From the NCBI GenBank assembly GCA_963755915.1, contig CAVWLP010000003.1, forward strand, positions 1,152,001-1,216,000: 64,000 nucleotides of DNA. The letters run 5' to 3'. The DNA is from an uncultured Phycisphaerales bacterium (GTDB taxonomy: Bacteria; Planctomycetota; Phycisphaerae; Tepidisphaerales; Tepidisphaeraceae). Below are positions 1-64,000 of this stretch, in pieces. Every line of letters begins with the position of its first letter. The first letter of the stretch is position 1. A program made the position numbers and the translations under genes. A model generated the notes under the pieces. It was given only the letters and a program-made list of their open reading frames with translations. It had not been told where the DNA came from and ran no database searches.

Positions 1-458
1 GCCCGCCATGTATCCAGCAGCGTCACTCCCTTGTCGTAAATCACATTGCCGTTTCCATCCCGCGGATCCTGCTCGTCACCGGGCTGGAAAGCGAATGGGG
101 TGTGGATGAGATACAGATCGACGAAGTCGAGTTGGAGTCTCTTGAGACTGGCCTCGAAGGCCGGTTTGACGCGCTGCGGACGATGATTGGTATTCCAAAG
201 CTTGGTGATGACAAAAATGTCCTCCCGCATGATCTTCCCCTCCTTGAGCACGTCTTGAATCGCTTCGCCGACCTCTTTTTCAGTTCGGTAACGTTCGGCG
301 GTGTCGAGCACGCGAAAGCCTGCTTCCAAGGCCGCCGTGGTCGCTATTCTGGTTGCCACGGGGTCGGGAATCAGCGTGCCGAAACCGAGCGCTGGCATGG
401 CACCGGAGCCGTTGTTGAGGGGTATTTTTGTATAGCGAAGGTTGTCGGGCTCTGGCAT
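1..458 (-). CDS. Aldo/keto reductase (runs off the left edge; not in the ORF track)
   Basis: Manual minus-strand translation from ATG at 458: MPEPDNLRYTKIPLNNGSGAMPALGFGT...GFRVLDTAERY..EKEVGEA...FVITKLWNTNHRP...SLKRLQLDFVDLYLIH, which are AKR motifs. Confidence 0.9.
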   Translation of the reverse strand, partial: MPEPDNLRYTKIPLNNGSGAMPALGFGTLIPDPVATRIATTAALEAGFRVLDTAERYRTEKEVGEAIQDVLKEGKIMREDIFVITKLWNTNHRPQRVKPAFEASLKRLQLDFVDLYLIHTPFAFQPGDEQDPRDGNGNVIYDKGVTLLDTWR

Positions 459-491
459 TGTTTTACTCCGTCGAAATTTCTCGGGTGGACA

Positions 492-1142
492 TTAGCCCGC
501 GATTGTCGCGGATCGACCCTTGATGCCAATTATCGCGTCATGCGACCCTTTTTTCCCGCTTTGGCGGCGCCCGTGCTGTGCAATGGCCCAGAGGCGGAGT
601 TCTCTGAAAAGTTTAGCAAGGGCGGCTGGCAGGTAGTGTGCGTTCAGGCCACTGGGGTTGGGGAGAACCCAGGCGTAGCTGCCGCCGAAGAGGTGATTTT
701 GAAGTCCGACGCGGGCATCTTTGATGCCCGAGACGACGCGGTAGGGATGGATGCCGACGAAGGCAACAACCGTCGGGCGCCAGCGTTTGACTTTGGCCTG
801 GAGGCGCCGGCCACCGACGCGAAGTTCGTCGTCGGTGAGTTCATCGGCACGTGCGGTGGCGCGTGCGACGATATTGGTGATGCCGAATCCGAGGTCGAGA
901 AGAAGAGGTCCCTCAAAGGGAGAAAAGAGTCGCGGGGTGAAGCCACCGGCGTGGAGGGCGGGCCAGAACCGGTTGCCGGGACGGCCGAAATGGCGGCCGA
1001 TGGCGGCGGTGTAGAGGCCTGGGTTAATGCCGGCAAAGAGGACGACGAGATTTTTGGCGACGAGATCGGGAATGACCTTGTTGCGCGCGGCGAGAAGCTG
1101 GGCTTTGGTGGGTTTCCAGGGAGCGATCAATGTCCGATGCAT
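492..1142 (-). CDS. mug: G/U mismatch-specific uracil-DNA glycosylase
   Basis: GINPG, HFGRPGNRFW and LPNPSGLN motifs; start chosen at ATG 1142 (ORF is open to 1175). Confidence 0.9.
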   Translation of the reverse strand: MHRTLIAPWKPTKAQLLAARNKVIPDLVAKNLVVLFAGINPGLYTAAIGRHFGRPGNRFWPALHAGGFTPRLFSPFEGPLLLDLGFGITNIVARATARADELTDDELRVGGRRLQAKVKRWRPTVVAFVGIHPYRVVSGIKDARVGLQNHLFGGSYAWVLPNPSGLNAHYLPAALAKLFRELRLWAIAQHGRRQSGKKGSHDAIIGIKGRSATIAG

Positions 1143-1320
1143 AGGGCGGCGTCCTCGAAGAGAATTCTGCGGCAACGAGAAGACTGTAGCGAGGCAATTT
1201 GAGGAATAGAATCCGATTTACCCCTTTCGGCAAAATTGTCCAGGCTCTATCCGACAGCCAGCGAACTCCCTCGGGAAAAGATGGTCGCGGTAGTTTAGAG
1301 ATTTGCAAAAGACCAATCTA

Positions 1321-1388
1321 TTGGACGAAAGTATTGGCGATACCAAGAGATAAATTAGCGGCCCAACCCAATACCAAAGTATCATGGA
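1321..1388 (+). promoter_or_regulatory. Putative response-regulator operator region (ATAC-N4-GTA / TTGGAC-N4-GTAT boxes)
   Basis: CCAATACCAAAGTA at 1368-1381 is identical to 6583-6596; TTGGACGAAAGTAT at 1321 resembles 12038-12051. Confidence 0.5.
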
Positions 1389-1449
1389 GGATTCGCTGCG
1401 CCCCGCGTAAGTTCGCCCTACGCCTGGCCGCAGCCGGAAGGATCAGGCC

Positions 1450-2097
1450 ATGAAGACCACTCCCCCCATTCCATTTGCCGGTTCACAGCTTGGCGAAGTA
1501 CGCCATGTATGTGCTTTCTTTAACAGTGCGGATGAGCAATATCGTGTCCTGCTTCCGTTTATTAAGGACGGGTTTACCTGTGGACACAAAGCAATCCACG
1601 TCGTCAACCCGGGAAGGCATGAGGATCACCTTCAACGATTGACTGCTTCAGGTATCGACACCAACGCCACTCAGCGGAGCGGACAATTGGAGCTTCGTAC
1701 AAATGTAGATGCTTACCTGCGAGAAGGCCGGTTCGATCAGGACCGAATGCTCGAAGTCTTTGAGCAAGTAGCCAGCCGCAACGGCGAGCGGGGATTCCCC
1801 CTGAGCCGAATTGTCTGCCAGATGGACTGGGCCGCTGATAACCGCTCGCACATCGACAACCTCGTCGAATTCGAATCGCGGGTGAATAACGTATGGAGCC
1901 GCCACGAAGATGCGGTCATTTGCGTTTACGACCTCGCGAAGTTCTCCGGCGATACTGTCATCGATATCATGCGAACGCATCCGATGGTCATCATCGGCGG
2001 CATGCTTCAGTCGAATCCGTTCTACCTGCCTCCCGAAGAATTTCTCCGCGAGATCCGTGAACGGAAATCCTCCGGCTCCGGCTCGGCCACGGCGTAA
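1450..2097 (+). CDS. MEDS (DcmR-like) sensory domain protein
   Basis: HVCAFF...LLPFIKDG...RIVCQMDWA...EFESRVN...ICVYDL..F....IDIMRTHP pattern. Confidence 0.85.
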   Translation: MKTTPPIPFAGSQLGEVRHVCAFFNSADEQYRVLLPFIKDGFTCGHKAIHVVNPGRHEDHLQRLTASGIDTNATQRSGQLELRTNVDAYLREGRFDQDRMLEVFEQVASRNGERGFPLSRIVCQMDWAADNRSHIDNLVEFESRVNNVWSRHEDAVICVYDLAKFSGDTVIDIMRTHPMVIIGGMLQSNPFYLPPEEFLREIRERKSSGSGSATA

Positions 2098-2105
2098 AGA
2101 CAAAG

Positions 2106-4598
2106 ATGGACGAGCAGGATAAAAATCCTGGCGAAGAAGTGAAACGCCTGCAGCGCTGCATCAATGACCTGGTCAGCCTGTTGGCCCTTCCCGCGCTTTG
2201 GAGCGGCGGCGACGCATCGCACATCGCTCGCACCCTGATGGCCGTCCTGCAACGCCTCCTCGAACTGGATGTGATTTACGTTTACATCAACGACCCCTCG
2301 AGCGGCGCCGGAGTCGAACTGGCACGCGTCGATCAATCTCCCGCGACGCCGTCACAAGCGCGGGAGATCGGCGCCGAGCTTCATGGCCTGTTGGGCGATG
2401 ATCCGCAGAAATGGCCGTCGCGCATTGAGCGTTCCTTCAGGGACAAAAATATTTCCATCGTGCCAATGCGGCTGGGATTGCAAGGTGAAATCGGCACGAT
2501 CATCGCCGGAACCGAGCGATTAGATTTCCCCAAACAGACTGAAGCGCTTCTTTTGAGGGTCGCGGCGAATCAGGCATTTATGGCGCTGCACCAAGCGCGG
2601 CAGCACAGCGAACAGGCGCGGCTCGCCCACGAACTCGATCACCGGGTCGCCCAGCGAACCGCCGAACTCGCCGCCGCCAACGAACAATTGAAGCTGCAGC
2701 TCGGCCTGCTGGAACTTATCCCCGTGGCGGCGTGGACCATCCGGCCCGATGGAAGGCCCGATTTCATCAACCAGAATTGGGTGGAATATACCGGCCAGTC
2801 TCGCGATTACGTCCTCTCACAACCAGAGGCATGGTTGGCCGCGGTTCATCCTGATGATCGCGAAGTAGCTTCCGCCAGCTATTGGAAGGGGATCCGTACC
2901 GGCAGCGATTTTGCAATGGAAACCCGATTTCGCAGAGCGCACGACGGAGCCTATCGCTGGCATCTCAATCGAGCGATCGCGCTGCGCGATTCAGACGGCA
3001 AGGTCATCAAGTTTGTCGGCACTTCCACCGACATCGAAGATCTCAAACAATCCCAGCAGCAGCTTCGCCACACCGAGGAACGAACCCGAGCAATTATCGA
3101 CACCGCCCTCGATGCGGTCGTCACCATGAATTCTTCTGGAAAAGTCACCAGTTGGAACAAGCAGGCTGAAGTCATATTCGGCTGGACCAGCGACGAAGCC
3201 ATTGGCCTTCGCATGTCGGAATTGATAATTCCGCAATCACTACGGCTGGCGCACGAGCGCGGTATACGCCATTTCCTGGCCACCGGAGAAGGTCCGGTGT
3301 TGCGCCGCCGCATCGAAATCACAGCAATCCGGCGCGGCGGCGTTGAGTTTCCGGTTGAACTGGAAGTCATTCCCATGGAGTTTGCTGGCGACTGGATCTT
3401 CAGCGCCTTCATTCGAGACATCACCGAATCCAAACGCGCCCAGGAAAAGCTCCGCGAAAGCGAGTTTAACCTCCGGCAGATGACGGAAACCATCCCCGAG
3501 ATGCTCTGGAGCGCCACCCCCGACGGCGCAATCGACTACTGCAACACCCGCATGCTCGACTACACCGGTTTTTCCGCCCGCGAGGTCATGGGCAGCGGCT
3601 GGACCAAACTGATTCACCCCGACGACGCTGAATCGGCCGCCCGCACCTGGATCTCCTGCGTGACCAGCGGCGAGGCCTACCGCGTTGAAGTCCGCACCAT
3701 TCATGCCCTCGATCGCACCTATCGATGGTGCGTGATGAACGCACGCCCACTTCTCGACCAGGATGGGCGAATCTTGAAATGGCACGGCACCGTCGTGGAC
3801 ATGCACGATTGGAAACATGCTCAGGAAGCGCTGCGCAATACCCAGGCAGAACTGGCCAATATGGCCCGCGTCATGACCGTGGGCCAGCTCACCGCTTCGA
3901 TCGCGCATGAAGTGAATCAGCCGCTTTCCGGCATCATCACCAACGCCGGCACCTGCCTGCGAATGCTCGATGCCAATCCTCCCAACATCGATGGCGCCCG
4001 CGAAACCGCCCGCCGCACCATTCGCGACGGCAATCGCGCTTCGGAAGTCATCACCCGCTTGCGGGCTCTGTTCACCCGGCGGCAAGCCACCACCGAACCG
4101 GTCGACCTCAACGAAGCGGCCCGGGAGGTCATCGCCCTCCTGTTAAGCAAGCTTCAGAAAGATAATGTCAGTCTGCGATCCGAACTTGCGGACGATCTCC
4201 CCCTCGTCACCGGCGACCGCGTCCAGCTCCAGCAGGTAATCATGAATCTCCTGCAAAACGCTTCCGACGCAATGAACAACGTACGCGATCGATCGCGACA
4301 ATTGCTGATCCAAACCCAGCACCATGATGCAGATCATGTCAGCCTCACCGTTCGGGACAGCGGAATCGGCCTCGATCCACAGACCGTCAACAGGCTTTTC
4401 GACCCGTTTTATACGAGCAAGAACAATGGCATGGGAATCGGCCTCTCCGTCAGCCGATCCATTATCGAAAGCCATGGCGGACGAATTTGGGCAAAGCCCA
4501 ACGATGGTCCAGGCGCCACGTTCTCATTTTCCATTCCGCGCAGTCCCGCCGGCGCAGTCGGCGAGCGTTTAAACGCTCAAGACGTGAGCTCCTTATAG
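2106..4598 (+). CDS. Multi-PAS sensor histidine kinase (NodV/FixL-like)
   Basis: Three PAS/PAC repeats; H-box IAHEVNQPL; N-box QVIMNLLQNA; G boxes DSGIG, GMGIGL. Confidence 0.95.
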   Translation: MDEQDKNPGEEVKRLQRCINDLVSLLALPALWSGGDASHIARTLMAVLQRLLELDVIYVYINDPSSGAGVELARVDQSPATPSQAREIGAELHGLLGDDPQKWPSRIERSFRDKNISIVPMRLGLQGEIGTIIAGTERLDFPKQTEALLLRVAANQAFMALHQARQHSEQARLAHELDHRVAQRTAELAAANEQLKLQLGLLELIPVAAWTIRPDGRPDFINQNWVEYTGQSRDYVLSQPEAWLAAVHPDDREVASASYWKGIRTGSDFAMETRFRRAHDGAYRWHLNRAIALRDSDGKVIKFVGTSTDIEDLKQSQQQLRHTEERTRAIIDTALDAVVTMNSSGKVTSWNKQAEVIFGWTSDEAIGLRMSELIIPQSLRLAHERGIRHFLATGEGPVLRRRIEITAIRRGGVEFPVELEVIPMEFAGDWIFSAFIRDITESKRAQEKLRESEFNLRQMTETIPEMLWSATPDGAIDYCNTRMLDYTGFSAREVMGSGWTKLIHPDDAESAARTWISCVTSGEAYRVEVRTIHALDRTYRWCVMNARPLLDQDGRILKWHGTVVDMHDWKHAQEALRNTQAELANMARVMTVGQLTASIAHEVNQPLSGIITNAGTCLRMLDANPPNIDGARETARRTIRDGNRASEVITRLRALFTRRQATTEPVDLNEAAREVIALLLSKLQKDNVSLRSELADDLPLVTGDRVQLQQVIMNLLQNASDAMNNVRDRSRQLLIQTQHHDADHVSLTVRDSGIGLDPQTVNRLFDPFYTSKNNGMGIGLSVSRSIIESHGGRIWAKPNDGPGATFSFSIPRSPAGAVGERLNAQDVSSL

Positions 4599-4832
4599 AG
4601 AATTGCCGTCGGAGAATTGGGCCGGCCTCTATCACCCCTCCCCTGGTACTCCTGACCGCCCGACACTTTTTTAAGTTGGGAGACGAATTCAGCGATCGCG
4701 TATCCCCACCCCACACATGTATCCGGCGCGCTCATCGCCAGCGAAACGCCGCCGCATATTGCCTTTTAGGGCTGGACGGTTAGATGGCATGTTGGTTGTC
4801 GGGCTAGCCACCGTCGACTAAACCCGACAACC

Positions 4833-5972
4833 ATGAAACACAATTCTTCTAAAGGTAGCCGCAAGGCCTCCCAAGTTCGAGGGGAGAGAGTCTCGAAGCC
4901 CAATCAGTCGCACGAGGTGATCAAACTCGGCGTGGATACCCACAGCCAGCAATATACCTTCGCACGGATGGTCGATCATCAGGGGATTCAACCGGCCCAA
5001 AAACTCTCGCCGGCCGTCTTCATCGAGTTTCTCAAAAAGCAGCTGACGCTGGCCAAACGCGTGGTGATGGTCTACGAAGCCGGTCCCTACGGCTTCGCGT
5101 TGCACCGCGAAGCCACCGCCCTGGGCGTAGAGTGCCTGGTCTGTGCCCCCGAACGTCTGTCCCGCGGCCGCAAGAGAGTCAACGACAAGATCGACGCCAC
5201 CGAACTGCTCTCGCGTCTGGACCGGCATCTCGCCGGCAACACGACGGCGCTGCGTCTGGTGCGTGTCCCCACGGTGGCCCAGGAGATCCACCGCCGCCTG
5301 GGGCGCGAGCGCAACACCTACCGAAAGGAACGGCAGCGCTGGATCGCCCGTGGACGAAGCCTGCTGCACAGCCTCGGCATCCATCGCCCGGGAAAATGGT
5401 GGGAGCCGCTGGCGTGTGAGCCGCTGCTGAAAAAGCTGGAAGAACTCTACGGCTCAGAACTGATCGAACCGATCCGCAAGGAGCTTGCCCGCGACCTGGA
5501 GATGGTAGAGATGATGGACCAGAAGCGAGATGAACTGACCCGCCAGCTCTGCGCGGAGGCCAAGTCCCGCGAATCGGCCCGGATCAAGGGAATCGGACAC
5601 CTCAGCTATGAGCTGCTGGATCGTGAGATCGTCGACTGGAATCGCTTCCAGAACCGCCGGCAGATCGCCAGCTACACCGGGCTTTGCCCTGGAGAATCCT
5701 CCTCAGGCCAGAGCCGGATGAATCTGTCGATCGACAAACATGGCAACCGCCGACTGCGCACGGTGCTGGTGGAACTGGCGTGGCTGCTGCCCAAGTTCCA
5801 GCCGGAGTATTTTCGTCTGAAGCGCTGGAAGCAGGTCTTCGAGAACCCCGGAGCCAGAGCCATGCGCAAGAAAGCCGCGGTGGCCTTGGCGCGGCAACTG
5901 GCGGTGGACCTGTGGCGGATCAAAACCGGCCGGGTCAAAGCGCAGGATCTGGGCTTGAAACTGGCAGCGTAA
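4833..5972 (+). CDS. IS110-family DEDD recombinase/transposase
   Basis: GVDTHS, YEAGPYGF and NDKIDA (DEDD); C-terminal SYTGLCPGESSSG...IDKHGNRRLR. Confidence 0.95.
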   Translation: MKHNSSKGSRKASQVRGERVSKPNQSHEVIKLGVDTHSQQYTFARMVDHQGIQPAQKLSPAVFIEFLKKQLTLAKRVVMVYEAGPYGFALHREATALGVECLVCAPERLSRGRKRVNDKIDATELLSRLDRHLAGNTTALRLVRVPTVAQEIHRRLGRERNTYRKERQRWIARGRSLLHSLGIHRPGKWWEPLACEPLLKKLEELYGSELIEPIRKELARDLEMVEMMDQKRDELTRQLCAEAKSRESARIKGIGHLSYELLDREIVDWNRFQNRRQIASYTGLCPGESSSGQSRMNLSIDKHGNRRLRTVLVELAWLLPKFQPEYFRLKRWKQVFENPGARAMRKKAAVALARQLAVDLWRIKTGRVKAQDLGLKLAA

Positions 5973-6300
5973 AAAGCCGGCCAAGGTTGTCCCCGAACTT
6001 CTGGAGCCTGGATGGACGACGGATAAAGAGCTTGGAATAAAAGTGAAAGAGACGAGCCACGGTGTAACGCGCCCGTTTTCCCCTATGAGCGCCCTTGAGC
6101 GTTCGGCGGTTAGATTGGGTCAGCGTGAACCGCCTGCAACGGACGTATTAGACCATGGTGTACTGGCAAACCGCCAGGTACGGATAGCAGGAAGAGCGTT
6201 GCCGCAATGATGGCAACAGCCCATGCAGAGCGGACACTGACAGGCCGAGCAACAGCTTAAAAAGACAAAAGAATAAAGGCGGCGAATGCGGCCCACACTT
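5973..6300 (+). ncRNA. Putative bridge/seek RNA of the IS1111-type element (boundaries approximate)
   Basis: Contains TTCCCCTA (6078-85) and CGGTTAG (6107-13), matching both strands of the reconstructed target, and ATAGCAG (6184-90), matching the circle junction; hairpins lie between the guide halves. Confidence 0.7.
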
Positions 6301-6498
6301 GACAACCAACATAGCAGGGGAAGGGAAAGAGGGTGGAGGGGGTGCGGGGGAGGCGGGAGAAAAACCTTGGGGCCTTATGGGTTGTCTCCCGCCTCCCCTG
6401 CATTGCTTTTGCATTTGTCTTCAAAAGAGCCGGCCGCTTACTCCTCGAACTCAAAAAATGTGTCGGGCGGTCAGGTACTCCGGGGGAGGGTTGGGGGC

Positions 6499-6531
6499 TC
6501 TACTGCTCCACTTTCTACTGCTCCACTTTCT
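6499..6531. repeat. 15-bp tandem duplication
   Basis: TCTACTGCTCCACTT x2 plus TCT. Confidence 0.9.
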
Positions 6532-6554
6532 CGCGTAGCGCTGGGCATTGGCGC

Positions 6555-6604
6555 GACCAAAGTAATCACTTGGCGGCTCGAACCAATACCAAAGTACTAT
6601 GGAG
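6555..6604 (+). promoter_or_regulatory. Second copy of the putative operator region, upstream of the response regulators
   Basis: GACCAAAGTA...CCAATACCAAAGTACTATGGAG aligns over ~40 bp with 1351-1396. Confidence 0.5.
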
Positions 6605-6740
6605 CTTCGCGAAAGTGTCGCATATGCTGCTTGAAATGGGTGTACTGCATAACCACCGTGTCCAGCACAACGGATTTTTTCTCGCAGTCCCGGCACTAAG
6701 ACTTGTCTCGCCAAAACAGCGGAGATCGTGAGGAATCGCA

Positions 6741-7127
6741 ATGGATAAGCGAGCACTGGTTTCCGTTGTGGATGACGATGAATCCGTTCGCGAGTCGCTC
6801 CCCGACCTGCTCGGAGAACTCGGCTTTGCCGTGAAGGCGTTTAATTCCGGCGAAGCGTTTCTCGCTTCTGAATCCTTGCAGCAGACCGAATGCCTCATCC
6901 TCGACATCGCCATGCCGGGGATGAGTGGCTTTGATGTGCAGCGGGAATTGAAAGCCCGCCGCCAGCAGATCCCAATCGTATTTATCACCGCCCACAAGGA
7001 TGCAACCGCCCGGCCGGAGGTGCTCGCAGACCACGCCGTCGCCTGCCTCTTGAAACCGTTCAGCGACACCGCCCTGCTCCAGGCGATTCGAACCGCCTTG
7101 GGATCGCCCAAAATAAATGGCACGTAA
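6741..7127 (+). CDS. Single-domain response regulator (receiver)
   Basis: VVDDDESVR, ILDIAMPGMSG, FITAH, LLKPF. Confidence 0.92.
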   Translation: MDKRALVSVVDDDESVRESLPDLLGELGFAVKAFNSGEAFLASESLQQTECLILDIAMPGMSGFDVQRELKARRQQIPIVFITAHKDATARPEVLADHAVACLLKPFSDTALLQAIRTALGSPKINGT

Positions 7128-7173
7128 ATTAAACCGCGCGTAAACTAAACGGCACGAAAATTGAGGTGAGTCC

Positions 7174-7809
7174 ATGTCAGATAACATGCCGATCGTATTT
7201 GTCGTTGACGATGATATCTCGGTGCGCGAATCGCTGGAATCGCTCATCCGCTGCGAAGGCTGGCAGCCGCAAACCTTCCTCTCCGCGGATGAATTCCTCG
7301 CCCACCCTCGCGCCGCGACGGCTAGCTGCCTCGTGCTCGACGTGACCCTGCCGGGCCTGAACGGCCTCGATTTACAGCAGCGCATCGCCGCCGACCGAAG
7401 CGATATGCCCATCATCTTTATCTCCGGTTTTGGCGATGTCCCCAAAACGGTCAGAGCCATGAAGGCTGGAGCGATTGAATTCCTCACCAAGCCGTTCAAC
7501 AACGACGTCCTGCTCAGCGCCATCCGTCAGGCAATCAAGCGCAGCCAATCAACGATCGTCGCTCAAAATGAGCTGCGACAGCTCCAGGATCGCCATGCAT
7601 CGCTGACCACCCGCGAGCGCGAGGTCATGCACCTGGTCGTCTCCGGCCTGCTCAACAAACAGGTTGGCGCCGAACTCGGCATCAGCGAAATCACCGTGAA
7701 GGCCCACCGCGGCAAAGTCATGGAAAAAATGCAGGCCGAATCCCTCGCCGATCTGGTAAAAATGGCCGAAAAACTCCGCACCGCGACGGCGCCCAGGTCG
7801 ACCCAATAA
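7174..7809 (+). CDS. FixJ/NodW-family DNA-binding response regulator (receiver + LuxR HTH)
   Basis: Receiver motifs plus [36 protein letters not shown]. Confidence 0.95.
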
Positions 7810-7866
7810 CTCGCCGCACGCCGACAGACCTTGTCGCTCTTGAGTTTGCGGTTGGGCGGGCCAATC

Positions 7867-7916
7867 CCTGCTGAAATTTCGCCGGTCGCCCCCCGTGTTT
7901 TGGCTTTGACCCCTTT
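7867..7916 (-). repeat. ~50-bp dispersed repeat, inverted partner of 21501-21549
   Basis: Reverse complement AAAGGGGTCAAAGCCAAAACACGGGGGGCGACCGGCGAAATTTCAGCAGG vs GAAGGGGTCAAAACCAAAACGCGAGGGGCGACCGGCGAAA-TTCAGCAAG. Confidence 0.75.
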
Positions 7917-8031
7917 AATGGCACATGCTTTCCATCGCCGCAAAGCTGCGACGACAACTCGGCAAGGACATCGGCGGCATCGTGACGGTACGTCTGTTAC
8001 GGCGCGTATGAAAAATGGGGGGGCAATGAGG

Positions 8032-8595
8032 CTAAGGGTGAAATGCTCTGCCTTGCTCCATCATCGCGAGAATCGTCTTCATCCTTTTCTCGCGCGATTC
8101 CGGTTTTTTTGCGGTATGAAGGCGATAAACAATCGAATAAACATTTGCTTTGTTCAGGGTTTCAAAAAAAGCCTTCGCTTTTTTGTTTTTAGCCAACTCC
8201 TTCAGAAAATCCTCAGGTGGACTAGCGTTCTTGGGCGAAGCGTAGGCGGCTTCCCATCGGCCATCAACCTTTGCCGCCTCAACTGCCTTCAGTCCAGCCG
8301 GGGTCATTGCCCCGGCTTTGGTCAGACGTTCGACATGCTGGGTATTTAGCTTTGACCATCCACTCTTAGAACGCCTTGGTGTGAATTTCTGAAGCCAAGA
8401 CAGTTCGTCGAAGGGCTTTTTCTGGCCGTCAATCCAACCATAGCAAAGTGCTTGGTCTAGCGCTTCAGCATAAGTCAGGGATTTTTCCTCCGCATCTTTT
8501 TTAGAAATGCGCAGCCAAAGCCCTTCAGATTTAACATGGTTTTTCACCAGCCAGCGCCGGAAATCCACAGATGTTTTGAAATGCAAGATTTGCAT
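8032..8595 (-). CDS. YdeI/OmpD-associated family protein
   Basis: FRRWL..NH, YAEALDQALCYGWIDG, FTPRR..S.WS..N, AKKPESREKR; start at MQILHF. Confidence 0.88.
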   Translation of the reverse strand: MQILHFKTSVDFRRWLVKNHVKSEGLWLRISKKDAEEKSLTYAEALDQALCYGWIDGQKKPFDELSWLQKFTPRRSKSGWSKLNTQHVERLTKAGAMTPAGLKAVEAAKVDGRWEAAYASPKNASPPEDFLKELAKNKKAKAFFETLNKANVYSIVYRLHTAKKPESREKRMKTILAMMEQGRAFHP

Positions 8596-8744
8596 GGATT
8601 CGCCTTCGGTGTAATTCCAGCTTATTCGTGAGCCGGTCGGCATAATCCAGTCTATGCGGATCGTTTGGCATTCGATCAGATTACTTTTTCTTCCGGATCC
8701 TGCGCGGGGGTGACGGGGGCGTGCGGAGAACTAAAGATTAAACC

Positions 8745-9203
8745 ACACGACTCCCGGCGGCCGCAACATTATATGAGGGATTTGGACGTGTGGTATAATC
8801 TGACTGTGGGATCGAAGCCCAAGAAATCCGCCAAGAAAAGGGCCACGGCCAGCCCAAAGGCCGAAGTCCTGAAGCTGGAAGGCGAGTGAAAAAGAGAACA
8901 TCCGGAAGTCGTTTCAGAATGCCAAGCCGAAGGAGTAGCCGTGGAGCACCCGGTACTGGATTACGAGCCTAAGTCGATCAATGAAAAAATCCCGCTGTGG
9001 CGATGGGGATTCATTTCGATTCTGTTTGGGTTCCTAGCGGGTTTCGCTGGCTCCGATGGCAACGACCAGTGGATGATTGCCTTATTCTTCGTCGCGTTCG
9101 CGCTTTCGCTTGTCGGAGTCGGGCTGATTTTGGTGAGCATTTTTTGGGCTATTTTCACCGGCCGCGAAGCAACAATGTGACGTTGCGGCAAGTATACACT
9201 TCC
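8745..9203 (+). mobile_element. Possible decayed IS1595-family right end with passenger ORFs
   Basis: QHYMRDLDVWYN resembles the IS1595 transposase C-terminal QRYLDEFxFRYN; CAAGTATACACTTCC at 9189-9203 resembles an IS1595-type terminus (recalled, not searched). Confidence 0.35.
8941..9180 (+). CDS. Small two-helix membrane protein, hypothetical
   Basis: AAGGAG RBS, GTG start, VLDY motif, two hydrophobic segments. Confidence 0.6.
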   Translation: MEHPVLDYEPKSINEKIPLWRWGFISILFGFLAGFAGSDGNDQWMIALFFVAFALSLVGVGLILVSIFWAIFTGREATM

Positions 9204-9218
9204 GAAAAGCAATGAGAT

Positions 9219-9443
9219 ATGTTTGGGAAGATAATCAGCCTCGGCGTTCTTTGGTTCCTCTGGATTGGAACTTGGTGGGCGGTAGCCTATCAATATAAGA
9301 CGGGCACCGCAGTAGGCGCACTTCGATTTCAGCGCGCAGGACACCCAAGGCTATTTTGGATCTACATCTCCATTCAGATAGCCGTTTTGGGTGGACTGGC
9401 GTTCTTTTGTGTCCTTTGGACTATCGGAGTGACCCACAAATGA
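9219..9443 (+). CDS. Small membrane protein, hypothetical
   Basis: 74 aa with two hydrophobic segments. Confidence 0.55.
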   Translation: MFGKIISLGVLWFLWIGTWWAVAYQYKTGTAVGALRFQRAGHPRLFWIYISIQIAVLGGLAFFCVLWTIGVTHK

Positions 9444-9469
9444 GACGGTGCGCTGACCCCACGGGCTAT

Positions 9470-9710
9470 GGAAACTAAAGGCGTCACGATCCATAAACCA
9501 CAAAATACCGCATAGGTGGCCGACGGACTCCACGCAAGCCCCGTCCGAACCGCAAATTCCCGACAAACTGAACACTTTTCTGAGCGCCAAAACCGGATAC
9601 AGCCGGCAATACGCCCAACCGATTACCCCATCAATACATACCGCGGCGACAAAAGCTAGCATTCACTAATCATTTTTCAAAAGTGTCAGATTCTGTCAGA
9701 TTCTGTTCAG
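9470..9710 (+). repeat. ~240-bp non-coding repeat, copy 1
   Basis: Aligns end to end in inverted orientation with 18062-18095 + 19628-19836; 27-bp identical block 9646-9672 / 19633-19659. Confidence 0.85.
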
Positions 9711-9728
9711 CCCCCTTCTCAAGGCCAT

Positions 9729-11225
9729 CTATCCCCGAGACTTAATGCGCAGCCCGCGCGGAACCACGCACCTCTCAAGTAATCCAAACCCCCCTTGAAC
9801 CAGTAGCGCCAGGATCGCGGCCGGCACCGCGCCCATAAGCAGCAGCCGGTTATCCGCCAGGCGTATTCCGGTCAGAATCGGTTGCCCATACCCGCCGGCG
9901 CCGATCAATGCCCCGATCGTCGCCGTCCCCACGTTGATGACCGCCGCGGTCTTGATCCCGGCAAGAATCGACGGCGACGCCAACGGCAGTTCAATTTTTC
10001 GCAGCCGCGCGCTCGGCGACAGCCCCAGCACGATCGCGCTTTCGCGCAGCCCCGGCGCGATTCCCGACAAGCCCGCATGCGTGTTCCGCACGATCGGCAA
10101 AAGCCCGTACAGAAACAGTGCGACAATGGCCGGCAATGTCCCAATCCCAAACAGCGGAATCATGAATACCAGCAGCGCCAGCGACGGGATCGTATAAATG
10201 ACCGCGACCACGGCCAGAATAACCTGGCCAGGCCTGGGAAATAGGAACGCAAGAACCCCAAGCGGAATCGCGACGATGATCGACGCCGTCAGCGACACCC
10301 CGACGAGCTGCAGGTGCTCGCACGTGCGCAGGAGCAGTTGCATGGTCATGCTTTGAACCCGCGGGTCGCTCTTCAACTGGAACCGGGACAGAAGGAATTG
10401 AGATGCAACCTCCGCCTCAGGCACCTTCTGCAGCTTGCTCAAAGCATTCATCCTGATCATTTGCGACGCGTCGATCGCGCCTTCAAGTCGCTCCACCGCT
10501 TTGACGACCGCCGGTGCGCGATTGAGCAGGTCCAGCCGATAGAGATAGACCGCGTCGTATGCCGTAAACACATGGCGGTCATCATCCAGCACGCGGAAGT
10601 GATAAAATTCAATCTCCGCATCGGTTGAGTACAGGTCGATGACGTCGATCGATCCTGACGCAGCGGCGCGATACGCCAGGTCGTGATCGAGCCCCGTCAC
10701 ATTCGTTTGCGGCAGGGCATAGGTCGTTTTCAGAATCGGCCACCCATCCTTGCGATTAAGAAACTCGTTGCTGAACCCGAAACGAAGTGAGGGGTGCTGG
10801 CGTAGATCGCTGATCGAGCGAAGATTCAATTGACCAGCCAGCGCCTCAGGAACACCCAGCGCGTACGTGTCATTAAACCCAAGCGGGCGAGTCATTCCGA
10901 TTCCGCGCTGACGCAGCGCCGATTCGATCGCCGCGGTATCCGCGGCCGTGCCGGGAATCAGCTCCTGAATGATCGTCCCGGTGTATTCCGGATAGATGTC
11001 GATATCCCCCGCCCGAAGCGCTTCCCACAGCACCCGCGTGCCGCCAAGCTGGCTGCGATGAATCGTTGGAACCCCCGCATTGTTGCCAAGCTGCGTGGCT
11101 AGCTCGCCAAGGATGACGCTCTCAGTAAAAACCTTTGACCCCACCCGCACGGTTTCAGCCGCAAACGCCGATGTTGCCATCAGGATCGTCGCGCAAAACA
11201 TGAACACTGTCTGGGAAGCCCTCAC
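9729..11225 (-). CDS. Betaine-type (OsmF/OpuAC-like) ABC transporter, binding domain fused to permease; candidate ergothioneine importer
   Basis: Signal peptide, VGSKVFTESVILGE, DIYPEYTGT, YSTD, then a permease with TIPSLALL and IGAGGYG; divergent from egtB/egtD. Confidence 0.88.
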   Translation of the reverse strand: MRASQTVFMFCATILMATSAFAAETVRVGSKVFTESVILGELATQLGNNAGVPTIHRSQLGGTRVLWEALRAGDIDIYPEYTGTIIQELIPGTAADTAAIESALRQRGIGMTRPLGFNDTYALGVPEALAGQLNLRSISDLRQHPSLRFGFSNEFLNRKDGWPILKTTYALPQTNVTGLDHDLAYRAAASGSIDVIDLYSTDAEIEFYHFRVLDDDRHVFTAYDAVYLYRLDLLNRAPAVVKAVERLEGAIDASQMIRMNALSKLQKVPEAEVASQFLLSRFQLKSDPRVQSMTMQLLLRTCEHLQLVGVSLTASIIVAIPLGVLAFLFPRPGQVILAVVAVIYTIPSLALLVFMIPLFGIGTLPAIVALFLYGLLPIVRNTHAGLSGIAPGLRESAIVLGLSPSARLRKIELPLASPSILAGIKTAAVINVGTATIGALIGAGGYGQPILTGIRLADNRLLLMGAVPAAILALLVQGGFGLLERCVVPRGLRIKSRG

Positions 11226-11977
11226 GGCTGCACCGCGGTCAATTGTTGCGCCCGCACAAACTGACGAACAAAATCATCAGCCGGGTTGTCCTGCAATTCG
11301 CTCATCGAGCCGGTTTGGACGACTCGACCATTTCGCAGAAGCACAAATCGGTCGGAAAAAAAGGCCGCCTCGGCCAAATCATGGGTGATTAAGAGGACGG
11401 TCTTGTGAAGCCGCGAAAATATCTTCGCCAGATCCTGCTGAAGTTCCGCCCGAACGATTGGGTCCAATGCCCCCAGCGGCTCGTCGAGCAACAAAACATC
11501 CGCGTCGAGCATAAGGGCTCGAACGAGTGCAACACGCTGTCGTTCGCCGCCGGACATTTCACCGGGATACCGTGCGAGAACCAGCGGCGACAATCGGACG
11601 AGTTCAAGCAACTCGTCAATGCGCGCTGCAATCTCGCTCTTGGACCAGCCAAGGTGCGCCGCCATCAACGACACATTGGAACGCCCGGTCAGGTGTGGAA
11701 AGAGGCCGCCGTCCTGAATGACGTAGCCGATGCGTTGCCTCAGTGCGCGGATTGACCCGCGGCTGATGTCCTCATCGCGGAAATAGACGACTCCCGCATC
11801 CGGTTTTACCAGCCCGGTGAGCAGTCCACACAGGGTCGATTTACCGCTGCCACTGGGGCCAATAAGCGCTGTGGTATTGCCGGCCGTTATTGTGAGGCTA
11901 ACACCATCCAGCACTTGTTCGCCGCCATACGACTTGGAAACTGAATCGATTCGGAACATGCGTGGGAGATTAGGCAA
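11222..11977 (-). CDS. ABC transporter ATP-binding subunit (OpuBA/EgtV-like)
   Basis: GPSGSGKS, IGYVIQDGGLFPH, MSGGERQR, LLLDEP. Confidence 0.93.
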   Translation of the reverse strand: MPNLPRMFRIDSVSKSYGGEQVLDGVSLTITAGNTTALIGPSGSGKSTLCGLLTGLVKPDAGVVYFRDEDISRGSIRALRQRIGYVIQDGGLFPHLTGRSNVSLMAAHLGWSKSEIAARIDELLELVRLSPLVLARYPGEMSGGERQRVALVRALMLDADVLLLDEPLGALDPIVRAELQQDLAKIFSRLHKTVLLITHDLAEAAFFSDRFVLLRNGRVVQTGSMSELQDNPADDFVRQFVRAQQLTAVQP

Positions 11978-12037
11978 GGTTGCAAGGTTGCTAGATAGAG
12001 CTTACCACAAAAATAAGGCACCCCGGCAGCGCCGAAA

Positions 12038-12081
12038 TTGGACTTTAGTATCGAATCGTCCCTTTCAATACTTAGGTCCAA
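12038..12081. promoter_or_regulatory. Inverted operator-like pair in the divergent egtB / ABC promoter region
   Basis: TTGGACTTTAGTAT (12038-51) and ATACTTAGGTCCAA (12068-81) match 12/14 as an inverted repeat. Confidence 0.45.
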
Positions 12082-12137
12082 TAGCCTTCTCTCCTCGGAT
12101 GCCTAACCTCCTATCAACTCACATCGAAGGAGGTCCC

Positions 12138-13426
12138 ATGCGATCGCAACCGGTGAAGGCAGCAACATCGAGGCTGAATGCGAAATATCAAACCGTGCGA
12201 TCGGCGACCCGCTCTATTGCCGACAGTCTTTCCGCTGAAGACCAGATGATCCAGTCATGCCCGGAAGCCAGTCCGGTCAAATGGCATCAGGCGCATACAA
12301 CGTGGTTCTTTGAGACGTTCGTGCTGCGCGAGTTCCTCAAGGATTACGAACCCTTCCGCGATAAGTTCCGCTGGCTCTTCAACAGCTATTACAACTCGCT
12401 CGGCGATGAGATTGTCGAGAAAAAACTTCGCGCTTCGTTTTCCCGCCCTTCACTCGAGGAGGTCGTCGCGTTCCGGGCACACGTTGACAAGGCGATGGAA
12501 AGACTTCTCGCAAACCCGGTTGATGACGAACCGGCGCGGAGAATCGTTTTGGGTCTGAACCACGAGCAGCAGCACCAGGAGCTTGCCCTGACTGATATCA
12601 AGCATGCGTTCTTCTCGAATCCGCTCCATCCTTCGTTCGCCGCCGATCCCCTGTTGGGAGAAACGGATCTTCCCGCGGCTAAGCTCCAATGGCACTCCTT
12701 CAAGGGAGGGCTGATCGAAATTGGTTATCCACTTCAGACTGCGGATCCGCTGGACTTTTGCTTCGATAACGAAACTCCCCGGCACAAGGTGTATCTGCAA
12801 CCGTTTCAGATCGCCAACCGCCAAGTCACCTGCGGCGAATATCTGGAATTCATGGCGGATGGCGCATACGGACGCCCCGAATTCTGGCTCTCGGCCGGCT
12901 GGGAAACCGTGAAGACCAAAGGGTGGCAGGCGCCCCTCTATTGGCAACGCGATGCAAGTGACAAGACCGGCTGGCGCGTCTTCACGCTACGGGGCTGGAC
13001 GGGGCTCTCCACGCTGATTGATCTGCCGGTGTGTCACATCAGCTTGTTCGAAGCTGATGCATTCGCACGCTGGCGGGGCTGCCGACTTCCAATGGAAGCG
13101 GAATGGGAATGCGTCGCGAGCGAATCGCCGCCAAACGGAAATTTATTGGACACCGGAAGGCTGCACCCCGCAAAGGCGCGCGGCACGGGCATCCAGCAAC
13201 TCTTCGGCGACTGCTGGGAGTGGACGGCCAGCGCTTACACCGGTTATCCGGGATATAAACCTCTCCCCGGTGCTCTGGCGAATACAACGGCAAATTTATG
13301 TCCGGCCAGATGGTTCTCCGCGGAGGATCCTGCGTCACACCCGCGGATCACATCCGCGCTGCGTATCGAAACTTCTTTCAACCCGAAACCCGGTGGCAAT
13401 TCTCCGGCCTGCGTTTGGCAAAATAG
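12138..13426 (+). CDS. egtB: Ergothioneine sulfoxide synthase EgtB (one frameshift near 13277)
   Basis: [38 protein letters not shown]; the shifted frame continues EYNGKFM...LRGGSC...[20 protein letters not shown]. Confidence 0.9.
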
Positions 13427-13441
13427 GAAGGATTCACTCAC

Positions 13442-14440
13442 ATGGCTGCATACGCTCTCGGTCCCGACTTAAAACGCCCCGCCGCGCTCAGTGCGCGCGA
13501 CATGCTGATCCGCGAAGTCCATCGCGGCATGCGCGGGCGGCCCCGATCTCTTACCCCGTGGATGTTCTATGACGCCCGCGGCTCCCGCATCTTTGAATGT
13601 ATCACCCAGCTCCAGGAGTATTACCCGACACGCATGGAGCGCAACATCCTGACCAGCTTTTCCCACGACATCATTGCCGCCGCCTGCTGCAACCGATCAA
13701 AGGCCATGCGTCTCGTGGAGCTGGGCGCGGGCACTGCTTCGAAGACCACCCTCCTCCTCAATGCCGCCGCGAGATTACAAAATGAAGTGCTCTACGCACC
13801 AATCGATGTCTCGCCCGATGCCCTTGAGGTTGCGCGTGAAAAGATCGCAGCCTCCTCCCCGGAAGTGTGCGTCTCGCCGATTGTCGCCAACTATGTGACG
13901 GATCCGCCCCAGCTCGAATCCTACGAGGGGGTAACCCTGGGGTTATACATCGGTTCAAGCATCGGCAATTTCGAGGCCGAAGAGCGGCTGACCATCCTTC
14001 GCAATCTGAGAAGTCAGCTTCAAGCCGGCGATGCGCTCCTGCTCGGTGTCGACATGGTCAAAGACGAACCCACTCTGGTGGCTGCCTATGACGACAGCGA
14101 CGGGGTCACGGCAGAATTCAACCTGAACATCCTAAGTCGTCTCAATCGGGAGCTTGGCGCTGATTTTATTCCCGCGAACTTCCGTCATCGCATTGTCTGG
14201 AGTTCCGAGCGATCGCGCATCGAGATGCACCTGGAAAGCACCTGCGGCCAATGGGTACGCATTCCCGCCGCCGAGGTCGAGGTTTATTTCAAGAAACACG
14301 AAACCATCCATACCGAGAACAGTTACAAGTTCACCAGGGAGACCATCCAGGCTCTTCTCCGCGACGCCGGCTTTGAGGTTGAACATACCTGGAAAGACAG
14401 GCTCGGGTGGTACTCGGTTACGCTCGCGCGCACCCACTAA
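13442..14440 (+). CDS. egtD: Histidine N-alpha-trimethyltransferase EgtD
   Basis: FYDARGSRIFE.IT.L.EYYPTR.E, ELGAG..SKT, GSSIGNF, AYDD..GVTAEFN, IHTENSYKF. Confidence 0.93.
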   Translation: MAAYALGPDLKRPAALSARDMLIREVHRGMRGRPRSLTPWMFYDARGSRIFECITQLQEYYPTRMERNILTSFSHDIIAAACCNRSKAMRLVELGAGTASKTTLLLNAAARLQNEVLYAPIDVSPDALEVAREKIAASSPEVCVSPIVANYVTDPPQLESYEGVTLGLYIGSSIGNFEAEERLTILRNLRSQLQAGDALLLGVDMVKDEPTLVAAYDDSDGVTAEFNLNILSRLNRELGADFIPANFRHRIVWSSERSRIEMHLESTCGQWVRIPAAEVEVYFKKHETIHTENSYKFTRETIQALLRDAGFEVEHTWKDRLGWYSVTLARTH

Positions 14441-14471
14441 AGAACTTTAGGAGAGCACCAGAGGAGAACAC

Positions 14472-14855
14472 ATGGAAACTCAGAACAACCGCATTGCCCT
14501 GGACCAGCACTGGGCGGCATCGGCATCGGGAGACCTGGAAACCGAACACCAGATCTACGACGACAACGTCCTCTGCGAATATCCCCAGTCGGGGGAAAAA
14601 ATCCGGGGCCGCAAAAACATCCAGGCTTTGCGCGGACACCATCCCGCAAAACCAAGCGGCTTCCAGATCCGCCGCATCGTCGGCATTAACGATCTGTGGG
14701 TCACCGAGTACGTCATCAATTACACAACCTCGGTTGTCCAGACCGTCAGCATCATGGAGTTCCAAAACGGCAAGGTGATCCATGAAACCCAATACTTTGC
14801 CGAACCCTTCCAAGCGCCCGCATGGCGTTCGCAATGGGTGGAGCAGGGCAAATAG
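14472..14855 (+). CDS. SnoaL/NTF2-like protein
   Basis: EHQIYDD.VL.EYPQSGE.IRGR, IMEFQNGKV..ETQYFAEPF.AP.WR. Confidence 0.8.
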   Translation: METQNNRIALDQHWAASASGDLETEHQIYDDNVLCEYPQSGEKIRGRKNIQALRGHHPAKPSGFQIRRIVGINDLWVTEYVINYTTSVVQTVSIMEFQNGKVIHETQYFAEPFQAPAWRSQWVEQGK

Positions 14856-14870
14856 CGCAGGTGATCGCTT

Positions 14871-16252
14871 ATGGAACACTTTGACGCCATCGTCATCGGC
14901 TCGGGACAGGCGGGAACACCGCTCTCCATCGCCCTCGGCGAGGCCGGACGAAAAACCGCTCTCATCGAGAGCCAGCATTACGGCGGCACCTGCATCAATG
15001 TGGGTTGCACGCCCACAAAAACGATGGTCGCCAGCGCCCGCGTCGCATACCTCGCCCGGCGTGCCGCCGACTTTGGCATTCGATGCGGCCCGGTCAGCGT
15101 TGATTTGGCGCAAATCCGCCGGCGCAAGCAGGCCATTGTGGACGATTTCCGCGCGGGGTGCAGCGCCGCCTGAAAAATGCCCGGAACCTGGAGCTCATCG
15201 ACGGCGAAGGGCGCTTCACCGCTTCCAAGGTCGTCGAGGTAACGCTCACTGCCGGCGGCAATCGAACAATGACCGCGGACAACATTTTCATCAACACCGG
15301 CGATCGATCCGCACAACCCCGCATCGCCGGCCTCGATTCGGTGAAAACTCTCGACTCCACCTCCATCATGGAGCTGGAAGTGCTGCCGGAGCATCTGCTG
15401 GTTTTAGGGGGCGGCGATGTCGGCCTGGAATTCGGCCAGATGTTTCGCCGCTTCGGCAGTGCTGTCACCATCGTGGCCCGCCGCAACCAGCTCCTGGGTC
15501 GGGAAGACCCCGACGTTGCCGCCGAAGTTTCCAAGGTGCTGCAGACGGATGGCATTGAAATTCTGCTCGAAACCGAAGTGCTCGGCGTGCATTCCAGCGC
15601 TTCCGGCGTCGAATTACAGTTTCGCGGACCTGCTGGCGAGCGCACCGTTGCCGGGTCCCACCTCCTGGTCGCCATGGGACGCGTGCCGAACAGCGAGCAC
15701 CTGAACCTCCCCGCCACCGGCGTAAACGTCGACGCCCACGGATTCATTCCGGTAGACGATCGGCTTCAGACGAACATTCCCGGTGTGTACGCTTTGGGAG
15801 ACGTCAAAGGCGGCCCCGCCTTCACCCACATCTCCTACGACGATTATCGCATCATCCGCAACAACCTGCTTCGGGAGGGAAAGGCGTCGATAAAGGATCG
15901 GCTGGTTCCCTACACCGTCTTTATCGACCCACAGCTTGGCCGGATCGGTCTGACCGAGCAGGAGGCGCGGGCACAGGGCCGCGCGATCCGCGTCGCCAAG
16001 ATTCCGATGACCTGGGTTGCGCGGGCCATAGAAACCGCCGAGACCCGCGGGTTCATCAAGGCCGTCGTCGATGCCAACACCCGGCAGATCCTCGGCGCCG
16101 CCGTCCTGGGCATCGAAGGGGGTGAAATCATGTCGATGCTTGAAATCGCCATGATGGGCAACCTTCCCTATACCGCTCTGGAAGACGGCGTCTTCGCACA
16201 CCCCGCCCTCGCGGAGGGATTGAACACGCTCTTCATGAACATGGAAAAATGA
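14871..16252 (+). CDS. Flavoprotein disulfide reductase, RclA / mercuric-reductase-like (frameshift near 15157)
   Basis: [40 protein letters not shown], spread across two ORFs. Confidence 0.88.
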
Positions 16253-18023
16253 ATTCGCAGATGCCAAGGCTGTTGTCCGTCAACGTGGGTCGGCCCCGCG
16301 AAATCGCCTGGCGCGAAAAGACGGTTTGCACGTCTGTCTGGAAGGCGCCGGTGGTCGGACGGCGACTGGTGCGCCGGCTCAATATCGACGGCGACGCCCA
16401 GGGAGATCTGCACGGCCACGGCGGCGAACACCGCGCCGTCCTGGTTTACCAAATCGATTCCTACCACTACTGGCAACGCGAACTGAATCGAAACGATTTC
16501 ACCTTCGGACAATTCGGCGAAAACTTCACCGTCGATGGCCTGCCCGACAACGAAGTCTCCATCGGCGACCGCTTCCGCATCGGCGCAGCGGAGTTTGAAG
16601 TCACCCAGCCCCGCGTCACCTGCTACCGCGTTGGCATACGAATGAACGAGCCCCGGATGGCGGCTTTGCTGGTCGGCCATCATCGGCCGGGATTCTATCT
16701 CCGCGTCCTCAAGGAGGGAGATGTAGGGGCCGGCGACGAAATCGTGAAAATCGCCGACGGCCCCGAACGCCTTTCGGTCACCGCGTGCGATGCACTTCTC
16801 TATCTTCCCGGAGCAACCAGGGAAGACCTCGAGCGGGCTTTGCGCATCCCCGCCCTGAGCCCCGGATGGAAGTCTTCCTTTGAGGCGATTCTCCGGCAAA
16901 TGGCGCAGCCGGGCTCGAACACGGGGAATGCCGGATTAACTTCGTCCGAGCAGAGGGTCACAGCCGCCCCGGGGTTCCGGCCACTGAAGGTGGCGAGAAT
17001 CGATCGGGAGTGCAAGAGCATCGTCTCCATTGTGCTGGGGCCGGTAGACAGTCCCCCTCTGACCGTGCCATTGCCCGGGCAGTTCGTGGTGATACGGCTT
17101 CCCCGGGAAGCTGATGGGCCGCAGGTTTCGCGCAGCTATTCGCTTTCCGGTCCGCCGGATGCGGATCGTTATCGCCTCACCATTAAGCAGGAGCCGAACG
17201 GAGTTGTCGGCACGTTCGTGAGCACGCAGCTTCGCACCGGCGATCTCCTCGATGTCAGCGCACCCGCGGGGCGTTCATCCTCCAGCCGGGCGATCTCCCG
17301 GTGGTGCTGCTGAGCGCCGGCGTGGGTGTTACTCCGGTAATGGCCATGCTCCACGCGCTGGCAGCACAGGCGTCGCCGCGCCCGGTCTGGTGGATACAAG
17401 GAGCGCGCAGCGGTCTGGATCATCCCTTTGCGCAGGAAGTACGTGACCTCCTGATCAAGCTGCCTCACGCGCGGCGGTGTATTGCATATAGCCGGCCCGA
17501 AGCAACGGATCGGCCAGGCATCGACTTCGATAGCACCGGCCGGCTGAGCGTCGCAGTCCTCGAAAAACTGGGCGTGCCCCGCGAAGCGGATTTTTATCTC
17601 TGCGGCCCCGGCCCCTTCATGGACGAATTCACCACTGGCCTCAAGTCCTGGGGCGTGGCCCCAAATTCCATCCATACGGAGATCTTCGGTTCGGCCGGCG
17701 CCATTACGCCGGGTATTAACGATGCGCCGCGACGGATGCCGCACGCGCCTGTGGGATCGCCCGGCAATGGTCCAAAGATCTCCTTCGCACGTGCCGGTCT
17801 GACCGTCTCCTGGGAATCGAGATTTCAGAGCCTGCTGGAGTTGGCGGAGGCGTGCGATGTTCCGGTGCGGTTCGCCTGCCGGAGCGGGGTTTGCCATACC
17901 TGCGAATCGGGGTTGATTTCGGGGTCGGTGAAGTATGATCCCGATCCGCTGGAGCCGCCGGCGGCTGGGAACCTGTTGATCTGCTGCTCGCGACCCGAAG
18001 GGGACGTGGTAATCGACATCTAG
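16249..18023 (+). CDS. MOSC + 3-alpha + FAD/NAD-binding reductase + 2Fe-2S ferredoxin fusion (frameshift near 17265)
   Basis: GDAQGDL..HGG..RAV, FGENFT, QPRVTCYR, RSYSLS, SAGVGVTP, CGP, CRSGVCHTC...CC. Confidence 0.88.
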
Positions 18024-18095
18024 GTCTAGTAAGTCGAGGGGGGCACACGGATTAGGCGAAACTGAACAGAACTGAACAAAACTGAACACTTTTTG

Positions 18096-19618
18096 CAATA
18101 GTGTCCGGAACGCAGGCTCACAAATAACACGATCTTGCGCTTGCGCGAAGCAGCGTTTTGTGGTTCACTGCCGCCACGTGCACGCGGACCTTTGCCCAGC
18201 TTCTGGATTGCCCGCCAAGCCGGGACGAAAGCCGCGGCCGGCGGTGCGGGGGGAGGATTTGTTCGGCGGCAAGTACGTCGGTATTTTGCAGGATCATCTG
18301 GCCCGCCTGCGGGCGGCGCATCCCCACCCCAATCGCACGCTTTTTTATGACGATGTGACCCTTGCCTATCTGCTGGCGTTTTTCACGCCGGCGATTCGCA
18401 GCCTGCGGACGATGGAGGATTTCAGCCAGACCGAGCAGATGCAGGAGCAGCTTTCGGTCGATCGCCTGCCGCGTTCCACGCTTTCCGATGCCAACGCCCT
18501 GTTCGATCCGACGCTGCTGGAGCCGATCATCGAGGAGTTGCGGGCGCGGCTGCCGCACCTGCGTCACGGCGATCCGAAGCTGGCGGAGTTGACCGAGCGG
18601 GTACGGGTGGTGGATGGGTCGCTGTTCACCGTTGCCGCCGACGTGGCCTGGGCGCTGCATCAAAGTCGACCCAACGGAAAGCCCATGGACACGATTCGCC
18701 TGAATCTTCAATGGGCGGCGGGCGTGGGGGTTCCCGAGGGAGTGACGATCAGCGGCGCGGGATGCTCCGAGGCGCAGGCGCTGATGCAGTCCCTGGAGCC
18801 GGGACAGATTTACGTCATGGACCGCGGCTACGTCTGTTTCGAGCTGCTGGAGCGGATCGTACATGCCTGCAGCGATTTTGTGCTCCGGCTCAAGTCAAAC
18901 AACTATTTCATTCCCATCGAAAACAATGACTTGACCCCCAAGTCCCTGCCGCTGAGCGATGAAGACCGCGCTGCCGGCATTCTCAGCGACCGGATCGGAT
19001 ACCTGGGCTCAGAAGGGCCACGCTTTGCTCCTCCGGCGGGAAAATGGCTTCGGGAAGTGACGATCTTCGACCCGGACAAACCCGACAGGCCCCTGCGGCT
19101 GCTGACCAATCTTCTTAACATTCCCGCCCATGTCATCGGTCTGCTCTACCGCTGGCGATGGAAGATCGAGCTGTTTTTCCGCTGGCTGAAAGTGCACGCC
19201 CACTTCCGCCATCTCACCAGCCACAGCAAAAACGGCGTCACCACCGGGTTCTACATCGCGGTCATCGGGGTGCTGTTGATCTATCTGCACACGCAGCGTC
19301 CGGTGAGCAAATATGCCTACGCGATGCTGAGCCTGGTCGCCGCGGGAGGGGCCACGTTGCAAGAGATTATTCCCATCCTGCAGCGCCGAGAACGGGAATG
19401 CGAGCTGCAGCGTCAGCGTGTGGCACGGAAGAAGGCTGAAAAAATCGTCAAGTAAGTCACCGGGGGTTTTTGTTGTCCGGCCGCCGGTGAACGCCGCGGC
19501 ATGCGCTGCAGGAGCAGCGCTGAACCTTCCACGCCGTTGCCCATCGAGGCAACGCAGCCTTTCGAGTGAAAACCCGAAAAATCCCAGCTCTAAGACGCGG
19601 AAGTCCCGGACAATATTG
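18096..19618 (+). mobile_element. IS4-family insertion sequence, complete
   Basis: TIR CAATAGTGTCCGG / CCGGACAATATTG; 9-bp TSD CACTTTTTG at 18087-95 and 19619-27. Confidence 0.92.
18160..19455 (+). CDS. IS4-family DDE transposase
   Basis: VVDGS, VMDRGY, Y-R-W-IE motif (LYRWRWKIELFFRWLK); start uncertain. Confidence 0.92.
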   Translation: MVHCRHVHADLCPASGLPAKPGRKPRPAVRGEDLFGGKYVGILQDHLARLRAAHPHPNRTLFYDDVTLAYLLAFFTPAIRSLRTMEDFSQTEQMQEQLSVDRLPRSTLSDANALFDPTLLEPIIEELRARLPHLRHGDPKLAELTERVRVVDGSLFTVAADVAWALHQSRPNGKPMDTIRLNLQWAAGVGVPEGVTISGAGCSEAQALMQSLEPGQIYVMDRGYVCFELLERIVHACSDFVLRLKSNNYFIPIENNDLTPKSLPLSDEDRAAGILSDRIGYLGSEGPRFAPPAGKWLREVTIFDPDKPDRPLRLLTNLLNIPAHVIGLLYRWRWKIELFFRWLKVHAHFRHLTSHSKNGVTTGFYIAVIGVLLIYLHTQRPVSKYAYAMLSLVAAGGATLQEIIPILQRRERECELQRQRVARKKAEKIVK

Positions 19619-20124
19619 CACTTTTTGGATTTTGATTAGTGAATGCTAGCTTTTGTCGCTGCGGTATGTATTGGTGGGGCAAATGGTTGTGCGCATTTCG
19701 GACTATAGCCGGTTTTGTCGCTCGAAAAAGTGTTCAGTTCTCAGGGAATTGGGGTTTAGGGCGGGGTTTCGTGTGGAATTCGTTGGCTACTTATGCGGTC
19801 TTTTGTGGTTTAAGGTTCCTGACACCTTTAGTTCCCCCAAATCCCAAGTTCTTTTAGTCGAGTTTCTAATCGCAGAAGGGTTGTCACACCCGGACCTTAC
19901 ACTAGGTGCAACCACCTGCATGTGAAGATTCACGCCTGCAGCCGGTAGATTTTTGTAGCTATCCATCTCTCATCACTCTAGGGTGATGATGTACGGCGAG
20001 GGCATTCAATTCAACCGTTGTATTGAATCAACAGTCAAAACCGGACTCCCCCACCTCTACGCGGTTTCACGTGGCGTTTGTCGATCGGATGAAGACCCAT
20101 TTTTTCCCAAAAAGGAAGTGTACT

Positions 20125-20613
20125 ATGGATATCAGTCAAACAAGAGAAGCAGTCGTGAAGTTGCTTAGTGACGTACGGCTCCATGCCGAACGTTCGAAAG
20201 TGATTTTCCAGGAACTGGGCAAGATCGCTCAGGACCCGGATGTCAAAGAAGTGCTCACCGCCCGGGCGTTTGTGGCGGATAAGAATCTCAGCGAAATCGA
20301 TCAGTGCTTTAAGCTCATCGATGAACGGCCGGTGACCCCGACCGGCAGATTGTACGAGACATTCGTGGAGGATTTCCGCAAGGAAATCGCTCAGATCGAA
20401 TCGCCGGTGGCGAAGAGGCTGTTTGCCCTGGCACGCACGCTCCATCTGGTGCATCTGCGTGTCGCGGAATACGTGGTGCTGATCGCCGCCGCGGATCTCA
20501 GCGGCCATTACGGAGTTGGCGTGCTGCTGGAAAGCTGCCTCGCAGACAAGTTGGCGTTTATCGAGAGAACCCGTCGCATCATCCGCAATGTGCGGGAAAT
20601 GGCGATGGCATAA
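20125..20613 (+). CDS. Ferritin-like (YciF/DUF892-like) four-helix protein
   Basis: All-helical; AQDPDVKE.L, IDQCFKLI, H..VAEY..L..AA...G......LE..L pattern; AAGGAAG RBS. Confidence 0.6.
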   Translation: MDISQTREAVVKLLSDVRLHAERSKVIFQELGKIAQDPDVKEVLTARAFVADKNLSEIDQCFKLIDERPVTPTGRLYETFVEDFRKEIAQIESPVAKRLFALARTLHLVHLRVAEYVVLIAAADLSGHYGVGVLLESCLADKLAFIERTRRIIRNVREMAMA

Positions 20614-20818
20614 GGAAAATCGCAGGCGACCACGTGAAATTTGCGCGGCGGGCGACGAGCCGGCGGACAGCCCCGGAGCGCAGTAAGGTTAGTGCCGGCT
20701 CAGCGCTGCGTTAACCCAGCCCAAAGCCTAACTTCCTGTTGGCGGTCTTCCATAACCGATTCTGTTTGAGTTTCGTGCTCAAATACGAGGGAGTTGTCAG
20801 CTTAACAGGTGCCTAGTC

Positions 20819-20920
20819 ATGAGACCATCAATCATGCAAAAGAATCGGTCTTGGAGGCGAAGAGCGTTGGAATACATCCTCTTCCTCGTCTCCATCATCG
20901 GCTTAATGTGGACGCTCTGA
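20819..20920 (+). CDS. Possible 33-aa membrane peptide
   Basis: MRPSIMQKNRSWRRRALEYILFLVSIIGLMWTL*: basic N-terminus plus one hydrophobic helix. Confidence 0.3.
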   Translation: MRPSIMQKNRSWRRRALEYILFLVSIIGLMWTL

Positions 20921-21037
20921 TCGCTGAACGCGTCGCCAGCAGGCACCGCGCCGCAACGTAATGCCGGGGTGGGTAAAAGAACCCGCCCTTTTTCGTGCGC
21001 AGAGGGTAGAATGTATCTTTACACCCGAAAGGGACAC

Positions 21038-21262
21038 ATGGATATCGAAGATGCCGTCACTCGGCAGTCGTATCGCGGTTTTGAGTTGACTCAACTTCGC
21101 CAGGGGACTGCCGCAGAAACGCGCTGGTATATCACGCAAAACAATTCTGGCATGAGCCACAGCTATGGATTTGCCGCCTCCGTAAAAGCAGCAATGGGCA
21201 GGATCGACGATTTGTTGAACAACTACTCGCCGGAATCAACCAATCCTCAATTATCGTTATAG
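21038..21262 (+). CDS. Small hypothetical protein
   Basis: AAGGGA RBS, MDIEDAVTRQSYRGFEL..., followed by a short hairpin and T-run near 21269-21288. Confidence 0.5.
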   Translation: MDIEDAVTRQSYRGFELTQLRQGTAAETRWYITQNNSGMSHSYGFAASVKAAMGRIDDLLNNYSPESTNPQLSL

Positions 21263-21360
21263 CAAGTTGCCTCCGGACGGCTTTTTTCGTGCGCGGATGA
21301 GTTGCGGCGCAAATTTGTGAAATTTGGGTTGGTTGCGGATAATCTAAATTGGCCGAGGGC

Positions 21361-21445
21361 AATATCCCAAAGAGAATACTTCTGGTCGAAGACAACGCCG
21401 ATACGCGATATGTTATCATTGATATCAACGATATCATTGATATCA
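21361..21445 (+). pseudogene. Receiver-domain N-terminal fragment
   Basis: KRILLVEDNADTR, then degenerates. Confidence 0.4.
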
Positions 21446-21500
21446 TGAAAACCCGTACCCTATCCCGCCCATTTTGTTGCGGACTGTCAAGTTTTGTATT

Positions 21501-21592
21501 GAAGGGGTCAAAACCAAAACGCGAGGGGCGACCGGCGAAATTCAGCAAGTTCGTGACCGCATGGTTTCGGGCTCCTGACACTTTTAATTGCC
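21501..21592 (+). repeat. ~50-bp dispersed repeat followed by a TGACAC(C/T)TTT terminal motif
   Basis: Matches 7867-7916 inverted; GGCTCCTGACACTTTTAATTGCC (21570-92) resembles 19814-19836. Confidence 0.7.
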
Positions 21593-21677
21593 GCGAAGAT
21601 CGGGGCGGGGCATTGGGGGTTTTCGTAAAAGGGATCACAGAAGGTAGGAAGCGCGCATTGCAAGCGGCGCCTCGGGA

Positions 21678-21704
21678 AAGCGCTTCCCTGCGGGGCGCGG
21701 CTAA
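21678..21704. repeat. Short REP-like element, identical to 24292-24318
   Basis: AAGCGCTTCCCTGCGGGGCGCGGCTAA, 27/27 identical. Confidence 0.85.
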
Positions 21705-21920
21705 GAAGCTGTTTCATAACCTCGCGCGGCCGCTGCTTGCGTCTGGCGAAGGCTGGCGGCGTTGCTCCTCCTCCCCATATTTCCGGTCAATATTGTTCGT
21801 CGTCGCGCCTTGCCAGCATTCGCCAGCCGCGGCGCATCGGCTCGCGGGAGGTTATGAAACAGCTTCTAAACTGGATTGGACGGGTTTTGCGTGGAACCTG
21901 TGGGCTGGATATGAGGTGGT

Positions 21921-22897
21921 TTAGCTTGGCGGTGAGGCCCGGCGGCGCATCGCCAGCAGGGGGCAAGCTGCCAGAGCGAGGAATGCGCAGGCTGGTTCGG
22001 GGATTGGATCGACGACGTCGAATCCGGCGTTGCCGCCGCCGACGAGTTGGGTGATTGAGTCGAAGTAGAGGGTGCGGGTTTCGCCGGTGGTGTAATTGGC
22101 GGTGTCCCAATCGTACTGGCCGAGGTGAAGGTTGATTCCGGCGTCAGCGTCGAGGCTGTCGGTGGCAGTGTCCCAACCGTCGGTACCGTTGCCGCCGTAG
22201 CCGAGGTCGATTCCTGTCACTGAAAACGTGGGATCGTTTTGGGGGGCGCCGCCGATCCAGACTTGCAATTCGCCCTGGTCTTCGCGGGATACGACGAAGT
22301 GCATAACGATCGGCACCCAGGCGTCGCGGGTGACGGTGGCGTCGACCAGGCTTCCCCACAGTCCATTCGCGCCAACGGTGGGGGCGACTTCGTTGCCGCG
22401 GTAGAGGATGCGGAAGGAATTGTTCTGAATCATGAGCATGGCGCCCCAGGAGGAGTCGCCGTCGAGGGCATTGTCGAAAATCTGGGCGATGGTGGCGACT
22501 TTGTCGGTGGGAAAGCCGGTCGAGGGGACGTAAATGTCGAAACCTTCCCAGCCTTCCTTGGTGAAGTCGAGAGGACTTAAGATCTCCGCGCCCTTGTGAT
22601 CGCGAACTTCGCTTTCTTCCCAGCCTTCCTCGGACCAAAAGGAGGTGAGGTAATCCGTGCCGCCGGCGGCGGCGGGGAGCGCTCCGGGCGTGCCGGCCCT
22701 GGTGACGGTGACCGTGTCCGGCGACTCGGTCGCCGAGAGCGTCATCGGGCTCAGCGAGCCGGTGTCAAAGCCGGTCTGAACCTCAGTGCTGGTGTCGATG
22801 ACCTGGGCAGCAGCGCCAGAGGGAAAAAAGCGAGAACAAGAATGGTTGCAAAAAATGTTCGAACGAGAAATGTTCGGACGGGGCCGAATGAACCCAC
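21921..22897 (-). CDS. PEP-CTERM surface protein with a polysaccharide-lyase-like jelly-roll domain (frameshift in the signal peptide near 22822)
   Basis: GAGGAG RBS + GTG at 22897; signal ...ILVLAFF; TIAQ, W..IVMHF..S...G.LQVW, LGQY, RTLYFD pattern; C-terminal IPEPACAFLALAACPLLAMRRR. Confidence 0.75.
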
Positions 22898-23271
22898 GGT
22901 GATCTCCTCATCGCCCCCCATAGTGCCGCCATGCAAACTTCTATCACACGATGCGCGGTCGTCCACAAAAATCCTCGTGGGCGAGGGAAGAATTTGAGCA
23001 ATGCGGAGGCGTTGGGGTTGAATTGGCGCGCGCTTTGGTCGCAGTGCGCACCGGGGGAACGACTTTCATGCGCTTTTCGGGATTCAGCCGCCGCCCCTTG
23101 CCGCGACAATAGACAGGGAAGAAAGAGAGACGGTGGGGACTTAAAGGGGGGACATAAAGGGGAGGGACAGGATCGGTTTTTCGTTGACAGGGGTGCGGGC
23201 AGTGGGGTAGCATTTATTTTCACGTTGCAAGTAAGTGCAGGGTTACGCGGATCAAGTCTGTCTGGAGAGCA

Positions 23272-24270
23272 ATGCGACGCCGATTGGGATTTACGCTGGT
23301 CGAACTTCTGGTGGTGATCGGGATTATCGCGATCCTGGTGGGGATTCTGTTGCCCGCGCTTCAGAAGGCGCGGAAAATGGCGAACACCTTGGAATGCCTT
23401 TCCAATCTTCGCCAACTGAACATGGCCCAGATGATGTATCTTCAGGAAAACGGGTACATCGAAACGTCAATCGGCAACGGAACAACGCCGGGTTATTCGT
23501 GGATGGTGCCGATCGCGAAATACATGCAGGGGTTCAAGGATCCGTATGACCCGGCCAACGGAATGACGCAAACGCCGTCATACGCGCAGCAGATTGCGTT
23601 CCTGCCGAGCCTGCCAAAAGTATGGTTTTGTCCTGAAGCGCCAATCTCATCGGTGACTCAACCGAATCCTCTGCTGGCCAACGCCTCCCCCACCGGCGGG
23701 TTCTGGGGCAACGCCAGCGCGCCCTGGGGGCCGGGGACCTACAGCGACATCGAATACATGTGCAGCAGCTATGGGATCAACGGCTGGCTCTATTCGCTAC
23801 CGCAGTCTGTACTCATTGGAGGGATGCCCGCGCCGATTTACTGGGCGGGGCTGCAAACGACGGTGTCGACGACATCTGAAACCAACGACGCCCGATTCTT
23901 TCACAACATCAAGCGCGTCAAAAACGCCTCGAAAGTGCCGTTGTTTGCCGACTGTGTCTGGCTCGAGGGTTGGCCGTATAACTTCGGGCAGATTCCGTTC
24001 TCGTCTCATCCGTTTACTTACTACACCGATTTTCCTCCGACGGATTTGACCGGGCAGTATGCGTATGAATCGACGGCAATCGGCGTGATACTTCCCGCGA
24101 ATGAGGCTCAGATGGACCGCTTCTGCATCGCACGGCACGGGCAGGCGATCAATATCGTCTTCTTCGACGGTCACGCGGAAACCGTGCCTCTGGCGAACTT
24201 GTGGGGATTGCAATGGAGCCCGATGTCGGCGGTTGGGACGGTTTCTTCCCGGCCGCTCCCCAAACAGTGA
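23272..24270 (+). CDS. Prepilin-type N-terminal / H-X9-DG C-terminal protein (DUF1559-like)
   Basis: [27 protein letters not shown]...[23 protein letters not shown]. Confidence 0.92.
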
Positions 24271-24332
24271 TCGCGGGTTTTGTGGCGGGGGAAGCGCTTC
24301 CCTGCGGGGCGCGGCTAAACGGGGGCGAACGG

Positions 24333-25796
24333 TTATTTGGTCCCTCGCTGTATCCGACTGACTGAGGCGCCATCGTCAGGGTGCAGGTGGATGAAGATCC
24401 AGGCGGTGGCCATGGTGAAGAGGCCCATGGCGAGGAATGTGCGATGGATGCCCCAGACCATCCTGGCGGGGCTGGGGTGGCGATTGCCGTTGAGGAGAAG
24501 GATCGTGGCGAGGGAGGCGATGGCTACGCCGAAGCTGAGGGACATTTGCTGGACGGTGCTGGCGATGGTGCTGCCGCTGCTTTCGTCGGCGTCTTCGAGG
24601 TCGGCGAAAGCCAGGGTGTTCATGCTAAGGAATTGGACCGATGAAAAGAGTCCGAAGAAAAACGCTTCGGTGGCGATGACCCAGGCGGGGGTGCCGGGTC
24701 CGATGGTGATGAAGAGCAGGGTCAGGGCGCCGATGGCCATGGTGTTGAAGAGGAGGACTTTGCGGTATCCGAGGGCATTGAGGAGGCGGGGAATGAACGG
24801 CTTGGAGACGATCGCGGCGAGCGTTTGGGGCATGATCAGGAGCCCGGACTGGACGGCGGTGTAGCCCAATCCGATCTGGTAGAGGAGGGGGAAAAGAAAC
24901 GGCAATCCGCCGACGCCCAGGCGAGTGATGAAGCTTCCGGTGACGGCGGCGCGGAAGGTGCGTATGTCGAAAAGGCGGAGGCGGAGCAGGGGAAATTTCT
25001 CCTTGCGGCCGTGTAGGACGTAGGCCCACAAGAGGAGTGCGGAGAGGGCGAGGAGGCAAATCTGGGAAGCGAGACTGAGGCCGGGCTCGCCGAAGATTTC
25101 AAGGACATAGGAGAGGATCGCGATGCCGGAGCTGAAGAGGATGAGGCCGACGATGTCGAGCGGATCGCTTTTGGGGGTGCGGAAATCGGGCATGTGGCGG
25201 AAGGTCATGTAGAGACCGAAGAGACCCATGGGCAGATTGACGAAGAAGATCATGCGCCAATTCAGATAGTCGACGATAAATCCACCGGCGAGGGGACCGA
25301 GGAAGGGGCCGATGAGGGCGGGGATGGTCATGAAGCTGTAGGCGCGGAGCAGTTGGGATTTGGGGAAGGTGCGGACGAGGGCGATCCTTCCGACGGGAAC
25401 CATGAGTGCTCCGCCGCAGCCTTGAAGGACGCGGCTGGCGACGAGCATGTGCATGTTGACGGAGATGCCGCAGAGGAGGGAACCGAGGGTGAAGAGGATG
25501 ATGGCGGTGAAGAAGACGCGGCGGGTGCCGAAGCGGTCGGCGATCCATCCGCTGACGGGAATGAAGACGGCGAGACTGAGCATATAGCTGGTGAGCGCGG
25601 ACTTCATGTTGAGGGCGGGGACGTGGAGCGCAGCGGCGATGGCCGGGACGGCGGTGTTGAGGATGGTGGTGTCGAGTTGCTCCATGAACATGGCCATGGC
25701 GACGAGCCAGGGGAGCAGGCGGCGGGTGAGGGCGGGATCGGGAAAGTCGGCCAGGGCCGTCGAGTTTGTGGTCACGGGTGGAGAGGCTATTTGCAA
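24333..25796 (-). CDS. DHA2 (EmrB/QacA) MFS transporter
   Basis: FMEQLDTTILNTAVP, GWIADRFGTRR, GPFLGPLAGG, WRMIFFVNLP; many TM segments. Confidence 0.93.
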   Translation of the reverse strand: MQIASPPVTTNSTALADFPDPALTRRLLPWLVAMAMFMEQLDTTILNTAVPAIAAALHVPALNMKSALTSYMLSLAVFIPVSGWIADRFGTRRVFFTAIILFTLGSLLCGISVNMHMLVASRVLQGCGGALMVPVGRIALVRTFPKSQLLRAYSFMTIPALIGPFLGPLAGGFIVDYLNWRMIFFVNLPMGLFGLYMTFRHMPDFRTPKSDPLDIVGLILFSSGIAILSYVLEIFGEPGLSLASQICLLALSALLLWAYVLHGRKEKFPLLRLRLFDIRTFRAAVTGSFITRLGVGGLPFLFPLLYQIGLGYTAVQSGLLIMPQTLAAIVSKPFIPRLLNALGYRKVLLFNTMAIGALTLLFITIGPGTPAWVIATEAFFFGLFSSVQFLSMNTLAFADLEDADESSGSTIASTVQQMSLSFGVAIASLATILLLNGNRHPSPARMVWGIHRTFLAMGLFTMATAWIFIHLHPDDGASVSRIQRGTK

Positions 25797-25860
25797 AACG
25801 CACTTGGGGCCAGCTTTGAGGATGGGGATTCATGGGGATCGAAAGGTGCGCCACGCAAGA

Positions 25861-25888
25861 AGCGCCCCGCAAGCGGGGCGGCTACACG
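25861..25888. repeat. GTAG-type REP hairpin; relatives at 26535-26562, 59994-60020 and 63897-63923
   Basis: GCGCCCCGCAAGCGGGGCGGCTAC: GC stem, ends in CTAC (GTAG on the minus strand). Confidence 0.8.
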
Positions 25889-26092
25889 AAGAGTGGGATG
25901 ATCGATTGCGCGGAATATGTTTTCCCGCGCAGGGGGAGAATTTATCAATTCGGAAGATTTTCCAAGCTGGATGGGGGAAAGCGGTGCTACTGTAAGGGGT
26001 GGTTGGATGGTCGGACGTAACTTGCGGCGGGGGAAATGGAGGGCTGGGGCGGATTTGAAGGAGATAACACACCCGAATAAATCGTAGATAAG

Positions 26093-26118
26093 CAACGAAT
26101 AGTCACAACGAATAGTCA
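26093..26118. repeat. 13-bp tandem duplication upstream of an RBS
   Basis: CAACGAATAGTCA x2. Confidence 0.85.
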
Positions 26119-26136
26119 CTTGGAAAGGAGCTCATT

Positions 26137-26505
26137 ATGAGCGTTCAAACAGTCGCTCACAAATTTGTGGAATTGTGCCGGGCGGGGAAGAACTTTGATG
26201 TGATGCGCACGATGTACGCGGCGAACATCGTCTCGGTCGAGGGGGATGGGAAACAGACGGCGGGGCAGCAGCCGGTGATCAAGAAATCGGAGGACTGGGT
26301 CTCGGATAAAACCTTCAACGGCGAGACGGTGGCGGGGCCTTTTTTTAATGGGGCGAATCCGGATCAGTTCGTGGTTTATTTTACGCTTGATGTGACACCG
26401 AAGGCGACTGGGAAGCGCATCACGTTGGAGGAAGTGGGCGTTTATACGGTGAACAAGGAAGATAAGATCACACGCGAACAATTCTTTTACGAAGGCGCGC
26501 ATTAG
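26137..26505 (+). CDS. SnoaL-like protein
   Basis: FVELCRAGK.....YA.NIVSVE, EEVGVYTV..DKITREQFFY; AAGGAG RBS. Confidence 0.82.
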   Translation: MSVQTVAHKFVELCRAGKNFDVMRTMYAANIVSVEGDGKQTAGQQPVIKKSEDWVSDKTFNGETVAGPFFNGANPDQFVVYFTLDVTPKATGKRITLEEVGVYTVNKEDKITREQFFYEGAH

Positions 26506-26618
26506 ACAGTGTTTCGTGTTTTTGGGTCACGGGAACGCGCCCCGCAAGCGGGGCCGCTAAACTTTGTGATCGACGCCTCCGGGCTGCCGACAAATGATCC
26601 AATTCCGAGAAGGATCCA

Positions 26619-27464
26619 ATGATGACAGCGAACACGTCTGTTAAAACCTCGCAGCTTCGGGTGACGCGGCGGTCGGCGGCGTATTGGCGGGTGACGATCG
26701 ACAACCCGCCGATTAACGTCATGGGGCCGCAAATGGTGCGGGACTTTCAGGAAGTCATCAACGCGCTGGAGGCGGATAAGGATGTCAGGGTGGTGGTCTT
26801 CGAGAGCGCGGTCGAGGGTTACTTCCTGAATCATTCGGACTTCCTGGGGAAGCTGGAGGATCTGACGTCGATGCCGGCTGGCCCGACGGGGTTGCCGCCC
26901 TGGCCGGACTTTCTGGTGCGTCTGCCGCGGGCGGCGGTGGTTTCCATCGCGCTGATTCGCGGGCGTGCGACGGGCAACGGGAGTGAGATCACGCTGGCGT
27001 GCGACATGAGTTTCGCGAGCCGGGAGAAGGCGATTCTCTCGCAATGGGAGGTCGGGGTGGGGATGGTTGCGGGGGGTGGGCCGATGGCGCGGCTGCCGCA
27101 ACTGATCGGGCGAAACCGGGCGCTTGAGGTGCTTTTGGGCTCGGATGATATTCGGGGAGAACAGGCGGAGGCGTATGGGTACGTCAATCGCGCGCTGCCG
27201 GACGGCGAACTGGATGCATATGTAGAAGCGCTGGCGACCCGGATCGCCGGGTTTGATAAATGGGCGATTGCCAATACCAAGCGGCTTGTGAACACGAGCT
27301 TGCCGCCGGACGTCGAACTTGGCGCGGGGTGGGACGCATGCATGGCTTCGCTGGGGCGACCCGCGGCGCAGAATGGAATCAAAGCATTGATCGTGCGCGG
27401 ATTCCACAAGCCGGGGGATGTGGAAAATCGCCTGGGATATTACCTGGGCAAAATCCAGGGGTAG
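26619..27464 (+). CDS. Enoyl-CoA hydratase/isomerase family protein
   Basis: DNPPIN, IRGRATGNGSE..LACD, RLPQLIGRNRALE. Confidence 0.9.
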   Translation: MMTANTSVKTSQLRVTRRSAAYWRVTIDNPPINVMGPQMVRDFQEVINALEADKDVRVVVFESAVEGYFLNHSDFLGKLEDLTSMPAGPTGLPPWPDFLVRLPRAAVVSIALIRGRATGNGSEITLACDMSFASREKAILSQWEVGVGMVAGGGPMARLPQLIGRNRALEVLLGSDDIRGEQAEAYGYVNRALPDGELDAYVEALATRIAGFDKWAIANTKRLVNTSLPPDVELGAGWDACMASLGRPAAQNGIKALIVRGFHKPGDVENRLGYYLGKIQG

Positions 27465-27521
27465 GAAGCCGTTTCACCGATGTGAAGAATGTTTCAATTC
27501 GGAAGATCTTCGGTGTATGGC

Positions 27522-28607
27522 GTGAAGCGTTCCTTGTGGTCATTGGTTTGGATTCGCCGGGTTGTCGGGGTGGCTCTGTTGATTGGAGTCGTCATGCTCT
27601 TCCATTCGAAGAATCCGTTCGCGGCGACGGCAAATGCTGCCCTGGATGACGAGGGCCCGATGCCGGAACTGGGGGGTGCTGTCGCCTGGCTTAACTCCGC
27701 GCCCTTGAAGGCGGAATCGCTGCGGGGAAAGGTTGTGCTGGTGAATTTCTGGACCTACTCGTGCATCAACAGCCTGCGGGAGTTGCCGTACGTAAAAAGC
27801 TGGGCGGCGAAGTATAAGGATGCGGGGCTGGTCGTGATCGGCGTACACGCGCCTGAGTTCGGATTCGAGAGGGAGCGTGCGAACGTGGAAAATGCGGTGC
27901 GGGAACTGAATATTATTTTCCCCGTCCCGATCGACAGCGACCACGCGATTTGGCAGGCGTTCAACAACGAAGCGTGGCCGGCCGACTATTTCATCGACGC
28001 CAAGGGGCGCATCCGCTATCACCACTTCGGGGAGGGGGAATATGACAAATCGGAGCAGGTGATCCAGGAACTTCTTAAAGAGAATGGAGCGACTGGACTG
28101 GATGCGAGCTTGGTTCATCCGGTGGCCCAGGGAGCGGAGGCGCCGCCGGGCGATGACACGGAATCTGGGGAAACCTACGTCGGCTATGCCCGGGCGGAAA
28201 ATTTCGCGTCGCCCGAACAAGTGGCCCAGGACGCGGCGCAGAATTACAGCCTGCCGGTGAAACCCTCGTTGAATCAGTGGGGCCTCGGCGGAGCATGGAA
28301 CGTCGGCGCGGAGAGCGCCGTGCTTCAGCAGGCGCCGGGCCGGATCGCATTTCGATTCCACAGCCGGGATTTGCATATGGTTTTGGGTCCGCCAGGGGGC
28401 GGCAAGGTTGTGCATTTCAAGGTGCGTTTGGACGGCGTCGCGCCCGGGGACGATCATGGAGTCGACTCCAATGCGGAAGGGGCGGGCGAGATTCGCGAGC
28501 CGCGCATGTACCAGCTCATTCGGCAGAAGGGCCCGACACGAGACCGAACATTTGAAATCGAATTCGACGACCCCGGCGTCGAGGTTTATTCGTTTACGTT
28601 TGGATGA
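27522..28607 (+). CDS. DipZ-like redoxin (thioredoxin fold + C-terminal domain)
   Basis: VVLVNFWTYSCINS (CxxS), IGVHAPEF.FE, WPADYFID, GEGEY, YSFTFG; start chosen at GTG 27522. Confidence 0.88.
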   Translation: MKRSLWSLVWIRRVVGVALLIGVVMLFHSKNPFAATANAALDDEGPMPELGGAVAWLNSAPLKAESLRGKVVLVNFWTYSCINSLRELPYVKSWAAKYKDAGLVVIGVHAPEFGFERERANVENAVRELNIIFPVPIDSDHAIWQAFNNEAWPADYFIDAKGRIRYHHFGEGEYDKSEQVIQELLKENGATGLDASLVHPVAQGAEAPPGDDTESGETYVGYARAENFASPEQVAQDAAQNYSLPVKPSLNQWGLGGAWNVGAESAVLQQAPGRIAFRFHSRDLHMVLGPPGGGKVVHFKVRLDGVAPGDDHGVDSNAEGAGEIREPRMYQLIRQKGPTRDRTFEIEFDDPGVEVYSFTFG

Positions 28608-28616
28608 GGTGGTGCC

Positions 28617-29346
28617 ATGAGCAGTGCGGCCAAGACAGCCATTGTGACGGGAGCCTCTCAGGGGATCGGCGCGGGGCTGGTGAATGCGTTTGTGGAGCGC
28701 GGATTTAATGTCGTCGCCAATTCGCGGAAGGTGACGCAATCGACGCTTGTTTCGGCGTCGGAATATGTGGCGCTGGTGGATGGGGACATCGGCCAGGCGG
28801 CAACGGCGGCCAGGATCGTGGAGACGGCGCTGGCGCGGTTCAAGTCGATTGACGTGGTGGTCAATAATGCCGGGATCATCTCTACCAAGCCATTTATCGA
28901 ATATACGGCTGAAGATTTCAGGTCGCTGGTTTCGACGAACCTGGAGGGGTTTCTGTACGTGACCCAGCTTTCGATCAAGCAGATGCTGGCGCAAAAAAGA
29001 GGCGGGAGCATTGTCACGATCACGGCCGCGCTGGCCCGCAACCCGATCCGGGGCGTGAACGCGGCGGTGCCGATGATTACCAAGGGGGGGTCTGGAAACG
29101 GTCACGCAGCACCTTGCGATGGAATATGCCAAAGACGGGATCCGCGTGAACGCGGTGGCGCCGGGCGTGGTGGATACGTTCATTCAAGACAACGCGACTG
29201 AAGAAGAGATGAAGAGCCGATCGCCGATGGGGCGGGTTTCGACGGTTGGGGAGATCACGGACGCCGTGATGTATCTGACCGACGCGGAGAGCGTTACGGG
29301 GCAGACGCTTTATATTGATGGCGGCGCTCATTTCGGGCGGTGGTGA
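28617..29346 (+). CDS. Short-chain dehydrogenase/reductase (frameshift in the G-run near 29087)
   Basis: TGASQGIG, VNNAG, GIRVNAVAPG, VTGQTLYIDGG. Confidence 0.88.
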
Positions 29347-29404
29347 CCGAGCGGATTAAAGCAGCGAGATACCCATATGGCTATTTCGCGCGACACGGTC
29401 CGCT

Positions 29405-30757
29405 TCAGGAATTGATCGTGACAAACATCAGAACCGCGGCGACTGCCATTACCGCGGTCGCCAGCCACCCCATGAGGTGCAGCCAGGGAGAAGTGTCTTT
29501 GAATTCGCCCATGACTTTTTGATTCCGAATCATGAGCATCACAATGACCATGATGGGAACGGCTGCCACGCCATTCACAACCGCCGACCAGAAGAGGGCC
29601 TTGATCGGGGTCAGATGGGTGATGCGCTGGACCGCGGGGAAATTGATCGCCAGTCCGATCAAAGTGGAAAGCGTCAATACCGAATAAAACCCCTTGGCTT
29701 GCAGCGGCTTTTGATCCATGCCGGTTGGCAAACTGAGCGCCTCGCCGGCCGCATACGCGGCCGAACCGGCCAGTACGGGGACGGCAAGCAGTCCCGTGCC
29801 GATGATTCCGAAACTGAACAAGATGAAAGCCGCTTTCCCGGCGATGGGCCGCAGCGCTTCGGCGGCCTGGGCGGAAGTTTCCACGTCCTTTATTCCATGC
29901 GCGTTCAAGGTTGCCGCCGCCGCCACAATGATGAAGAACGCGACGATGTTGGAGAAAGTCATGCCGACGCAGGTGTCGAGCCGGATGCGGTCGAACTGCG
30001 CTTTCGCCTGCTCAGGCGCATGCTTGACGGGCTCCTCAGCGGCGTGGCTGTGAATCTCTTCTTTCTCAAGGGATGCCTGCCAGAAGAAAAGATAGGGACT
30101 GATCGTTGTCCCGAATACGGCGACAAAGGTCGCCCAGTAGTCGCTGCTCTTTTGGAACTTCGGCAGGACCGTCGATTTCAGGGCATGCCCCCAGGGCACG
30201 TGGGATACGAACGCGGCGAATATGTAGCTGAATAATACGAGAGCCAGCAATTTAAAAATCGAGGCGCATTTTTTGTACGAACCAAACACTTGCAGGACGA
30301 CTGTCAGCAGCGCGAACAATATCGCATAGAGCAAAGCGGGACCGCCGAACAAAAGTTTGGCGGCGTCACCCATCGCGCCGATGTCGGCCCCGATATTGAT
30401 GGTGTTGGCAATCAGCAGGAGTAAGACAACCGGATATAAAACTCCGCGCGGATAATGGCGGCGCAGATTGCCGGCGATGCCGTGACCGCTGACGCGACCG
30501 ATTCTTGCGCTAATCTCCTGAATCGCCGTCATCAGCGGGAGCGAGAGGACCATCGTCCAAAGCAGGCCATAGCCGAACGCGGCACCCGCCTGGGAATAGG
30601 TGGCGATTCCGCTGGGATCATCGTCCGAGGCGCCAGTGATCAGGCCGGGACCGAGGCGAGCGAAAAGGCCGGCCTTCGTCGGCGGGGAATTGGTCGAGGA
30701 AATGGGTGGACTTGATTCTGCCTCGACGGTCATAGGCTCTTTCTGGACAACAATCAT
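29405..30757 (-). CDS. NRAMP-family divalent metal transporter
   Basis: LGPGLITGASDDDPSGIATYSQAGA, GTTISPYLFFWQ. Confidence 0.9.
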   Translation of the reverse strand: MIVVQKEPMTVEAESSPPISSTNSPPTKAGLFARLGPGLITGASDDDPSGIATYSQAGAAFGYGLLWTMVLSLPLMTAIQEISARIGRVSGHGIAGNLRRHYPRGVLYPVVLLLLIANTINIGADIGAMGDAAKLLFGGPALLYAILFALLTVVLQVFGSYKKCASIFKLLALVLFSYIFAAFVSHVPWGHALKSTVLPKFQKSSDYWATFVAVFGTTISPYLFFWQASLEKEEIHSHAAEEPVKHAPEQAKAQFDRIRLDTCVGMTFSNIVAFFIIVAAAATLNAHGIKDVETSAQAAEALRPIAGKAAFILFSFGIIGTGLLAVPVLAGSAAYAAGEALSLPTGMDQKPLQAKGFYSVLTLSTLIGLAINFPAVQRITHLTPIKALFWSAVVNGVAAVPIMVIVMLMIRNQKVMGEFKDTSPWLHLMGWLATAVMAVAAVLMFVTINS

Positions 30758-30893
30758 TCAGTCGGTGATCGCCCCCATCGACTCGGACGCGACTCAAGAT
30801 TCGCGGGCATCGTCCTGCTGAAATGGAAATCTTATCCGCGGGGCTTGGGACCCGCAGCGCGTAATAAATGTGGTTAAACAAATGGGTCGAGGA

Positions 30894-31511
30894 CTATCGC
30901 CTTTTGTCCCGCAAGGGAGAAAATCCGAAATGCGCGCGCGATTGGCGAAACTTCAGCAACGCGTACCCCGCAGCCGCGCCGATCAGGCCGGCAATGAAGC
31001 CGAAAGTCGCGTGAAGCCCGGCGGCAAGGAGCAGGTCATCAATATTTCCGGTTGAAAAGAACGCTCCGACGGGATCCAGAAGCCGCTTGATGAAGCAGAT
31101 CAGGTTTCCCGCCAGTCCGGCCGAGGCGAGAACCAGCAGCCATTTCCAACCGGCCAACTTGCGGTGCTCGGCGAATTGGACGGCCATGTCGAGAACCAAA
31201 CCCGCCAGGATGATCAGGGGCGCCATCATAAATCCACCGGAAATTCGGCCGCCGAGGGAGAGGGTCGTCAATGCGGTGGCGAGTGCGCCCGCGGACGCGC
31301 CGGCGCGGGCGTGTGTGACCAATCGTGCGGCTAGAACCGGAGCCATCCAGAATAGCGCTTTATGCCCCGGCAAATGCAGGGGCGTGCGGGCATAGGCGAC
31401 GGCGATGCCGGCCAGGATGCCAACGGCAACGACGGCAAGATATTCGTCCAAAGCCGCGCTATTCCAGAGGGCGCGATTTTTTTCGGTCGACAGGGATCCA
31501 GGCGCGTTCAT
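30894..31511 (-). CDS. Small polytopic membrane protein, possibly an ECF S-component-like transporter
   Basis: ~205 aa, 5-6 hydrophobic helices, PLHLPGH motif after TM1, His in the last helix. Confidence 0.6.
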   Translation of the reverse strand: MNAPGSLSTEKNRALWNSAALDEYLAVVAVGILAGIAVAYARTPLHLPGHKALFWMAPVLAARLVTHARAGASAGALATALTTLSLGGRISGGFMMAPLIILAGLVLDMAVQFAEHRKLAGWKWLLVLASAGLAGNLICFIKRLLDPVGAFFSTGNIDDLLLAAGLHATFGFIAGLIGAAAGYALLKFRQSRAHFGFSPLRDKRR

Positions 31512-32205
31512 GGTCGCTCCATTCCACAGGCCAGACCGGGCGGCCCCCCACCAGCCTGGGTCTGACCCAGTTCAGCGTTTTATATGGCCCGGGATTATGT
31601 GCAGTTCTCTTGGTTTCCGCTACGCCGACGCCGGCAGGCAAGCGATGATCCACTCGAATGCCGATCCGCGTCAATTCGCAGATGTCCACGACGTCGCCCA
31701 GCATGCGCAGTCCGGGCAGATCGAGGAATCGGCCCTCGTTTCCATCGGCTCTCAAGCCAATGCTGGCGAGTGCGCCGATGATTCCATCGCCGCTGCCTCC
31801 GAGTGGACGGAGAAGGATGCCGCTGGCGCGAGCAAGAGCAATTGCCTGGCTCTGCGTCAGCACCTCGCGCGTGGCGGCCCAGCCCCATTCGACGGCGTCG
31901 GCCGGTACCTCGTCGCGGGCGGCAACGCAGATGCCGGGATCGGACCCTGGTGCGGCCCAGTCGGCGATCAGGTCGATCGCGAAATCCAGTTCTGGCAACG
32001 TTGCGGGGGAATCGAAGGCGATGCACGCGCCGCTGTTGTGCGATGTATAGGGGATTCGATCGTCGACCAGGAACTGATGTCGCGTGATGCCGAGCAGCTT
32101 CGCGCCTCGCTGCTCGATTTCCTGGGCGAGGCGGCGGGCCAACTGTCCGGTGCCGGGACTGGTGTCGTTGTCGGTGTCGTCGATGCCGATGAGATAAGTG
32201 GTCAT
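31459..32205 (-). CDS. Stand-alone TiaS-N-like (IGIDDTD) protein of unknown function
   Basis: LIGIDDTD...GTG, RHQFLVD.RIPYTSHN, SDPG, GIIGALA.IG; no visible OB or Zn-ribbon domain. Confidence 0.75.
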   Translation of the reverse strand: MTTYLIGIDDTDNDTSPGTGQLARRLAQEIEQRGAKLLGITRHQFLVDDRIPYTSHNSGACIAFDSPATLPELDFAIDLIADWAAPGSDPGICVAARDEVPADAVEWGWAATREVLTQSQAIALARASGILLRPLGGSGDGIIGALASIGLRADGNEGRFLDLPGLRMLGDVVDICELTRIGIRVDHRLPAGVGVAETKRTAHNPGPYKTLNWVRPRLVGGRPVWPVEWSDHERAWIPVDRKKSRPLE

Positions 32206-32218
32206 ATACGTCCGGCGG

Positions 32219-34828
32219 TCAGTGAAACTGTTGGCGCGGGCTTTCGCCGACAAAACCGACGCTGCCGTCGAGCATCAGGTAGTTGACGCCCTTTTTATAT
32301 CCGGGATGAGATGTGGGCAACGCGCTGACCCAGATATCGCTCATGACCCAGGTTTTGGGGTCCATGCGGAGGTTGAGTTTTCTGGGCCACGAGACGCCGC
32401 CGCGAAGGAATTTGCTGAGGCTTGGATCGGAGCCGGCGCTCGAAGCGCCGTAATAGTAATAGCCGATGATGCCGGAGCGAAAATTCTGATCGCTATATTC
32501 GAGAGCGGGATCGCGCTGGCTTGGGCAGTAATAGGTTTGGGGGTCGCCGGTGACGTGCCCGGCGGTAAGGGCGTCGAGAAGCTCGACATGGGGATTTTCC
32601 ACGGTGGGAGAAACCGGCAAGTCGCCTCCGCTGGCGTGGGCGTAGAGAATCAGCTCGGTGCCGAGCTTACGCAGGTTGTCCTTGCAGAGAGCGAGGTTGG
32701 CTGCTTCGCGAGCGCGCTCTATCGAGGGGATGAGCATGGCGGTCGCCAGCGCGACGATTGCAATCAAAGCTAAGAGATGAATGTAGGAAAACCCTGGCCG
32801 AGACGCCGATTTTCGATCTGGACGCCTTCGCTTGAGAAAAAGCGACGATGAGCAAAGTCCAAGCAGTGCTGCGCTGACAGGTTCCGGCACATCGGCCGTC
32901 AGGCCGTTGGCGTTGGCGAAGGCGTCGAGGGCCGCCCAATCGCCGGGGATTACATCGGCATCGGCGTCGTTGTCGCCCTGACCGAAGTTTTCGGCGAGGG
33001 CGCTGAAATCGGAGCCGTTGACGGAGGAGGTGAAGAGGAAATTGCCCTGGTCCCAGTTGGTGACGCCGAGGCCAAAGTTGGCGGCAAGGATGCTGAAGTC
33101 AGAGCCGTTGACGGCGCCGTCGAGATTGGCGTCGCCGAGAAGCGTATATTTCAGCTCGATCTGGCCGGAGGATAATCCGGCGACGATGCTGTCCTTGCCA
33201 TCGGCGTAGCCTAAACCGTAGGCGTGATTGGCAGCGGCGGAGGAGATGATCCCCGTGCCGTTCCAGGCGCCGCCGTTATAGCCCGATTTGAGCAGCGCGG
33301 CGATTGAAGCGATGGGATCGGAGCCGCTGCCGTAATTGATATAAATGTGATTGTTGTTGATGTCGAGCGTGCCGCTGCCGGTGATAGCCAGGGAGTCAAC
33401 CTGGGCGAGGCCGGTTCCGGCTCCAAGTTTGAGCGTGCCACCGGAGATAGAGACGTTGCTATCGGTGGGAAGAGCGCCGTTGGCTGCTACGATGAGCGTG
33501 CCGGCGGTGACATCGGTGCCGCCGGAATAGGTATCAGCTCCGGCCAATTCGGTGACGCCGCTGCCGGCGATCGTCAGGCTAAATCCCGCGCCATCGTCGC
33601 CGACACTCGATTGAATGGTCAGGGGATTCGAAGAGTTATTGGTCCACGTTTGGCTCGCGCCCAGCAGAACGCCCGGCGTGCCGGCGATGGTGTCGCCGGT
33701 TACGTTGATCGTGTGGGCTCCCGATCCGGATTGAACGGTGATACCGCCGGAAAGAAGGGTCAGGGTATTCGCGCCGCCGACGATGACCGAATTGGTGCGG
33801 GCGGAAGTGAAGGTCAGGCTGTTGATGCTGAAGTCGGCGCCGAGCGTGGTGCTGAGAGTTCCCGCGCTGTTGCCGGTCGAGCCGAAGATGACATTGGTGA
33901 CCCTCCCGCCGGGAATTGCATGAAGGTCGGCGCCGCCGTCGGTGGCGCTCCAATTGGTGCCGGGGCTGGAGGAGGAACCGAGTTCGGTGGACCAGACCAG
34001 TCCGGCCGCGCCGGACTGAGCGCCGGACCAGTAAGCGGTCGCCGGTGGTGCGGCGGTGTAGGTGACGGTTAATTCCGGCGCGAGGGCGGGATCGTCATTT
34101 GCAGCCGCGCCTTGGGCCGACCAGAAAGCGCGGAAGGTTCTGATGTCCGTCTCATCGGCGTTCTTGATAACCCAGCCGAAATTGTTGGACGGATCATTCA
34201 GCCAGTTTTGCACATCCGTCACCATCGCGGCCGACGACCAGGTGAAACTCGCCAAGGTTCCGGTGACGCTGGCGTCGGCAATATCGGTTAATGATGAGGA
34301 CCAGTCTCCGCCGGCGATCGTCCAGGGCGTCGTGCTGTAGAAGGCGTAGTTCCAGGTGGCATCGCCCGGATCGGGCGCCGCGCCGTGCCCGGTGCCGCCG
34401 AAGGTGGTTGCGCCGGGGAAGTTGGTCGGCTGGCCCCACGCCTGCGATTCATCGAAAAGGCTGATGGTTTCCGGGCCGCTGGTTCCGCCGGAGCCACCCC
34501 CCCCGCTGCCGGCAACCTGGCCGACGGTCATTTGAAGGGTTACCCCGGTAATGGTTGCGCCGGACGGGATCGATCCGGCGATGTTGAATTCGATCAGGCC
34601 TCGTTTGGGATTGCCCTCGCCGTCGGTGCCGACAAAGATGCCCGGATCGGCGAGGCTGTTGTTGGTGGTCGCGTCCGAGCCGCCGAGGAGGGTGGCGTCT
34701 TGGGCGGCGCCGAGTTCAATCTGATCCCCTCGAGCCGATGGGGCGCGCAGCGAGAATGCGGCTATTTCCACAAGGCCAAGCGCGGCGGCGGTCACTGCGG
34801 ATTTTCCTGACCTGATACGCATTTGCAT
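32219..34828 (-). CDS. DNRLRE-like + beta-strand repeats + dockerin-like + internal PEP-CTERM, fused in frame to a prepilin/H-X9-DG domain
   Basis: Single ORF: ...DVPEPVSAALLGLCSSSLFLKRRRPDRKSASRPG|FSYIHLLALIAIVALATAMLIPSIERAREAANLALCKDNLRKLG...HPGYKKGVNYLMLDGSV. Confidence 0.85.
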   Translation of the reverse strand: MQMRIRSGKSAVTAAALGLVEIAAFSLRAPSARGDQIELGAAQDATLLGGSDATTNNSLADPGIFVGTDGEGNPKRGLIEFNIAGSIPSGATITGVTLQMTVGQVAGSGGGGSGGTSGPETISLFDESQAWGQPTNFPGATTFGGTGHGAAPDPGDATWNYAFYSTTPWTIAGGDWSSSLTDIADASVTGTLASFTWSSAAMVTDVQNWLNDPSNNFGWVIKNADETDIRTFRAFWSAQGAAANDDPALAPELTVTYTAAPPATAYWSGAQSGAAGLVWSTELGSSSSPGTNWSATDGGADLHAIPGGRVTNVIFGSTGNSAGTLSTTLGADFSINSLTFTSARTNSVIVGGANTLTLLSGGITVQSGSGAHTINVTGDTIAGTPGVLLGASQTWTNNSSNPLTIQSSVGDDGAGFSLTIAGSGVTELAGADTYSGGTDVTAGTLIVAANGALPTDSNVSISGGTLKLGAGTGLAQVDSLAITGSGTLDINNNHIYINYGSGSDPIASIAALLKSGYNGGAWNGTGIISSAAANHAYGLGYADGKDSIVAGLSSGQIELKYTLLGDANLDGAVNGSDFSILAANFGLGVTNWDQGNFLFTSSVNGSDFSALAENFGQGDNDADADVIPGDWAALDAFANANGLTADVPEPVSAALLGLCSSSLFLKRRRPDRKSASRPGFSYIHLLALIAIVALATAMLIPSIERAREAANLALCKDNLRKLGTELILYAHASGGDLPVSPTVENPHVELLDALTAGHVTGDPQTYYCPSQRDPALEYSDQNFRSGIIGYYYYGASSAGSDPSLSKFLRGGVSWPRKLNLRMDPKTWVMSDIWVSALPTSHPGYKKGVNYLMLDGSVGFVGESPRQQFH

Positions 34829-34831
34829 GCG

Positions 34832-35680
34832 TCAGTTTGCCATTCGTCGCTGCCGGCGGCAAAGCAAAATCGGAGCAACCGCGCCGAGCAGCGAAAGACT
34901 GACCGGCTCCGGGACGGTATAGGTGATGGCCAGGTCCGGCTCAAATCCGTTATTGGCGTTTGTCGCTCCCTGCGTTCCCCAGAATCCTAAAAAGCTCTGG
35001 GCACTCGACGAATCGGCATTGAGGATAGCCAACCCATTGTTGGAAGATGGCGTGTTAACCCATCCCTGCACTTCCGCAATCAGCGCCGACGACGACCACT
35101 GAACTTCCGCACTGTCTGTTCCCTCGATGCCCGAGGTGGTCGCGAGCGCGACTGAGGTTCCGGTTATGTTGGCGGGCATTCCGCTGCTCCAGGCCGTCGC
35201 GAGAGAGGGCATTGAGTTGTAAGCAGCGTCGTTCCAGGTGGCGTCGCCCGGATCAGCCCCAAAGCCCTGCCCATGGCCGCCGAATGTGGTGGAACCCACT
35301 TCGTTGGTCGAAGCGCCCCACGCCTGAGATTCATCATAAAGACTGATTGTTCGCGTAGGCCCGGAATCCACGACATTGCTCCCACCGCTTCCGGCGACCA
35401 TGCCGATGTAGAGATCGAGCGTTGCCCCCGTGATGGTGGCGTACGATGGAATTGACGAGATATTGAAGGCCATCAAACCGATTTTGAATGAAGTATTTGA
35501 ATCGGTGCCCACAAAAATTCCCGGATCGCCCAGACTATTCGTCAGGTCGCCTTGAAAAAGCGTGTCGTCGCCCGTCGAAGGGGCGTTGTCGAGAATATCC
35601 GCCCGCGCCGATGAGACGCAGATCGCGGAGACATTGACGCAAACAGCGACAAATAAAATTTTCGTCAGGTTCATTCTCAT
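34832..35680 (-). CDS. DNRLRE-like domain PEP-CTERM protein
   Basis: Signal peptide; paralogous to the N-terminus of 32219-34828 (NSL.DPGIFVGTD, DESQAWG, DPGDATWN); VPEPVSLSLLG...RRQRR. Confidence 0.85.
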   Translation of the reverse strand: MRMNLTKILFVAVCVNVSAICVSSARADILDNAPSTGDDTLFQGDLTNSLGDPGIFVGTDSNTSFKIGLMAFNISSIPSYATITGATLDLYIGMVAGSGGSNVVDSGPTRTISLYDESQAWGASTNEVGSTTFGGHGQGFGADPGDATWNDAAYNSMPSLATAWSSGMPANITGTSVALATTSGIEGTDSAEVQWSSSALIAEVQGWVNTPSSNNGLAILNADSSSAQSFLGFWGTQGATNANNGFEPDLAITYTVPEPVSLSLLGAVAPILLCRRQRRMAN

Positions 35681-35725
35681 GTGCATTCTCCTTTTCCTTA
35701 AAAGCTCCAATTGGAGGGTTGGTGT

Positions 35726-36475
35726 TTACTGAGCGCTGTTCCAGGTACTTCCTGGCGGCAGCCAGCGAACGTCGGCATGCTCGATGACGCCCGTGCCGCA
35801 ACCGATATAGGCGGCGGGAATCGCGGCGACATGTCCGTCGAGAAAACAGATGTTTACGGAATTGTTGTTGTGGCGCGGGACGGGGTTGTATCCGCCGGCC
35901 GTTTTTGACGGATAGACCGAACAGTAATTCCCAGGCCCATCCGCGAACAGCACCATGGTGGCGGTGCTGCCTACGGCGGTGATCTTGTTGGGTTGCCCGT
36001 TGTTCTGATTTGCTTCCCAGACGGAAAGCGCCATGTTCATCCCGAACGACCAGTAGTATGTGCCGGGCATGTCCACGGCCTGAGGGCAGATCCAGACGGA
36101 ACGATCCGGCGGACGCGGAATTGCGTTTGTCGACGCCAGCGTTTTCACCGTTGGGTCGGCGTCTCCATACTCCGGCAGCTTCATCAGCGGAGGCAGCGCG
36201 TTAAACCAATCCGTCGGCCGATTGATGATGCCGGTCGGACCAACCCCCTGGCCGCGGCGGGGAAGAAACCCATTGTTTTCGTTGGCGTACAGCGCCGTTG
36301 CGATGGCCCACTGGCGGAAATTCGACTGGCACGTGATCCCCCCCACGCTTCGCCGGGCCAGTGTCAGCGTCGGCAGCAGCAGACCCATGAGGATCGCCAC
36401 GATGCCGATTACCACCAGCAACTCGACGAGCGTAAAACCCGCGGAGCGATTGTTGTTACCGTGGATAGGATCCAT
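35726..36475 (-). CDS. Prepilin-type / H-X9-DG protein
   Basis: [17 protein letters not shown]..., CQSNFRQ, RHNNNSVNICFLDGHV. Confidence 0.9.
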   Translation of the reverse strand: MDPIHGNNNRSAGFTLVELLVVIGIVAILMGLLLPTLTLARRSVGGITCQSNFRQWAIATALYANENNGFLPRRGQGVGPTGIINRPTDWFNALPPLMKLPEYGDADPTVKTLASTNAIPRPPDRSVWICPQAVDMPGTYYWSFGMNMALSVWEANQNNGQPNKITAVGSTATMVLFADGPGNYCSVYPSKTAGGYNPVPRHNNNSVNICFLDGHVAAIPAAYIGCGTGVIEHADVRWLPPGSTWNSAQ

Positions 36476-36576
36476 GCAATATCTCCGAGCCTCGCAAAGC
36501 GTTTACCAAGGAGGCTATGTATACGGAGGTATATAACGGGTCAAGAAAAAAAACGCCTCCGCCGCCGGCAAATGGA

Positions 36577-36674
36577 GGCGTTGTTGCTATCTGCACACAC
36601 AATGTTCGGTAAGCAAATACGCCTACGCGATGCTCTGCCTCGTCGCGGCCGGAGGGATCATGTTGCAAGAGATT
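36577..36674 (+). pseudogene. ~100-bp orphan fragment of an IS4 transposase related to 18160-19455
   Basis: Aligns with ~19270-19368 (CTATCTGCACAC...GCAAATA.GCCTACGCGATGCT...GTTGCAAGAGATT). Confidence 0.8.
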
Positions 36675-36701
36675 AGGCTGTCGGGCCGGAGGCCCACCTC
36701 G

Positions 36702-38090
36702 TCAGTTAGGGGGAAGCTGCTGCCAACGAGGCCTTGGCGTGAATTGCCGGCGGTAGGCGGTAGGGGTGGTGCCGGTGGACTGGAGGAAGCTGGTGGCCAT
36801 GTATTCGGGGGTGGCGAAGCCGCTTTGGCGGGCGACTTCGTAGACGGGTAAATCGGTCTGGAGGAGGACCTTGGCGCGCTCCAGGCGGATGCGGCGGATT
36901 TCTTCGAGGGGGGTGTGGCCCAGGACGCTCACGAACCGCCGCTCGAGGGTGCGGCGGTTGACGGGGACTTCATCTAATAGCTGTTTCACCGATAGTCCTT
37001 CGACCGCGTGGCGGCGGATGTGGCGCAGGGCGGCGGCTACGTCGGGGTCGTCTACGGCTAATACGTCCGTGGATTGGCGGGTGACGACTTCGATCGGGGG
37101 GACGCGCTTGATGGTCGCGGGGACTTTGCGGCGCATGATCATTTGATCCAGCAGGTGGACGGCGATCCGGCCGATCTGCTCGGCGCCGATGCGGATGCTG
37201 GAGAGGGGCGGATGGGCGATTTCGCAGAGGAGAGCTTCGTCGTCTACGCCGAGGATGGCGATGTCTTCGGGAACCTGGAGGCCGACTTCGCGGGCGGCCT
37301 GGAGGAGCTCGAAGCCCCAGGTGTCGCTGGTGGAGAAGAGAGCGAGGGGACGGGGCAGGGAGAGGAGCCAGTTGCCCATGGCGGCGGCGCGGCGCTGGTT
37401 GGGGGCGTCGAGGGCGGCGCTGGCGGCGTCGGGGGCGGAGCCGTAGCTGGAGAAGGTGAAAGGTTTGGGGTTGTCGTCGTGATTGACGTCGGCGCGATTG
37501 GTTTGGGCGCGATTGGTCTCCGCGCGGGCGCGGAAGGTTTTTTCGATTTCGGTGCGGAATCCGGTTTCGCGTTCGCGGGACCAGAGCATTCCGGGTGCAC
37601 CGAAGTAGGCGAAGTGGCGGAAGCCGCGCTCGAGGAAATGGCGGGCGGCGAGCTGGCCGGTGGCGACGTCGTCGGGAAGGATGCGGGGGAATTCGGATTT
37701 GGCGCGGCTTTCGAAAACTTCGACGACGGGTTTCTTGGTTTCGCGGTAAACCTTGGCGAGGCGGTCGTCGTAGATCTGGCAGATGATTCCGTCGGGGTTC
37801 CAGTCTTTAAACCATCGGGCGAGGTACTTGCTGGAGTGGCCGTAGATTCCGCGGTAAACGCGGAAGAGCCAGGGATTGTCGCGGCGTTTTTTGGGAGTGG
37901 GCGCGGTGGCGGGCGCGGCGGCGGCGGTGGCGGAATACATGTTTCGTTCGCGGGTGGCGGCGATGATTCCGCGGAGGACGCCCCGGGCGTAGGCGTATTC
38001 GGTGGGGAGGACGACGGCGATATGGACGAATTTGGGTGGGGTGGGGCCGGGCACGAAGGGGGATTTTACCTTGAGGATGACTTGTCGCAA
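36702..38090 (-). CDS. XylR-type regulator (periplasmic-binding-protein-like domain + AraC HTH)
   Basis: YARGVLRGI, AARHFLERGFRHFAY, VPEDIAILGVDD, PPLSSI, VTRQSTD, RRTLERRF...IRRIRLERAK; start uncertain. Confidence 0.92.
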   Translation of the reverse strand: MRQVILKVKSPFVPGPTPPKFVHIAVVLPTEYAYARGVLRGIIAATRERNMYSATAAAAPATAPTPKKRRDNPWLFRVYRGIYGHSSKYLARWFKDWNPDGIICQIYDDRLAKVYRETKKPVVEVFESRAKSEFPRILPDDVATGQLAARHFLERGFRHFAYFGAPGMLWSRERETGFRTEIEKTFRARAETNRAQTNRADVNHDDNPKPFTFSSYGSAPDAASAALDAPNQRRAAAMGNWLLSLPRPLALFSTSDTWGFELLQAAREVGLQVPEDIAILGVDDEALLCEIAHPPLSSIRIGAEQIGRIAVHLLDQMIMRRKVPATIKRVPPIEVVTRQSTDVLAVDDPDVAAALRHIRRHAVEGLSVKQLLDEVPVNRRTLERRFVSVLGHTPLEEIRRIRLERAKVLLQTDLPVYEVARQSGFATPEYMATSFLQSTGTTPTAYRRQFTPRPRWQQLPPN

Positions 38091-38242
38091 ATACGAAGTT
38101 TTGATTTGGTTGAAGGGGAGCTTTGTGAGTACGGCCCCCTCCCCAGCCCTACCCTGGAATACGAGGTGTGGGGAAAATGCTAGTGAATAACCAGCTTAAA
38201 ACGACTGTGTGGACTAAAGGCGAAAATGCAGGACAGGAGCAT

Positions 38243-38307
38243 TTGTCGCAAAATCAGAGCTTTAATTCGCAAATATTGAGAGACGATTTTTGGGAAGGGT
38301 GTAGATT
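38243..38307 (+). promoter_or_regulatory. Tandem operator + -10 element, site 1
   Basis: TTGTCGCAAAATCAGAGCTTTAATTCGCAAATATTGA; TAGATT at offset +59. Confidence 0.7.
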
Positions 38308-38366
38308 GTGGGTGTGGTCAGCAAGCGAGGGCTTGCCCGACTTACACACACTTCGGAGGGCTCTAT

Positions 38367-39119
38367 ATGAATCGTTTGCTATCTGGAATGGCGGCAGTTG
38401 CGTTTGCGGCGGGGCTGTGGTGGACGGCGGGCGCGGCGTGGGCAACCGTCTACGCGGGTCCGGGAACGGGGGACGGGACTGTCGCCAATGACGGTGGCGC
38501 GATCAGCAGCGTGGATGTCACCAACGACGCGAATAACATCAGCTTTACGATCAATTCGACACAGAACATGCAGTCGTATATTTTCTTTGAGGTCGAGCTT
38601 CAGATCACGGGGCAGGCGGGTAGTGGGGATAAGAGTCTGACCAACAATCCCTATACGGCGCCGAATGTGGGTATCAGCACGGGCGTTAACTCTTTGATCG
38701 ATACGTATGGGTCGGGATTTGACACCTATACGTGGAGCGGCGCCTGGAACCATACGGATGATGCTGCGTTTGCGGCGGGGGGTACGGGGAATACGTTTGC
38801 CACGATCACGGTTCCGCTAAGTTACCTGGATCTGAGCGTGGGGAACAGTTTTCTGTTCGACGTGGTTTCGTCCTACACGAATCCAACCGGGCAGTCGGCG
38901 TATAGCGCTTTGGACAGCACGGGATATCCGGCGGAGACGGATAATTCCTATAAGCCGTACCTGGGGACGAACGATTATGACTCTGCAACGGATGCCAGTT
39001 CGACTTTTAATTCTGCAGCGAGCCTTTATATCGTGACGGCGGTTCCGGAGCCGGCGACGATCGGGTTGGTTGCGCTGTCGAGCCTGGGGCTGATGGCGCG
39101 GCGGAATAAGAAGAACTGA
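38367..39119 (+). CDS. PEP-CTERM surface protein, unknown domain
   Basis: GGAGG RBS, signal peptide, VPEPATIGLVALSSLGLMARRNKK. Confidence 0.88.
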   Translation: MNRLLSGMAAVAFAAGLWWTAGAAWATVYAGPGTGDGTVANDGGAISSVDVTNDANNISFTINSTQNMQSYIFFEVELQITGQAGSGDKSLTNNPYTAPNVGISTGVNSLIDTYGSGFDTYTWSGAWNHTDDAAFAAGGTGNTFATITVPLSYLDLSVGNSFLFDVVSSYTNPTGQSAYSALDSTGYPAETDNSYKPYLGTNDYDSATDASSTFNSAASLYIVTAVPEPATIGLVALSSLGLMARRNKKN

Positions 39120-39148
39120 ATCCGGGCAAATAATTTCACCTGGCACAG

Positions 39149-39196
39149 ACTGCGTGTCCGATCGGAAATATCTGGGTCGGACACGCAGTGTTTTTT
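39149..39196 (+). terminator. Rho-independent terminator
   Basis: 13-bp stem ACTGCGTGTCCGA / TCGGACACGCAGT followed by GTTTTTT. Confidence 0.75.
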
Positions 39197-39225
39197 GATG
39201 GAAAAGACGTTCTAACGCCGAGGCG

Positions 39226-41198
39226 GTAGAGTAGAGAACTGAACGACCCGATTGCCGCTCAGCTCTCCCTCTTCGAACCGGACGAGCGGGTTTCCCGCAT
39301 CCGGCTCTCACGGTATTGTTCTTCTCAAGCATTCACGGTCGGAACAGGTCGCAGGCTGATGAGGCCCAGACGCTGCAACTGTTCGTACCAGCTCCTCGCT
39401 CCGCGCACACGGAACGGACGCTGGCTGCGACGTTTAAGGTGTCGTTCCAGTCGCTCCTGCACAAATCGGTTGATCTGACGGAACGCCTTGCGCGGATAGC
39501 CTTTGCCGAAGTAGTTGGCCCATCCTCTCAGGTGCTCGTTGATCTGTACGATCAACGCCGGGATGGGCACAAAGCCTGCTTCGGGTCCGGTCATCTCCCG
39601 CAATTTGTCCCGCTCACGCTGCATCGACTTGCTCGAAGGACAGAGGTTCAGATAACGCCCCGGCCCGCCTTGCAGGCTCCGGTCGTACCGGAACCTGTAC
39701 CCGAGAAAGTTCAGACTTTCGCCCGGCTCTTTCAACTTCACCGTGCGGGTCTTGTCGGTGTTGATCGTCAGATCAAACCGGCCTTGCAGCGTGCGTTCCA
39801 CGAACTGCTTGATCTGAGGGCCTATATACCTTGCCATGATGACAAAGTCGTCGGCGTACCGGATCAGCCGGGCGTTCGCCCAGCGATGCGGGCCATCGGA
39901 TCGGTGGAACAATTTATCAAACCAGTGCAGATATAGGTTGGCCAGCAGCGGCGAGATCACTCCGCCCTGCGGCGTTCCCTGTTTGCTCCGGGTGACTTTC
40001 GGTGGATCGCCGGGCTTCTCGCCTTCTTCGACGATCACCGCCTTCAGCCACATCCGGATCAGCTTCAGCACGCTTCCGTCCGTGATCCGCTTCTGGACAC
40101 ACGCCATCAGTTTCTCATGGGGAATCGTGTCGAAGTACGACTGCAAATCCGCGTCATACACTTCCCTTCGGCCCTGCTGGAGGTTTTGCTTGATCGCCTC
40201 CAGCGCATCGTGAGCCGAGCGACCGGGACGGAATCCATACGAACAGTCCAGGAAATCCGCCTCGAAGATCGGCTCGATGAGCAGCAGCACCGCCATCTGC
40301 ACCACGCGATCTCGGATCGTGGGGATGCCCAATGGACGCCGCTTGCCGTTGGCTTTGGGAATGTACACGCGCTTCACCGGCTGCGGGCGGTAGGTGCGGG
40401 TCTTGAGCGATTCTTCGATCTCGCTCAGGAATCCACTGACGCCGTGCTCGGAGTTTTGCACCTTCTCGATGCTCACCCCGTCCAAGCCGGGCGCCCCGCC
40501 GTTGGCGGACACCCGGTCCCACGCCGCTTCCAGAACATCGCGCCGGCAGATCCGGTCGTACAAGGTGTAAAACCGAAACCCCGGTTCCCGCTTGGCTTTG
40601 AGGTATAGCTTCTGTCTCAGAAGAAAGACTTTCCCCGGCAGACCCCTGGAGTTCACCCTCAGGTGCTCCGGCAAGTCTGTCGGATCATCCGTACTGTCAG
40701 GTTGTCCCTGCAAGCGGGCCTCTCTTCTTCTTACTTCCGCTCGATACCGTCAGGGCTCCTTGGCTCGCGGCAGGCTTCGCCTCCGCTCACGGGCATTACC
40801 CCGCTTCTCAGCTACTATGAGCCCATCCGACTCCCCACGCTTCCCGTCCCTTGGTTATGTCTTTCCAACGAGCCGCACAACGATGCGTGGGGTCTCTCAG
40901 TTCCCGATCTTGTCTGTCGGCACGCGCCGTCCCCATCGACCCCGAGGAGCCGGACGATTGCTCGCACCCGCTGCTTCATCGTCCGCGCCGGCTTGGCCCT
41001 CTCTGACGGGTTGGCCACTCCCATTGGCGTAACGAGGCTGGTTTGGGTTCGCTTAACGCTACGGCTCGCGCCTTCGCCTTCCGGGGCTTCGCGCGACCGA
41101 TTGCTCCGTCGTCACGCCCGGGCGGCTACACGGCTAACGGGTCATTCCATGGTGAACTCCTTTCAGTTCACAAGACAAAACCGGTTTCACTGACGCAC
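39226..41198 (-). mobile_element. Group II intron, complete (~1.97 kb)
   Basis: 5' GTGCG at 41198; domain V GAGCCGGATGCGGGAAACCCGCTCGTCCGGTTC; domain VI ending CTCTAC at 39226; flanks rejoin into one palindrome. Confidence 0.9.
39325..40713 (-). CDS. ltrA: Group II intron reverse transcriptase/maturase, no endonuclease domain
   Basis: [56 protein letters not shown]. Confidence 0.95.
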
Positions 41199-41276
41199 CA
41201 GAGGCGCTGAGAAAGACGAAAACAGGTATCCTTTCTGTGCGACTCTGCGCCTCTGCGTGATCATTTTCGGGGTGTT

Positions 41277-42434
41277 ATGCGTGTAAGATTGGGCTTCGTA
41301 TTGGTGGGACTATTGGTGTTGGGATGTGGTGATTCATTGTGCGCGGATTCGAGCTTGCCGGCGGGCGGGTTTTTGCTGGGGGCGGATATTTCGGCGCTGG
41401 GGCAGTTGGAGGGACGCGGGACGGTGTTCAGCGACGGGGGGAAAAATGAGGATGCCATCGCGATCTTCCGGCGGCATGGGTGGAACTGCTTTCGACTGAG
41501 ACTGTTTGTGAATCCGAACGGGCGCGGGGGGACGGTGAATACGCTGGAATATACGCGGGCACTGGCAAAGAGGATTCGGGGGGTGGGGGCGACGTTTATC
41601 CTGGATATTCATTATTCGGATACCTGGGCCGACCCGCAGCACCAGGTGAAGCCGGCGGCGTGGAAGAATTTGAGCTTTGAGGAGCTGCAGGGGGCGGTGG
41701 AGAAATATACGGCGGATGTGCTGGGGGATTTGAAGAAGAATGATGCGCTGCCGCAGATCGTTCAGGTTGGGAATGAGATTACCGGGGGAACGCTTTGGCC
41801 GGATGGGCAGGTGAGGGTGCCGGTTTCGACGGTGAAGGTGTATGACGCGACGGTAAAGCCGGTGAAGGTGACGGAGCCTTATGATGATGCGGCGCAGTGG
41901 GACCGGTTTTGCAGAATACTTCGCGCGGGGATTCGAGGGGTGAGGGAAGCGACAGTTTCGGCGGATGGGGTGAGGGTGATGATTCATATCGACTGCGGAG
42001 GGGATTGGCCGGTGACGAAATGGTTCTTCGATCATCTGCGCGAGCACCAGGTTGATTATGACATTATCGGGCAGAGTTATTACCCGTACTGGCATGGGAC
42101 GCTGGAAAATGTGCGGGAGAATTTGCGGGAGACGGCGCTGCGGTATCAGAAGGATATCGTGATCGTGGAGACGGCTTATCCGTGGAAGGATGCGGGGAGA
42201 TGGGCGTCGCGGAAGAATATGGCTTGGGGGATTTCGGCGCAGGGGCAGATGCAATTTATGCATGATCTTATTTCAGCGGTGCGGGAGACGCCGGGGGGAC
42301 ATGGGACGGGGGTGATTTACTGGCATCCGGAATCGATGGCAATTCCGAATAGGACGGGGGTGCAGTGGAATGGGGGGGATATGGCTTTGTTTGATGAGAA
42401 GGGGGTTGCGTTGCCGGCGTTGGTTGATGAATAG
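41277..42434 (+). CDS. GH53 endo-beta-1,4-galactanase
   Basis: GADIS, RLRLFVNP, DIHYSDTWADP, QVGNEI, SYYPYWHG, VETAYP, YWHPE. Confidence 0.93.
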   Translation: MRVRLGFVLVGLLVLGCGDSLCADSSLPAGGFLLGADISALGQLEGRGTVFSDGGKNEDAIAIFRRHGWNCFRLRLFVNPNGRGGTVNTLEYTRALAKRIRGVGATFILDIHYSDTWADPQHQVKPAAWKNLSFEELQGAVEKYTADVLGDLKKNDALPQIVQVGNEITGGTLWPDGQVRVPVSTVKVYDATVKPVKVTEPYDDAAQWDRFCRILRAGIRGVREATVSADGVRVMIHIDCGGDWPVTKWFFDHLREHQVDYDIIGQSYYPYWHGTLENVRENLRETALRYQKDIVIVETAYPWKDAGRWASRKNMAWGISAQGQMQFMHDLISAVRETPGGHGTGVIYWHPESMAIPNRTGVQWNGGDMALFDEKGVALPALVDE

Positions 42435-42470
42435 CGTGGACCTATTTAACGCGGAGAATTTTTTTACACG

Positions 42471-42511
42471 GCCCTCACCCCGGCCCTCTCCCGGAGTACC
42501 GGGCGAGGGGG
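42471..42511. repeat. Long REP palindrome family; copies at 48070-48110, 60022-60062, 63924-63964, degenerate 38134-38173, and split and inverted at 4635-4651/6475-6498
   Basis: GCCCTCACCCC(T/G)GCCCTCTCCCGGAGTACCGGGAGAGGGGG consensus. Confidence 0.9.
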
Positions 42512-44961
42512 AAGGAGGGGGAGTGGTTTTCGGTGGTGGGGATTTCGAGGTGGGCGGGGGTTAGGGCGAAGGCGGTGGCTTTGAGGGTGATTTTTCCGGG
42601 GCGTTTGCCGGACTGGAGAAGGATGGTGGCGATGCCGGCTTCGGTGGGTGCGGGGTTGGGGCCGATTAATTTGGCGTCGCCGGTGACGGAGAATTCGACG
42701 GATTCGTCGGAGAGGGGGCAGGGGGTGCCGCGGGCGTCGAGGATGTTGGCGTGGAGGCGGATCCAGTCGGAGCCGTCGGCGGTGAGGGTTTTGCCGCAGA
42801 AATCGGGGCGAAGCTCAAGGGCGCGAGGGCGCCGGGGGGATGGACGACGTGGGAGGCGACGACGATGCCGCCGGTGATTCCTTCGGCGAGGACTTCAAGC
42901 GGGGGGTTTTCTACGCGGGCTACGCCGGTCATATACATGGTGGATTGTTCGTGGGCGAAGCAATCGACGTGGAAGGTGAAAGGGGGATGGGGGATGGACC
43001 AGCCGGGGTCGGGGCGTTTGCGGGCGATTTCGCGGCCGTCGACGCAGAGGCGGACTTCGTCGCAGTTGCTGAAGACGGTGACGGTTGTGGGAGAGAGGAA
43101 AGTGGCGTAGTTGGCGATGAAGACCATGGGGCCGTCGCTGAGGCCGGGGACGTGGATTTCGGGGGCGCTGGCTTTGGAAAAAGTAGTAGCTGAATTTGGG
43201 GAGGCGGAAGAGGTCGAGGACGCCGCCGAAGAAGGGCTGGCGATGGTAGCCGCGCTGGCAGTCGATGCCGGCCCAGAGGTTGGCGCCACCGAGGCGATTG
43301 AAGTCGGCACCGCGGGCGTGGTTGCAGCGGCCGGAGATGATTTCGTCGAGGCGCGAGGCGTGGGAGGTTGCCTGGATGAGGAGCGGGGTTTCGCCCCAGG
43401 CGCGGGGGACTCGGCTGCGGGATTGCTGGTCGGACCAGTTGTCGACGTGGTCGCCCCACTCGCGGATCCAGGTTGGTTTTGTACCGTCGCCGCGAAGGTA
43501 GTCGACGTCCCAGGCTTGGCCGTCTTTTTCGCGATCGCCGGCGGTGAAGCACTGGTCGCCGGGATATTCTTCGTGGATGGCCTGCTGGAGGCGGGGGAGG
43601 ATTGGGCGGTTGTCGGATTCGTTGAGCGCGGCTTCCCAGAGGATGACAGAGGGGTGATTGCGGTCGCGGCGGACCATAAGCCGGGCGTTGGCGACGGCGC
43701 GGTCCTGGAATTTCTCCCCACCGACGAATTGCCAGCCGGGGTTGGAGACGATGGCGAGCATGCCGAGCTCGTCGCAGGCGTCGAGGAAGGAGACGGCCTG
43801 GGGGTAGTGGCTGCGGTAGGAAGTGAAGCCGGCCTCGCGGAGTTTTTTGACGTCGCGGTATTGGGCGCTGTCGGGCATGGCGTAGCCGACAAAGGGATGG
43901 TCCTGGTGACGGTTGGCGCCAATGGAAAAGATTTTTTTGTCGTTGATGAGGAGGCCCTGCTTGGGGTCGAAACAGATTCGGCGGATTCCGATGCGGGTGG
44001 AGATTTCGTCGACGGGAGCGCCGTTGCCGAAGACGCGGGTTTTGAGGGTGTGGAGATGCGGGTGATGCGGGTGCCAGAGGCGCGGGGTCGTGACTTCGAT
44101 GTTGTGGACGAAGGTGGAGTCGGACTGCGGCTCGATGGCGCGGGCGGAGGCGGCGCGGGCGACGAGTCGGCCGGTGGGGTCGAGAAGTTCCTGGACGACG
44201 AGGCAGTGTTTCGATTCCGGGGATTGGTTGCGGACGTCGGTTTTGATTTCGACGGCGGCGGAGTGTTCGGAGACGCGCGGAAAGGTGACGAAGACCCCCC
44301 CACCGGCGACGCGCTGATCGAGGATTGCGTCGGAAATGTGCAGCGGGTCCATGACTTCGAGGCGGACGTTGCGGTAGAGGCCGCCGAAGTAGGTGAAATC
44401 GAGTTCGTGCTGGAGCTTGCCGGGAGGGACGTCGGGGTTGTCGCGATTGTCGAGGCGGACGGCGAGGCGATTGGCGGTGGGACCAAAATCGAGCTCACGC
44501 GTGAGGTCGATGGCGAAGGGGAGGTAGCCGCAGTGGTTGGTGGCGATTTTGCGGCCGTTTAACCAGACATCGGCGACCTGCATGGCGCCTTCGAAATTGA
44601 GATAGATGATGCGGCCTTTCCATTCGGGAGGAATGTTCAGCTCGCGGAAATAGCAGCAGATTCCCTGGAAATTTCGGCCGCCGCTGGCGTTGAGAGGCTC
44701 AATGCGGACGGAATGGGGGAGATTGACCTGCTCCCAATCGGAGGATTGCAAAGAGTCGACGGCGGCGAAATCGTGGGACTGTGCATCGCGCTCGAATCTC
44801 CGGAAGCGCCAATCCTGATTGAGGGAGAAGACGAGGCGCGGGGCGGACGCGTTGGCGACGGCGAGAGCTTCGAGGGTTTTGTCGAGACGACGAACGACGG
44901 GAAGCTTTTTGCGCGGCGCGGCCGGCTTTCGGCGGGAGACATCGCTGAGGGATCTGGCCAA
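42475..44961 (-). CDS. GH2 beta-galactosidase-like (frameshifts near 43160 and 42830)
   Basis: FEGAMQ, GYLPF, YFGGLYR, GANRHQD, RSHYP, RDRNHPSVILWE..LNE; shifted frames give FSNCDEVRL and ADGSDW; the last frame reads into the REP and stops at 42475. Confidence 0.88.
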
Positions 44962-44964
44962 GGT

Positions 44965-46086
44965 TCAGCTCCCGTTCTGTCCATAGGAATCGAGCGCCGG
45001 GAGCGCGTTGCCCGCCTGGTCGAATAATGCTTCGTAGCCATGTCTCCAGACGTGCGGAAGGCCCGGGGCGGGAATTGCTTCGGGATACCAGTATATAAAT
45101 CCGATGCCGTGGTTTCCAGGCGCGGCTTTGAGGGCGGCGGTCAGATCGTGCAGGTATTGCTTCTGGCCATCGGGGGTCTGGGGCCACTGGAGGGTGGCGA
45201 GGCCAATTTTGTCGGGGAGGGCTTTCCAGGGGTAACTGGTTTCGGCGAGGACCACGTCTTTACCACTAATGGAGACGGCGTCGATGAGGTTCTGCTTCAG
45301 GACGTCGAAGGAATCGTTCCAGGCGGGGTAGAAGCTGAGGCCGAGGATGTCGTAGTCGGCGGGGTCGATTTTGAATTTGCCGAGGAAATATTTGGCCATG
45401 CCTTCCAGGCCACCACCGTGGATGTGGATGACAATACGGATGGGGTGCTCGGGGGTTTGGGCTTCGCGGACGGCTTTGCAGCCGGCGTCGACAAGCTGGG
45501 CAAAATGATTCCAGTGGAGGTCTTCAGTGCCGGGTGGGACATCGAGGACCTGGCCCTGTGGCCAGAGCATGCCGGCGGTGATTTCGTTGCCAACCTGGAC
45601 CCAGTCGGGCGGGGTGCCGGCGGCGGCGAGGGTTTTGAGGACGTTGGCAGTGTAGTCGTGAACTTTCTGGCGGAGGTCGTCGAAATTCAGGTTCTTCCAG
45701 TGCTCGGGGGTAAATTGCTTGCCGGGGTCGGCCCAGGTGTCGGAGTAGTGGATATCGAGGAGGAAAAGGGCGCCGGTGCCCTTGATGCGGCCGGCGAGGC
45801 CGCGGACGTAATTGAGGTCCTGGACGGCGCCGTCGGTTTTGGCGTAGGAGGGGTTGGGGTTGACGAAGAGCCGGACGCGGAAGAGGTTGCAGCCGCCCGA
45901 GCGCATGATCTGGAGGGCGTCGCCGGGATGGTTGTGATCGCGGAAGACAGCGCCGGAGGTTTCGAGGGTGGGGAGCATGGAGATGTCGGCGCCGGTGATG
46001 AAGGATTGGTCGGCGGCGCCGGCGGATTGGGATAGCAGCAAGCCGCAGAGAATTGTCGGGATGACGTGAGCGAGTCTCATGGGCAT
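44965..46086 (-). CDS. GH53 endo-beta-1,4-galactanase
   Basis: Signal peptide, GADIS, DIHYSDTWADPGKQ, QVGNEI, AETSYP, YWYPE. Confidence 0.93.
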   Translation of the reverse strand: MPMRLAHVIPTILCGLLLSQSAGAADQSFITGADISMLPTLETSGAVFRDHNHPGDALQIMRSGGCNLFRVRLFVNPNPSYAKTDGAVQDLNYVRGLAGRIKGTGALFLLDIHYSDTWADPGKQFTPEHWKNLNFDDLRQKVHDYTANVLKTLAAAGTPPDWVQVGNEITAGMLWPQGQVLDVPPGTEDLHWNHFAQLVDAGCKAVREAQTPEHPIRIVIHIHGGGLEGMAKYFLGKFKIDPADYDILGLSFYPAWNDSFDVLKQNLIDAVSISGKDVVLAETSYPWKALPDKIGLATLQWPQTPDGQKQYLHDLTAALKAAPGNHGIGFIYWYPEAIPAPGLPHVWRHGYEALFDQAGNALPALDSYGQNGS

Positions 46087-46089
46087 GTC

Positions 46090-46604
46090 TTAGTAAACAA
46101 AAAGCTGGTCGACAACCGACCCATCGGGAGATTTAATCGAGAACACGTCATTTGCGCGGGTCGGCGTATGGCAGCCAATCGTTATTCGGCCGGGGACGCT
46201 TTACCATCATGCCCGATTCGATAAACCATCGCTCGTGGAGCAAACCCACAGTATTGGGCGGTTGTCCTTTGGACTGAGCGTCGGCGAAGGCTGCCTCCAA
46301 CCGTTTTTTTGCGTCTGGGTTGTATTTGGCCAGATAGGCGCAGAATGATTTATCTCCGTTGTCGTAGGTATAGACTTCGGCAATCACGGCGGTTTTACCG
46401 TTATGATCGAATGGCGCGACTTTATAGGTGCTATCCTCGAACCAGGTCTGGCCATCATCATCAGAATAATAGGTCATGGCGATATTTGGTTTTTTCTGAG
46501 GCCAGAATTGAAAGGCGAGAGAGACCGCGGCAACAAGAATCAAGCCGCAGCCGATGGCGACGGACAACCCCTTTCGGACCCCTAAGAGCGCTGCGAATAA
46601 ACAT
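46090..46604 (-). CDS. Single-TM hypothetical protein following the pilin-like gene (probable frameshifts near 46570 and 46157)
   Basis: Core ORF 46148-46567 (YYSDDDGQTWF...PFDHNGK.AV.A.VY); ATG at 46604 and tail NDVFSIKSPDGSVVDQLFVY* lie in adjacent frames. Confidence 0.65.
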
Positions 46605-46614
46605 AAATCGCCGA

Positions 46615-47625
46615 TTACTTTGGATTCAGGCAGATGTCCTGGGCGACCACTGTGCCCAAAGCCCTACTCTCCACATGTCCGTCACCGAAAAGGAAATTGG
46701 CTGAAGTGTTGTTCAGGTGACGAAACCGCATGTTGCAGGTTGCAAAACCGAACTGTCCGTTCCAGGTGTTGTTGGAGTAGTCGGAGTTTGCTAATTGCAG
46801 GTAGGATTTTGTCACGGTTCCAGCGGTGATGCTGCTGGCCTTGGATCCCGGGTACCAGGTGGGGTCGCCGAGGGAAATCGGATTGCTGTAATCGGCGGGC
46901 GTAAATTGAGAGGGAACCGCTGGATTGGGATAGCATAATCCATGCCCGTCTGTCGCCTGATAATTATCGACCGTGCCAGAATAGACGGGGGTGCAACCGA
47001 AATTAGTACCCTGACCCAGATTGCATGCACCACACCACATCACCATCACCTGGGCCGGATGCCGGATAGAGGTGAATTTTCGCACCGGATAGGTGACGAG
47101 GCCTGATGGGGTGCCGACCGCGGCTGAATATCCACCGAAGTAAGGATCCCAGAGTTGCGACTGGTTATTCAATATCCCAAACGCTCTTGCGTTCGCAACG
47201 TAGGCGGTGGCGTGGGCATACCAGGGCTCACCGCCCACATCAAGGTCCTGAAATACGGCTGAGTCCTGTGCGGGCTCAAGCATATAGGCATAGGTCTGGG
47301 ACGTGGCAGTAATCGGCGTGGTTGGCTGTTGCGGAAAGCCCGGAGGCGGCGGATTGGTTTTGTTGTTGAGAAGGGTCAGGGTATCCGCGTAGGTTGTGTA
47401 GTAGTAGCCGTCATATGCTGCTGGACCATATCCCTGATTCTCGTTGACATAAATCAGGAGCATCTGTCCGATGGTTCGCAGATTCGATTGACACTCGAGG
47501 GAATTCGCCTGCTGCCGGGCCTTTTGCAGGGCCGGCAGGAGAACCGAGATCAGCAGGGCAATAATGCCGATGACCACCAGGAGTTCAACCAGTGTGAAAC
47601 CCTCTGCCGACCTCGCTCGCCGCAT
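46615..47625 (-). CDS. Prepilin-type / H-X9-DG protein
   Basis: [55 protein letters not shown]. Confidence 0.92.
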
Positions 47626-47675
47626 GGGACGCTCCTGTTCAAGATGGACGAAGTGCCTTACCCTCATTGCGGTTA

Positions 47676-47740
47676 ATTTTACCTCGTCGGAAACCGGGTA
47701 ATATCTATAACTGCGAATAATCTCTTCAACTTTGCGACAG
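47676..47740 (-). promoter_or_regulatory. Tandem operator + -10 element, site 2
   Basis: Minus strand CTGTCGCAAAGTTGAAGAGATTATTCGCAGTTATAGA; TAAAAT at offset +59. Confidence 0.7.
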
Positions 47741-48121
47741 GGGCGGGGGCGGAAATTCGAAACTGGAAACTCGGAGGCCCGGACGCCTCCGGGGCGTACT
47801 CGCCGATTGCGGCGCCAGATGATCCATTGGGCCGTCCGCGGCTCCGACGAATAAAACTTGAAATTCGAAAGAACACCGTGGAACTCCTTTTGATCTTTTC
47901 GTCATTTGGTCGTCCGTATTTGATACGAATTTCGCTCTTTCGAAGTTTTGGTTTCATATTGCGGGGGTGGCGCGGGGAGGGGTTTTGTTCGCAATTGCGG
48001 GCGGTGGTGGAAGAGAATTGATGTCGTGATGATCCGGCAGAATCGCGGGTGGTCCGAGATTTTTTCACGGCCCTCACCCCTGCCCTCTCCCGGAGTACCG
48101 GGAGAGGGGGTAGGAGGGGGT

Positions 48122-50683
48122 ATGCTCTGGGCCCTCTTGCCAGTCCTTGCTCTTTGGTCATTATTTGCGGCAAGGACGATGGCGGACGACTCACCACGAT
48201 TGCGATCCTCGATGGATTTTGGGTGGAAGTTTTTTGCGGGGGATACTGAAGGGGCGCAGGGGGCTGGGTTTGATGATTCGAAGTGGGAGGGCGTGGATTT
48301 GCCACATGATTGGAGCATCTACGGGGCGTTCGATCAGAATGCGGCGAGCGGGGGTGGCGGGGGTTATTTGCCAACTGGGGTGGGGTGGTATCGGAAGACG
48401 TTTGTGGCGCCGGACAGTTTTCGGGGGCGGCTGGTGCGGGTGGAGTTTGATGGGGTTTATGAGAACAGCGAGGTTGGGATCAATGGGCATTTTCTGGGGA
48501 GACGGCCGTTTGGGTATATCGGGTTTGCGTATGAGGTTGGGACGTATTTGAATTTCGGGGGGCGGGGGAATGTGATCGCGGTGCGGGTGGATAATTCGTT
48601 TCAGCCGAACTCGCGGTGGTATAGCGGGTCGGGGATAGACCGGCATACGTGGCTGAGCGTGACGGATTTTCTGGCGATCGAGCCGGGAGGGATTTTTGTT
48701 GATACGCCGGTGGTGTCGGCGGATTTGGGGGTGATTCAAGTGGCGACGGAAATCGCGAACCGGCGAGGTGAGGGGGCAAAGTTTACACTGATCTCTACCT
48801 TGGTGGATGGGGATGGGAATGAGGTGCAGTCGGCGAGTTCGCAGGATGAGCTGGAGGCGGGGGAATCGGGGAAGATCACGCAGCAGATTCGGGTGGAGAA
48901 CCCGAGGCTCTGGTCGGTCGGGGATCCGTATGTTTATACGCTGCGGAGCGAGGTGCGGGTGGGGGATGAGGTGGTGGACCGGGTGCAGACGCCATTTGGA
49001 ATTCGCTCGGCGGTGTTTGATGTGGGCCGGGGATTTTTGCTGAATGGAATTCCCGTGAAGTTGAACGGGGTGTGTTTGCACGGAGATGGCGGGAGCGTGG
49101 GAGCGGCGGTGCCGGTGGGGGTTTGGCGGAGAAGGCTGGAGCTTTTGAAACAGATGGGGTGCAACGCGATACGGACGAGCCATAATCCGCCGGCGCCGGA
49201 GTTTCTGGATTTGTGCGATCGGATGGGATTTGTGGTGATGGATGAGGCGTTTGACGAATGGACTGCGGGGAAGACGCCGGGGGGATATCACCGATTTTTT
49301 GATGAGTGGTCGCAGCGGGACCTGGTGGATTTCATTCGGCGGGACCGGAATCATCCGTGCGTGGTGCTGTGGAGCGCGGGGAATGAGATTCAGGAGCAGG
49401 TGTTGCCGGGGGGAGCGGATGTGCTGAGGCCGCTGGTGGAGACGTTTCATCGGGAGGATCCGACGCGGCCGGTGACGGCGGCGTGCGACAAGATTTTCGC
49501 GGAGCCGATCAGTGCGCCGCCGGAGTTTGCGGGGCTGCTGGATGTGGTGGGATATAACTATGTGGATCGGTGGCTGGAGCGCGCGGGGACGTATTACAGC
49601 GAGGATCGCGAGCGATTTCCGGAGCGAAGATTTGTGGGGACGGAGAGCGTTTCGATGGGGGGAATTCGGGGGGATTATCGGGGGTGGTTTGCGGGAGCAT
49701 CAACGCAGCCGGCGGCGGAAGTCGTGTTGCCGCCGACAACAATGCCGGGGGGATTGACGGGCGTTGGGCGAAGACGGTTTCGCCCCCCACCGCCGACGAA
49801 TCGGCAGGTGGATGTGGAGCAGCTTTACAAGTTTGTGCGGACGAACGATTACGTTTCCGGGGATTTCATGTGGACGGGGATTGATTACCTGGGGGAGGCG
49901 TTCTGGCCGGCGCAGAGCGCGAGCTTTGGGGTGCTGGACACGTGCGGGTTTAAGAAGGACGGATATTATTTTTATCAGAGCCAGTGGACGACGACGCCGA
50001 TGGTGCATTTGTTTCCGCACTGGAACTGGAGGGGGCATGAAGGGGAGATTATTCCGGTGATCGCGTATACGAATTGCGATACGGTGGAGCTGGTGGTGAA
50101 CGGGAAATCGTTTGGGGTAAAGGGGTATGAATTTCCGCGGCGGGGGATGATGGAGGATTACGGGAATTATCCGCCGCGGGCGCGGGAGGTGAGAACGACG
50201 GCGGATTTGCACCTGGAGTGGGATGTGCCGTATGAGGCGGGGACGGTGCGGGCGATTGGGAAGATCAACGGGAAGGTTGTGGCGACAGAGGAGATTCAGA
50301 CCACGGGGGATGCGGCGGGCGTGGTGATATCGGCGGATAAGAATGTGATGGGCGCGGATGGGCGCGATGTGGTGCATATCACCGCTTCGATCGTGGACGG
50401 CGAGGGGAGGATGGTTCCAACGTCCGATAACGAAGTGACCTTTGACATCCAGGGCCCGGGGAAATTGATCGGGGTGGATAACGGGAATCCGGTAGATCAC
50501 GCGGGGTTTAAGGTGAATCACTGCAAGGCGTTTGGGGGGCTTTGCCTGGCGATTGTGCAGGCGACGCGAGATGGCGGGGTGATCCGGATCAGCGCGTCTT
50601 CGCCGGGGTTGAAGGGGGCGGGGATCGAGATTTTGTCGAAGGCGGTGGAGAGAGATAGGGAGCAAGATTCGTTCATTCCTTAA
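48122..50683 (+). CDS. GH2 beta-galactosidase-like, secreted
   Basis: AGGAGG RBS; LPHDWSI, FDGVY, SRWYSGSGI, IRTSHNPP, RDRNHPCVVLWSAGNE, WTGIDYLGE, GVDNGNP. Confidence 0.93.
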   Translation: MLWALLPVLALWSLFAARTMADDSPRLRSSMDFGWKFFAGDTEGAQGAGFDDSKWEGVDLPHDWSIYGAFDQNAASGGGGGYLPTGVGWYRKTFVAPDSFRGRLVRVEFDGVYENSEVGINGHFLGRRPFGYIGFAYEVGTYLNFGGRGNVIAVRVDNSFQPNSRWYSGSGIDRHTWLSVTDFLAIEPGGIFVDTPVVSADLGVIQVATEIANRRGEGAKFTLISTLVDGDGNEVQSASSQDELEAGESGKITQQIRVENPRLWSVGDPYVYTLRSEVRVGDEVVDRVQTPFGIRSAVFDVGRGFLLNGIPVKLNGVCLHGDGGSVGAAVPVGVWRRRLELLKQMGCNAIRTSHNPPAPEFLDLCDRMGFVVMDEAFDEWTAGKTPGGYHRFFDEWSQRDLVDFIRRDRNHPCVVLWSAGNEIQEQVLPGGADVLRPLVETFHREDPTRPVTAACDKIFAEPISAPPEFAGLLDVVGYNYVDRWLERAGTYYSEDRERFPERRFVGTESVSMGGIRGDYRGWFAGASTQPAAEVVLPPTTMPGGLTGVGRRRFRPPPPTNRQVDVEQLYKFVRTNDYVSGDFMWTGIDYLGEAFWPAQSASFGVLDTCGFKKDGYYFYQSQWTTTPMVHLFPHWNWRGHEGEIIPVIAYTNCDTVELVVNGKSFGVKGYEFPRRGMMEDYGNYPPRAREVRTTADLHLEWDVPYEAGTVRAIGKINGKVVATEEIQTTGDAAGVVISADKNVMGADGRDVVHITASIVDGEGRMVPTSDNEVTFDIQGPGKLIGVDNGNPVDHAGFKVNHCKAFGGLCLAIVQATRDGGVIRISASSPGLKGAGIEILSKAVERDREQDSFIP

Positions 50684-50690
50684 TTGGCGA

Positions 50691-50756
50691 TTGTCGCAAA
50701 ATCGAAGTATTTGTTCGCAAGTATTCATGGAGCGGAAGAAATCGGGGGCGTACCCT
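50691..50756 (+). promoter_or_regulatory. Tandem operator + -10 element, site 3
   Basis: TTGTCGCAAAATCGAAGTATTTGTTCGCAAGTATTCA; TACCCT at offset +60. Confidence 0.7.
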
Positions 50757-50819
50757 GTGAGCAGCGCGAAATCGGCGCCGGTCTCTCGGCGTATCGACGG
50801 ATACCGTTTCGGAGGGTTT

Positions 50820-52788
50820 ATGAAGAAGTCGCGTCTGGCTTTAAATTCGGCCGTTATTTTTGGCGCCGGGCTTTGCTGGCTGCCTGGTGTGGCGTCGGCG
50901 CAGTCGTTTGTGGGTAGCCCGCAGACGGATGGGGATACGATTTACCTGGGGTCGGGCGGCCAGGGAGTTAATCCCACCGCCGCTACGCCCGTTCCTAACC
51001 GATCCAACGGTAGTGGGGGACAATTCGGGAACAACGGCGACATAATTGCCAGCGTCGTAATTGCGACTGGCTACGAGGACGTACAAAATACTTCGACCAC
51101 CATTCCCACTAACGCGATTACACAGCCGACAATTTTCTTCCAGATTAATGTCTATAACCCCAGCACCGGCACCGCGACCGATATCACCAACAGTTCGCAG
51201 TCCGGCTACTACACCGACTACGACCTCATGCTGGAAACGAGCCCCGGGGCCGGCCTCGTATCCACGCCTGCCACCGTCACAAACCCGTCCAGTTATGGTA
51301 ATCCTTTCGGAATCAGCACCGGCGAGAATTACTTCATCGCCGGCTACAACACCAGATCCGGAAGTCCCAGCACCAGCGGCAACAACGAAGTGTACAACTA
51401 TTCGTCGGGCGCCTGGAGTGAGATCGGCGGGAACAATTCATCGCCCTACAACGCGACCACCACGGTCATCACCACGACCTCGATGACATACGGCATTCCG
51501 ATTAACGAACTCGGTCTCAACATCGGCAATAACTTTACATTTGACGCCTATACGACCTTCGGCGTTCCTGGCGGCCAGTCCGCCTACGACGATCTTGACG
51601 ATCCCTCTTTTGCACCCGCGGATTACTATCCCTATTCCAACGGCGCGGGAACGCCCACGCCTTTCGACAGCGCAACCTATAACAGCGGAACGAATCAGAA
51701 TTCGCTGGCCAGCTATACGGTTCTTTCACCGACGTTGACGTGGAATAACGCCGGTGCGCCGCGGGGACGGCGGACGGAATCACCTGGGTTGCCGCGACGA
51801 ACAGTACAGCGCCGACGAGTCTGAATTACAACTGGAACAACGGGATGTACGCGGACTACTACGTTGATGGGGCCAACGTAGTGTTCAGCGACAGCATTGG
51901 GGGCACGAGCTCAGCGAATGTGACGCTGACGACGACGGTGAGCCCGGGGTCGGTGACCGTGAACAATAATGCCGAAAGTTATGCGATCACGGGCGGTGGG
52001 CTGATCGTCGACACTGGAGCTTTCACCAAGAGCGGAACAAACACGCTTACGCTGGGCGTCGGGCTTACGGCGAGCAGCCTGGCGATTAGCGGGGGAAATG
52101 TGATCCTGGCCAAGGGCGCGACGGCGGGAACGTGGTCGGCTGCTCATCCGAACAGCAACGTCAATATCTCGTCGCTGACGATCGCGGCGAACAGCGTGCT
52201 GGATATTACGAACAACCACGTGATCATCGACTACGGCAGCAGCGACCCGATGGCGATGATTTACGGGTATCTCAAGAGCGGATTCAACAACGGTGGGTGG
52301 AACGGGACATCGGGAATTATCTCGAGCAGGCGCAGAGTCCGACCAACGGCCTTCGCTATGGAATCGGCTGGGCGGACGGGAACGATAAGACCGGAAACGT
52401 TGCGGGACTCACGAGCGGGGAAATCGAATTGAAATACACGCTGCTGGGTGATGCGAATCTGGATCAAACAGTGAATGGATCGGACTTCTCGATCCTGGCG
52501 GCGAACTTCGGGCTGGGCGTGACAAACTGGGACCAGGGGAACTTCCTTTACGGCAGTTCCGTGAACGGCTCGGACTTCAGCGCGCTGGCGGCGAACTTTG
52601 GGCAAGGTGACAGCGGAGCGTCGGTGACGCCGGCGGACATCGCGGCACTGGACGCGTTTGCGGCGGCGAATGGGCTGCCCGCGCCGGACTTCGCATCGGT
52701 GCCGGAGCCGGCGACGCTATCGCTGGCGGCGTTGGCGGGGGTTTCGATCATGGCGCGGCGACGGGGGCGAACTTGCAAATCATCATGA
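50820..52788 (+). CDS. PEP-CTERM surface protein: unknown domain + beta-strand repeats + dockerin-like module (frameshifts near 51765 and 52327)
   Basis: GGAGG RBS, signal peptide; three collinear ORFs; YTLLGDANLD...; VPEPATLSLAALAGVSIMARRR. Confidence 0.8.
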
Positions 52789-52799
52789 GATGCGGGCGA

Positions 52800-52865
52800 T
52801 TGTCGGAAATTTGCAGATTGTGTTCGCAAATTTGCAGGCGATGCGGCGTTTGCGGGTGATATCCT
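52800..52865 (+). promoter_or_regulatory. Tandem operator + extended -10 element, site 4
   Basis: TTGTCGGAAATTTGCAGATTGTGTTCGCAAATTTGCA; TGaTATCCT with the hexamer at offset +60. Confidence 0.65.
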
Positions 52866-52883
52866 TTTGAAGGTCGTTGGTTA

Positions 52884-55166
52884 GTGGAGTATCAACCAAT
52901 CGGCAGGCGAGGGTTCAACTCGATGGGTCTGGCGGCCGCGGCGGCGGCGCCGGTGGTGTTCGCCGGGGTGGCGTGGGGGCAGCCGTTTTTCATGGGGTCG
53001 GACATATCGCTTGAGACGTTCATGCAACAGCAGGGGGTAACCTTTACCGACAACGGCGTGGCCGCGCCGGCGGATCAGATTCTTTACAACAACGGGGACA
53101 ATCTTTTCCGGCTGCGGCTGTTTGTGAATCCGAATACCAGCTACAGCGCCACGGAGGGGGCGATCCAGACGACGGCGTATGACATCGCGCTGGCGCAGCA
53201 GATCAAGGCGGATGACCCCAGCGCGAAAATCGAGCTGGATCTGCACTACTCCGATACCTGGGCCGATCCGGGAGATCAATATATTCCGGCGGCGTGGGCT
53301 GGGGAGACCAATGCGCAGCTCAATACTTCGCTTTACAATTACACGCTGAATACGCTCGATTCGTTCAAGTCCGCGGGGGTGATGCCGGATATCGTTCAAT
53401 TGGGGAATGAGATCAACAACGGAATGCTGTGGTATCCGCAGGGTTCGAGCACGGCGACGGTGGGATATACGGGAGAAGTCAGCTACACCGGGACGACGAT
53501 GCAGCAGCAGGCGTCGTGGGCGGCGTTTGGGCAACTGATTAATTCTGGCGTCGCCGCGGTGCATGCGGCGCAGGGTGCGGGGCCGAGGACGCAGATTTCG
53601 CTGGTGATCGGGAATGGGGATTCCAGCGGGGAGCCGCAATATTTTTTCGATACGCTCACCAGCCCTTCGTGGGGAAATGTGCCGGCCAGCAGCTTCGACA
53701 TCATGGGGGTGGATTTTTATCCATCGACCAACGATATGTCGACGCTCAGCACGAACATGACGGCGCTGGCGAACACGTTTAACAAGAAGATCATGGTGAT
53801 GGAGACGGCGGCGCCGTGGGAGACGGACAAATCGCTGACGTTTGATCCAGCGTATTCGCCCTATACTGCGGCGAACCAGGCGGCTTATTTGAGCGCGCTG
53901 GCGACGACCGTTGAAGATCTGCCAAACAACGATGGGATGGGGCTGATGTACTGGTATCCGGAATCGGTGCAGATTCCGGGGTATTCGATTTATAACGGGG
54001 GAGCGACGGCGCTTTTCAACAAATCTTACCAGGCGCTGCAGGCGGTGAGCGATTTCAGCATAACGCAGCATCAATGGAACACGTCCGCTTCCGGAACGTG
54101 GAGCACGAGTTCGAACTGGACGAATTCTTCGCCGAGTGGGAGCGATGTGGAGGCGGATTTTCTGGGGGCGATTACAACGGGGCAGACGATTACCGATTCG
54201 TCGACGACGACGCTGGGGATGATTCGGTTTGAGAACGCGAACACTTACACGCTTTCGGGAACGGGATCGCTAACGCTGCTGGCGAGCGTGGGGTGGTCGT
54301 ATATCGTGGTGCAGCAGGGGACGCAGCAGATTAATCTGCCGGTGACGGTGGCGAGCAGTGCGCAGTTCAGCGTGGGGGCGGGATGTACGCTGAATCTTGG
54401 GGGCGCGGTTACGGTGAATTCGGGGCAGGTACTCAGCCCGAGCGAGACGGGGATCATCAATTATCAGTCGTCGGTGACCGTCGATAGCAACGCCAGTATG
54501 TCGTTTGCGAATTCGACGAATACGCCGTCGCTGACGATTGCCGCGGGCGGGTCGGCAGCGATCACCGGGACGGGGGTCGTGCTGCAAACGAGTTCGCTGA
54601 ATAATAACGGGACGCTGGACGTTCAGAACAACGAGCTGCTGATTAATTATGGCAGTTCGGATCCTATCGCGTCGGTGCGGGCGGAGCTGATGGCCGGATT
54701 TAACAACGGCTCGTGGAACGGGTCGAGCGGAATTGTCTCCAGCGTGGCGTCAGTGAATGCGAACTACGGGCTGGGATGGGCGGACGGCGTTGTCGCGGGA
54801 CTTTCCAGCGGGCAGATCGAGGTGAAATATACGCTGCTGGGGGATGCGAACCTCGACGGGGTGGTGAACGGGTCGGACTTCAGCATTCTGGCGGCGAATT
54901 TTGGGACCGGGGCAACGAACTGGGACCAGGGGAATTTTCTGTACGCGAGTTCGGTGAATGGATCGGATTTTTCGGCGCTGGCGGCAAATTTCGGGCTGGG
55001 GGCGAATGTAACGGCGGCGGATGTGGCGGCGCTGGATGCCTTTGCGGCGGCGAATGGGCTGCTGGCCGATGTGCCGGAGCCGGAGATGCTGGGGCTGGTG
55101 GCGGCAGCGGGAATGGCGGGACTTGCGCGGCGGCGGCGGGTGGGCGCACGGTTTGCCGCGAGATAA
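52884..55166 (+). CDS. GH53 galactanase fused to beta-strand linker, dockerin-like module and PEP-CTERM
   Basis: GSDIS, DLHYSDTWADPG, QLGNEI, MET, YWYPE; GDANLDG; VPEPEMLGLV...RRRR. Confidence 0.92.
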   Translation: MEYQPIGRRGFNSMGLAAAAAAPVVFAGVAWGQPFFMGSDISLETFMQQQGVTFTDNGVAAPADQILYNNGDNLFRLRLFVNPNTSYSATEGAIQTTAYDIALAQQIKADDPSAKIELDLHYSDTWADPGDQYIPAAWAGETNAQLNTSLYNYTLNTLDSFKSAGVMPDIVQLGNEINNGMLWYPQGSSTATVGYTGEVSYTGTTMQQQASWAAFGQLINSGVAAVHAAQGAGPRTQISLVIGNGDSSGEPQYFFDTLTSPSWGNVPASSFDIMGVDFYPSTNDMSTLSTNMTALANTFNKKIMVMETAAPWETDKSLTFDPAYSPYTAANQAAYLSALATTVEDLPNNDGMGLMYWYPESVQIPGYSIYNGGATALFNKSYQALQAVSDFSITQHQWNTSASGTWSTSSNWTNSSPSGSDVEADFLGAITTGQTITDSSTTTLGMIRFENANTYTLSGTGSLTLLASVGWSYIVVQQGTQQINLPVTVASSAQFSVGAGCTLNLGGAVTVNSGQVLSPSETGIINYQSSVTVDSNASMSFANSTNTPSLTIAAGGSAAITGTGVVLQTSSLNNNGTLDVQNNELLINYGSSDPIASVRAELMAGFNNGSWNGSSGIVSSVASVNANYGLGWADGVVAGLSSGQIEVKYTLLGDANLDGVVNGSDFSILAANFGTGATNWDQGNFLYASSVNGSDFSALAANFGLGANVTAADVAALDAFAAANGLLADVPEPEMLGLVAAAGMAGLARRRRVGARFAAR

Positions 55167-55254
55167 TTCGCTGCAGGGCTCTCATCGGCGAAACTTTTCC
55201 TCAATTCGCGCGTCAAACTCCCAGTCATCTCGCTTTGTGATGAAGGGTGGATTT

Positions 55255-56526
55255 ATGTCGCGAACGGTCTATTTTCTGACGGCGTCAATCATCTGCGTCC
55301 TGCTTGTCGCATTAAAATTGCACGGATCGATTGCCGGGGATTCGGACTCAGCCGTTTATCCAACCGCCCCGCCGGAGGATGTGAAGGCGGCGGCCGCGAG
55401 CAATAACGCGTTTGCCGTCAATCTTTACGCGAAGCTTTCCTCCTCGCAGGGGAATCTACTCTTTTCGCCTTACAGCATCGACACGGCGCTGGGGATGGCG
55501 TATGGCGGAGCGCGCGGAAATACGGCGGCGCAGATGGCGCAGACGCTGAAATTTTCGATTCCAGATGCGCGGTTGCATCCGGCGCTGGGAGGCGCTGGCA
55601 GGTGCGCTCAGCGGGGAAGCCTGGGCGAATGGCAAGCAGTTGTTCGATCTGTCCGTCGCCGACGCGGTCTGGACGCAGCAGGGATTCCATTTCGATCCGA
55701 CGTATATCAACCTGCTGCAGACGAATTATGCGACGGAGCTGCACCAGTCGGATTTCGCCGGGAATTCGGGGCAGGCGTGCAACGACATTAACCAGTGGGT
55801 GGGGAAGAAAACCAAGGGGATGATTCCCGCTGCGCTGGGCCAGCTCGATCCCGCGACCCGGCTGGTGCTGGTGAACGCGATTTATTTTAAGGGGAAATGG
55901 CAACTTCAGTTCAAGAAGGAGCAGACGTCGGATCAGCCGTTCCATCTGGATGCCGGTAGCAGCGTCTCTTCGCCGCTGATGTTTGAGGAAATCAATTGCC
56001 GTGCGGCGGAAAATAGGGACTTGCAGGCGGTGGAACTGCCGTATCAGGGGGACAAGCTTTCGATGGTGGTGATCCTGCCGAGGACGGTGGATGGATTGGC
56101 GGCGTTGGAGAAGAAACTTTCGCCGGATGTTCTGGATCAATTGATCGGCGAGATGGTGCTTCAGGATGTCAACGTGCATTTGCCGAAGTTCAAGATGTCG
56201 GGGCGATTTGATCTGGTGGGGGTTCTGGGATCGATGGGGATGAGTGATGCTTTCGATCCCGCATTGGCGGATTTTCGGGGATCACCACCCAGGAGCGGCT
56301 GTATATCAACTCGGCGATTCATCTGGCAAAGATGGACTTGAACGAAGAGGGGACGGAAGCGGCGGCGGTGACGGTGATCGGTGTGAGGGCAGGGATTGCA
56401 ATGCCCGCCCCCCCACCGCCGCTGGAGTTCCGGGCGGACCATCCGTTTTTGTTCATGATCCGCGACAACAGCTCTGGGGCGATCTTGTTTATGGGGCGGT
56501 TGGTAAACCCGCAAAACGCGGCGTGA
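55255..56526 (+). CDS. Serpin (frameshifts near 55588 and 56279)
   Basis: NNAFA..LY, N..FSPYSI, INQWV..KT.G.I, LVNAIYFKGKW, LPKFK, hinge NEEGTEAAAVT, FRADHPFLF.IRD..SGAILFMGR. Confidence 0.9.
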
Positions 56527-56589
56527 AACGGCAGCAGACTTTCCCTGGCCGGATTAAACCTCATCTCTTAACAGGCCGATCTGGCCTGT

Positions 56590-57966
56590 ATGGGTTCGGG
56601 ACAACTGCGCACATCGTGGCGTCGGCGGCTTTGGATTGGGTGGTCTCTCGTTGCCCTGCTGATCATCACCATAATTGTGGGCAGCTTTGCGGCGTCGAAA
56701 GATAAGGGAATTCCCGCGAAAGGTATCGGGCTGGATTTCGTAGCATTTTATCGGGCGGGGGTGCTAGTCGATCAGGGGCAGGCAAATCAGCTTTATGATC
56801 TGAAGGCCACAGGGGATTTTGATCGTGAGCTGGTGCAGCGGGAAAAGTTGCCGCTGGAGAATAAGATCGGGCTCTTTTATAATCCGCCATTTTTTGCCTG
56901 GGTTTTTGCGCCGCTGGTGGGATTGGGATATTCGGCGGCGCTTGGGGTTTGGCTGGGATTTGGAATCGTGTGCTTTATCGCGGCGGCGTGGCTCATTGCC
57001 CGGATGGTTCCGCCACGGGTGACGCCGGGGAGTTTAAGTGAAGGAATGGGGGGGATGCCGGTGCGGCAGTGGAAGGATTGGGCGCTGGTGCCGGCACTGA
57101 TGTGCGTTTCGCTGCCGTTTATTCAGACAATCATGCATGGGCAGAACACGTTTCTGTCGCTGCTGCTGGCGGCGGGGGTAGTAACGATGTGGCGGCAGGG
57201 GCGGGGATTTGCGACCGGAGCGATGGCGGGGCTGCTGGTCTATAAGCCGCAGTTGGCGGCGGTGATCTTGGCGGCGGTCGTCGTGACCCTGGGGTGGCGG
57301 GCATTTTTGGGGGCGGTTGCGAGCATTGGGGGGTTGCTGCTGATTAATGTGGTGACGTTGCCGGGGAGTCTTCAGGATTACTTCAGGCGACTGGGGCCGG
57401 ATTTCACATGGATGCTGGCGAATCATTCGTATCTGTGGGAAAGGCATGTGACGTTTCGAGGGTTCTGGCAGGTGATTCTTCAGAATGCGTCGCCGGGGGC
57501 GGCGGCTGGACTGGCGCCGAAGCTGGCGATTTTGTGCGCGGCGCCGCTGGGAGTTTGGGTGGCGGCGTGTGTGTGGAGGAACCGCAAGTCGATGGAGCGC
57601 GATCGCATGATCGCGGCGGTGATGATGGCTTCGCCATTGATGATGCCGTATTATGTCGATTACGATCTGCTGCTGCTGGCCTTGCCGGCGGTTTTGTTCG
57701 CGGGGGAAATGATGCAGCGCGATGCGGGGTCACCTATGAATGCGCGGGATAACTGGGTCACTCGGCTTTGGGTCGGGTTGTTTCTTTTGATGCTGGTGAA
57801 TCCGGGGTTGACCAAGACGTTTCATTTTAATCTTTGCGTTCCGGTGCTCTGCATGATTGCAGTGCTGTTGATTTCGCGGGCCTGGGGAAAAGAAGCGGTG
57901 CAGAGGGGGAATGAGACGGCCGTGGTGACGTCGGCGGATCGGACGCCGCTGAGCGCGGCGGCTTAA
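56590..57966 (+). CDS. GT87 / DUF2029-like membrane glycosyltransferase
   Basis: GLDFVAFY.AG, FYNPPF, GQNT, YKPQL, PY...YDL. Confidence 0.85.
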   Translation: MGSGQLRTSWRRRLWIGWSLVALLIITIIVGSFAASKDKGIPAKGIGLDFVAFYRAGVLVDQGQANQLYDLKATGDFDRELVQREKLPLENKIGLFYNPPFFAWVFAPLVGLGYSAALGVWLGFGIVCFIAAAWLIARMVPPRVTPGSLSEGMGGMPVRQWKDWALVPALMCVSLPFIQTIMHGQNTFLSLLLAAGVVTMWRQGRGFATGAMAGLLVYKPQLAAVILAAVVVTLGWRAFLGAVASIGGLLLINVVTLPGSLQDYFRRLGPDFTWMLANHSYLWERHVTFRGFWQVILQNASPGAAAGLAPKLAILCAAPLGVWVAACVWRNRKSMERDRMIAAVMMASPLMMPYYVDYDLLLLALPAVLFAGEMMQRDAGSPMNARDNWVTRLWVGLFLLMLVNPGLTKTFHFNLCVPVLCMIAVLLISRAWGKEAVQRGNETAVVTSADRTPLSAAA

Positions 57967-57988
57967 TTTGGGATTGTGAGGAACACAT

Positions 57989-58929
57989 ATGCGGCTTTCG
58001 ATTGTTATTCCACTTTTGAACGAAAAAGAAAGTTTGCGGGAGCTGCATCGGCGGCTGTGTGCCGTCTGCGAGAAGATCGGATGCGAGCGGGACATCATCC
58101 TGGTGGATGATGGGAGCAACGATGGGTCGGCGGACGTGATCCGGGAGCTTTCGGCAGCAGACAAGACGGTGACGGGGCTACGGCTGTCGCGCAATTTCGG
58201 GCACGAGGCGGCGAGCACGGCGGGGATGGATATCGCCCACGGCGATGCGACGATTCTGATGGATGCGGATTTGCAGGATCCGCCGGAGATGATCGAGGAG
58301 ATGGTCAAGCTCTGGAAGGAAGGGCATGAGGTTGTTTACGCGGTGCGGCGGACACGATCCGGGGAATCGCCGGCGAAACAGGCGGCGGCGTGGCTCTTCT
58401 ATCGCGTGCTGAATTGTCTGTCGGATGTTCCGATTCCGCTGGACGTGGGTGATTTTCGGCTGATGGATAGCCGGGTGATGCAGTCGCTGCGGAACTGCCG
58501 CGAGCAGAACCGGTTTGTGCGCGGGCTGGTGGCGTGGACGGGGTATCGATCGGCGGCGATTCATTACGATCGGCCGGCGCGGAGTTCGGGGGAGACGCAT
58601 TATGGGATCTGGAAGCTGATGTTCCTTTCGCTGGACGCGTTTTTTGGGTTTTCGCTATCGCCGCTGCGGTTGGCATCGGTGGCGGGGATTTTCATCGCGG
58701 CCTTCAGCGTAATCTGGCGGTGGGGATCCCGGGGACGATGACGGGAAGTGCGCTGTTTTTCCTGGGGGGCGTGCAACTGATGTGTACGGGGATTCTGGGG
58801 GAATATATCGGGCGGATTTATCGGCAGGGGCAGAATCGGCCGTTGTATCTGGTGGCGGAGGAGATTCCGGCGACGGGGAGCGTGGTGGAGGCGGAGAGGC
58901 AGAGAGAGAAGGTTGTGGCGGCGGCGTGA
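57989..58929 (+). CDS. GT2 polyprenyl-phosphate glycosyltransferase, GtrB-like (frameshift near 58715)
   Basis: [38 protein letters not shown]; shifted [11 protein letters not shown]...RPLY. Confidence 0.9.
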
Positions 58930-58934
58930 GAAGA

Positions 58935-58969
58935 GAATGCCGAATGCCGATTGCCAAATGCCGAATGGA
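58935..58969. repeat. Heptamer tandem repeat
   Basis: GAATGCC GAATGCC GATTGCC AAATGCC GAATGGA. Confidence 0.75.
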
Positions 58970-59309
58970 ATACGTTGAGGGAATTGCGAGTTAAAAATTG
59001 GTGTCGGGGGCATGGGTACAAAAGGTAACAGTCCGCAACAAACTGGGGCGATTGGGTGGTTTGGGGTAGCGTATTGAGATTGATTTGTCGCATTAAGGAA
59101 GTGGAGATTCGGTTTTGCGACTCACGCTCTAATGCAGCGATTTGGTAGATTGATGTAGTTGGATTGTGGTGGAGCGATTGGTACGCGAAATAGCGTAAAC
59201 CGTCGTGACTATGATCGTTGTGGTTTGAGACGGCGCGGAAAGGGGTGTGGGGTATCCAAGGTTTGAACGGGTTTGGAAACGCCGATATTATTTAGAGCGA
59301 GTTTTGGCT

Positions 59310-59519
59310 ATGACGTTGACTCTGGAAGTTGAATTGCCTGATGACCTGGCCCGTCTGCGGCTGCCTAATGCAGTTGCCGCACGGTTGCAGTCATTGCTTG
59401 ATCGTCAGGATGCGGGGACACCGCTTTCGACCGCCGAGCGAGAGGAGGCCGAGGGGCTGGTCAGTCTGGCTGAATTTCTCGCCTTGCTACGCTTGCGCGA
59501 AGAACGAATGACGAAATGA
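59310..59519 (+). CDS. Small protein coupled to the HNH gene (antitoxin-like)
   Basis: MTLTLEVELP...RLQSLLDRQ..G..LS..E..E; ATGA overlap with the next gene. Confidence 0.7.
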   Translation: MTLTLEVELPDDLARLRLPNAVAARLQSLLDRQDAGTPLSTAEREEAEGLVSLAEFLALLRLREERMTK

Positions 59520-59926
59520 GCGGCGTTCCGACCGCACTTCGACAGACGGTGCTTTTGCGTTCGCAGGGGCGCTGCGAATATTGCCGCCTTTCGCAAGCCG
59601 CTCAAGAAGCCGCTTTTCACATCGATCATATTGTTCCAAGAGCTGCCGGAGGTCCGACCACCGAGGACAATCTTGCCGTGGCGTGTGTTTCCTGCTCGCT
59701 GCGAAAGGCGGCAAAACAATCCGGAATTGACCCTGAATCGGGTGAGGAGACGCCGCTTTATAATCCGCGCGCTCAGAAATGGGTCGAGCATTTTCTGTGG
59801 GACAACGAGGTGATCAAAGGCCTCACACCGGTTGGTCGGGCGACAATTTTGGCGCTGAAATTGAACCGTGCACTGATCGTTGCCATCCGCCGCGAAGAGA
59901 TGATTCGCGGGCGGCATCCGGTTTGA
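59516..59926 (+). CDS. HNH endonuclease
   Basis: CEYC, HIDHIVP...GG.T..DNLA.AC..C, LYNPR...W..HF.W, TPVGRAT. Confidence 0.9.
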   Translation: MSGVPTALRQTVLLRSQGRCEYCRLSQAAQEAAFHIDHIVPRAAGGPTTEDNLAVACVSCSLRKAAKQSGIDPESGEETPLYNPRAQKWVEHFLWDNEVIKGLTPVGRATILALKLNRALIVAIRREEMIRGRHPV

Positions 59927-60087
59927 ATTGGGCGAACTATGGAAGGAGATCGCTCATTGGTGATGTCTGCTGTTTGTTTCATGGGCGGGTGAAACGGCGA
60001 GCAAGCTCGCCGGCTACACGAGCCCTCACCCCTGCCCTCTCCCCGGGTACCGGGAGAGGGGGAAGAGCGGGAAAGGGACTAATCTGG

Positions 60088-61576
60088 TAATCCCGTTCGG
60101 CACGGGGTTCGCGCAAGCAGCAAGATATTGAGATTGCGCCTTTGATCTTTTTATGGCATGCTGCCGGACGTGCAGGCAAGACTGAAGGAAAAAGAGATCC
60201 TGTGCCTCGGACATCTGCGGCGCGTCTTGCGCTGCTGCCCACGCTGCGGGATGTGGGCTGTGAGCGGGATCGAGCCGGGAACCGCCAGCTTCACTTCGAC
60301 GATTATTGCAAGCTGGTTTTGCTTTACACCTGGAATCCGCTGATCCAATCCCTGCGGGATCTTCAGGAGGTTGCTGAAATGCCCAAGGTGGCCAAGGCGC
60401 TGGGAATTAAGCGTTTTTCCGTGGGCAGTTTCTCTGAATCGGTTCGGGTGTTCGAGCCGGGGCGTTTGACGCCGCTGATTGAGGAATTGGCGGGGGAACT
60501 GCCCCAGGCGCCCGATCCGCGTCTTGCGGACTTTGGGCAGGCGATCACGCTGGTCGACGGGACGGTGCTGACGGCGCTGAGTCGGCTGGCCAAATCCGCT
60601 TGCGGCATCGATGCGCGCTACAACACCTCCCGGGACGGGAAAGCGGTCTATGGCTGGCGTTTGCACGTTCAATTCGATCTGGAGACGTTCAAAGTCCATC
60701 GCCTCGACCGCACTGGCGCTCGCAACGCGGGGGCCAACCGTGAAAACAACGTCCTGCGGCGCAGCCTGGAAGCAGGACGGTGCTATGTAGGAGACGGCGG
60801 CTACGCCGACCGGAGCCTCTTTGCGGACATCGCCGCGGCGCAAAGCTCCTTTGTGATGCGGGCCGCGGAAAACTCGGTGTTTGAGCTGTTTGAAGAACGA
60901 TTGCTTTCACAGGAAGCATTGGACGGCGGCGTGGTGCGAGACGCGCTGGTGAAACTCGACGGCCTGGAGACGGCGGCGGATAGGGTGGTGCGACGGGTGG
61001 AAGTGCAGGTGAAACCCCATCCGCGCCGCACGCGCAGCGGCAACAAGCCGACGGACCTGATCATCCTGTACACGAACCTGCTGGACCTGCCGGCGGAATT
61101 GATCGCCCTGATTTATCTGTACCGCTACACCGTTGAGTTGTTCTTCCGGATCTTCAAGCAACTGCTGGGCATGCGTCACCTGCTGAGCCAACGCCAGGAG
61201 GGGATCGACATCCAAATCCACTGCGCGCTGATCGTCTGCGTGCTGATTCAGCTGATCAGCGGCAGGAAGCCGAACAAGGCGATGCGGAACATGATCGGCT
61301 GGTATCTGCTGGGGCTGGCCGAGGAACAGGACGTGCTTCGATTCCTGAACAAGCCGGATAACACCGGGATTAAGCTGAGGGCAAGAGCGGAGGCCTTGAA
61401 AAAACTGGGAGTAAACTGAAGGGGAATCCGTCGCCGCGGAGACCTCGCGGTTGATGCTGCGCTCTTGCGGACGCCGGCGTGCAGCAGGGGAAAGTAAAAG
61501 TATCTAAGCTTCAATTGTTTCGCGTCCTCCACAGCTTTGGAATGCTCCGATGAAGCCTGCGTGCCGAACGGGATTA
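60088..61576 (+). mobile_element. IS4-family insertion sequence, complete
   Basis: Perfect 17-bp TIR TAATCCCGTTCGGCACG; 9-bp TSD CTAATCTGG at 60079-87 and 61577-85. Confidence 0.93.
60158..61419 (+). CDS. IS4-family transposase (probable frameshift near 60230)
   Basis: LVDGT, VGDGGY, IYLYRYTVELFFR.FK; N-terminus MLPDVQARLKEKEI lies in the adjacent frame. Confidence 0.9.
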
Positions 61577-61695
61577 CTAATCTGGCTTGGAAGTTGCGAA
61601 ATCCATTGGCGGGGTGGTACAAGTGCCACTCAATATAAAAGTCAACGGAGGGGTTCATGCGTGTCGAGCGTTTACGGGGTAAGCCGGCTAATCGA

Positions 61696-63775
61696 ATGTC
61701 GGCTGGATACTTTTTGGCTGAAATTCTGGAAACGCGGAGGCTCCTGAGCGCTGCGGCGCCGAGCATTTTCATCGCGTCCGACAAAACCATCGGGCAATAC
61801 ACGAGCTTCGGCACAACCGTCAATGCGGCAATCGCCAGTACCGGAACGATGGAAAGCTTCGCGGTCGCGGGGGACGATGTTTTTTATCCGACCTCGGGCG
61901 GAGTTGCGGCTTATGACTTTGCGACGGAAGCGACAACCGACTCGCTCATCGGCGGGTTAAACGGGGCTGTCGCGGTGGCTGTTTATGGATCTGATCTTTT
62001 TGTCGCGACGTCGAGCGGGACGATCGGCGAGTACACGACATCGGGGAGAACAATCAATTCATCCCTGATCACGGGCCTGGCCTCCGACGGCACGACGCAG
62101 CCGCTGGATCTGGCGGTTTCGGGGTCGGGCATTTTTGTGCTCACGTCGCAATCTGATCCGAATATGTCGAAGGTAGCGCTGGGCACAATCGCGCAGTACA
62201 CAATGTCGGGGGTTTTGGTCAATGCCTCGGTGGTTTCGAATATTGCGATCAAAGGGGGGAGCATCACGGCGCTGGGGGCGGCAATTTTTATCGCCAACGG
62301 CACGGTGGTGAGCGAGTACACCAGCGCGGGGGCGGAGGTGAGCAGCGACCTGACGCGTGGGGCGTACTTTCCGACGGCGGTAGCGATCTATAACAGCGAC
62401 CTGTATATCACGACGAACACGGGGGTGAGCGAATACACCATTTCCGGGCAGCCACTTGCTTTGAATCTCATCAACGGGTTGACGGAGCCGACGTTCCTGG
62501 CGGTGGGGGCGACGCCGGGTCCGGTCGCCCAACTGGTGTTCGATCAGCAGCCGACAGTCGATCAGTTCGCGGGTGTGGCGATCAGCTCGCCTATCACGGT
62601 GGATGTGGAAGACGCAAACGGCAATCTGGTGACGAGCGATTCTTCGACGGTCTCGATTTATATCGCGTCGGGGCCGACGGGGGCGAATCTGACGGGATCG
62701 GTTTCGGCGTCGGCGCAAGTGGTGAACGGGGTTGCGGTGTTTACCGACGTGATCCCCAACCTCGCGGGCAGTTACACGTTTAAGGCGATTGACGGCTCGC
62801 TGACTGCTTACTCCGGCGCGGTTCAGGTGATCTCGGGCTCGGTCGACGTTGCAAACTGGGGAGAGATTTCGGGGTGGGCGTATGATCCGTCAACTCCGTC
62901 GTCGCCGATTAACGTGGAGGTGGTGATTTCCGGCGGCCCGGAGCAGCCGCAGGTGTTTTCCGCGGATCAGACTGCGCACGGATCTGGAATCGGTGCTGGG
63001 ATCGGAGGATCATGGGTTCGATTACTCGCCGCCGTTTTTGAGCGTGGGGAGCCATACCATCAGCGTGTGGGCGATCCAGGACAACGGGGATGGGGTTCTG
63101 ATCGGCACGGGGACGATCGTGAGCCAGAACTCGCTGTTTGATGAAGGGTATTATTTGCGAGAATATCCGAACGTGGCGGCGGCAGTGAGCGCTGGGCAGT
63201 TTGCGACGGGGTACGATCAATATCTCCAGTATTGGCAGTACGAGGGGTTTAGCCCATCGCCCTACTGGGATGAGAGCTGGTATCTGCAGGAGAATCCCGA
63301 TGTGGCGGCCGCGGTGAGGGCGGGGACAGTGAGCTCCGGGTTTATGCAATATTACCAGTACGGGCAATACGAGGGGCGGGGCGGACTTCTTTACTTCAAC
63401 CCGGCGTATTATTTGGAGACTTATCCCGACGTTGCGGCGGCGGTACGGGCGGGGACGATCACGCCGTTTGAGCATTACCTGCTGTATGGTCAGTATGAAG
63501 GGCGGAGCCCGATGCTGTATTTCTCTGCCGCTGTCTGCGATGCGGACAATGCGGAAATTCTTAGCTCCGTCAGCGGGGAGTCACTGACTTCGGATTTTGA
63601 TTGGTTTATCGAATATGGGCAGTATGAGGGGGCGGTTGGGTCGAATTATTTCAACGAACACATTTATTTGGAGAACAATCCGGATGTGGTCGCGGCCGTT
63701 GAGGCTGGGGAATTTGCGGATGGTTTCCAGCATTGGCTGGAGTTTGGGCAGTATGAGGGGCGGACGGCGGTTTGA
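61696..63775 (+). CDS. Planctomycete-type secreted protein: propeller-like repeats, Ig-like region and C-terminal YL..YPDVAAAV..G repeats (frameshift near 62975)
   Basis: EILETRRLLS motif; repeated (I/V)xEYTxSG units; ~5 repeats YLxxxPDVAAAVxAG...YGQYEGR; start uncertain (ORF open from 61657). Confidence 0.75.
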
Positions 63776-63820
63776 GGGAATTGGCCGGTGAGGGGGCGGG
63801 GGGCAATTGTCGAACTGAAT

Positions 63821-63862
63821 AAGGGGACGTCACTGATTGCGTAATCTGTGATTTTCCCTTTT
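63821..63862. repeat. Degenerate GGGGAC-type palindrome
   Basis: AAGGGGACGTCACTGATT gcgt AATCTGTGATTTTCCCTTT. Confidence 0.55.
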
Positions 63863-64000
63863 TCGTTTCCGCGGTTTGTTTCCCTGGGTGAGTGGAACGG
63901 CGAGCAAGCTCGCCGGCTACACGGCCCTCACCCCTGCCCTCTCCCAGAGTACTGGGAGAGGGGGAAAGATAGGGGAGAGGCGGAGCAAGATTCGCCGTAT

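Follow-up and report, generated by a model that had tools for sequence, protein, structure and literature searches.

A predicted bridge RNA with readable target and donor guides in an IS1111-type insertion sequence of an uncultured Phycisphaerales bacterium

Described IS110-family elements and the present locus

The IS1111 group is defined by subterminal inverted repeats of 7 to 17 bp and short terminal extensions (PMC11208160). Among its members, the seekRNA elements ISEc11, ISPa11, and ISKpn4 carry a non-coding region 3' of the transposase gene (tnp) together with subterminal inverted repeats (Siddiquee et al. 2024, PMC11187229). As described there, IS1111 seekRNAs hold two short target matches, the top-strand match lying 5' of the bottom-strand match and the two overlapping at the insertion point; relatives are naturally re-targeted on a conserved scaffold, and a junction promoter is expected. 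The bridge RNA of IS621 has two modules whose left and right guides read opposite strands of target and donor, and the element encodes a recombinase of the DEDD plus Ser family and inserts into a repeated extragenic element (Durrant et al. 2024, PMC11208160; Hiraizumi et al. 2024, PMC11208158). ISPpu9 and ISPpu10 of Pseudomonas putida, which also belong to the IS110 family, target REP sequences, with recombination taking place at an invariant AG dinucleotide (PMC12288879). The same source documents junction promoters for ISEc11, IS621, and ISPpu10, that of ISPpu10 being a hybrid promoter.

These features have observed or predicted counterparts in an element that lies in a 64-kb window (the whole stretch of 64,000 nucleotides that was analyzed). 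Window positions 4782 to 6317 most probably comprise an intact IS1111-group member of the IS110 family with a bridge/seek RNA, that is, a two-module RNA that would read both target and donor, and we put the probability of this reading at roughly 0.88. Its RNA is a bridge RNA or seekRNA of established type, with no new mechanism; the literature already describes AG cores, REP targets, junction promoters, and 3' RNAs.

The locus nevertheless departs from each described system. Relative to IS621, the RNA lies 3' rather than 5' of the gene, the guide order is reversed, the core is AG rather than CT, the right target guide (RTG) would pair over 8 to 11 nt rather than 4, and the donor module is predicted to form a three-way junction rather than an internal loop (PMC11208160, PMC11208158). 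ISPpu9 and ISPpu10 are IS110-group elements without subterminal repeats that use an unrelated REP family, and ISPpu9 carries an extra mobile sRNA module (PMC12288879). The recombinase here has 379 amino acids (aa), compared with the 330 to 350 aa quoted for IS1111 transposases (PMC11187229), and the host lineage differs from that of the ISEc11 group, the nearest named relatives being Tepidisphaeraceae and Phycisphaeraceae metagenome-assembled genomes (MAGs). The second RNA domain here also covaries with both element ends, a point that PMC11187229 did not address.

A full-text literature search found no paper on this subfamily, which ISfinder or the figures and supplements of Durrant et al., both outside the scope of that search, may list; it likewise found no paper on IS1111 donor-guide covariation beyond the manual inspection in Durrant et al. 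The locus offers a clean natural case for reading all four guides of an IS1111-type bridge RNA and comparing them with occupied, empty, and re-targeted sites. It also yields a covariance model and guide map for a soil-borne subfamily with a long (8- to 11-nt) RTG and an AG core, as well as comparative support for a second IS1111 RNA domain reading the element ends, which the seekRNA work left open. The subfamily could serve as another orthogonal programmable recombinase.

The gene and the element ends are as follows (window coordinates).

4782-4783, + strand: left copy of the AG core dinucleotide (presumed crossover site), the sole sequence common to the left flank and the right end (RE); empty sites read ..CGGTT-AG-GGGAA..
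4784-4788, + strand: left-end extension ATGGC (right donor, RD+1 to +5); ATGG is the partner of the RNA motif CCAT and covaries with the RNA 4-mer across lineages
4789-4800, + strand: left subterminal inverted repeat ATGTTGGTTGTC, a perfect 12-bp reverse complement of 6301-6312
4833-5972, + strand: IS110-family (IS1111-group) DEDD/Ser recombinase gene, 379 aa, assigned from NF033542, PF02371, and invariant residues
6301-6312, + strand: right subterminal inverted repeat GACAACCAACAT, the counterpart of the repeat at 4789-4800
6313-6317, + strand: right-end extension AGC plus the right copy of the AG core (6316-6317)

This IS1111-type insertion sequence of 1536 bp has the left junction GACGGTT-AG-ATGGCAT (AG at 4782-4783) and the right junction AACATAGC-AG-GGGAAG (AG at 6316-6317). 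It shows the IS1111 hallmarks, namely, 12-bp subterminal inverted repeats, a short left end (LE) of 49 nt (4784-4832), and a right end of 343 nt (5973-6315) with a long non-coding region 3' of tnp, and its end features agree with the group definition given in PMC11208160 and PMC11187229. The left subterminal repeat doubles as the 5' arm of a stem, TTGTCGGG .. CCCGACAA (4792-4829), that stops 3 nt short of the transposase start codon. A Shine-Dalgarno-like sequence was not visible ahead of that codon in this stem region.

Together with these end features, the protein bears out the original assignment to the IS110/IS1111 recombinases: it matched the NCBIfam model NF033542 ("IS110 family RNA-guided transposase") at 163.8 bits, relative to a curated cutoff of 140, and Pfam PF02371 with an E value of 8e-16. 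The window protein had no match to Pfam DEDD_Tnp_IS110 (PF01548) even at E values of up to 1, whereas 8 of 20 close relatives matched this family (best E value, 2.9e-06). D35, E82, D118, D121, and S291-G292 were invariant in an alignment of 20 relatives. When turned into a profile, this alignment matched the recombinase structure of IS621 (8wt6; E value, 1e-4) in the Tnp domain only, which is the extent of the protein likeness to IS621, and placed S291-G292 on the IS621 S241 loop (S241-G242 region); the catalytic roles of the residues are those given for the IS621 recombinase (PMC11208158). Of 8000 scored candidates, 2397 were protein relatives at E values of ≤0.001; in the host's class, a match at ≤1e-60 was found in 1 of 400 further genomes.

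Between the transposase stop codon and the RNA lies a mini-ORF of four codons, ATG GAC GAC GGA TAA (MDDG), placed 5 nt after a GGAG (6003-6026). Roughly 10 of the 15 close relatives have a version of it (MDDG, MHDG, MEDG, or MHDP); the versions differ at third codon positions and use all three stop codons, and none occurs in a more distant group at 41 to 47% amino acid identity. It could instead be an RNA or DNA motif (..CGGATRR) that resembles ACGGATAG beside the left donor guide.

Target site and target guides

The genome to which the window belongs is assembled in 3 contigs, with a completeness of 81% and a contamination of 8%; searching it identified six copies of the element that were 100% identical over 1536 bp. 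The empty site and the AG core first became apparent at one place in this genome, where the left and right flanks aligned as one continuous stretch and overlapped by 2 bases. The empty target with an AG core that had been predicted is well represented: the uninterrupted 12-mer CGGTTAGGGGAA, which lies within a REP-like repeat, occurs at 12 genome sites, relative to 0.79 expected by chance. All six copies occupy this site exactly and face the same way with respect to the REP unit; their left junctions read GGACGGTT-AG and their right junctions AG-GGGAA[G/A]. None of the 25 sites with exactly one mismatch was occupied (37 sites match at up to one mismatch). Beyond the REP-like unit, the flanks of the copies are unrelated.

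6318-6425, + strand: right half of the REP-like target repeat (GGGAA.. and then a long GC-rich hairpin); the 12 empty sites fold alike

The target lies ~18 nt 5' of this hairpin (GGGGGAGGCGGGAGA..TCTCCCGCCTCCCC), which marks the landing pad of the element and whose core motif has 66 genome copies at up to 2 mismatches. Sub-threshold, miRNA-like Rfam matches on the REP hairpin (6326-6421) were discarded as spurious.

An independent soil run from another study (X5) contained a variant of the element that shows 18 differences and a single gap in 1549 aligned bases (99%). Since this variant fits the window only from 4773 to 6322, it has the same target half-sites in another context. None of its listed differences falls inside a guide, and the one within the RNA core (6174 C>T) still allows pairing, as G-U. 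The search for copies in unrelated targets, which the original prediction had named as an outcome that would speak against it, returned all six copies and the X5 variant in the same target. The identical copies and the intact frame argue for recent movement; identical copies and natural re-targeting in relatives also suggest that the system may be, as first proposed, intact and reprogrammable.

Two of the copies, at positions 1386086 (+) and 1812312 (-) of contig C2 of this genome (G000), have ~212 bp of left flank in common at 97 to 100% identity and differ in their right flanks, which may reflect a local repeat or an IS-associated rearrangement. Another repeat of ~1.5 kb, at window positions ~60088-61576, has more than 20 near-identical genome copies, one of them in the window, and is probably another insertion sequence.

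The four short motifs on which the original prediction was built are all in place in the non-coding region, the first two of them as the candidate target guides.

6076-6085, + strand: RTG loop TTTTCCCCTA, a hypervariable block in which TTCCCCTA (6078-6085) is complementary to top-strand T-AG-GGGAA
6106-6113, + strand: left target guide (LTG), hypervariable; CGGTTAG (6107-6113) equals the top-strand left target plus core and would pair with the bottom strand

We compared this region with DNA from close relatives (63 to 73% amino acid identity), comprising Tepidisphaeraceae and Phycisphaeraceae MAG records plus fourteen metagenome contigs (L050 to L063); only 2 close relatives are full length, and most of the comparative data come from short metagenome contigs. 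The second, large group of relatives at 41 to 47% identity came from the same metagenome scan, the metagenome DNA amounting to 80 loci. Across the aligned relatives, a conserved ~180-nt core 3' of the gene contains exactly two hypervariable blocks, which are TTCCCCTA and CGGTTAG. The LTG loop strand ends in AG in every relative, followed by AU and the 3' strand of the outer stem, and the bases ahead of this AG are those of each relative's own left flank.

The match of each guide to its own flanks was then set against its match to the flanks of other relatives. Beyond the core, the contiguous LTG match averaged 3.43 nt in 14 cognate pairs and 0.71 nt in 176 non-cognate pairs; RTG complementarity to the core plus right flank averaged 9.0 nt in 12 cognate pairs and 4.43 nt, with a maximum of 7, in 124 non-cognate pairs. 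The observed sum was reached in 0 of 20000 permutations for the LTG and for the RTG alike. The LTG test was run without L050, whose left-end variant escaped the search pattern, and without L051 and L061, which have no left end on the contig; the RTG test was additionally run without L050 and L056, whose right flanks are too short, and without L052, for which a right end was not found. Because nearly all members of the 41 to 47% group have one guide and one target, this group was left out of both tests. One row in both tests is L131, from an unpublished genome (G283), on which the result does not depend and whose specifics need permission to publish. The covariation check proposed for homologous non-coding regions accordingly supports both target guides and, at the subfamily level described below, the donor guides.

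That the individual matches are short but strong when taken jointly had been part of the original argument. When the non-coding region was shuffled 5000 times with its dinucleotides preserved, 100 shuffles gave an LTG-like match of at least 7 nt, 35 an RTG-like match of at least 8 nt, and 129 a left donor guide (LDG)-like match of at least 7 nt, but none gave the LTG and RTG matches together. The joint argument holds in this respect for the target guides; the right donor guide (RDG) motif CCAT carries no weight by itself.

The RTG nucleotide that would pair with the core A is at position 9 in the window and L058, at position 10 in L031, L053, L055, and L033, and at position 11 in L060, L063, L065, and L136; in L032 and L057 the core A is mismatched by the RTG. 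Weak LTG or RTG matches were seen in L055, L063, and L065. Relative to its flanking stems, the RTG register shifts by one or two nt between relatives (window columns 6076-6087), whereas the LTG register is fixed. At this locus the top-strand match comes first, in agreement with the guide order described for IS1111 seekRNAs (PMC11187229).

RNA fold and donor guides

The RNA and its parts, with the fold of the donor module taken from the window's minimum-energy structure, are predicted as follows.

6060-6239, + strand: bridge/seek RNA core of ~180 nt, closed by the stem 6060-6064 / 6235-6239 and conserved in 14 close non-coding regions with covarying stems
6067-6126, + strand: target-binding module, with outer stem 6067-6075 / 6116-6126, an internal loop, and hairpin 6086-6105
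6130-6233, + strand: donor-binding module, a predicted three-way junction with closing stem 6130-6137 / 6225-6233 and hairpins 6160-6181 and ~6196-6220
6153-6156, + strand: RDG, CCAT, complementary to left-end ATGG (4784-4787)
6184-6190, + strand: LDG, ATAGCAG, equal to right-end ATAGC plus core AG (6311-6317)

The consensus fold of the 14 close non-coding regions has 45 pairs, 10 of which show compensatory change. A covariance model of 132 positions (R1) has a single match in the 64-kb window (6065-6194, + strand, 119.9 bits) and detects the RNA immediately 3' of the gene in 43 of the 76 other loci (E values of ≤1). Over 46 distinct sequences, 92.1% of cells were paired, relative to 30 to 46% with partners slid, and 16 of 31 pairs changed on both sides; these figures lean towards structure because the alignment was fitted to the R1 model. 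The hairpin that had been placed between the members of each guide pair keeps its pairing through compensatory changes in relatives, in both cases. Single-sequence folding was not better than that of shuffles (z = -1.12 for 5973-6317 and z = -0.82 for 6056-6250), and no Rfam family matched the RNA region.

R1 also gave weak matches directly 3' of the gene in four relatives at 33 to 42% identity (L136, L135, L138, and L033), with E values of 0.14 to 2.4, which is at or near chance level. The conserved ..AG-AU-GGGG motif that follows the LTG is also seen in plasmids of proteobacteria and in a Verrucomicrobia MAG. Given that this motif recurs in the relatives at 33 to 42% identity, the scaffold looks far wider than this subfamily, on the basis of sequence reading more than of model scores.

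As a correction to the first reading, the comparison points to donor guides that lie in a multi-loop rather than in a simple internal loop, the closing stem being made with sequence that follows the last hairpin on its 3' side. Our first consensus fold, in which GCAGGC (within the left donor guide) paired with GCCTGC, was set aside for the 6130-6137 / 6225-6233 stem. In the close group the two are equally compatible, with the GCAGGC/GCCTGC stem 97.6% paired and the 6225-6233 alternative 93.3% paired and neither showing compensatory change. We preferred the latter because other subfamilies replace the donor closing stem wholesale with different yet complementary sequences (CCGGTCTGC/GCAGACCGG, TTCCTCTTCC/GGAAGAGGAA, and CCCGCCG/CGGCGGG) and because the window's minimum-energy fold also pairs 6130-6137 with 6225-6233, leaving ATAGCAG single stranded. 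We therefore read the donor module as a three-way junction, in which CCAT would lie between the closing stem and hairpin 6160-6181 and ATAGCAG between the 6160-6181 and ~6196-6220 hairpins. Donor nucleotides in a multi-loop have been reported for many IS1111 orthologues (Durrant et al., PMC11208160).

Since the element ends and the RNA donor positions are invariant in the close group, the donor guides could not be tested for covariation there. CCAT, which stops short of the core, is a trivial 4-mer that gains weight only from comparison with relatives. Of 9 lineage representatives, 7 carry an exact reverse complement of LE bases 1 to 4 at a distance of 18 to 29 nt 5' of the LDG, with five different 4-mers.

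Close group: left end ATGG, RNA 4-mer CCAT, just 5' of the fourth hairpin
L065: left end ATGC, RNA 4-mer GCAT
L103 and L033: left end ATGA, RNA 4-mer TCAT
L136: left end ATCC, RNA 4-mer GGAT
L138: left end ATAC, RNA 4-mer GTAT

The remaining two representatives miss base 1 only (e.g., L091, TCAA), and in L033 the RDG match continues over the core (TCATCT). The LDG heptamer in turn tracks the right-end extension, whose states are AGC, AGG, and AGA.

ATAGCAG: right end ..ATAGC, close group, invariant together with the RE
ATAGGAG: right end ..ATAGG, 41 to 47% group
ATAGAAG: right end ..ATAGA, three proteobacterial plasmid relatives (Cupriavidus/Mycetohabitans)
CATACAAG: right end ..CATACA, Agrobacterium plasmid, by eye

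Exceptions were confined to one locus each: L050 has LE ATCGC with CCAT, L128 has LE ATGGC with TCAA, L096 has ATAGAAG with RE ..AGG, and L126 has RE ..AGA with ATAGGAG. The donor covariation amounts to a handful of lineage-level events (~7) rather than many independent ones, and at this subfamily level it supports both donor guides as predicted from sequence.

Proposed mechanism and alternative explanations

The anatomy, target specificity, structural conservation, and guide/target and guide/donor covariation observed here can be fitted to a mechanism whose transcription, RNA-protein binding, circular intermediate, chemistry, and junction promoter would be those of IS621, ISEc11, and their relatives. 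Transcription of the 3' non-coding region would yield a two-module RNA of ~180 nt. In the target module, the LTG and RTG pairings would overlap at the AG core, while the donor module would read the element ends from its three-way junction. The recombinase, with a RuvC-like DEDD domain and a Ser-containing Tnp domain, would use this RNA to join the circular RE-AG-LE junction with CGGTT-AG-GGGAA in the REP-like repeat, and strands would be exchanged at the AG.

The circle may also create a junction promoter.

6299-6304, + strand: TTGACA, candidate -35 element of a junction promoter formed only in the circle, identified from sequence, with function by analogy with ISEc11, IS621, and ISPpu10

Joining RE to LE would give TTGACA (6299-6304), 17 nt, and CATGTT (4788-4793), with a TG one base upstream of the second hexamer. 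The count that had been proposed for this junction is right; the second hexamer, however, matches TATAAT at only 3 of 6 positions, which makes the candidate a weak consensus match, and the joined form was not seen among the contigs of the public runs, which held no RE-LE circle joints. The right ends of relatives retain TTGAC[AC], and the spacing is not conserved in distant relatives. No sigma-70-like promoter was found inside the linear element, nor was a terminator-like site found on the + strand. Contigs from two RNA libraries overlap positions 5950-6173 and 5764-6008, although contigs cannot show transcription, strand, or ends.

We weighed three other explanations of the locus. It is conceivable, if quite improbable, that only the target module functions, as a short seekRNA, in which case the CCAT and ATAGCAG matches would be incidental or belong to protein-binding or processing sequence and the ends would be recognized by the protein via the subterminal repeats and target-derived flanks. 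An 82-nt ISEc11 seekRNA with target matches only was indeed enough for the element to move, in work that left open what the long form does (PMC11187229); moreover, the RDG here has only 4 nt and lacks the core, the chance-level R1 matches in distant relatives align the target half only, and four single loci break the donor pattern. This explanation nevertheless leaves unaccounted for that, in 7 of 9 lineage representatives, five 4-mers track five left-end starts at one structural position, that the RNA heptamer tracks three right-end extensions, and that distant relatives, by eye, also possess a donor half with a matching 4-mer and heptamer.

We regard it as highly improbable that the conserved 3' region serves the transposase mRNA as a structured 3' untranslated region or terminator, or acts as a regulatory RNA, and that its likeness to the flanks comes from carried target-derived sequence. 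The unremarkable single-sequence folding and the negative search for a separate promoter in the linear element would fit such a role. However, flank sequence carried over in this way would match one strand contiguously, whereas the variable blocks match each relative's own, differing flanks on opposite strands with an overlap at AG, and a search of the + strand found no terminator-like site. Equally improbable is the idea that the element is a dead relic whose identical copies arose by segmental duplication or as an assembly artifact instead of by transposition. The two copies with a common left flank and the contamination and incompleteness of the three-contig assembly lend themselves to it, but the remaining flanks show no relationship outside the REP unit, every copy, having identical DNA, keeps an intact open reading frame, and a near-identical variant lies in another context in an independent run. 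The two-module bridge RNA of an intact element is thus the reading that we prefer.

Within that reading, a more far-reaching proposal is that IS1111-type bridge RNAs of this family use a recognition geometry that differs in substance from that of IS621, with the second core base as the sole true overlap, asymmetric strand exchange, and no IS621-type handshake. The three-way-junction donor with its RDG on LE bases 1 to 4 only and never on the core, the sliding RTG, and the AG/GG junctions of the 41 to 47% group would mean such an asymmetric geometry, which we offer as a tentative and rather unlikely possibility. By eye, nothing 3' of the RTG or RDG matched the bases expected for non-cognate handshake guides.

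In the relatives at 41 to 47% identity (L064 to L129), left junctions always read ..TT-AG-ATGAC and right junctions mostly ..ATAGG-GG-TTAGG, with AG in L084 and L111 and GA in L124 as exceptions, and an uninterrupted site in the L090 flank reads ..ATT-GG-TTAGATG. These junctions and the L090 site suggest that the first core base differs between donor and target and that the two junctions keep different versions of it. In one locus of this group, L123, the right end plus the target half-site is duplicated in tandem (~1990-2130).

What the first reader, a model, noticed from the sequence alone, without database searches (positions are those of the whole stretch)
32219..34828. PEP-CTERM surface protein that continues in frame into a pilin-like protein: an apparent polyprotein cut by two membrane peptidases
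Seen: the ORF does not stop after VPEP-TM-KRRR (32890 onward). The basic tail runs straight into G|FSYIHLLALIAIV...ERAREAA...C.DNLR.LG and ends in an H-X-DG motif, giving a ~190-aa mature domain from 32791. There is no ATG or RBS between the two parts, so a lost stop codon between two genes is not an easy explanation. Known: PEP-CTERM is normally the extreme C-terminus and is cut by exosortase; prepilin peptidase cuts G|F after a basic cytoplasmic leader. Inference: the PEP-CTERM cytoplasmic tail doubles as the prepilin leader, so one translation gives a surface protein and a pilin 1:1. Position +5 is His rather than Glu; E5-lacking pilins (GspK/PilX type) are tip or initiating subunits. This would physically link two large unexplained planctomycete families.
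Basis: partly seen in the sequence, partly recalled or inferred. Interest (0 to 1): 0.85.

Follow-up and report, generated by a model that had tools for sequence, protein, structure and literature searches.

The report
PEP-CTERM surface protein fused to pilin-like protein
One gene in a soil planctomycete joins a sugar-binding-type surface protein to a pilus-subunit-like protein that relatives encode as two neighbouring genes, tying together two large protein families of unknown function.

Summary
Window 32219-34828 (-) is one 869-aa ORF: signal peptide, DNRLRE (CBM96-like) domain, beta-strand repeats, dockerin-like repeats, VPEP-TM-KRRR, a 9-residue basic linker, then G|FSYIH and a 190-aa pilin-fold domain. 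Short-read contigs from two runs bridge the junction with no difference.

It is a derived fusion. The pilin-like part has 127 standalone ~200-aa relatives. A PEP-CTERM gene ends just upstream in 12 of 13 metagenome loci. The tree puts the window and the other fused relative, P0003, in separate supported clades, so there were two fusions.

The architecture recurs:
- a second fusion in this genome;
- 24 of the 150 best representative proteins;
- one fused clade kept across two genera (SH-aLRT 99).

PilD-type peptidase and exosortases are encoded.

Best reading: a two-helix membrane hairpin resolved by exosortase and/or prepilin peptidase into the usual two products. Cleavage is inferred, not shown.

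This scan noted a similar fusion on other DNA (e1-743326). My searches of the held paper library found no description.

The parts
32219..34828 (-). Fused ORF, 869 aa: PEP-CTERM surface protein continuing into a pilin-like domain
   Evidence: junction bridged by short-read contigs
34730..34828 (-). Probable Sec signal peptide (aa 1-33, MQMRIRSGK + hydrophobic stretch + ...ARG|DQ). The ATG lies 3 nt after the stop of the upstream gene.
   Evidence: read from the sequence; no predictor was run; inference
34061..34699 (-). DNRLRE domain (aa 44-256), related to carbohydrate-binding module family CBM96
   Evidence: NCBIfam NF033679 41.5 bits, cut-off 34. Homologues P0350 and P0393 hit Pfam CBM96 at about 26 bits, cut-off 26. 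The window's own domain does not hit CBM96.
33488..33580 (-). Autotransporter-associated beta-strand repeat (aa 417-447)
   Evidence: TIGR02601 22.6 bits, cut-off 19.85. Pfam PATR 25 bits, below its cut-off of 27.
32981..33136 (-). Two dockerin-like repeats (aa 565-616, GDANLDGAVNGSDF... / ...VNGSDFSALAENFG)
   Evidence: read from the sequence. Relatives P0003-P0005 carry precomputed PF00404. The window's own repeats gave no Pfam hit.
32819..32890 (-). Internal PEP-CTERM sorting signal (aa 647-670: VPEP, 15-aa hydrophobic stretch, KRRR)
   Evidence: TIGR02595 15.8 bits, cut-off 16. The same stretch is terminal in P0005.
32795..32821 (-). Basic linker PDRKSASRP (aa 670-678), with no in-frame start codon. 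Its end is homologous to the leader peptide of standalone relatives.
   Evidence: leader of P0156 ...FSASRP|GFSYVH
32789..32794 (-). G679|F680, putative prepilin-peptidase site (Gly at -1, Phe at +1; His at +5)
   Evidence: Gly or Ala at -1 in most standalone relatives read. Cleavage not shown.
32723..32791 (-). Hydrophobic N-terminal helix of the pilin-like part (aa 680-702), the second membrane helix of the hairpin
   Evidence: Kyte-Doolittle mean up to 2.19. The AF2 helix covers model residues 6-56.
32222..32794 (-). Pilin-fold domain of the short DUF1559 / H-X9-DG-type family (aa 679-869)
   Evidence: 127 relatives. AF2 pLDDT 92.3. 20 of the top 21 VIA-align rows are type IV pilins or pseudopilins, Z 5.6-3.5.
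32258..32308 (-). HPGYKKGVNYLMLDGSV: H-X12-DG variant of the H-X9-DG C-terminal motif
   Evidence: TIGR04294 12.8 bits, below its cut-off of 19
34832..35710 (-). Upstream paralogue: short DNRLRE protein with a normal terminal PEP-CTERM (292 aa)
35726..36475 (-). Standalone pilin-like gene with canonical GFTLVELL (Glu at +5) and an H-X9-DG-like end (249 aa). First gene of the conserved three-gene cassette.
   Evidence: Pfam N_methyl 32.8 bits; TIGR02532 22.3 bits; cassette seen in 5 of 11 loci examined
36702..38090 (-). AraC-type regulator with a periplasmic-binding-protein-like sugar-sensor domain, directly upstream on the same strand
   Evidence: Peripla_BP_3 115.7 bits and HTH_18 74.6 bits

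Best explanation
This is a real, recently formed gene fusion inside a conserved, probably sugar-regulated cassette. The cassette is: a pilin-like gene with Glu5, then a DNRLRE/CBM96-like PEP-CTERM surface-protein gene, then a short pilin-like gene lacking Glu5. In the window the last two genes have become one ORF, through loss of the stop, the start and part of the leader.

Inferred mechanism:
1. The Sec signal exports the passenger.
2. The PEP-CTERM helix stops transfer, with its KRRR tail in the cytoplasm.
3. The pilin helix re-inserts (N-in, C-out). Both large domains end up outside the membrane on a two-helix hairpin.
4. Exosortase, acting at the PEP motif on the outer face, and/or PilD-type prepilin peptidase, acting after Gly679 on the cytoplasmic face, separate the two halves.
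5. The products are the same two mature proteins as in the two-gene form.

Because the two sorting signals are topologically compatible, such fusions are tolerated and arise repeatedly. They mark the PEP-CTERM protein and its pilin-like neighbour as working together, plausibly in glycan capture.

Shown: the ORF, its origin from two genes, recurrence, long retention in a sister family, and the presence of the enzymes.
Inferred: topology, cleavage and function.
For: Real ORF:
-.

Origin from a gene pair:
- 127 standalone relatives up to 81% identical.
- A PEP-CTERM gene ends just upstream in 12 of 13 metagenome loci, and in G011, G014, G104 and G105.
- The linker end matches the leader of the closest standalone relative.
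- The window sits in a 97 SH-aLRT clade with standalone proteins. P0003 sits in another clade (95). That gives two fusions in this family.

Recurrence:
- A second fusion in this genome with canonical GFTLVELL.
- 24 of the 150 best representatives, plus P0022 read by eye. Linkers are 4-47 aa, -1 is Gly in 20 and Ala in 4, and only 4 linkers contain Met.

Stability:
- In the second family the 5 fused sequences (G000, G001, P0006, G011, G014) form one clade, SH-aLRT 99.
- Their pilin parts have diverged to 61-65% identity and their linkers differ.
- All keep PEP, the helix, the Arg cluster, [GA]F and Glu5.

Selection:
- dN/dS is 0.12-0.21 against standalone relatives.

Enzymes:
- 3 exosortase loci over the cut-off.
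- A24_N_bact at 130 bits in the same 400-aa frame as a Peptidase_A24 match.

Established knowledge (Pelicic 2023, PMC10191384, passages read):
- Leaders vary in length and end in Gly or Ala.
- The peptidase cuts at the cytoplasmic face.
- Glu5 pairs with a free N-terminal amine. Its retention after fusion therefore argues for cleavage.

Context:
- AraC/sugar-sensor regulator, and GH53 x2 and GH2 nearby.
Against: - No direct evidence of cleavage, topology or expression.
- In this family fusion is rare (2 fused against 127 standalone) and the window's is young, so it could be a tolerated or mildly harmful accident.
- dS is about 1-1.4, and dN/dS averages over both lineages, so it says little about the time since fusion.
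- The window's site lacks Glu5. A few standalone relatives lack Gly/Ala at -1 (P0193 has W, P0227 has R), so processing in this subfamily may be relaxed.
- The window's motifs score below curated cut-offs: PEP_CTERM 15.8 vs 16, SBP_bac_10 18.3 vs 23.3, and no N_methyl hit.
- The first helix is short and only weakly hydrophobic (19-residue mean about 0.96).
- Whether a prepilin peptidase accepts a 'leader' that carries a helix and a 650-aa domain is untested. I found no paper on it (listing only).
- A shallow phylum-wide sample found no fusion in the 400 other genomes (11 candidates scored per genome).
Confidence: 0.6

Rival explanations
1. Uncleaved hairpin protein. The fusion stays in one piece, anchored by two helices, and the pilin-like domain acts in cis beside the passenger as a fixed partner and not as a filament subunit.
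For: - His at +5 in place of Glu.
- Some standalone relatives lack Gly/Ala at -1, which suggests this subfamily may work as a membrane-anchored protein without processing.
- The topology is the same as in the best explanation.
Against: - Gly at -1 and Phe at +1 are kept in the window and in P0003, while the linker around them is unrelated.
- In the long-lived fused clade, Glu5 and [GA]F are all retained.
- An exosortase substrate is expected to lose its helix and tail. This is recalled from the exosortase/archaeosortase literature and was not checked in the passages I read.
Confidence: 0.2
2. A recent disabling accident. A deletion fused two genes, the pilin-like half is now trapped and non-functional, and the gene is on its way to loss or to being split again.
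For: - Fusion is rare in this family (2 against 127).
- The window's nearest relatives are standalone.
- The other fused gene of this genome carries a frameshift at a poly-G run relative to P0006.
- Six split pairs in this genome are all in frame with the PEP-CTERM gene, three of them with a single stop. That would fit a flux between fused and split states.
Against: - The ORF is intact through its normal ...SPRQQFH end.
- There is an independent fusion in the same family (P0003).
- A fused clade has been retained across two genera.
- There are 24 fused representative clusters.
Confidence: 0.15
3. Assembly or sequencing artefact, or two genes read as one. A missed stop or indel, or internal initiation, gives a separate pilin-like protein.
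For: The assembly has few contigs, and at least one probable homopolymer frameshift exists elsewhere.
Against: - Two short-read contigs bridge 32606-32972 with no difference, and no indels were listed.
- There is no in-frame ATG, GTG or TTG in the linker.
- Fused relatives exist in independent assemblies.
Confidence: 0.03

Closest known systems
PEP-CTERM / exosortase (EpsH) protein-sorting system (Haft et al. 2006, PMC1569441; passages read)
   Same: A VPEP motif, a hydrophobic helix and an Arg-rich tail follow a secreted passenger. Exosortase homologues are present in the genome. The passenger types (DNRLRE, beta-strand repeats, dockerin-like) are the usual ones.
   Different: The signal is internal: 199 residues follow the basic cluster. 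[quoted passage not shown] Here the tail is a specific, conserved pilin-like domain.
Class III (prepilin) signal peptides of type IV pilins and T2SS pseudopilins, processed by PilD/GspO (Pelicic 2023, PMC10191384; passages read)
   Same: A basic stretch ends in Gly, followed by Phe and a ~22-residue hydrophobic helix and then a pilin-fold head. A PilD-type enzyme is encoded. Known tip complexes are capped by a subunit lacking Glu5.
   Different: The 'leader' is not N-terminal. It is preceded by a membrane helix and a 650-aa exported domain. Glu5 is His. The window gives no N_methyl/TIGR02532 hit.
DUF1559 (PF07596, 'SBP_bac_10') / H-X9-DG (TIGR04294) prepilin-type paralogue families of Planctomycetota and other PVC bacteria
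   Same: Sequence relatives carry PF07596 and are named 'prepilin-type processing-associated H-X9-DG protein' by JGI. They share the CxxNLRxxG and ...DGSV motifs.
   Different: This is a short (~190 aa) subfamily with H-X12-DG and His/Gln at +5. Here it is fused behind a PEP-CTERM protein. The T. immobilis proteome paper (PMC8567305, passages read) notes only that such genes are often flanked by genes with signal peptides; the term PEP-CTERM does not occur in its main text.
Modular type IV pilins such as Streptococcus sanguinis PilB (PMC8179133; seen only as a search listing and abstract start)
   Same: A pilin moiety and a functional, adhesive-type module lie in one polypeptide.
   Different: There the module is grafted C-terminally and stays on the pilin. 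Here the extra module is N-terminal, has its own sorting signal, and is expected to be cut off.

Membership tests
PEP-CTERM sorting domain (TIGR02595 / PF07589) | PEP motif, hydrophobic helix and basic cluster recognised by the family model | tested here: inconclusive
   TIGR02595 15.8 bits against a cut-off of 16; no PF07589 hit at E<=0.1. The motif VPEP + 15 hydrophobic residues + KRRR is plain in the sequence, and the homologous stretch is terminal in P0005.
PEP-CTERM sorting domain (TIGR02595 / PF07589) | Located at the extreme C-terminus (median 3 extra residues; Haft 2006) | tested here: not met
   199 residues follow KRRR.
PEP-CTERM sorting domain (TIGR02595 / PF07589) | Exosortase (EpsH family) encoded in the same genome | tested here: met
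   PF09721 over the cut-off at 3 loci, 165.7, 151.7 and 112 bits.
PEP-CTERM sorting domain (TIGR02595 / PF07589) | Cleavage or transfer by exosortase | not testable with these tools
   Needs biochemistry.
Prepilin-type N-terminal cleavage/methylation domain (TIGR02532 / PF07963) | Model match: Gly/Ala at -1, Phe at +1, Glu at +5, hydrophobic helix | tested here: not met
   No hit at E<=0.1. Gly-1, Phe+1 and the helix are present, but +5 is His. Deep-branching relatives (P0264, P0266, P0269) carry PF07963 and GF[ST]LVE. The other fused family's P0006 has an internal N_methyl hit of 25.3 bits.
Prepilin-type N-terminal cleavage/methylation domain (TIGR02532 / PF07963) | Signal at the N-terminus of the precursor | tested here: not met
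   It starts at residue 679 of 869.
Prepilin-type N-terminal cleavage/methylation domain (TIGR02532 / PF07963) | Prepilin peptidase encoded in the genome | tested here: met
   Peptidase_A24 75.5 bits at C2:4768023. A24_N_bact 130.1 bits, plus a weak A24 match, lie in one 400-aa frame at C3:690918-691922.
DUF1559 / H-X9-DG pilin-like family (PF07596, TIGR04294) | Family model match | tested here: inconclusive
   PF07596 18.3 bits (cut-off 23.3) and TIGR04294 12.8 bits (cut-off 19). Many close relatives carry precomputed PF07596 and the JGI H-X9-DG name.
DUF1559 / H-X9-DG pilin-like family (PF07596, TIGR04294) | Type IV pilin fold (long N-terminal helix packed on a beta-sheet head) | tested here: met
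   AF2 pLDDT 92.3, pTM 0.84, helix 6-56 followed by strands. VIA-align: 20 of the top 21 rows are pilins or pseudopilins (PilA4 Z 5.6, rmsd 3.4, 120 aligned; EpsG Z 5.2, rmsd 3.3, 95 aligned). The Z values are modest. Foldseek found nothing at E<=0.001.

The most novel reading that the evidence does not exclude
PVC bacteria make self-resolving envelope polyproteins. The cytoplasmic Arg tail of a PEP-CTERM signal doubles as the n-region of the next signal, which is a prepilin signal here and a Sec signal in chains such as P0009 and G011:C2. One translation product is then cut by exosortase on the outer face and by prepilin or signal peptidase, yielding several mature envelope proteins. The pilin-like partner lacking Glu5 would be the tip subunit of a short pseudopilus that presents or exports its cognate sugar-binding PEP-CTERM protein. 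That would give the huge DUF1559 family a role as dedicated partners of surface glycan-capture proteins.
Probability: 0.25. Interest if true: 0.85.

Novelty: new variant of a known kind. Interest (0 to 1): 0.7.

Why it matters
PEP-CTERM proteins and DUF1559/H-X9-DG pilin-like proteins are two of the largest unexplained protein sets in Planctomycetota and their relatives. This genome has about 163 of the first and about 61 of the second.

This work shows three things:
- They form conserved adjacent gene pairs. In two related genomes, 14 of 30 pilin-like loci have a PEP-CTERM gene ending upstream.
- The pairs fuse repeatedly.
- One fusion has been kept across genera.

Together these are Rosetta-stone evidence that the two families work together.

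The fused proteins are also natural test substrates. A single construct can show whether exosortase and prepilin peptidase act on the same polypeptide, and whether an internal PEP-CTERM signal is functional. Haft et al. 2006 suggested that PEP-CTERM signals with long tails may be non-functional.

The cassette sits behind a sugar-sensor regulator, near galactan-degrading enzymes, and carries a CBM96-like domain. That gives a concrete hypothesis to test: glycan capture.

Tried and rejected
- **Complex prediction**: DNRLRE domain (A3, residues 34-258) against the pilin-like head (A2, residues 28-193). The verdict was 'no answer' (score 0.00, mark 0.32). This is not evidence either way.
- **Expression**: no RNA holder was listed for the stretch, so there is no information on expression.
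Sources and taxa of the fused representatives are therefore unknown.
- **Foldseek against PDB**: no match at E<=0.001. VIA-align was used instead.
- **In-frame bias idea**: all 6 split PEP-CTERM/pilin pairs of this genome are in frame (by chance (1/3)^6). This did not generalise:
  - G023+G024: 4 in frame, 10 out.
  - Five other genomes: 0 in, 2 out.
  - The window's family: 1 in, 11 out among metagenome loci.
  - The second family: 4 in, 8 out.
  I therefore dropped a general read-through or fission model.
- **Internal initiation**: rejected for the window, because the linker has no start codon.
- **Phylum-wide search**: shallow, with 11 candidates scored per genome. It cannot give a frequency.
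- **ESM Atlas**: a 51-member cluster of ~717-aa proteins with SBP_bac_10 and N_methyl scored 0.85. This is a lead only.
- **Literature**: searches returned no paper describing a PEP-CTERM/prepilin fusion or gene pair. Subscription journals and supplements were not seen.
Full report
**1. The observation**

Window 32219-34828 (-) is one open frame of 869 codons.

Family scans give, in order along the protein:
- a DNRLRE domain at aa 44-256 (41.5 bits, cut-off 34);
- an autotransporter-associated beta-strand repeat at aa 417-447;
- a PEP-CTERM match at aa 647-670, just under its cut-off (15.8 against 16);
- weak DUF1559 and H-X9-DG matches at the very end.

Reading the sequence gives VPEP (647-650), a 15-residue hydrophobic stretch, KRRR (666-669) and the linker PDRKSASRP. 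Then come G679|F680-SYIH, a 22-residue hydrophobic helix, CKDNLRK and HPGYKKGVNYLMLDGSV. The last motif is H-X12-DG, not H-X9-DG. No in-frame ATG, GTG or TTG lies in the linker.

Contigs of short-read runs X2 (32689-32972) and X3 (32606-32914) bridge the junction with no difference, and no indel was listed. These runs are from one study and may be the assembly's own sample. They exclude an assembly error, no more.

**2. A second case in the same genome, and specificity**

A scan of the whole genome (G000) found a second ORF at C2:2587061-2588899. There, LPEP-helix-RRKR is followed after 12 residues by canonical [12 protein letters not shown] and a 287-aa pilin-like part. Its N-terminal region is frameshifted at a poly-G run relative to the intact 861-aa relative P0006.

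The genome has 163 ORFs ending in a PEP-CTERM motif, against 1 in a reversed control. It has 61 pilin N-terminal profile hits. Only 2 PEP-CTERM-like motifs are internal, and both are followed by a pilin-like domain.

**3. Where the window's fusion came from**

The pilin-like part (P0001) has 127 relatives of 106-338 aa at E<=1e-5 among 330 candidates. They are up to 81% identical, nearly all ~200 aa, and many are named 'prepilin-type processing-associated H-X9-DG protein' by JGI. Among proteins of 477-1521 aa, only the window's own product, P0003 (814 aa, 58% identity, same architecture), P0004 and P0005 matched.

Upstream of the standalone relatives, a PEP-CTERM gene ends within a few dozen bases:
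- In 12 of 13 metagenome loci read. One is in frame and 11 are out of frame. L110/L111, L117/L118 and L120/L121 are near-duplicates.
- In G011 (in frame, one TAG), G105 (in frame, one TAA), and G014 and G104 (out of frame).

The upstream gene is usually a ~280-aa DNRLRE protein. 258 such proteins were found at E<=1e-10, many with the same longest-contig length as a pilin-like hit. In some loci (L112, L107, L110, G011) it is a long form with dockerin-like repeats.

L112 has the window's exact layout, unfused: a 288-aa PEP-CTERM gene, a 684-aa DNRLRE PEP-CTERM gene, then the pilin-like gene. Its two genes are in different frames. Judging from the two frames printed, the stop of the first lies within a few bases of the likely ATG of the second. 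I did not read the DNA there.

The end of the window's linker (SASRP|GFSY) matches the leader of P0156 (MNYPRSITVTPFSASRP|GFSYVH). The fusion therefore removed the stop, the start and the first part of the leader.

A tree of 114 rows was built with quick IQ-TREE and SH-aLRT support; the careful search did not finish, and rows under 170 aa were dropped. It places the window in a clade of 5 (support 97) with standalone P0157, P0158, P0166 and P0205. It places P0003 in a clade of 4 (support 95) with standalone P0203, P0209 and P0215. Starred branches force two changes of state. The family therefore had two independent fusions, and the window's is young.

**4. How general the architecture is**

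A profile of four junctions (A1) was run against 1.84 billion representative proteins. It returned 342,910 hits at E<=0.001, mostly plain pilin-like proteins. Of the best 150, 24 have a PEP-CTERM-like motif within 110 residues upstream of an internal pilin motif; P0022 makes 25 by eye.

Features of these 24:
- Linkers are 4-47 aa and Arg-rich.
- Position -1 is Gly in 20 and Ala in 4.
- Position +5 is Glu in all 24. The regex allowed E, Q or H there, and the profile favours canonical sites.
- Only 4 linkers contain Met.
- The passengers are diverse.

Gene pairs are far commoner than fusions:
- G000: 6 split and 2 fused among 61 pilin-like sites.
- G023+G024: 14 of 30 pilin-like loci with at least 600 nt of upstream sequence.
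- Five other genomes: 2 of 26.

A shallow phylum-wide sample (400 other genomes, 11 candidates scored per genome) found no further fusion at E<=1e-24.

**5. Is a fusion viable?**

The second family answers this. Its fused members are G000, G001, P0006, G011 and G014.
- Their pilin parts are only 61-65% identical between the three lineages.
- Their linkers differ: RASLRVAAKRG (11 aa, with a 9-residue in-frame insertion in G001), QRK (3 aa) and PLAR (4 aa).
- All keep PEP, the helix, the Arg cluster, [GA]F and Glu5.

Relatives of this family occur in 35 of 121 genomes sampled from the taxonomic family. Of the 18 loci with upstream sequence, 13 have a PEP-CTERM gene upstream: 1 fused, 4 in frame and 8 out of frame.

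In a 23-row tree the five fused rows form one clade with SH-aLRT 99 (quick method). That is one fusion kept across two genera.

G014 is an unpublished genome. The claim that the clade spans a second genus rests on it. The public representative P0028 shows the same junction.

For the window's own domain, dN/dS against six standalone relatives is 0.12-0.21. With dS at about 1-1.4 this is a weak statement.

**6. Mechanism**

The pilin-like part folds with confidence (pLDDT 92.3) as a 50-residue helix on a beta-sheet head. Against 48,161 chains, 20 of the top 21 rows are type IV pilins or pseudopilins. The best are PilA4 (Z 5.6, rmsd 3.4, 120 aligned) and EpsG (Z 5.2, rmsd 3.3, 95 aligned). These Z values are modest.

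The genome encodes three exosortase homologues. It also encodes a PilD-type enzyme with both a methylase and a peptidase domain, and a second A24 peptidase.

Pelicic 2023 (passages read) states the following:
- Leaders vary in length and end in Gly or Ala.
- The peptidase cuts at the cytoplasmic face.
- Glu5 pairs with the free N-terminal amine of a neighbouring subunit.
- Tip complexes are capped by a subunit lacking Glu5.

The PEP-CTERM tail is cytoplasmic and basic, as a prepilin leader must be. The two helices can therefore form a hairpin, and either enzyme alone would separate the halves. Retention of Glu5 and [GA]F after fusion in the second family argues that a free N-terminus is still made.

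None of this was observed directly. I put about 0.6 on 'functional and proteolytically resolved'.

**7. Context and function**

The fusion is the last gene of a tight same-strand cassette:
- an AraC regulator with a sugar-sensor domain (36702-38090);
- a Glu5 pilin-like gene (35726-36475);
- a short DNRLRE PEP-CTERM paralogue (34832-35710);
- the fusion, whose ATG lies 3 nt after the preceding stop.

The trio 'Glu5 pilin-like gene, DNRLRE PEP-CTERM gene, short non-Glu5 pilin-like gene' recurs in 5 of 11 loci examined. DNRLRE homologues reach Pfam CBM96 at its cut-off. GH53 x2, GH2, another pilin-like gene and another PEP-CTERM gene lie within 15 kb. Glycan capture is a reasonable inference, but it is untested.

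**8. Comparison with what is known, and novelty**

Haft 2006 (passages read) treats PEP-CTERM signals with long tails as rare and possibly non-functional. The T. immobilis proteome paper (passages read) notes only that DUF1559 genes are often flanked by genes with signal peptides.

Searches found no description of the fusion or the pair in the held library. I did not see supplements or subscription journals.

Earlier notes of this scan report such pairs and one fusion on other DNA. They agree with my reading but are not independent evidence.

I class this as a new variant of known kinds. Interest is 0.7.

Noticed in passing
protein P0009, not in the window: A 2500-aa representative protein is a chain of about ten modules. 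Each ends in xPEP-helix-RRRR and is followed directly by what reads as the signal peptide of the next module. This is a polyprotein-like concatenation of PEP-CTERM proteins.
   Followed up: no
L137 (G011:C2:993500-998500) and P0028: One open frame (1218 aa in G011; 906 aa in P0028) holds a first PEP-CTERM-like module, a signal-peptide-like stretch, a second passenger, a second PEP-CTERM and then the pilin-like domain. In G000 and P0006 the first module is a separate gene.
   Followed up: partly
L017:4310-5173 / 5065-6903 (G000:C2:~2587060): The second fused gene of this genome is split by a frameshift at a poly-G run (...NWNGGGG...) relative to the intact relative P0006. This could be a homopolymer assembly error, a pseudogene or a slippage site.
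   Followed up: no
G000:C2 near 73867, 3277042, 3445693, 3654853, 4160665 and 4279230: All six split PEP-CTERM/pilin-like pairs of this genome have the pilin-like gene in the same frame as the PEP-CTERM gene. Three have a single stop between them. No such bias appears in the relatives sampled. Unexplained, possibly chance.
   Followed up: partly
window 39325-40713 (-): A group II intron-type reverse transcriptase/maturase ORF (RVT_1 116.8 bits, GIIM 51.7 bits) lies between the PEP-CTERM genes and the GH53 genes.
   Followed up: no
window 41277-48374: A galactan-type locus: GH53 (41277-42434 +), GH2 (42895-44961 -), GH53 (44965-46086 -), an N_methyl pilin-like gene (46615-47667 -) and a 231-aa ORF with no Pfam hit (47679-48374 -). 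It resembles a locus noted by this scan in another phylum (e1-5145551).
   Followed up: partly
loci L020, L022, L023 and L025 (G010, G002, G003, G008): Another PEP-CTERM/pilin-like pair is conserved across four species of the genus, with TAA immediately followed by ATG (...RKRREA*MIW...RAFTLIELL). Ala, not Gly, is at -1 in many pilin-like genes of this lineage.
   Followed up: no
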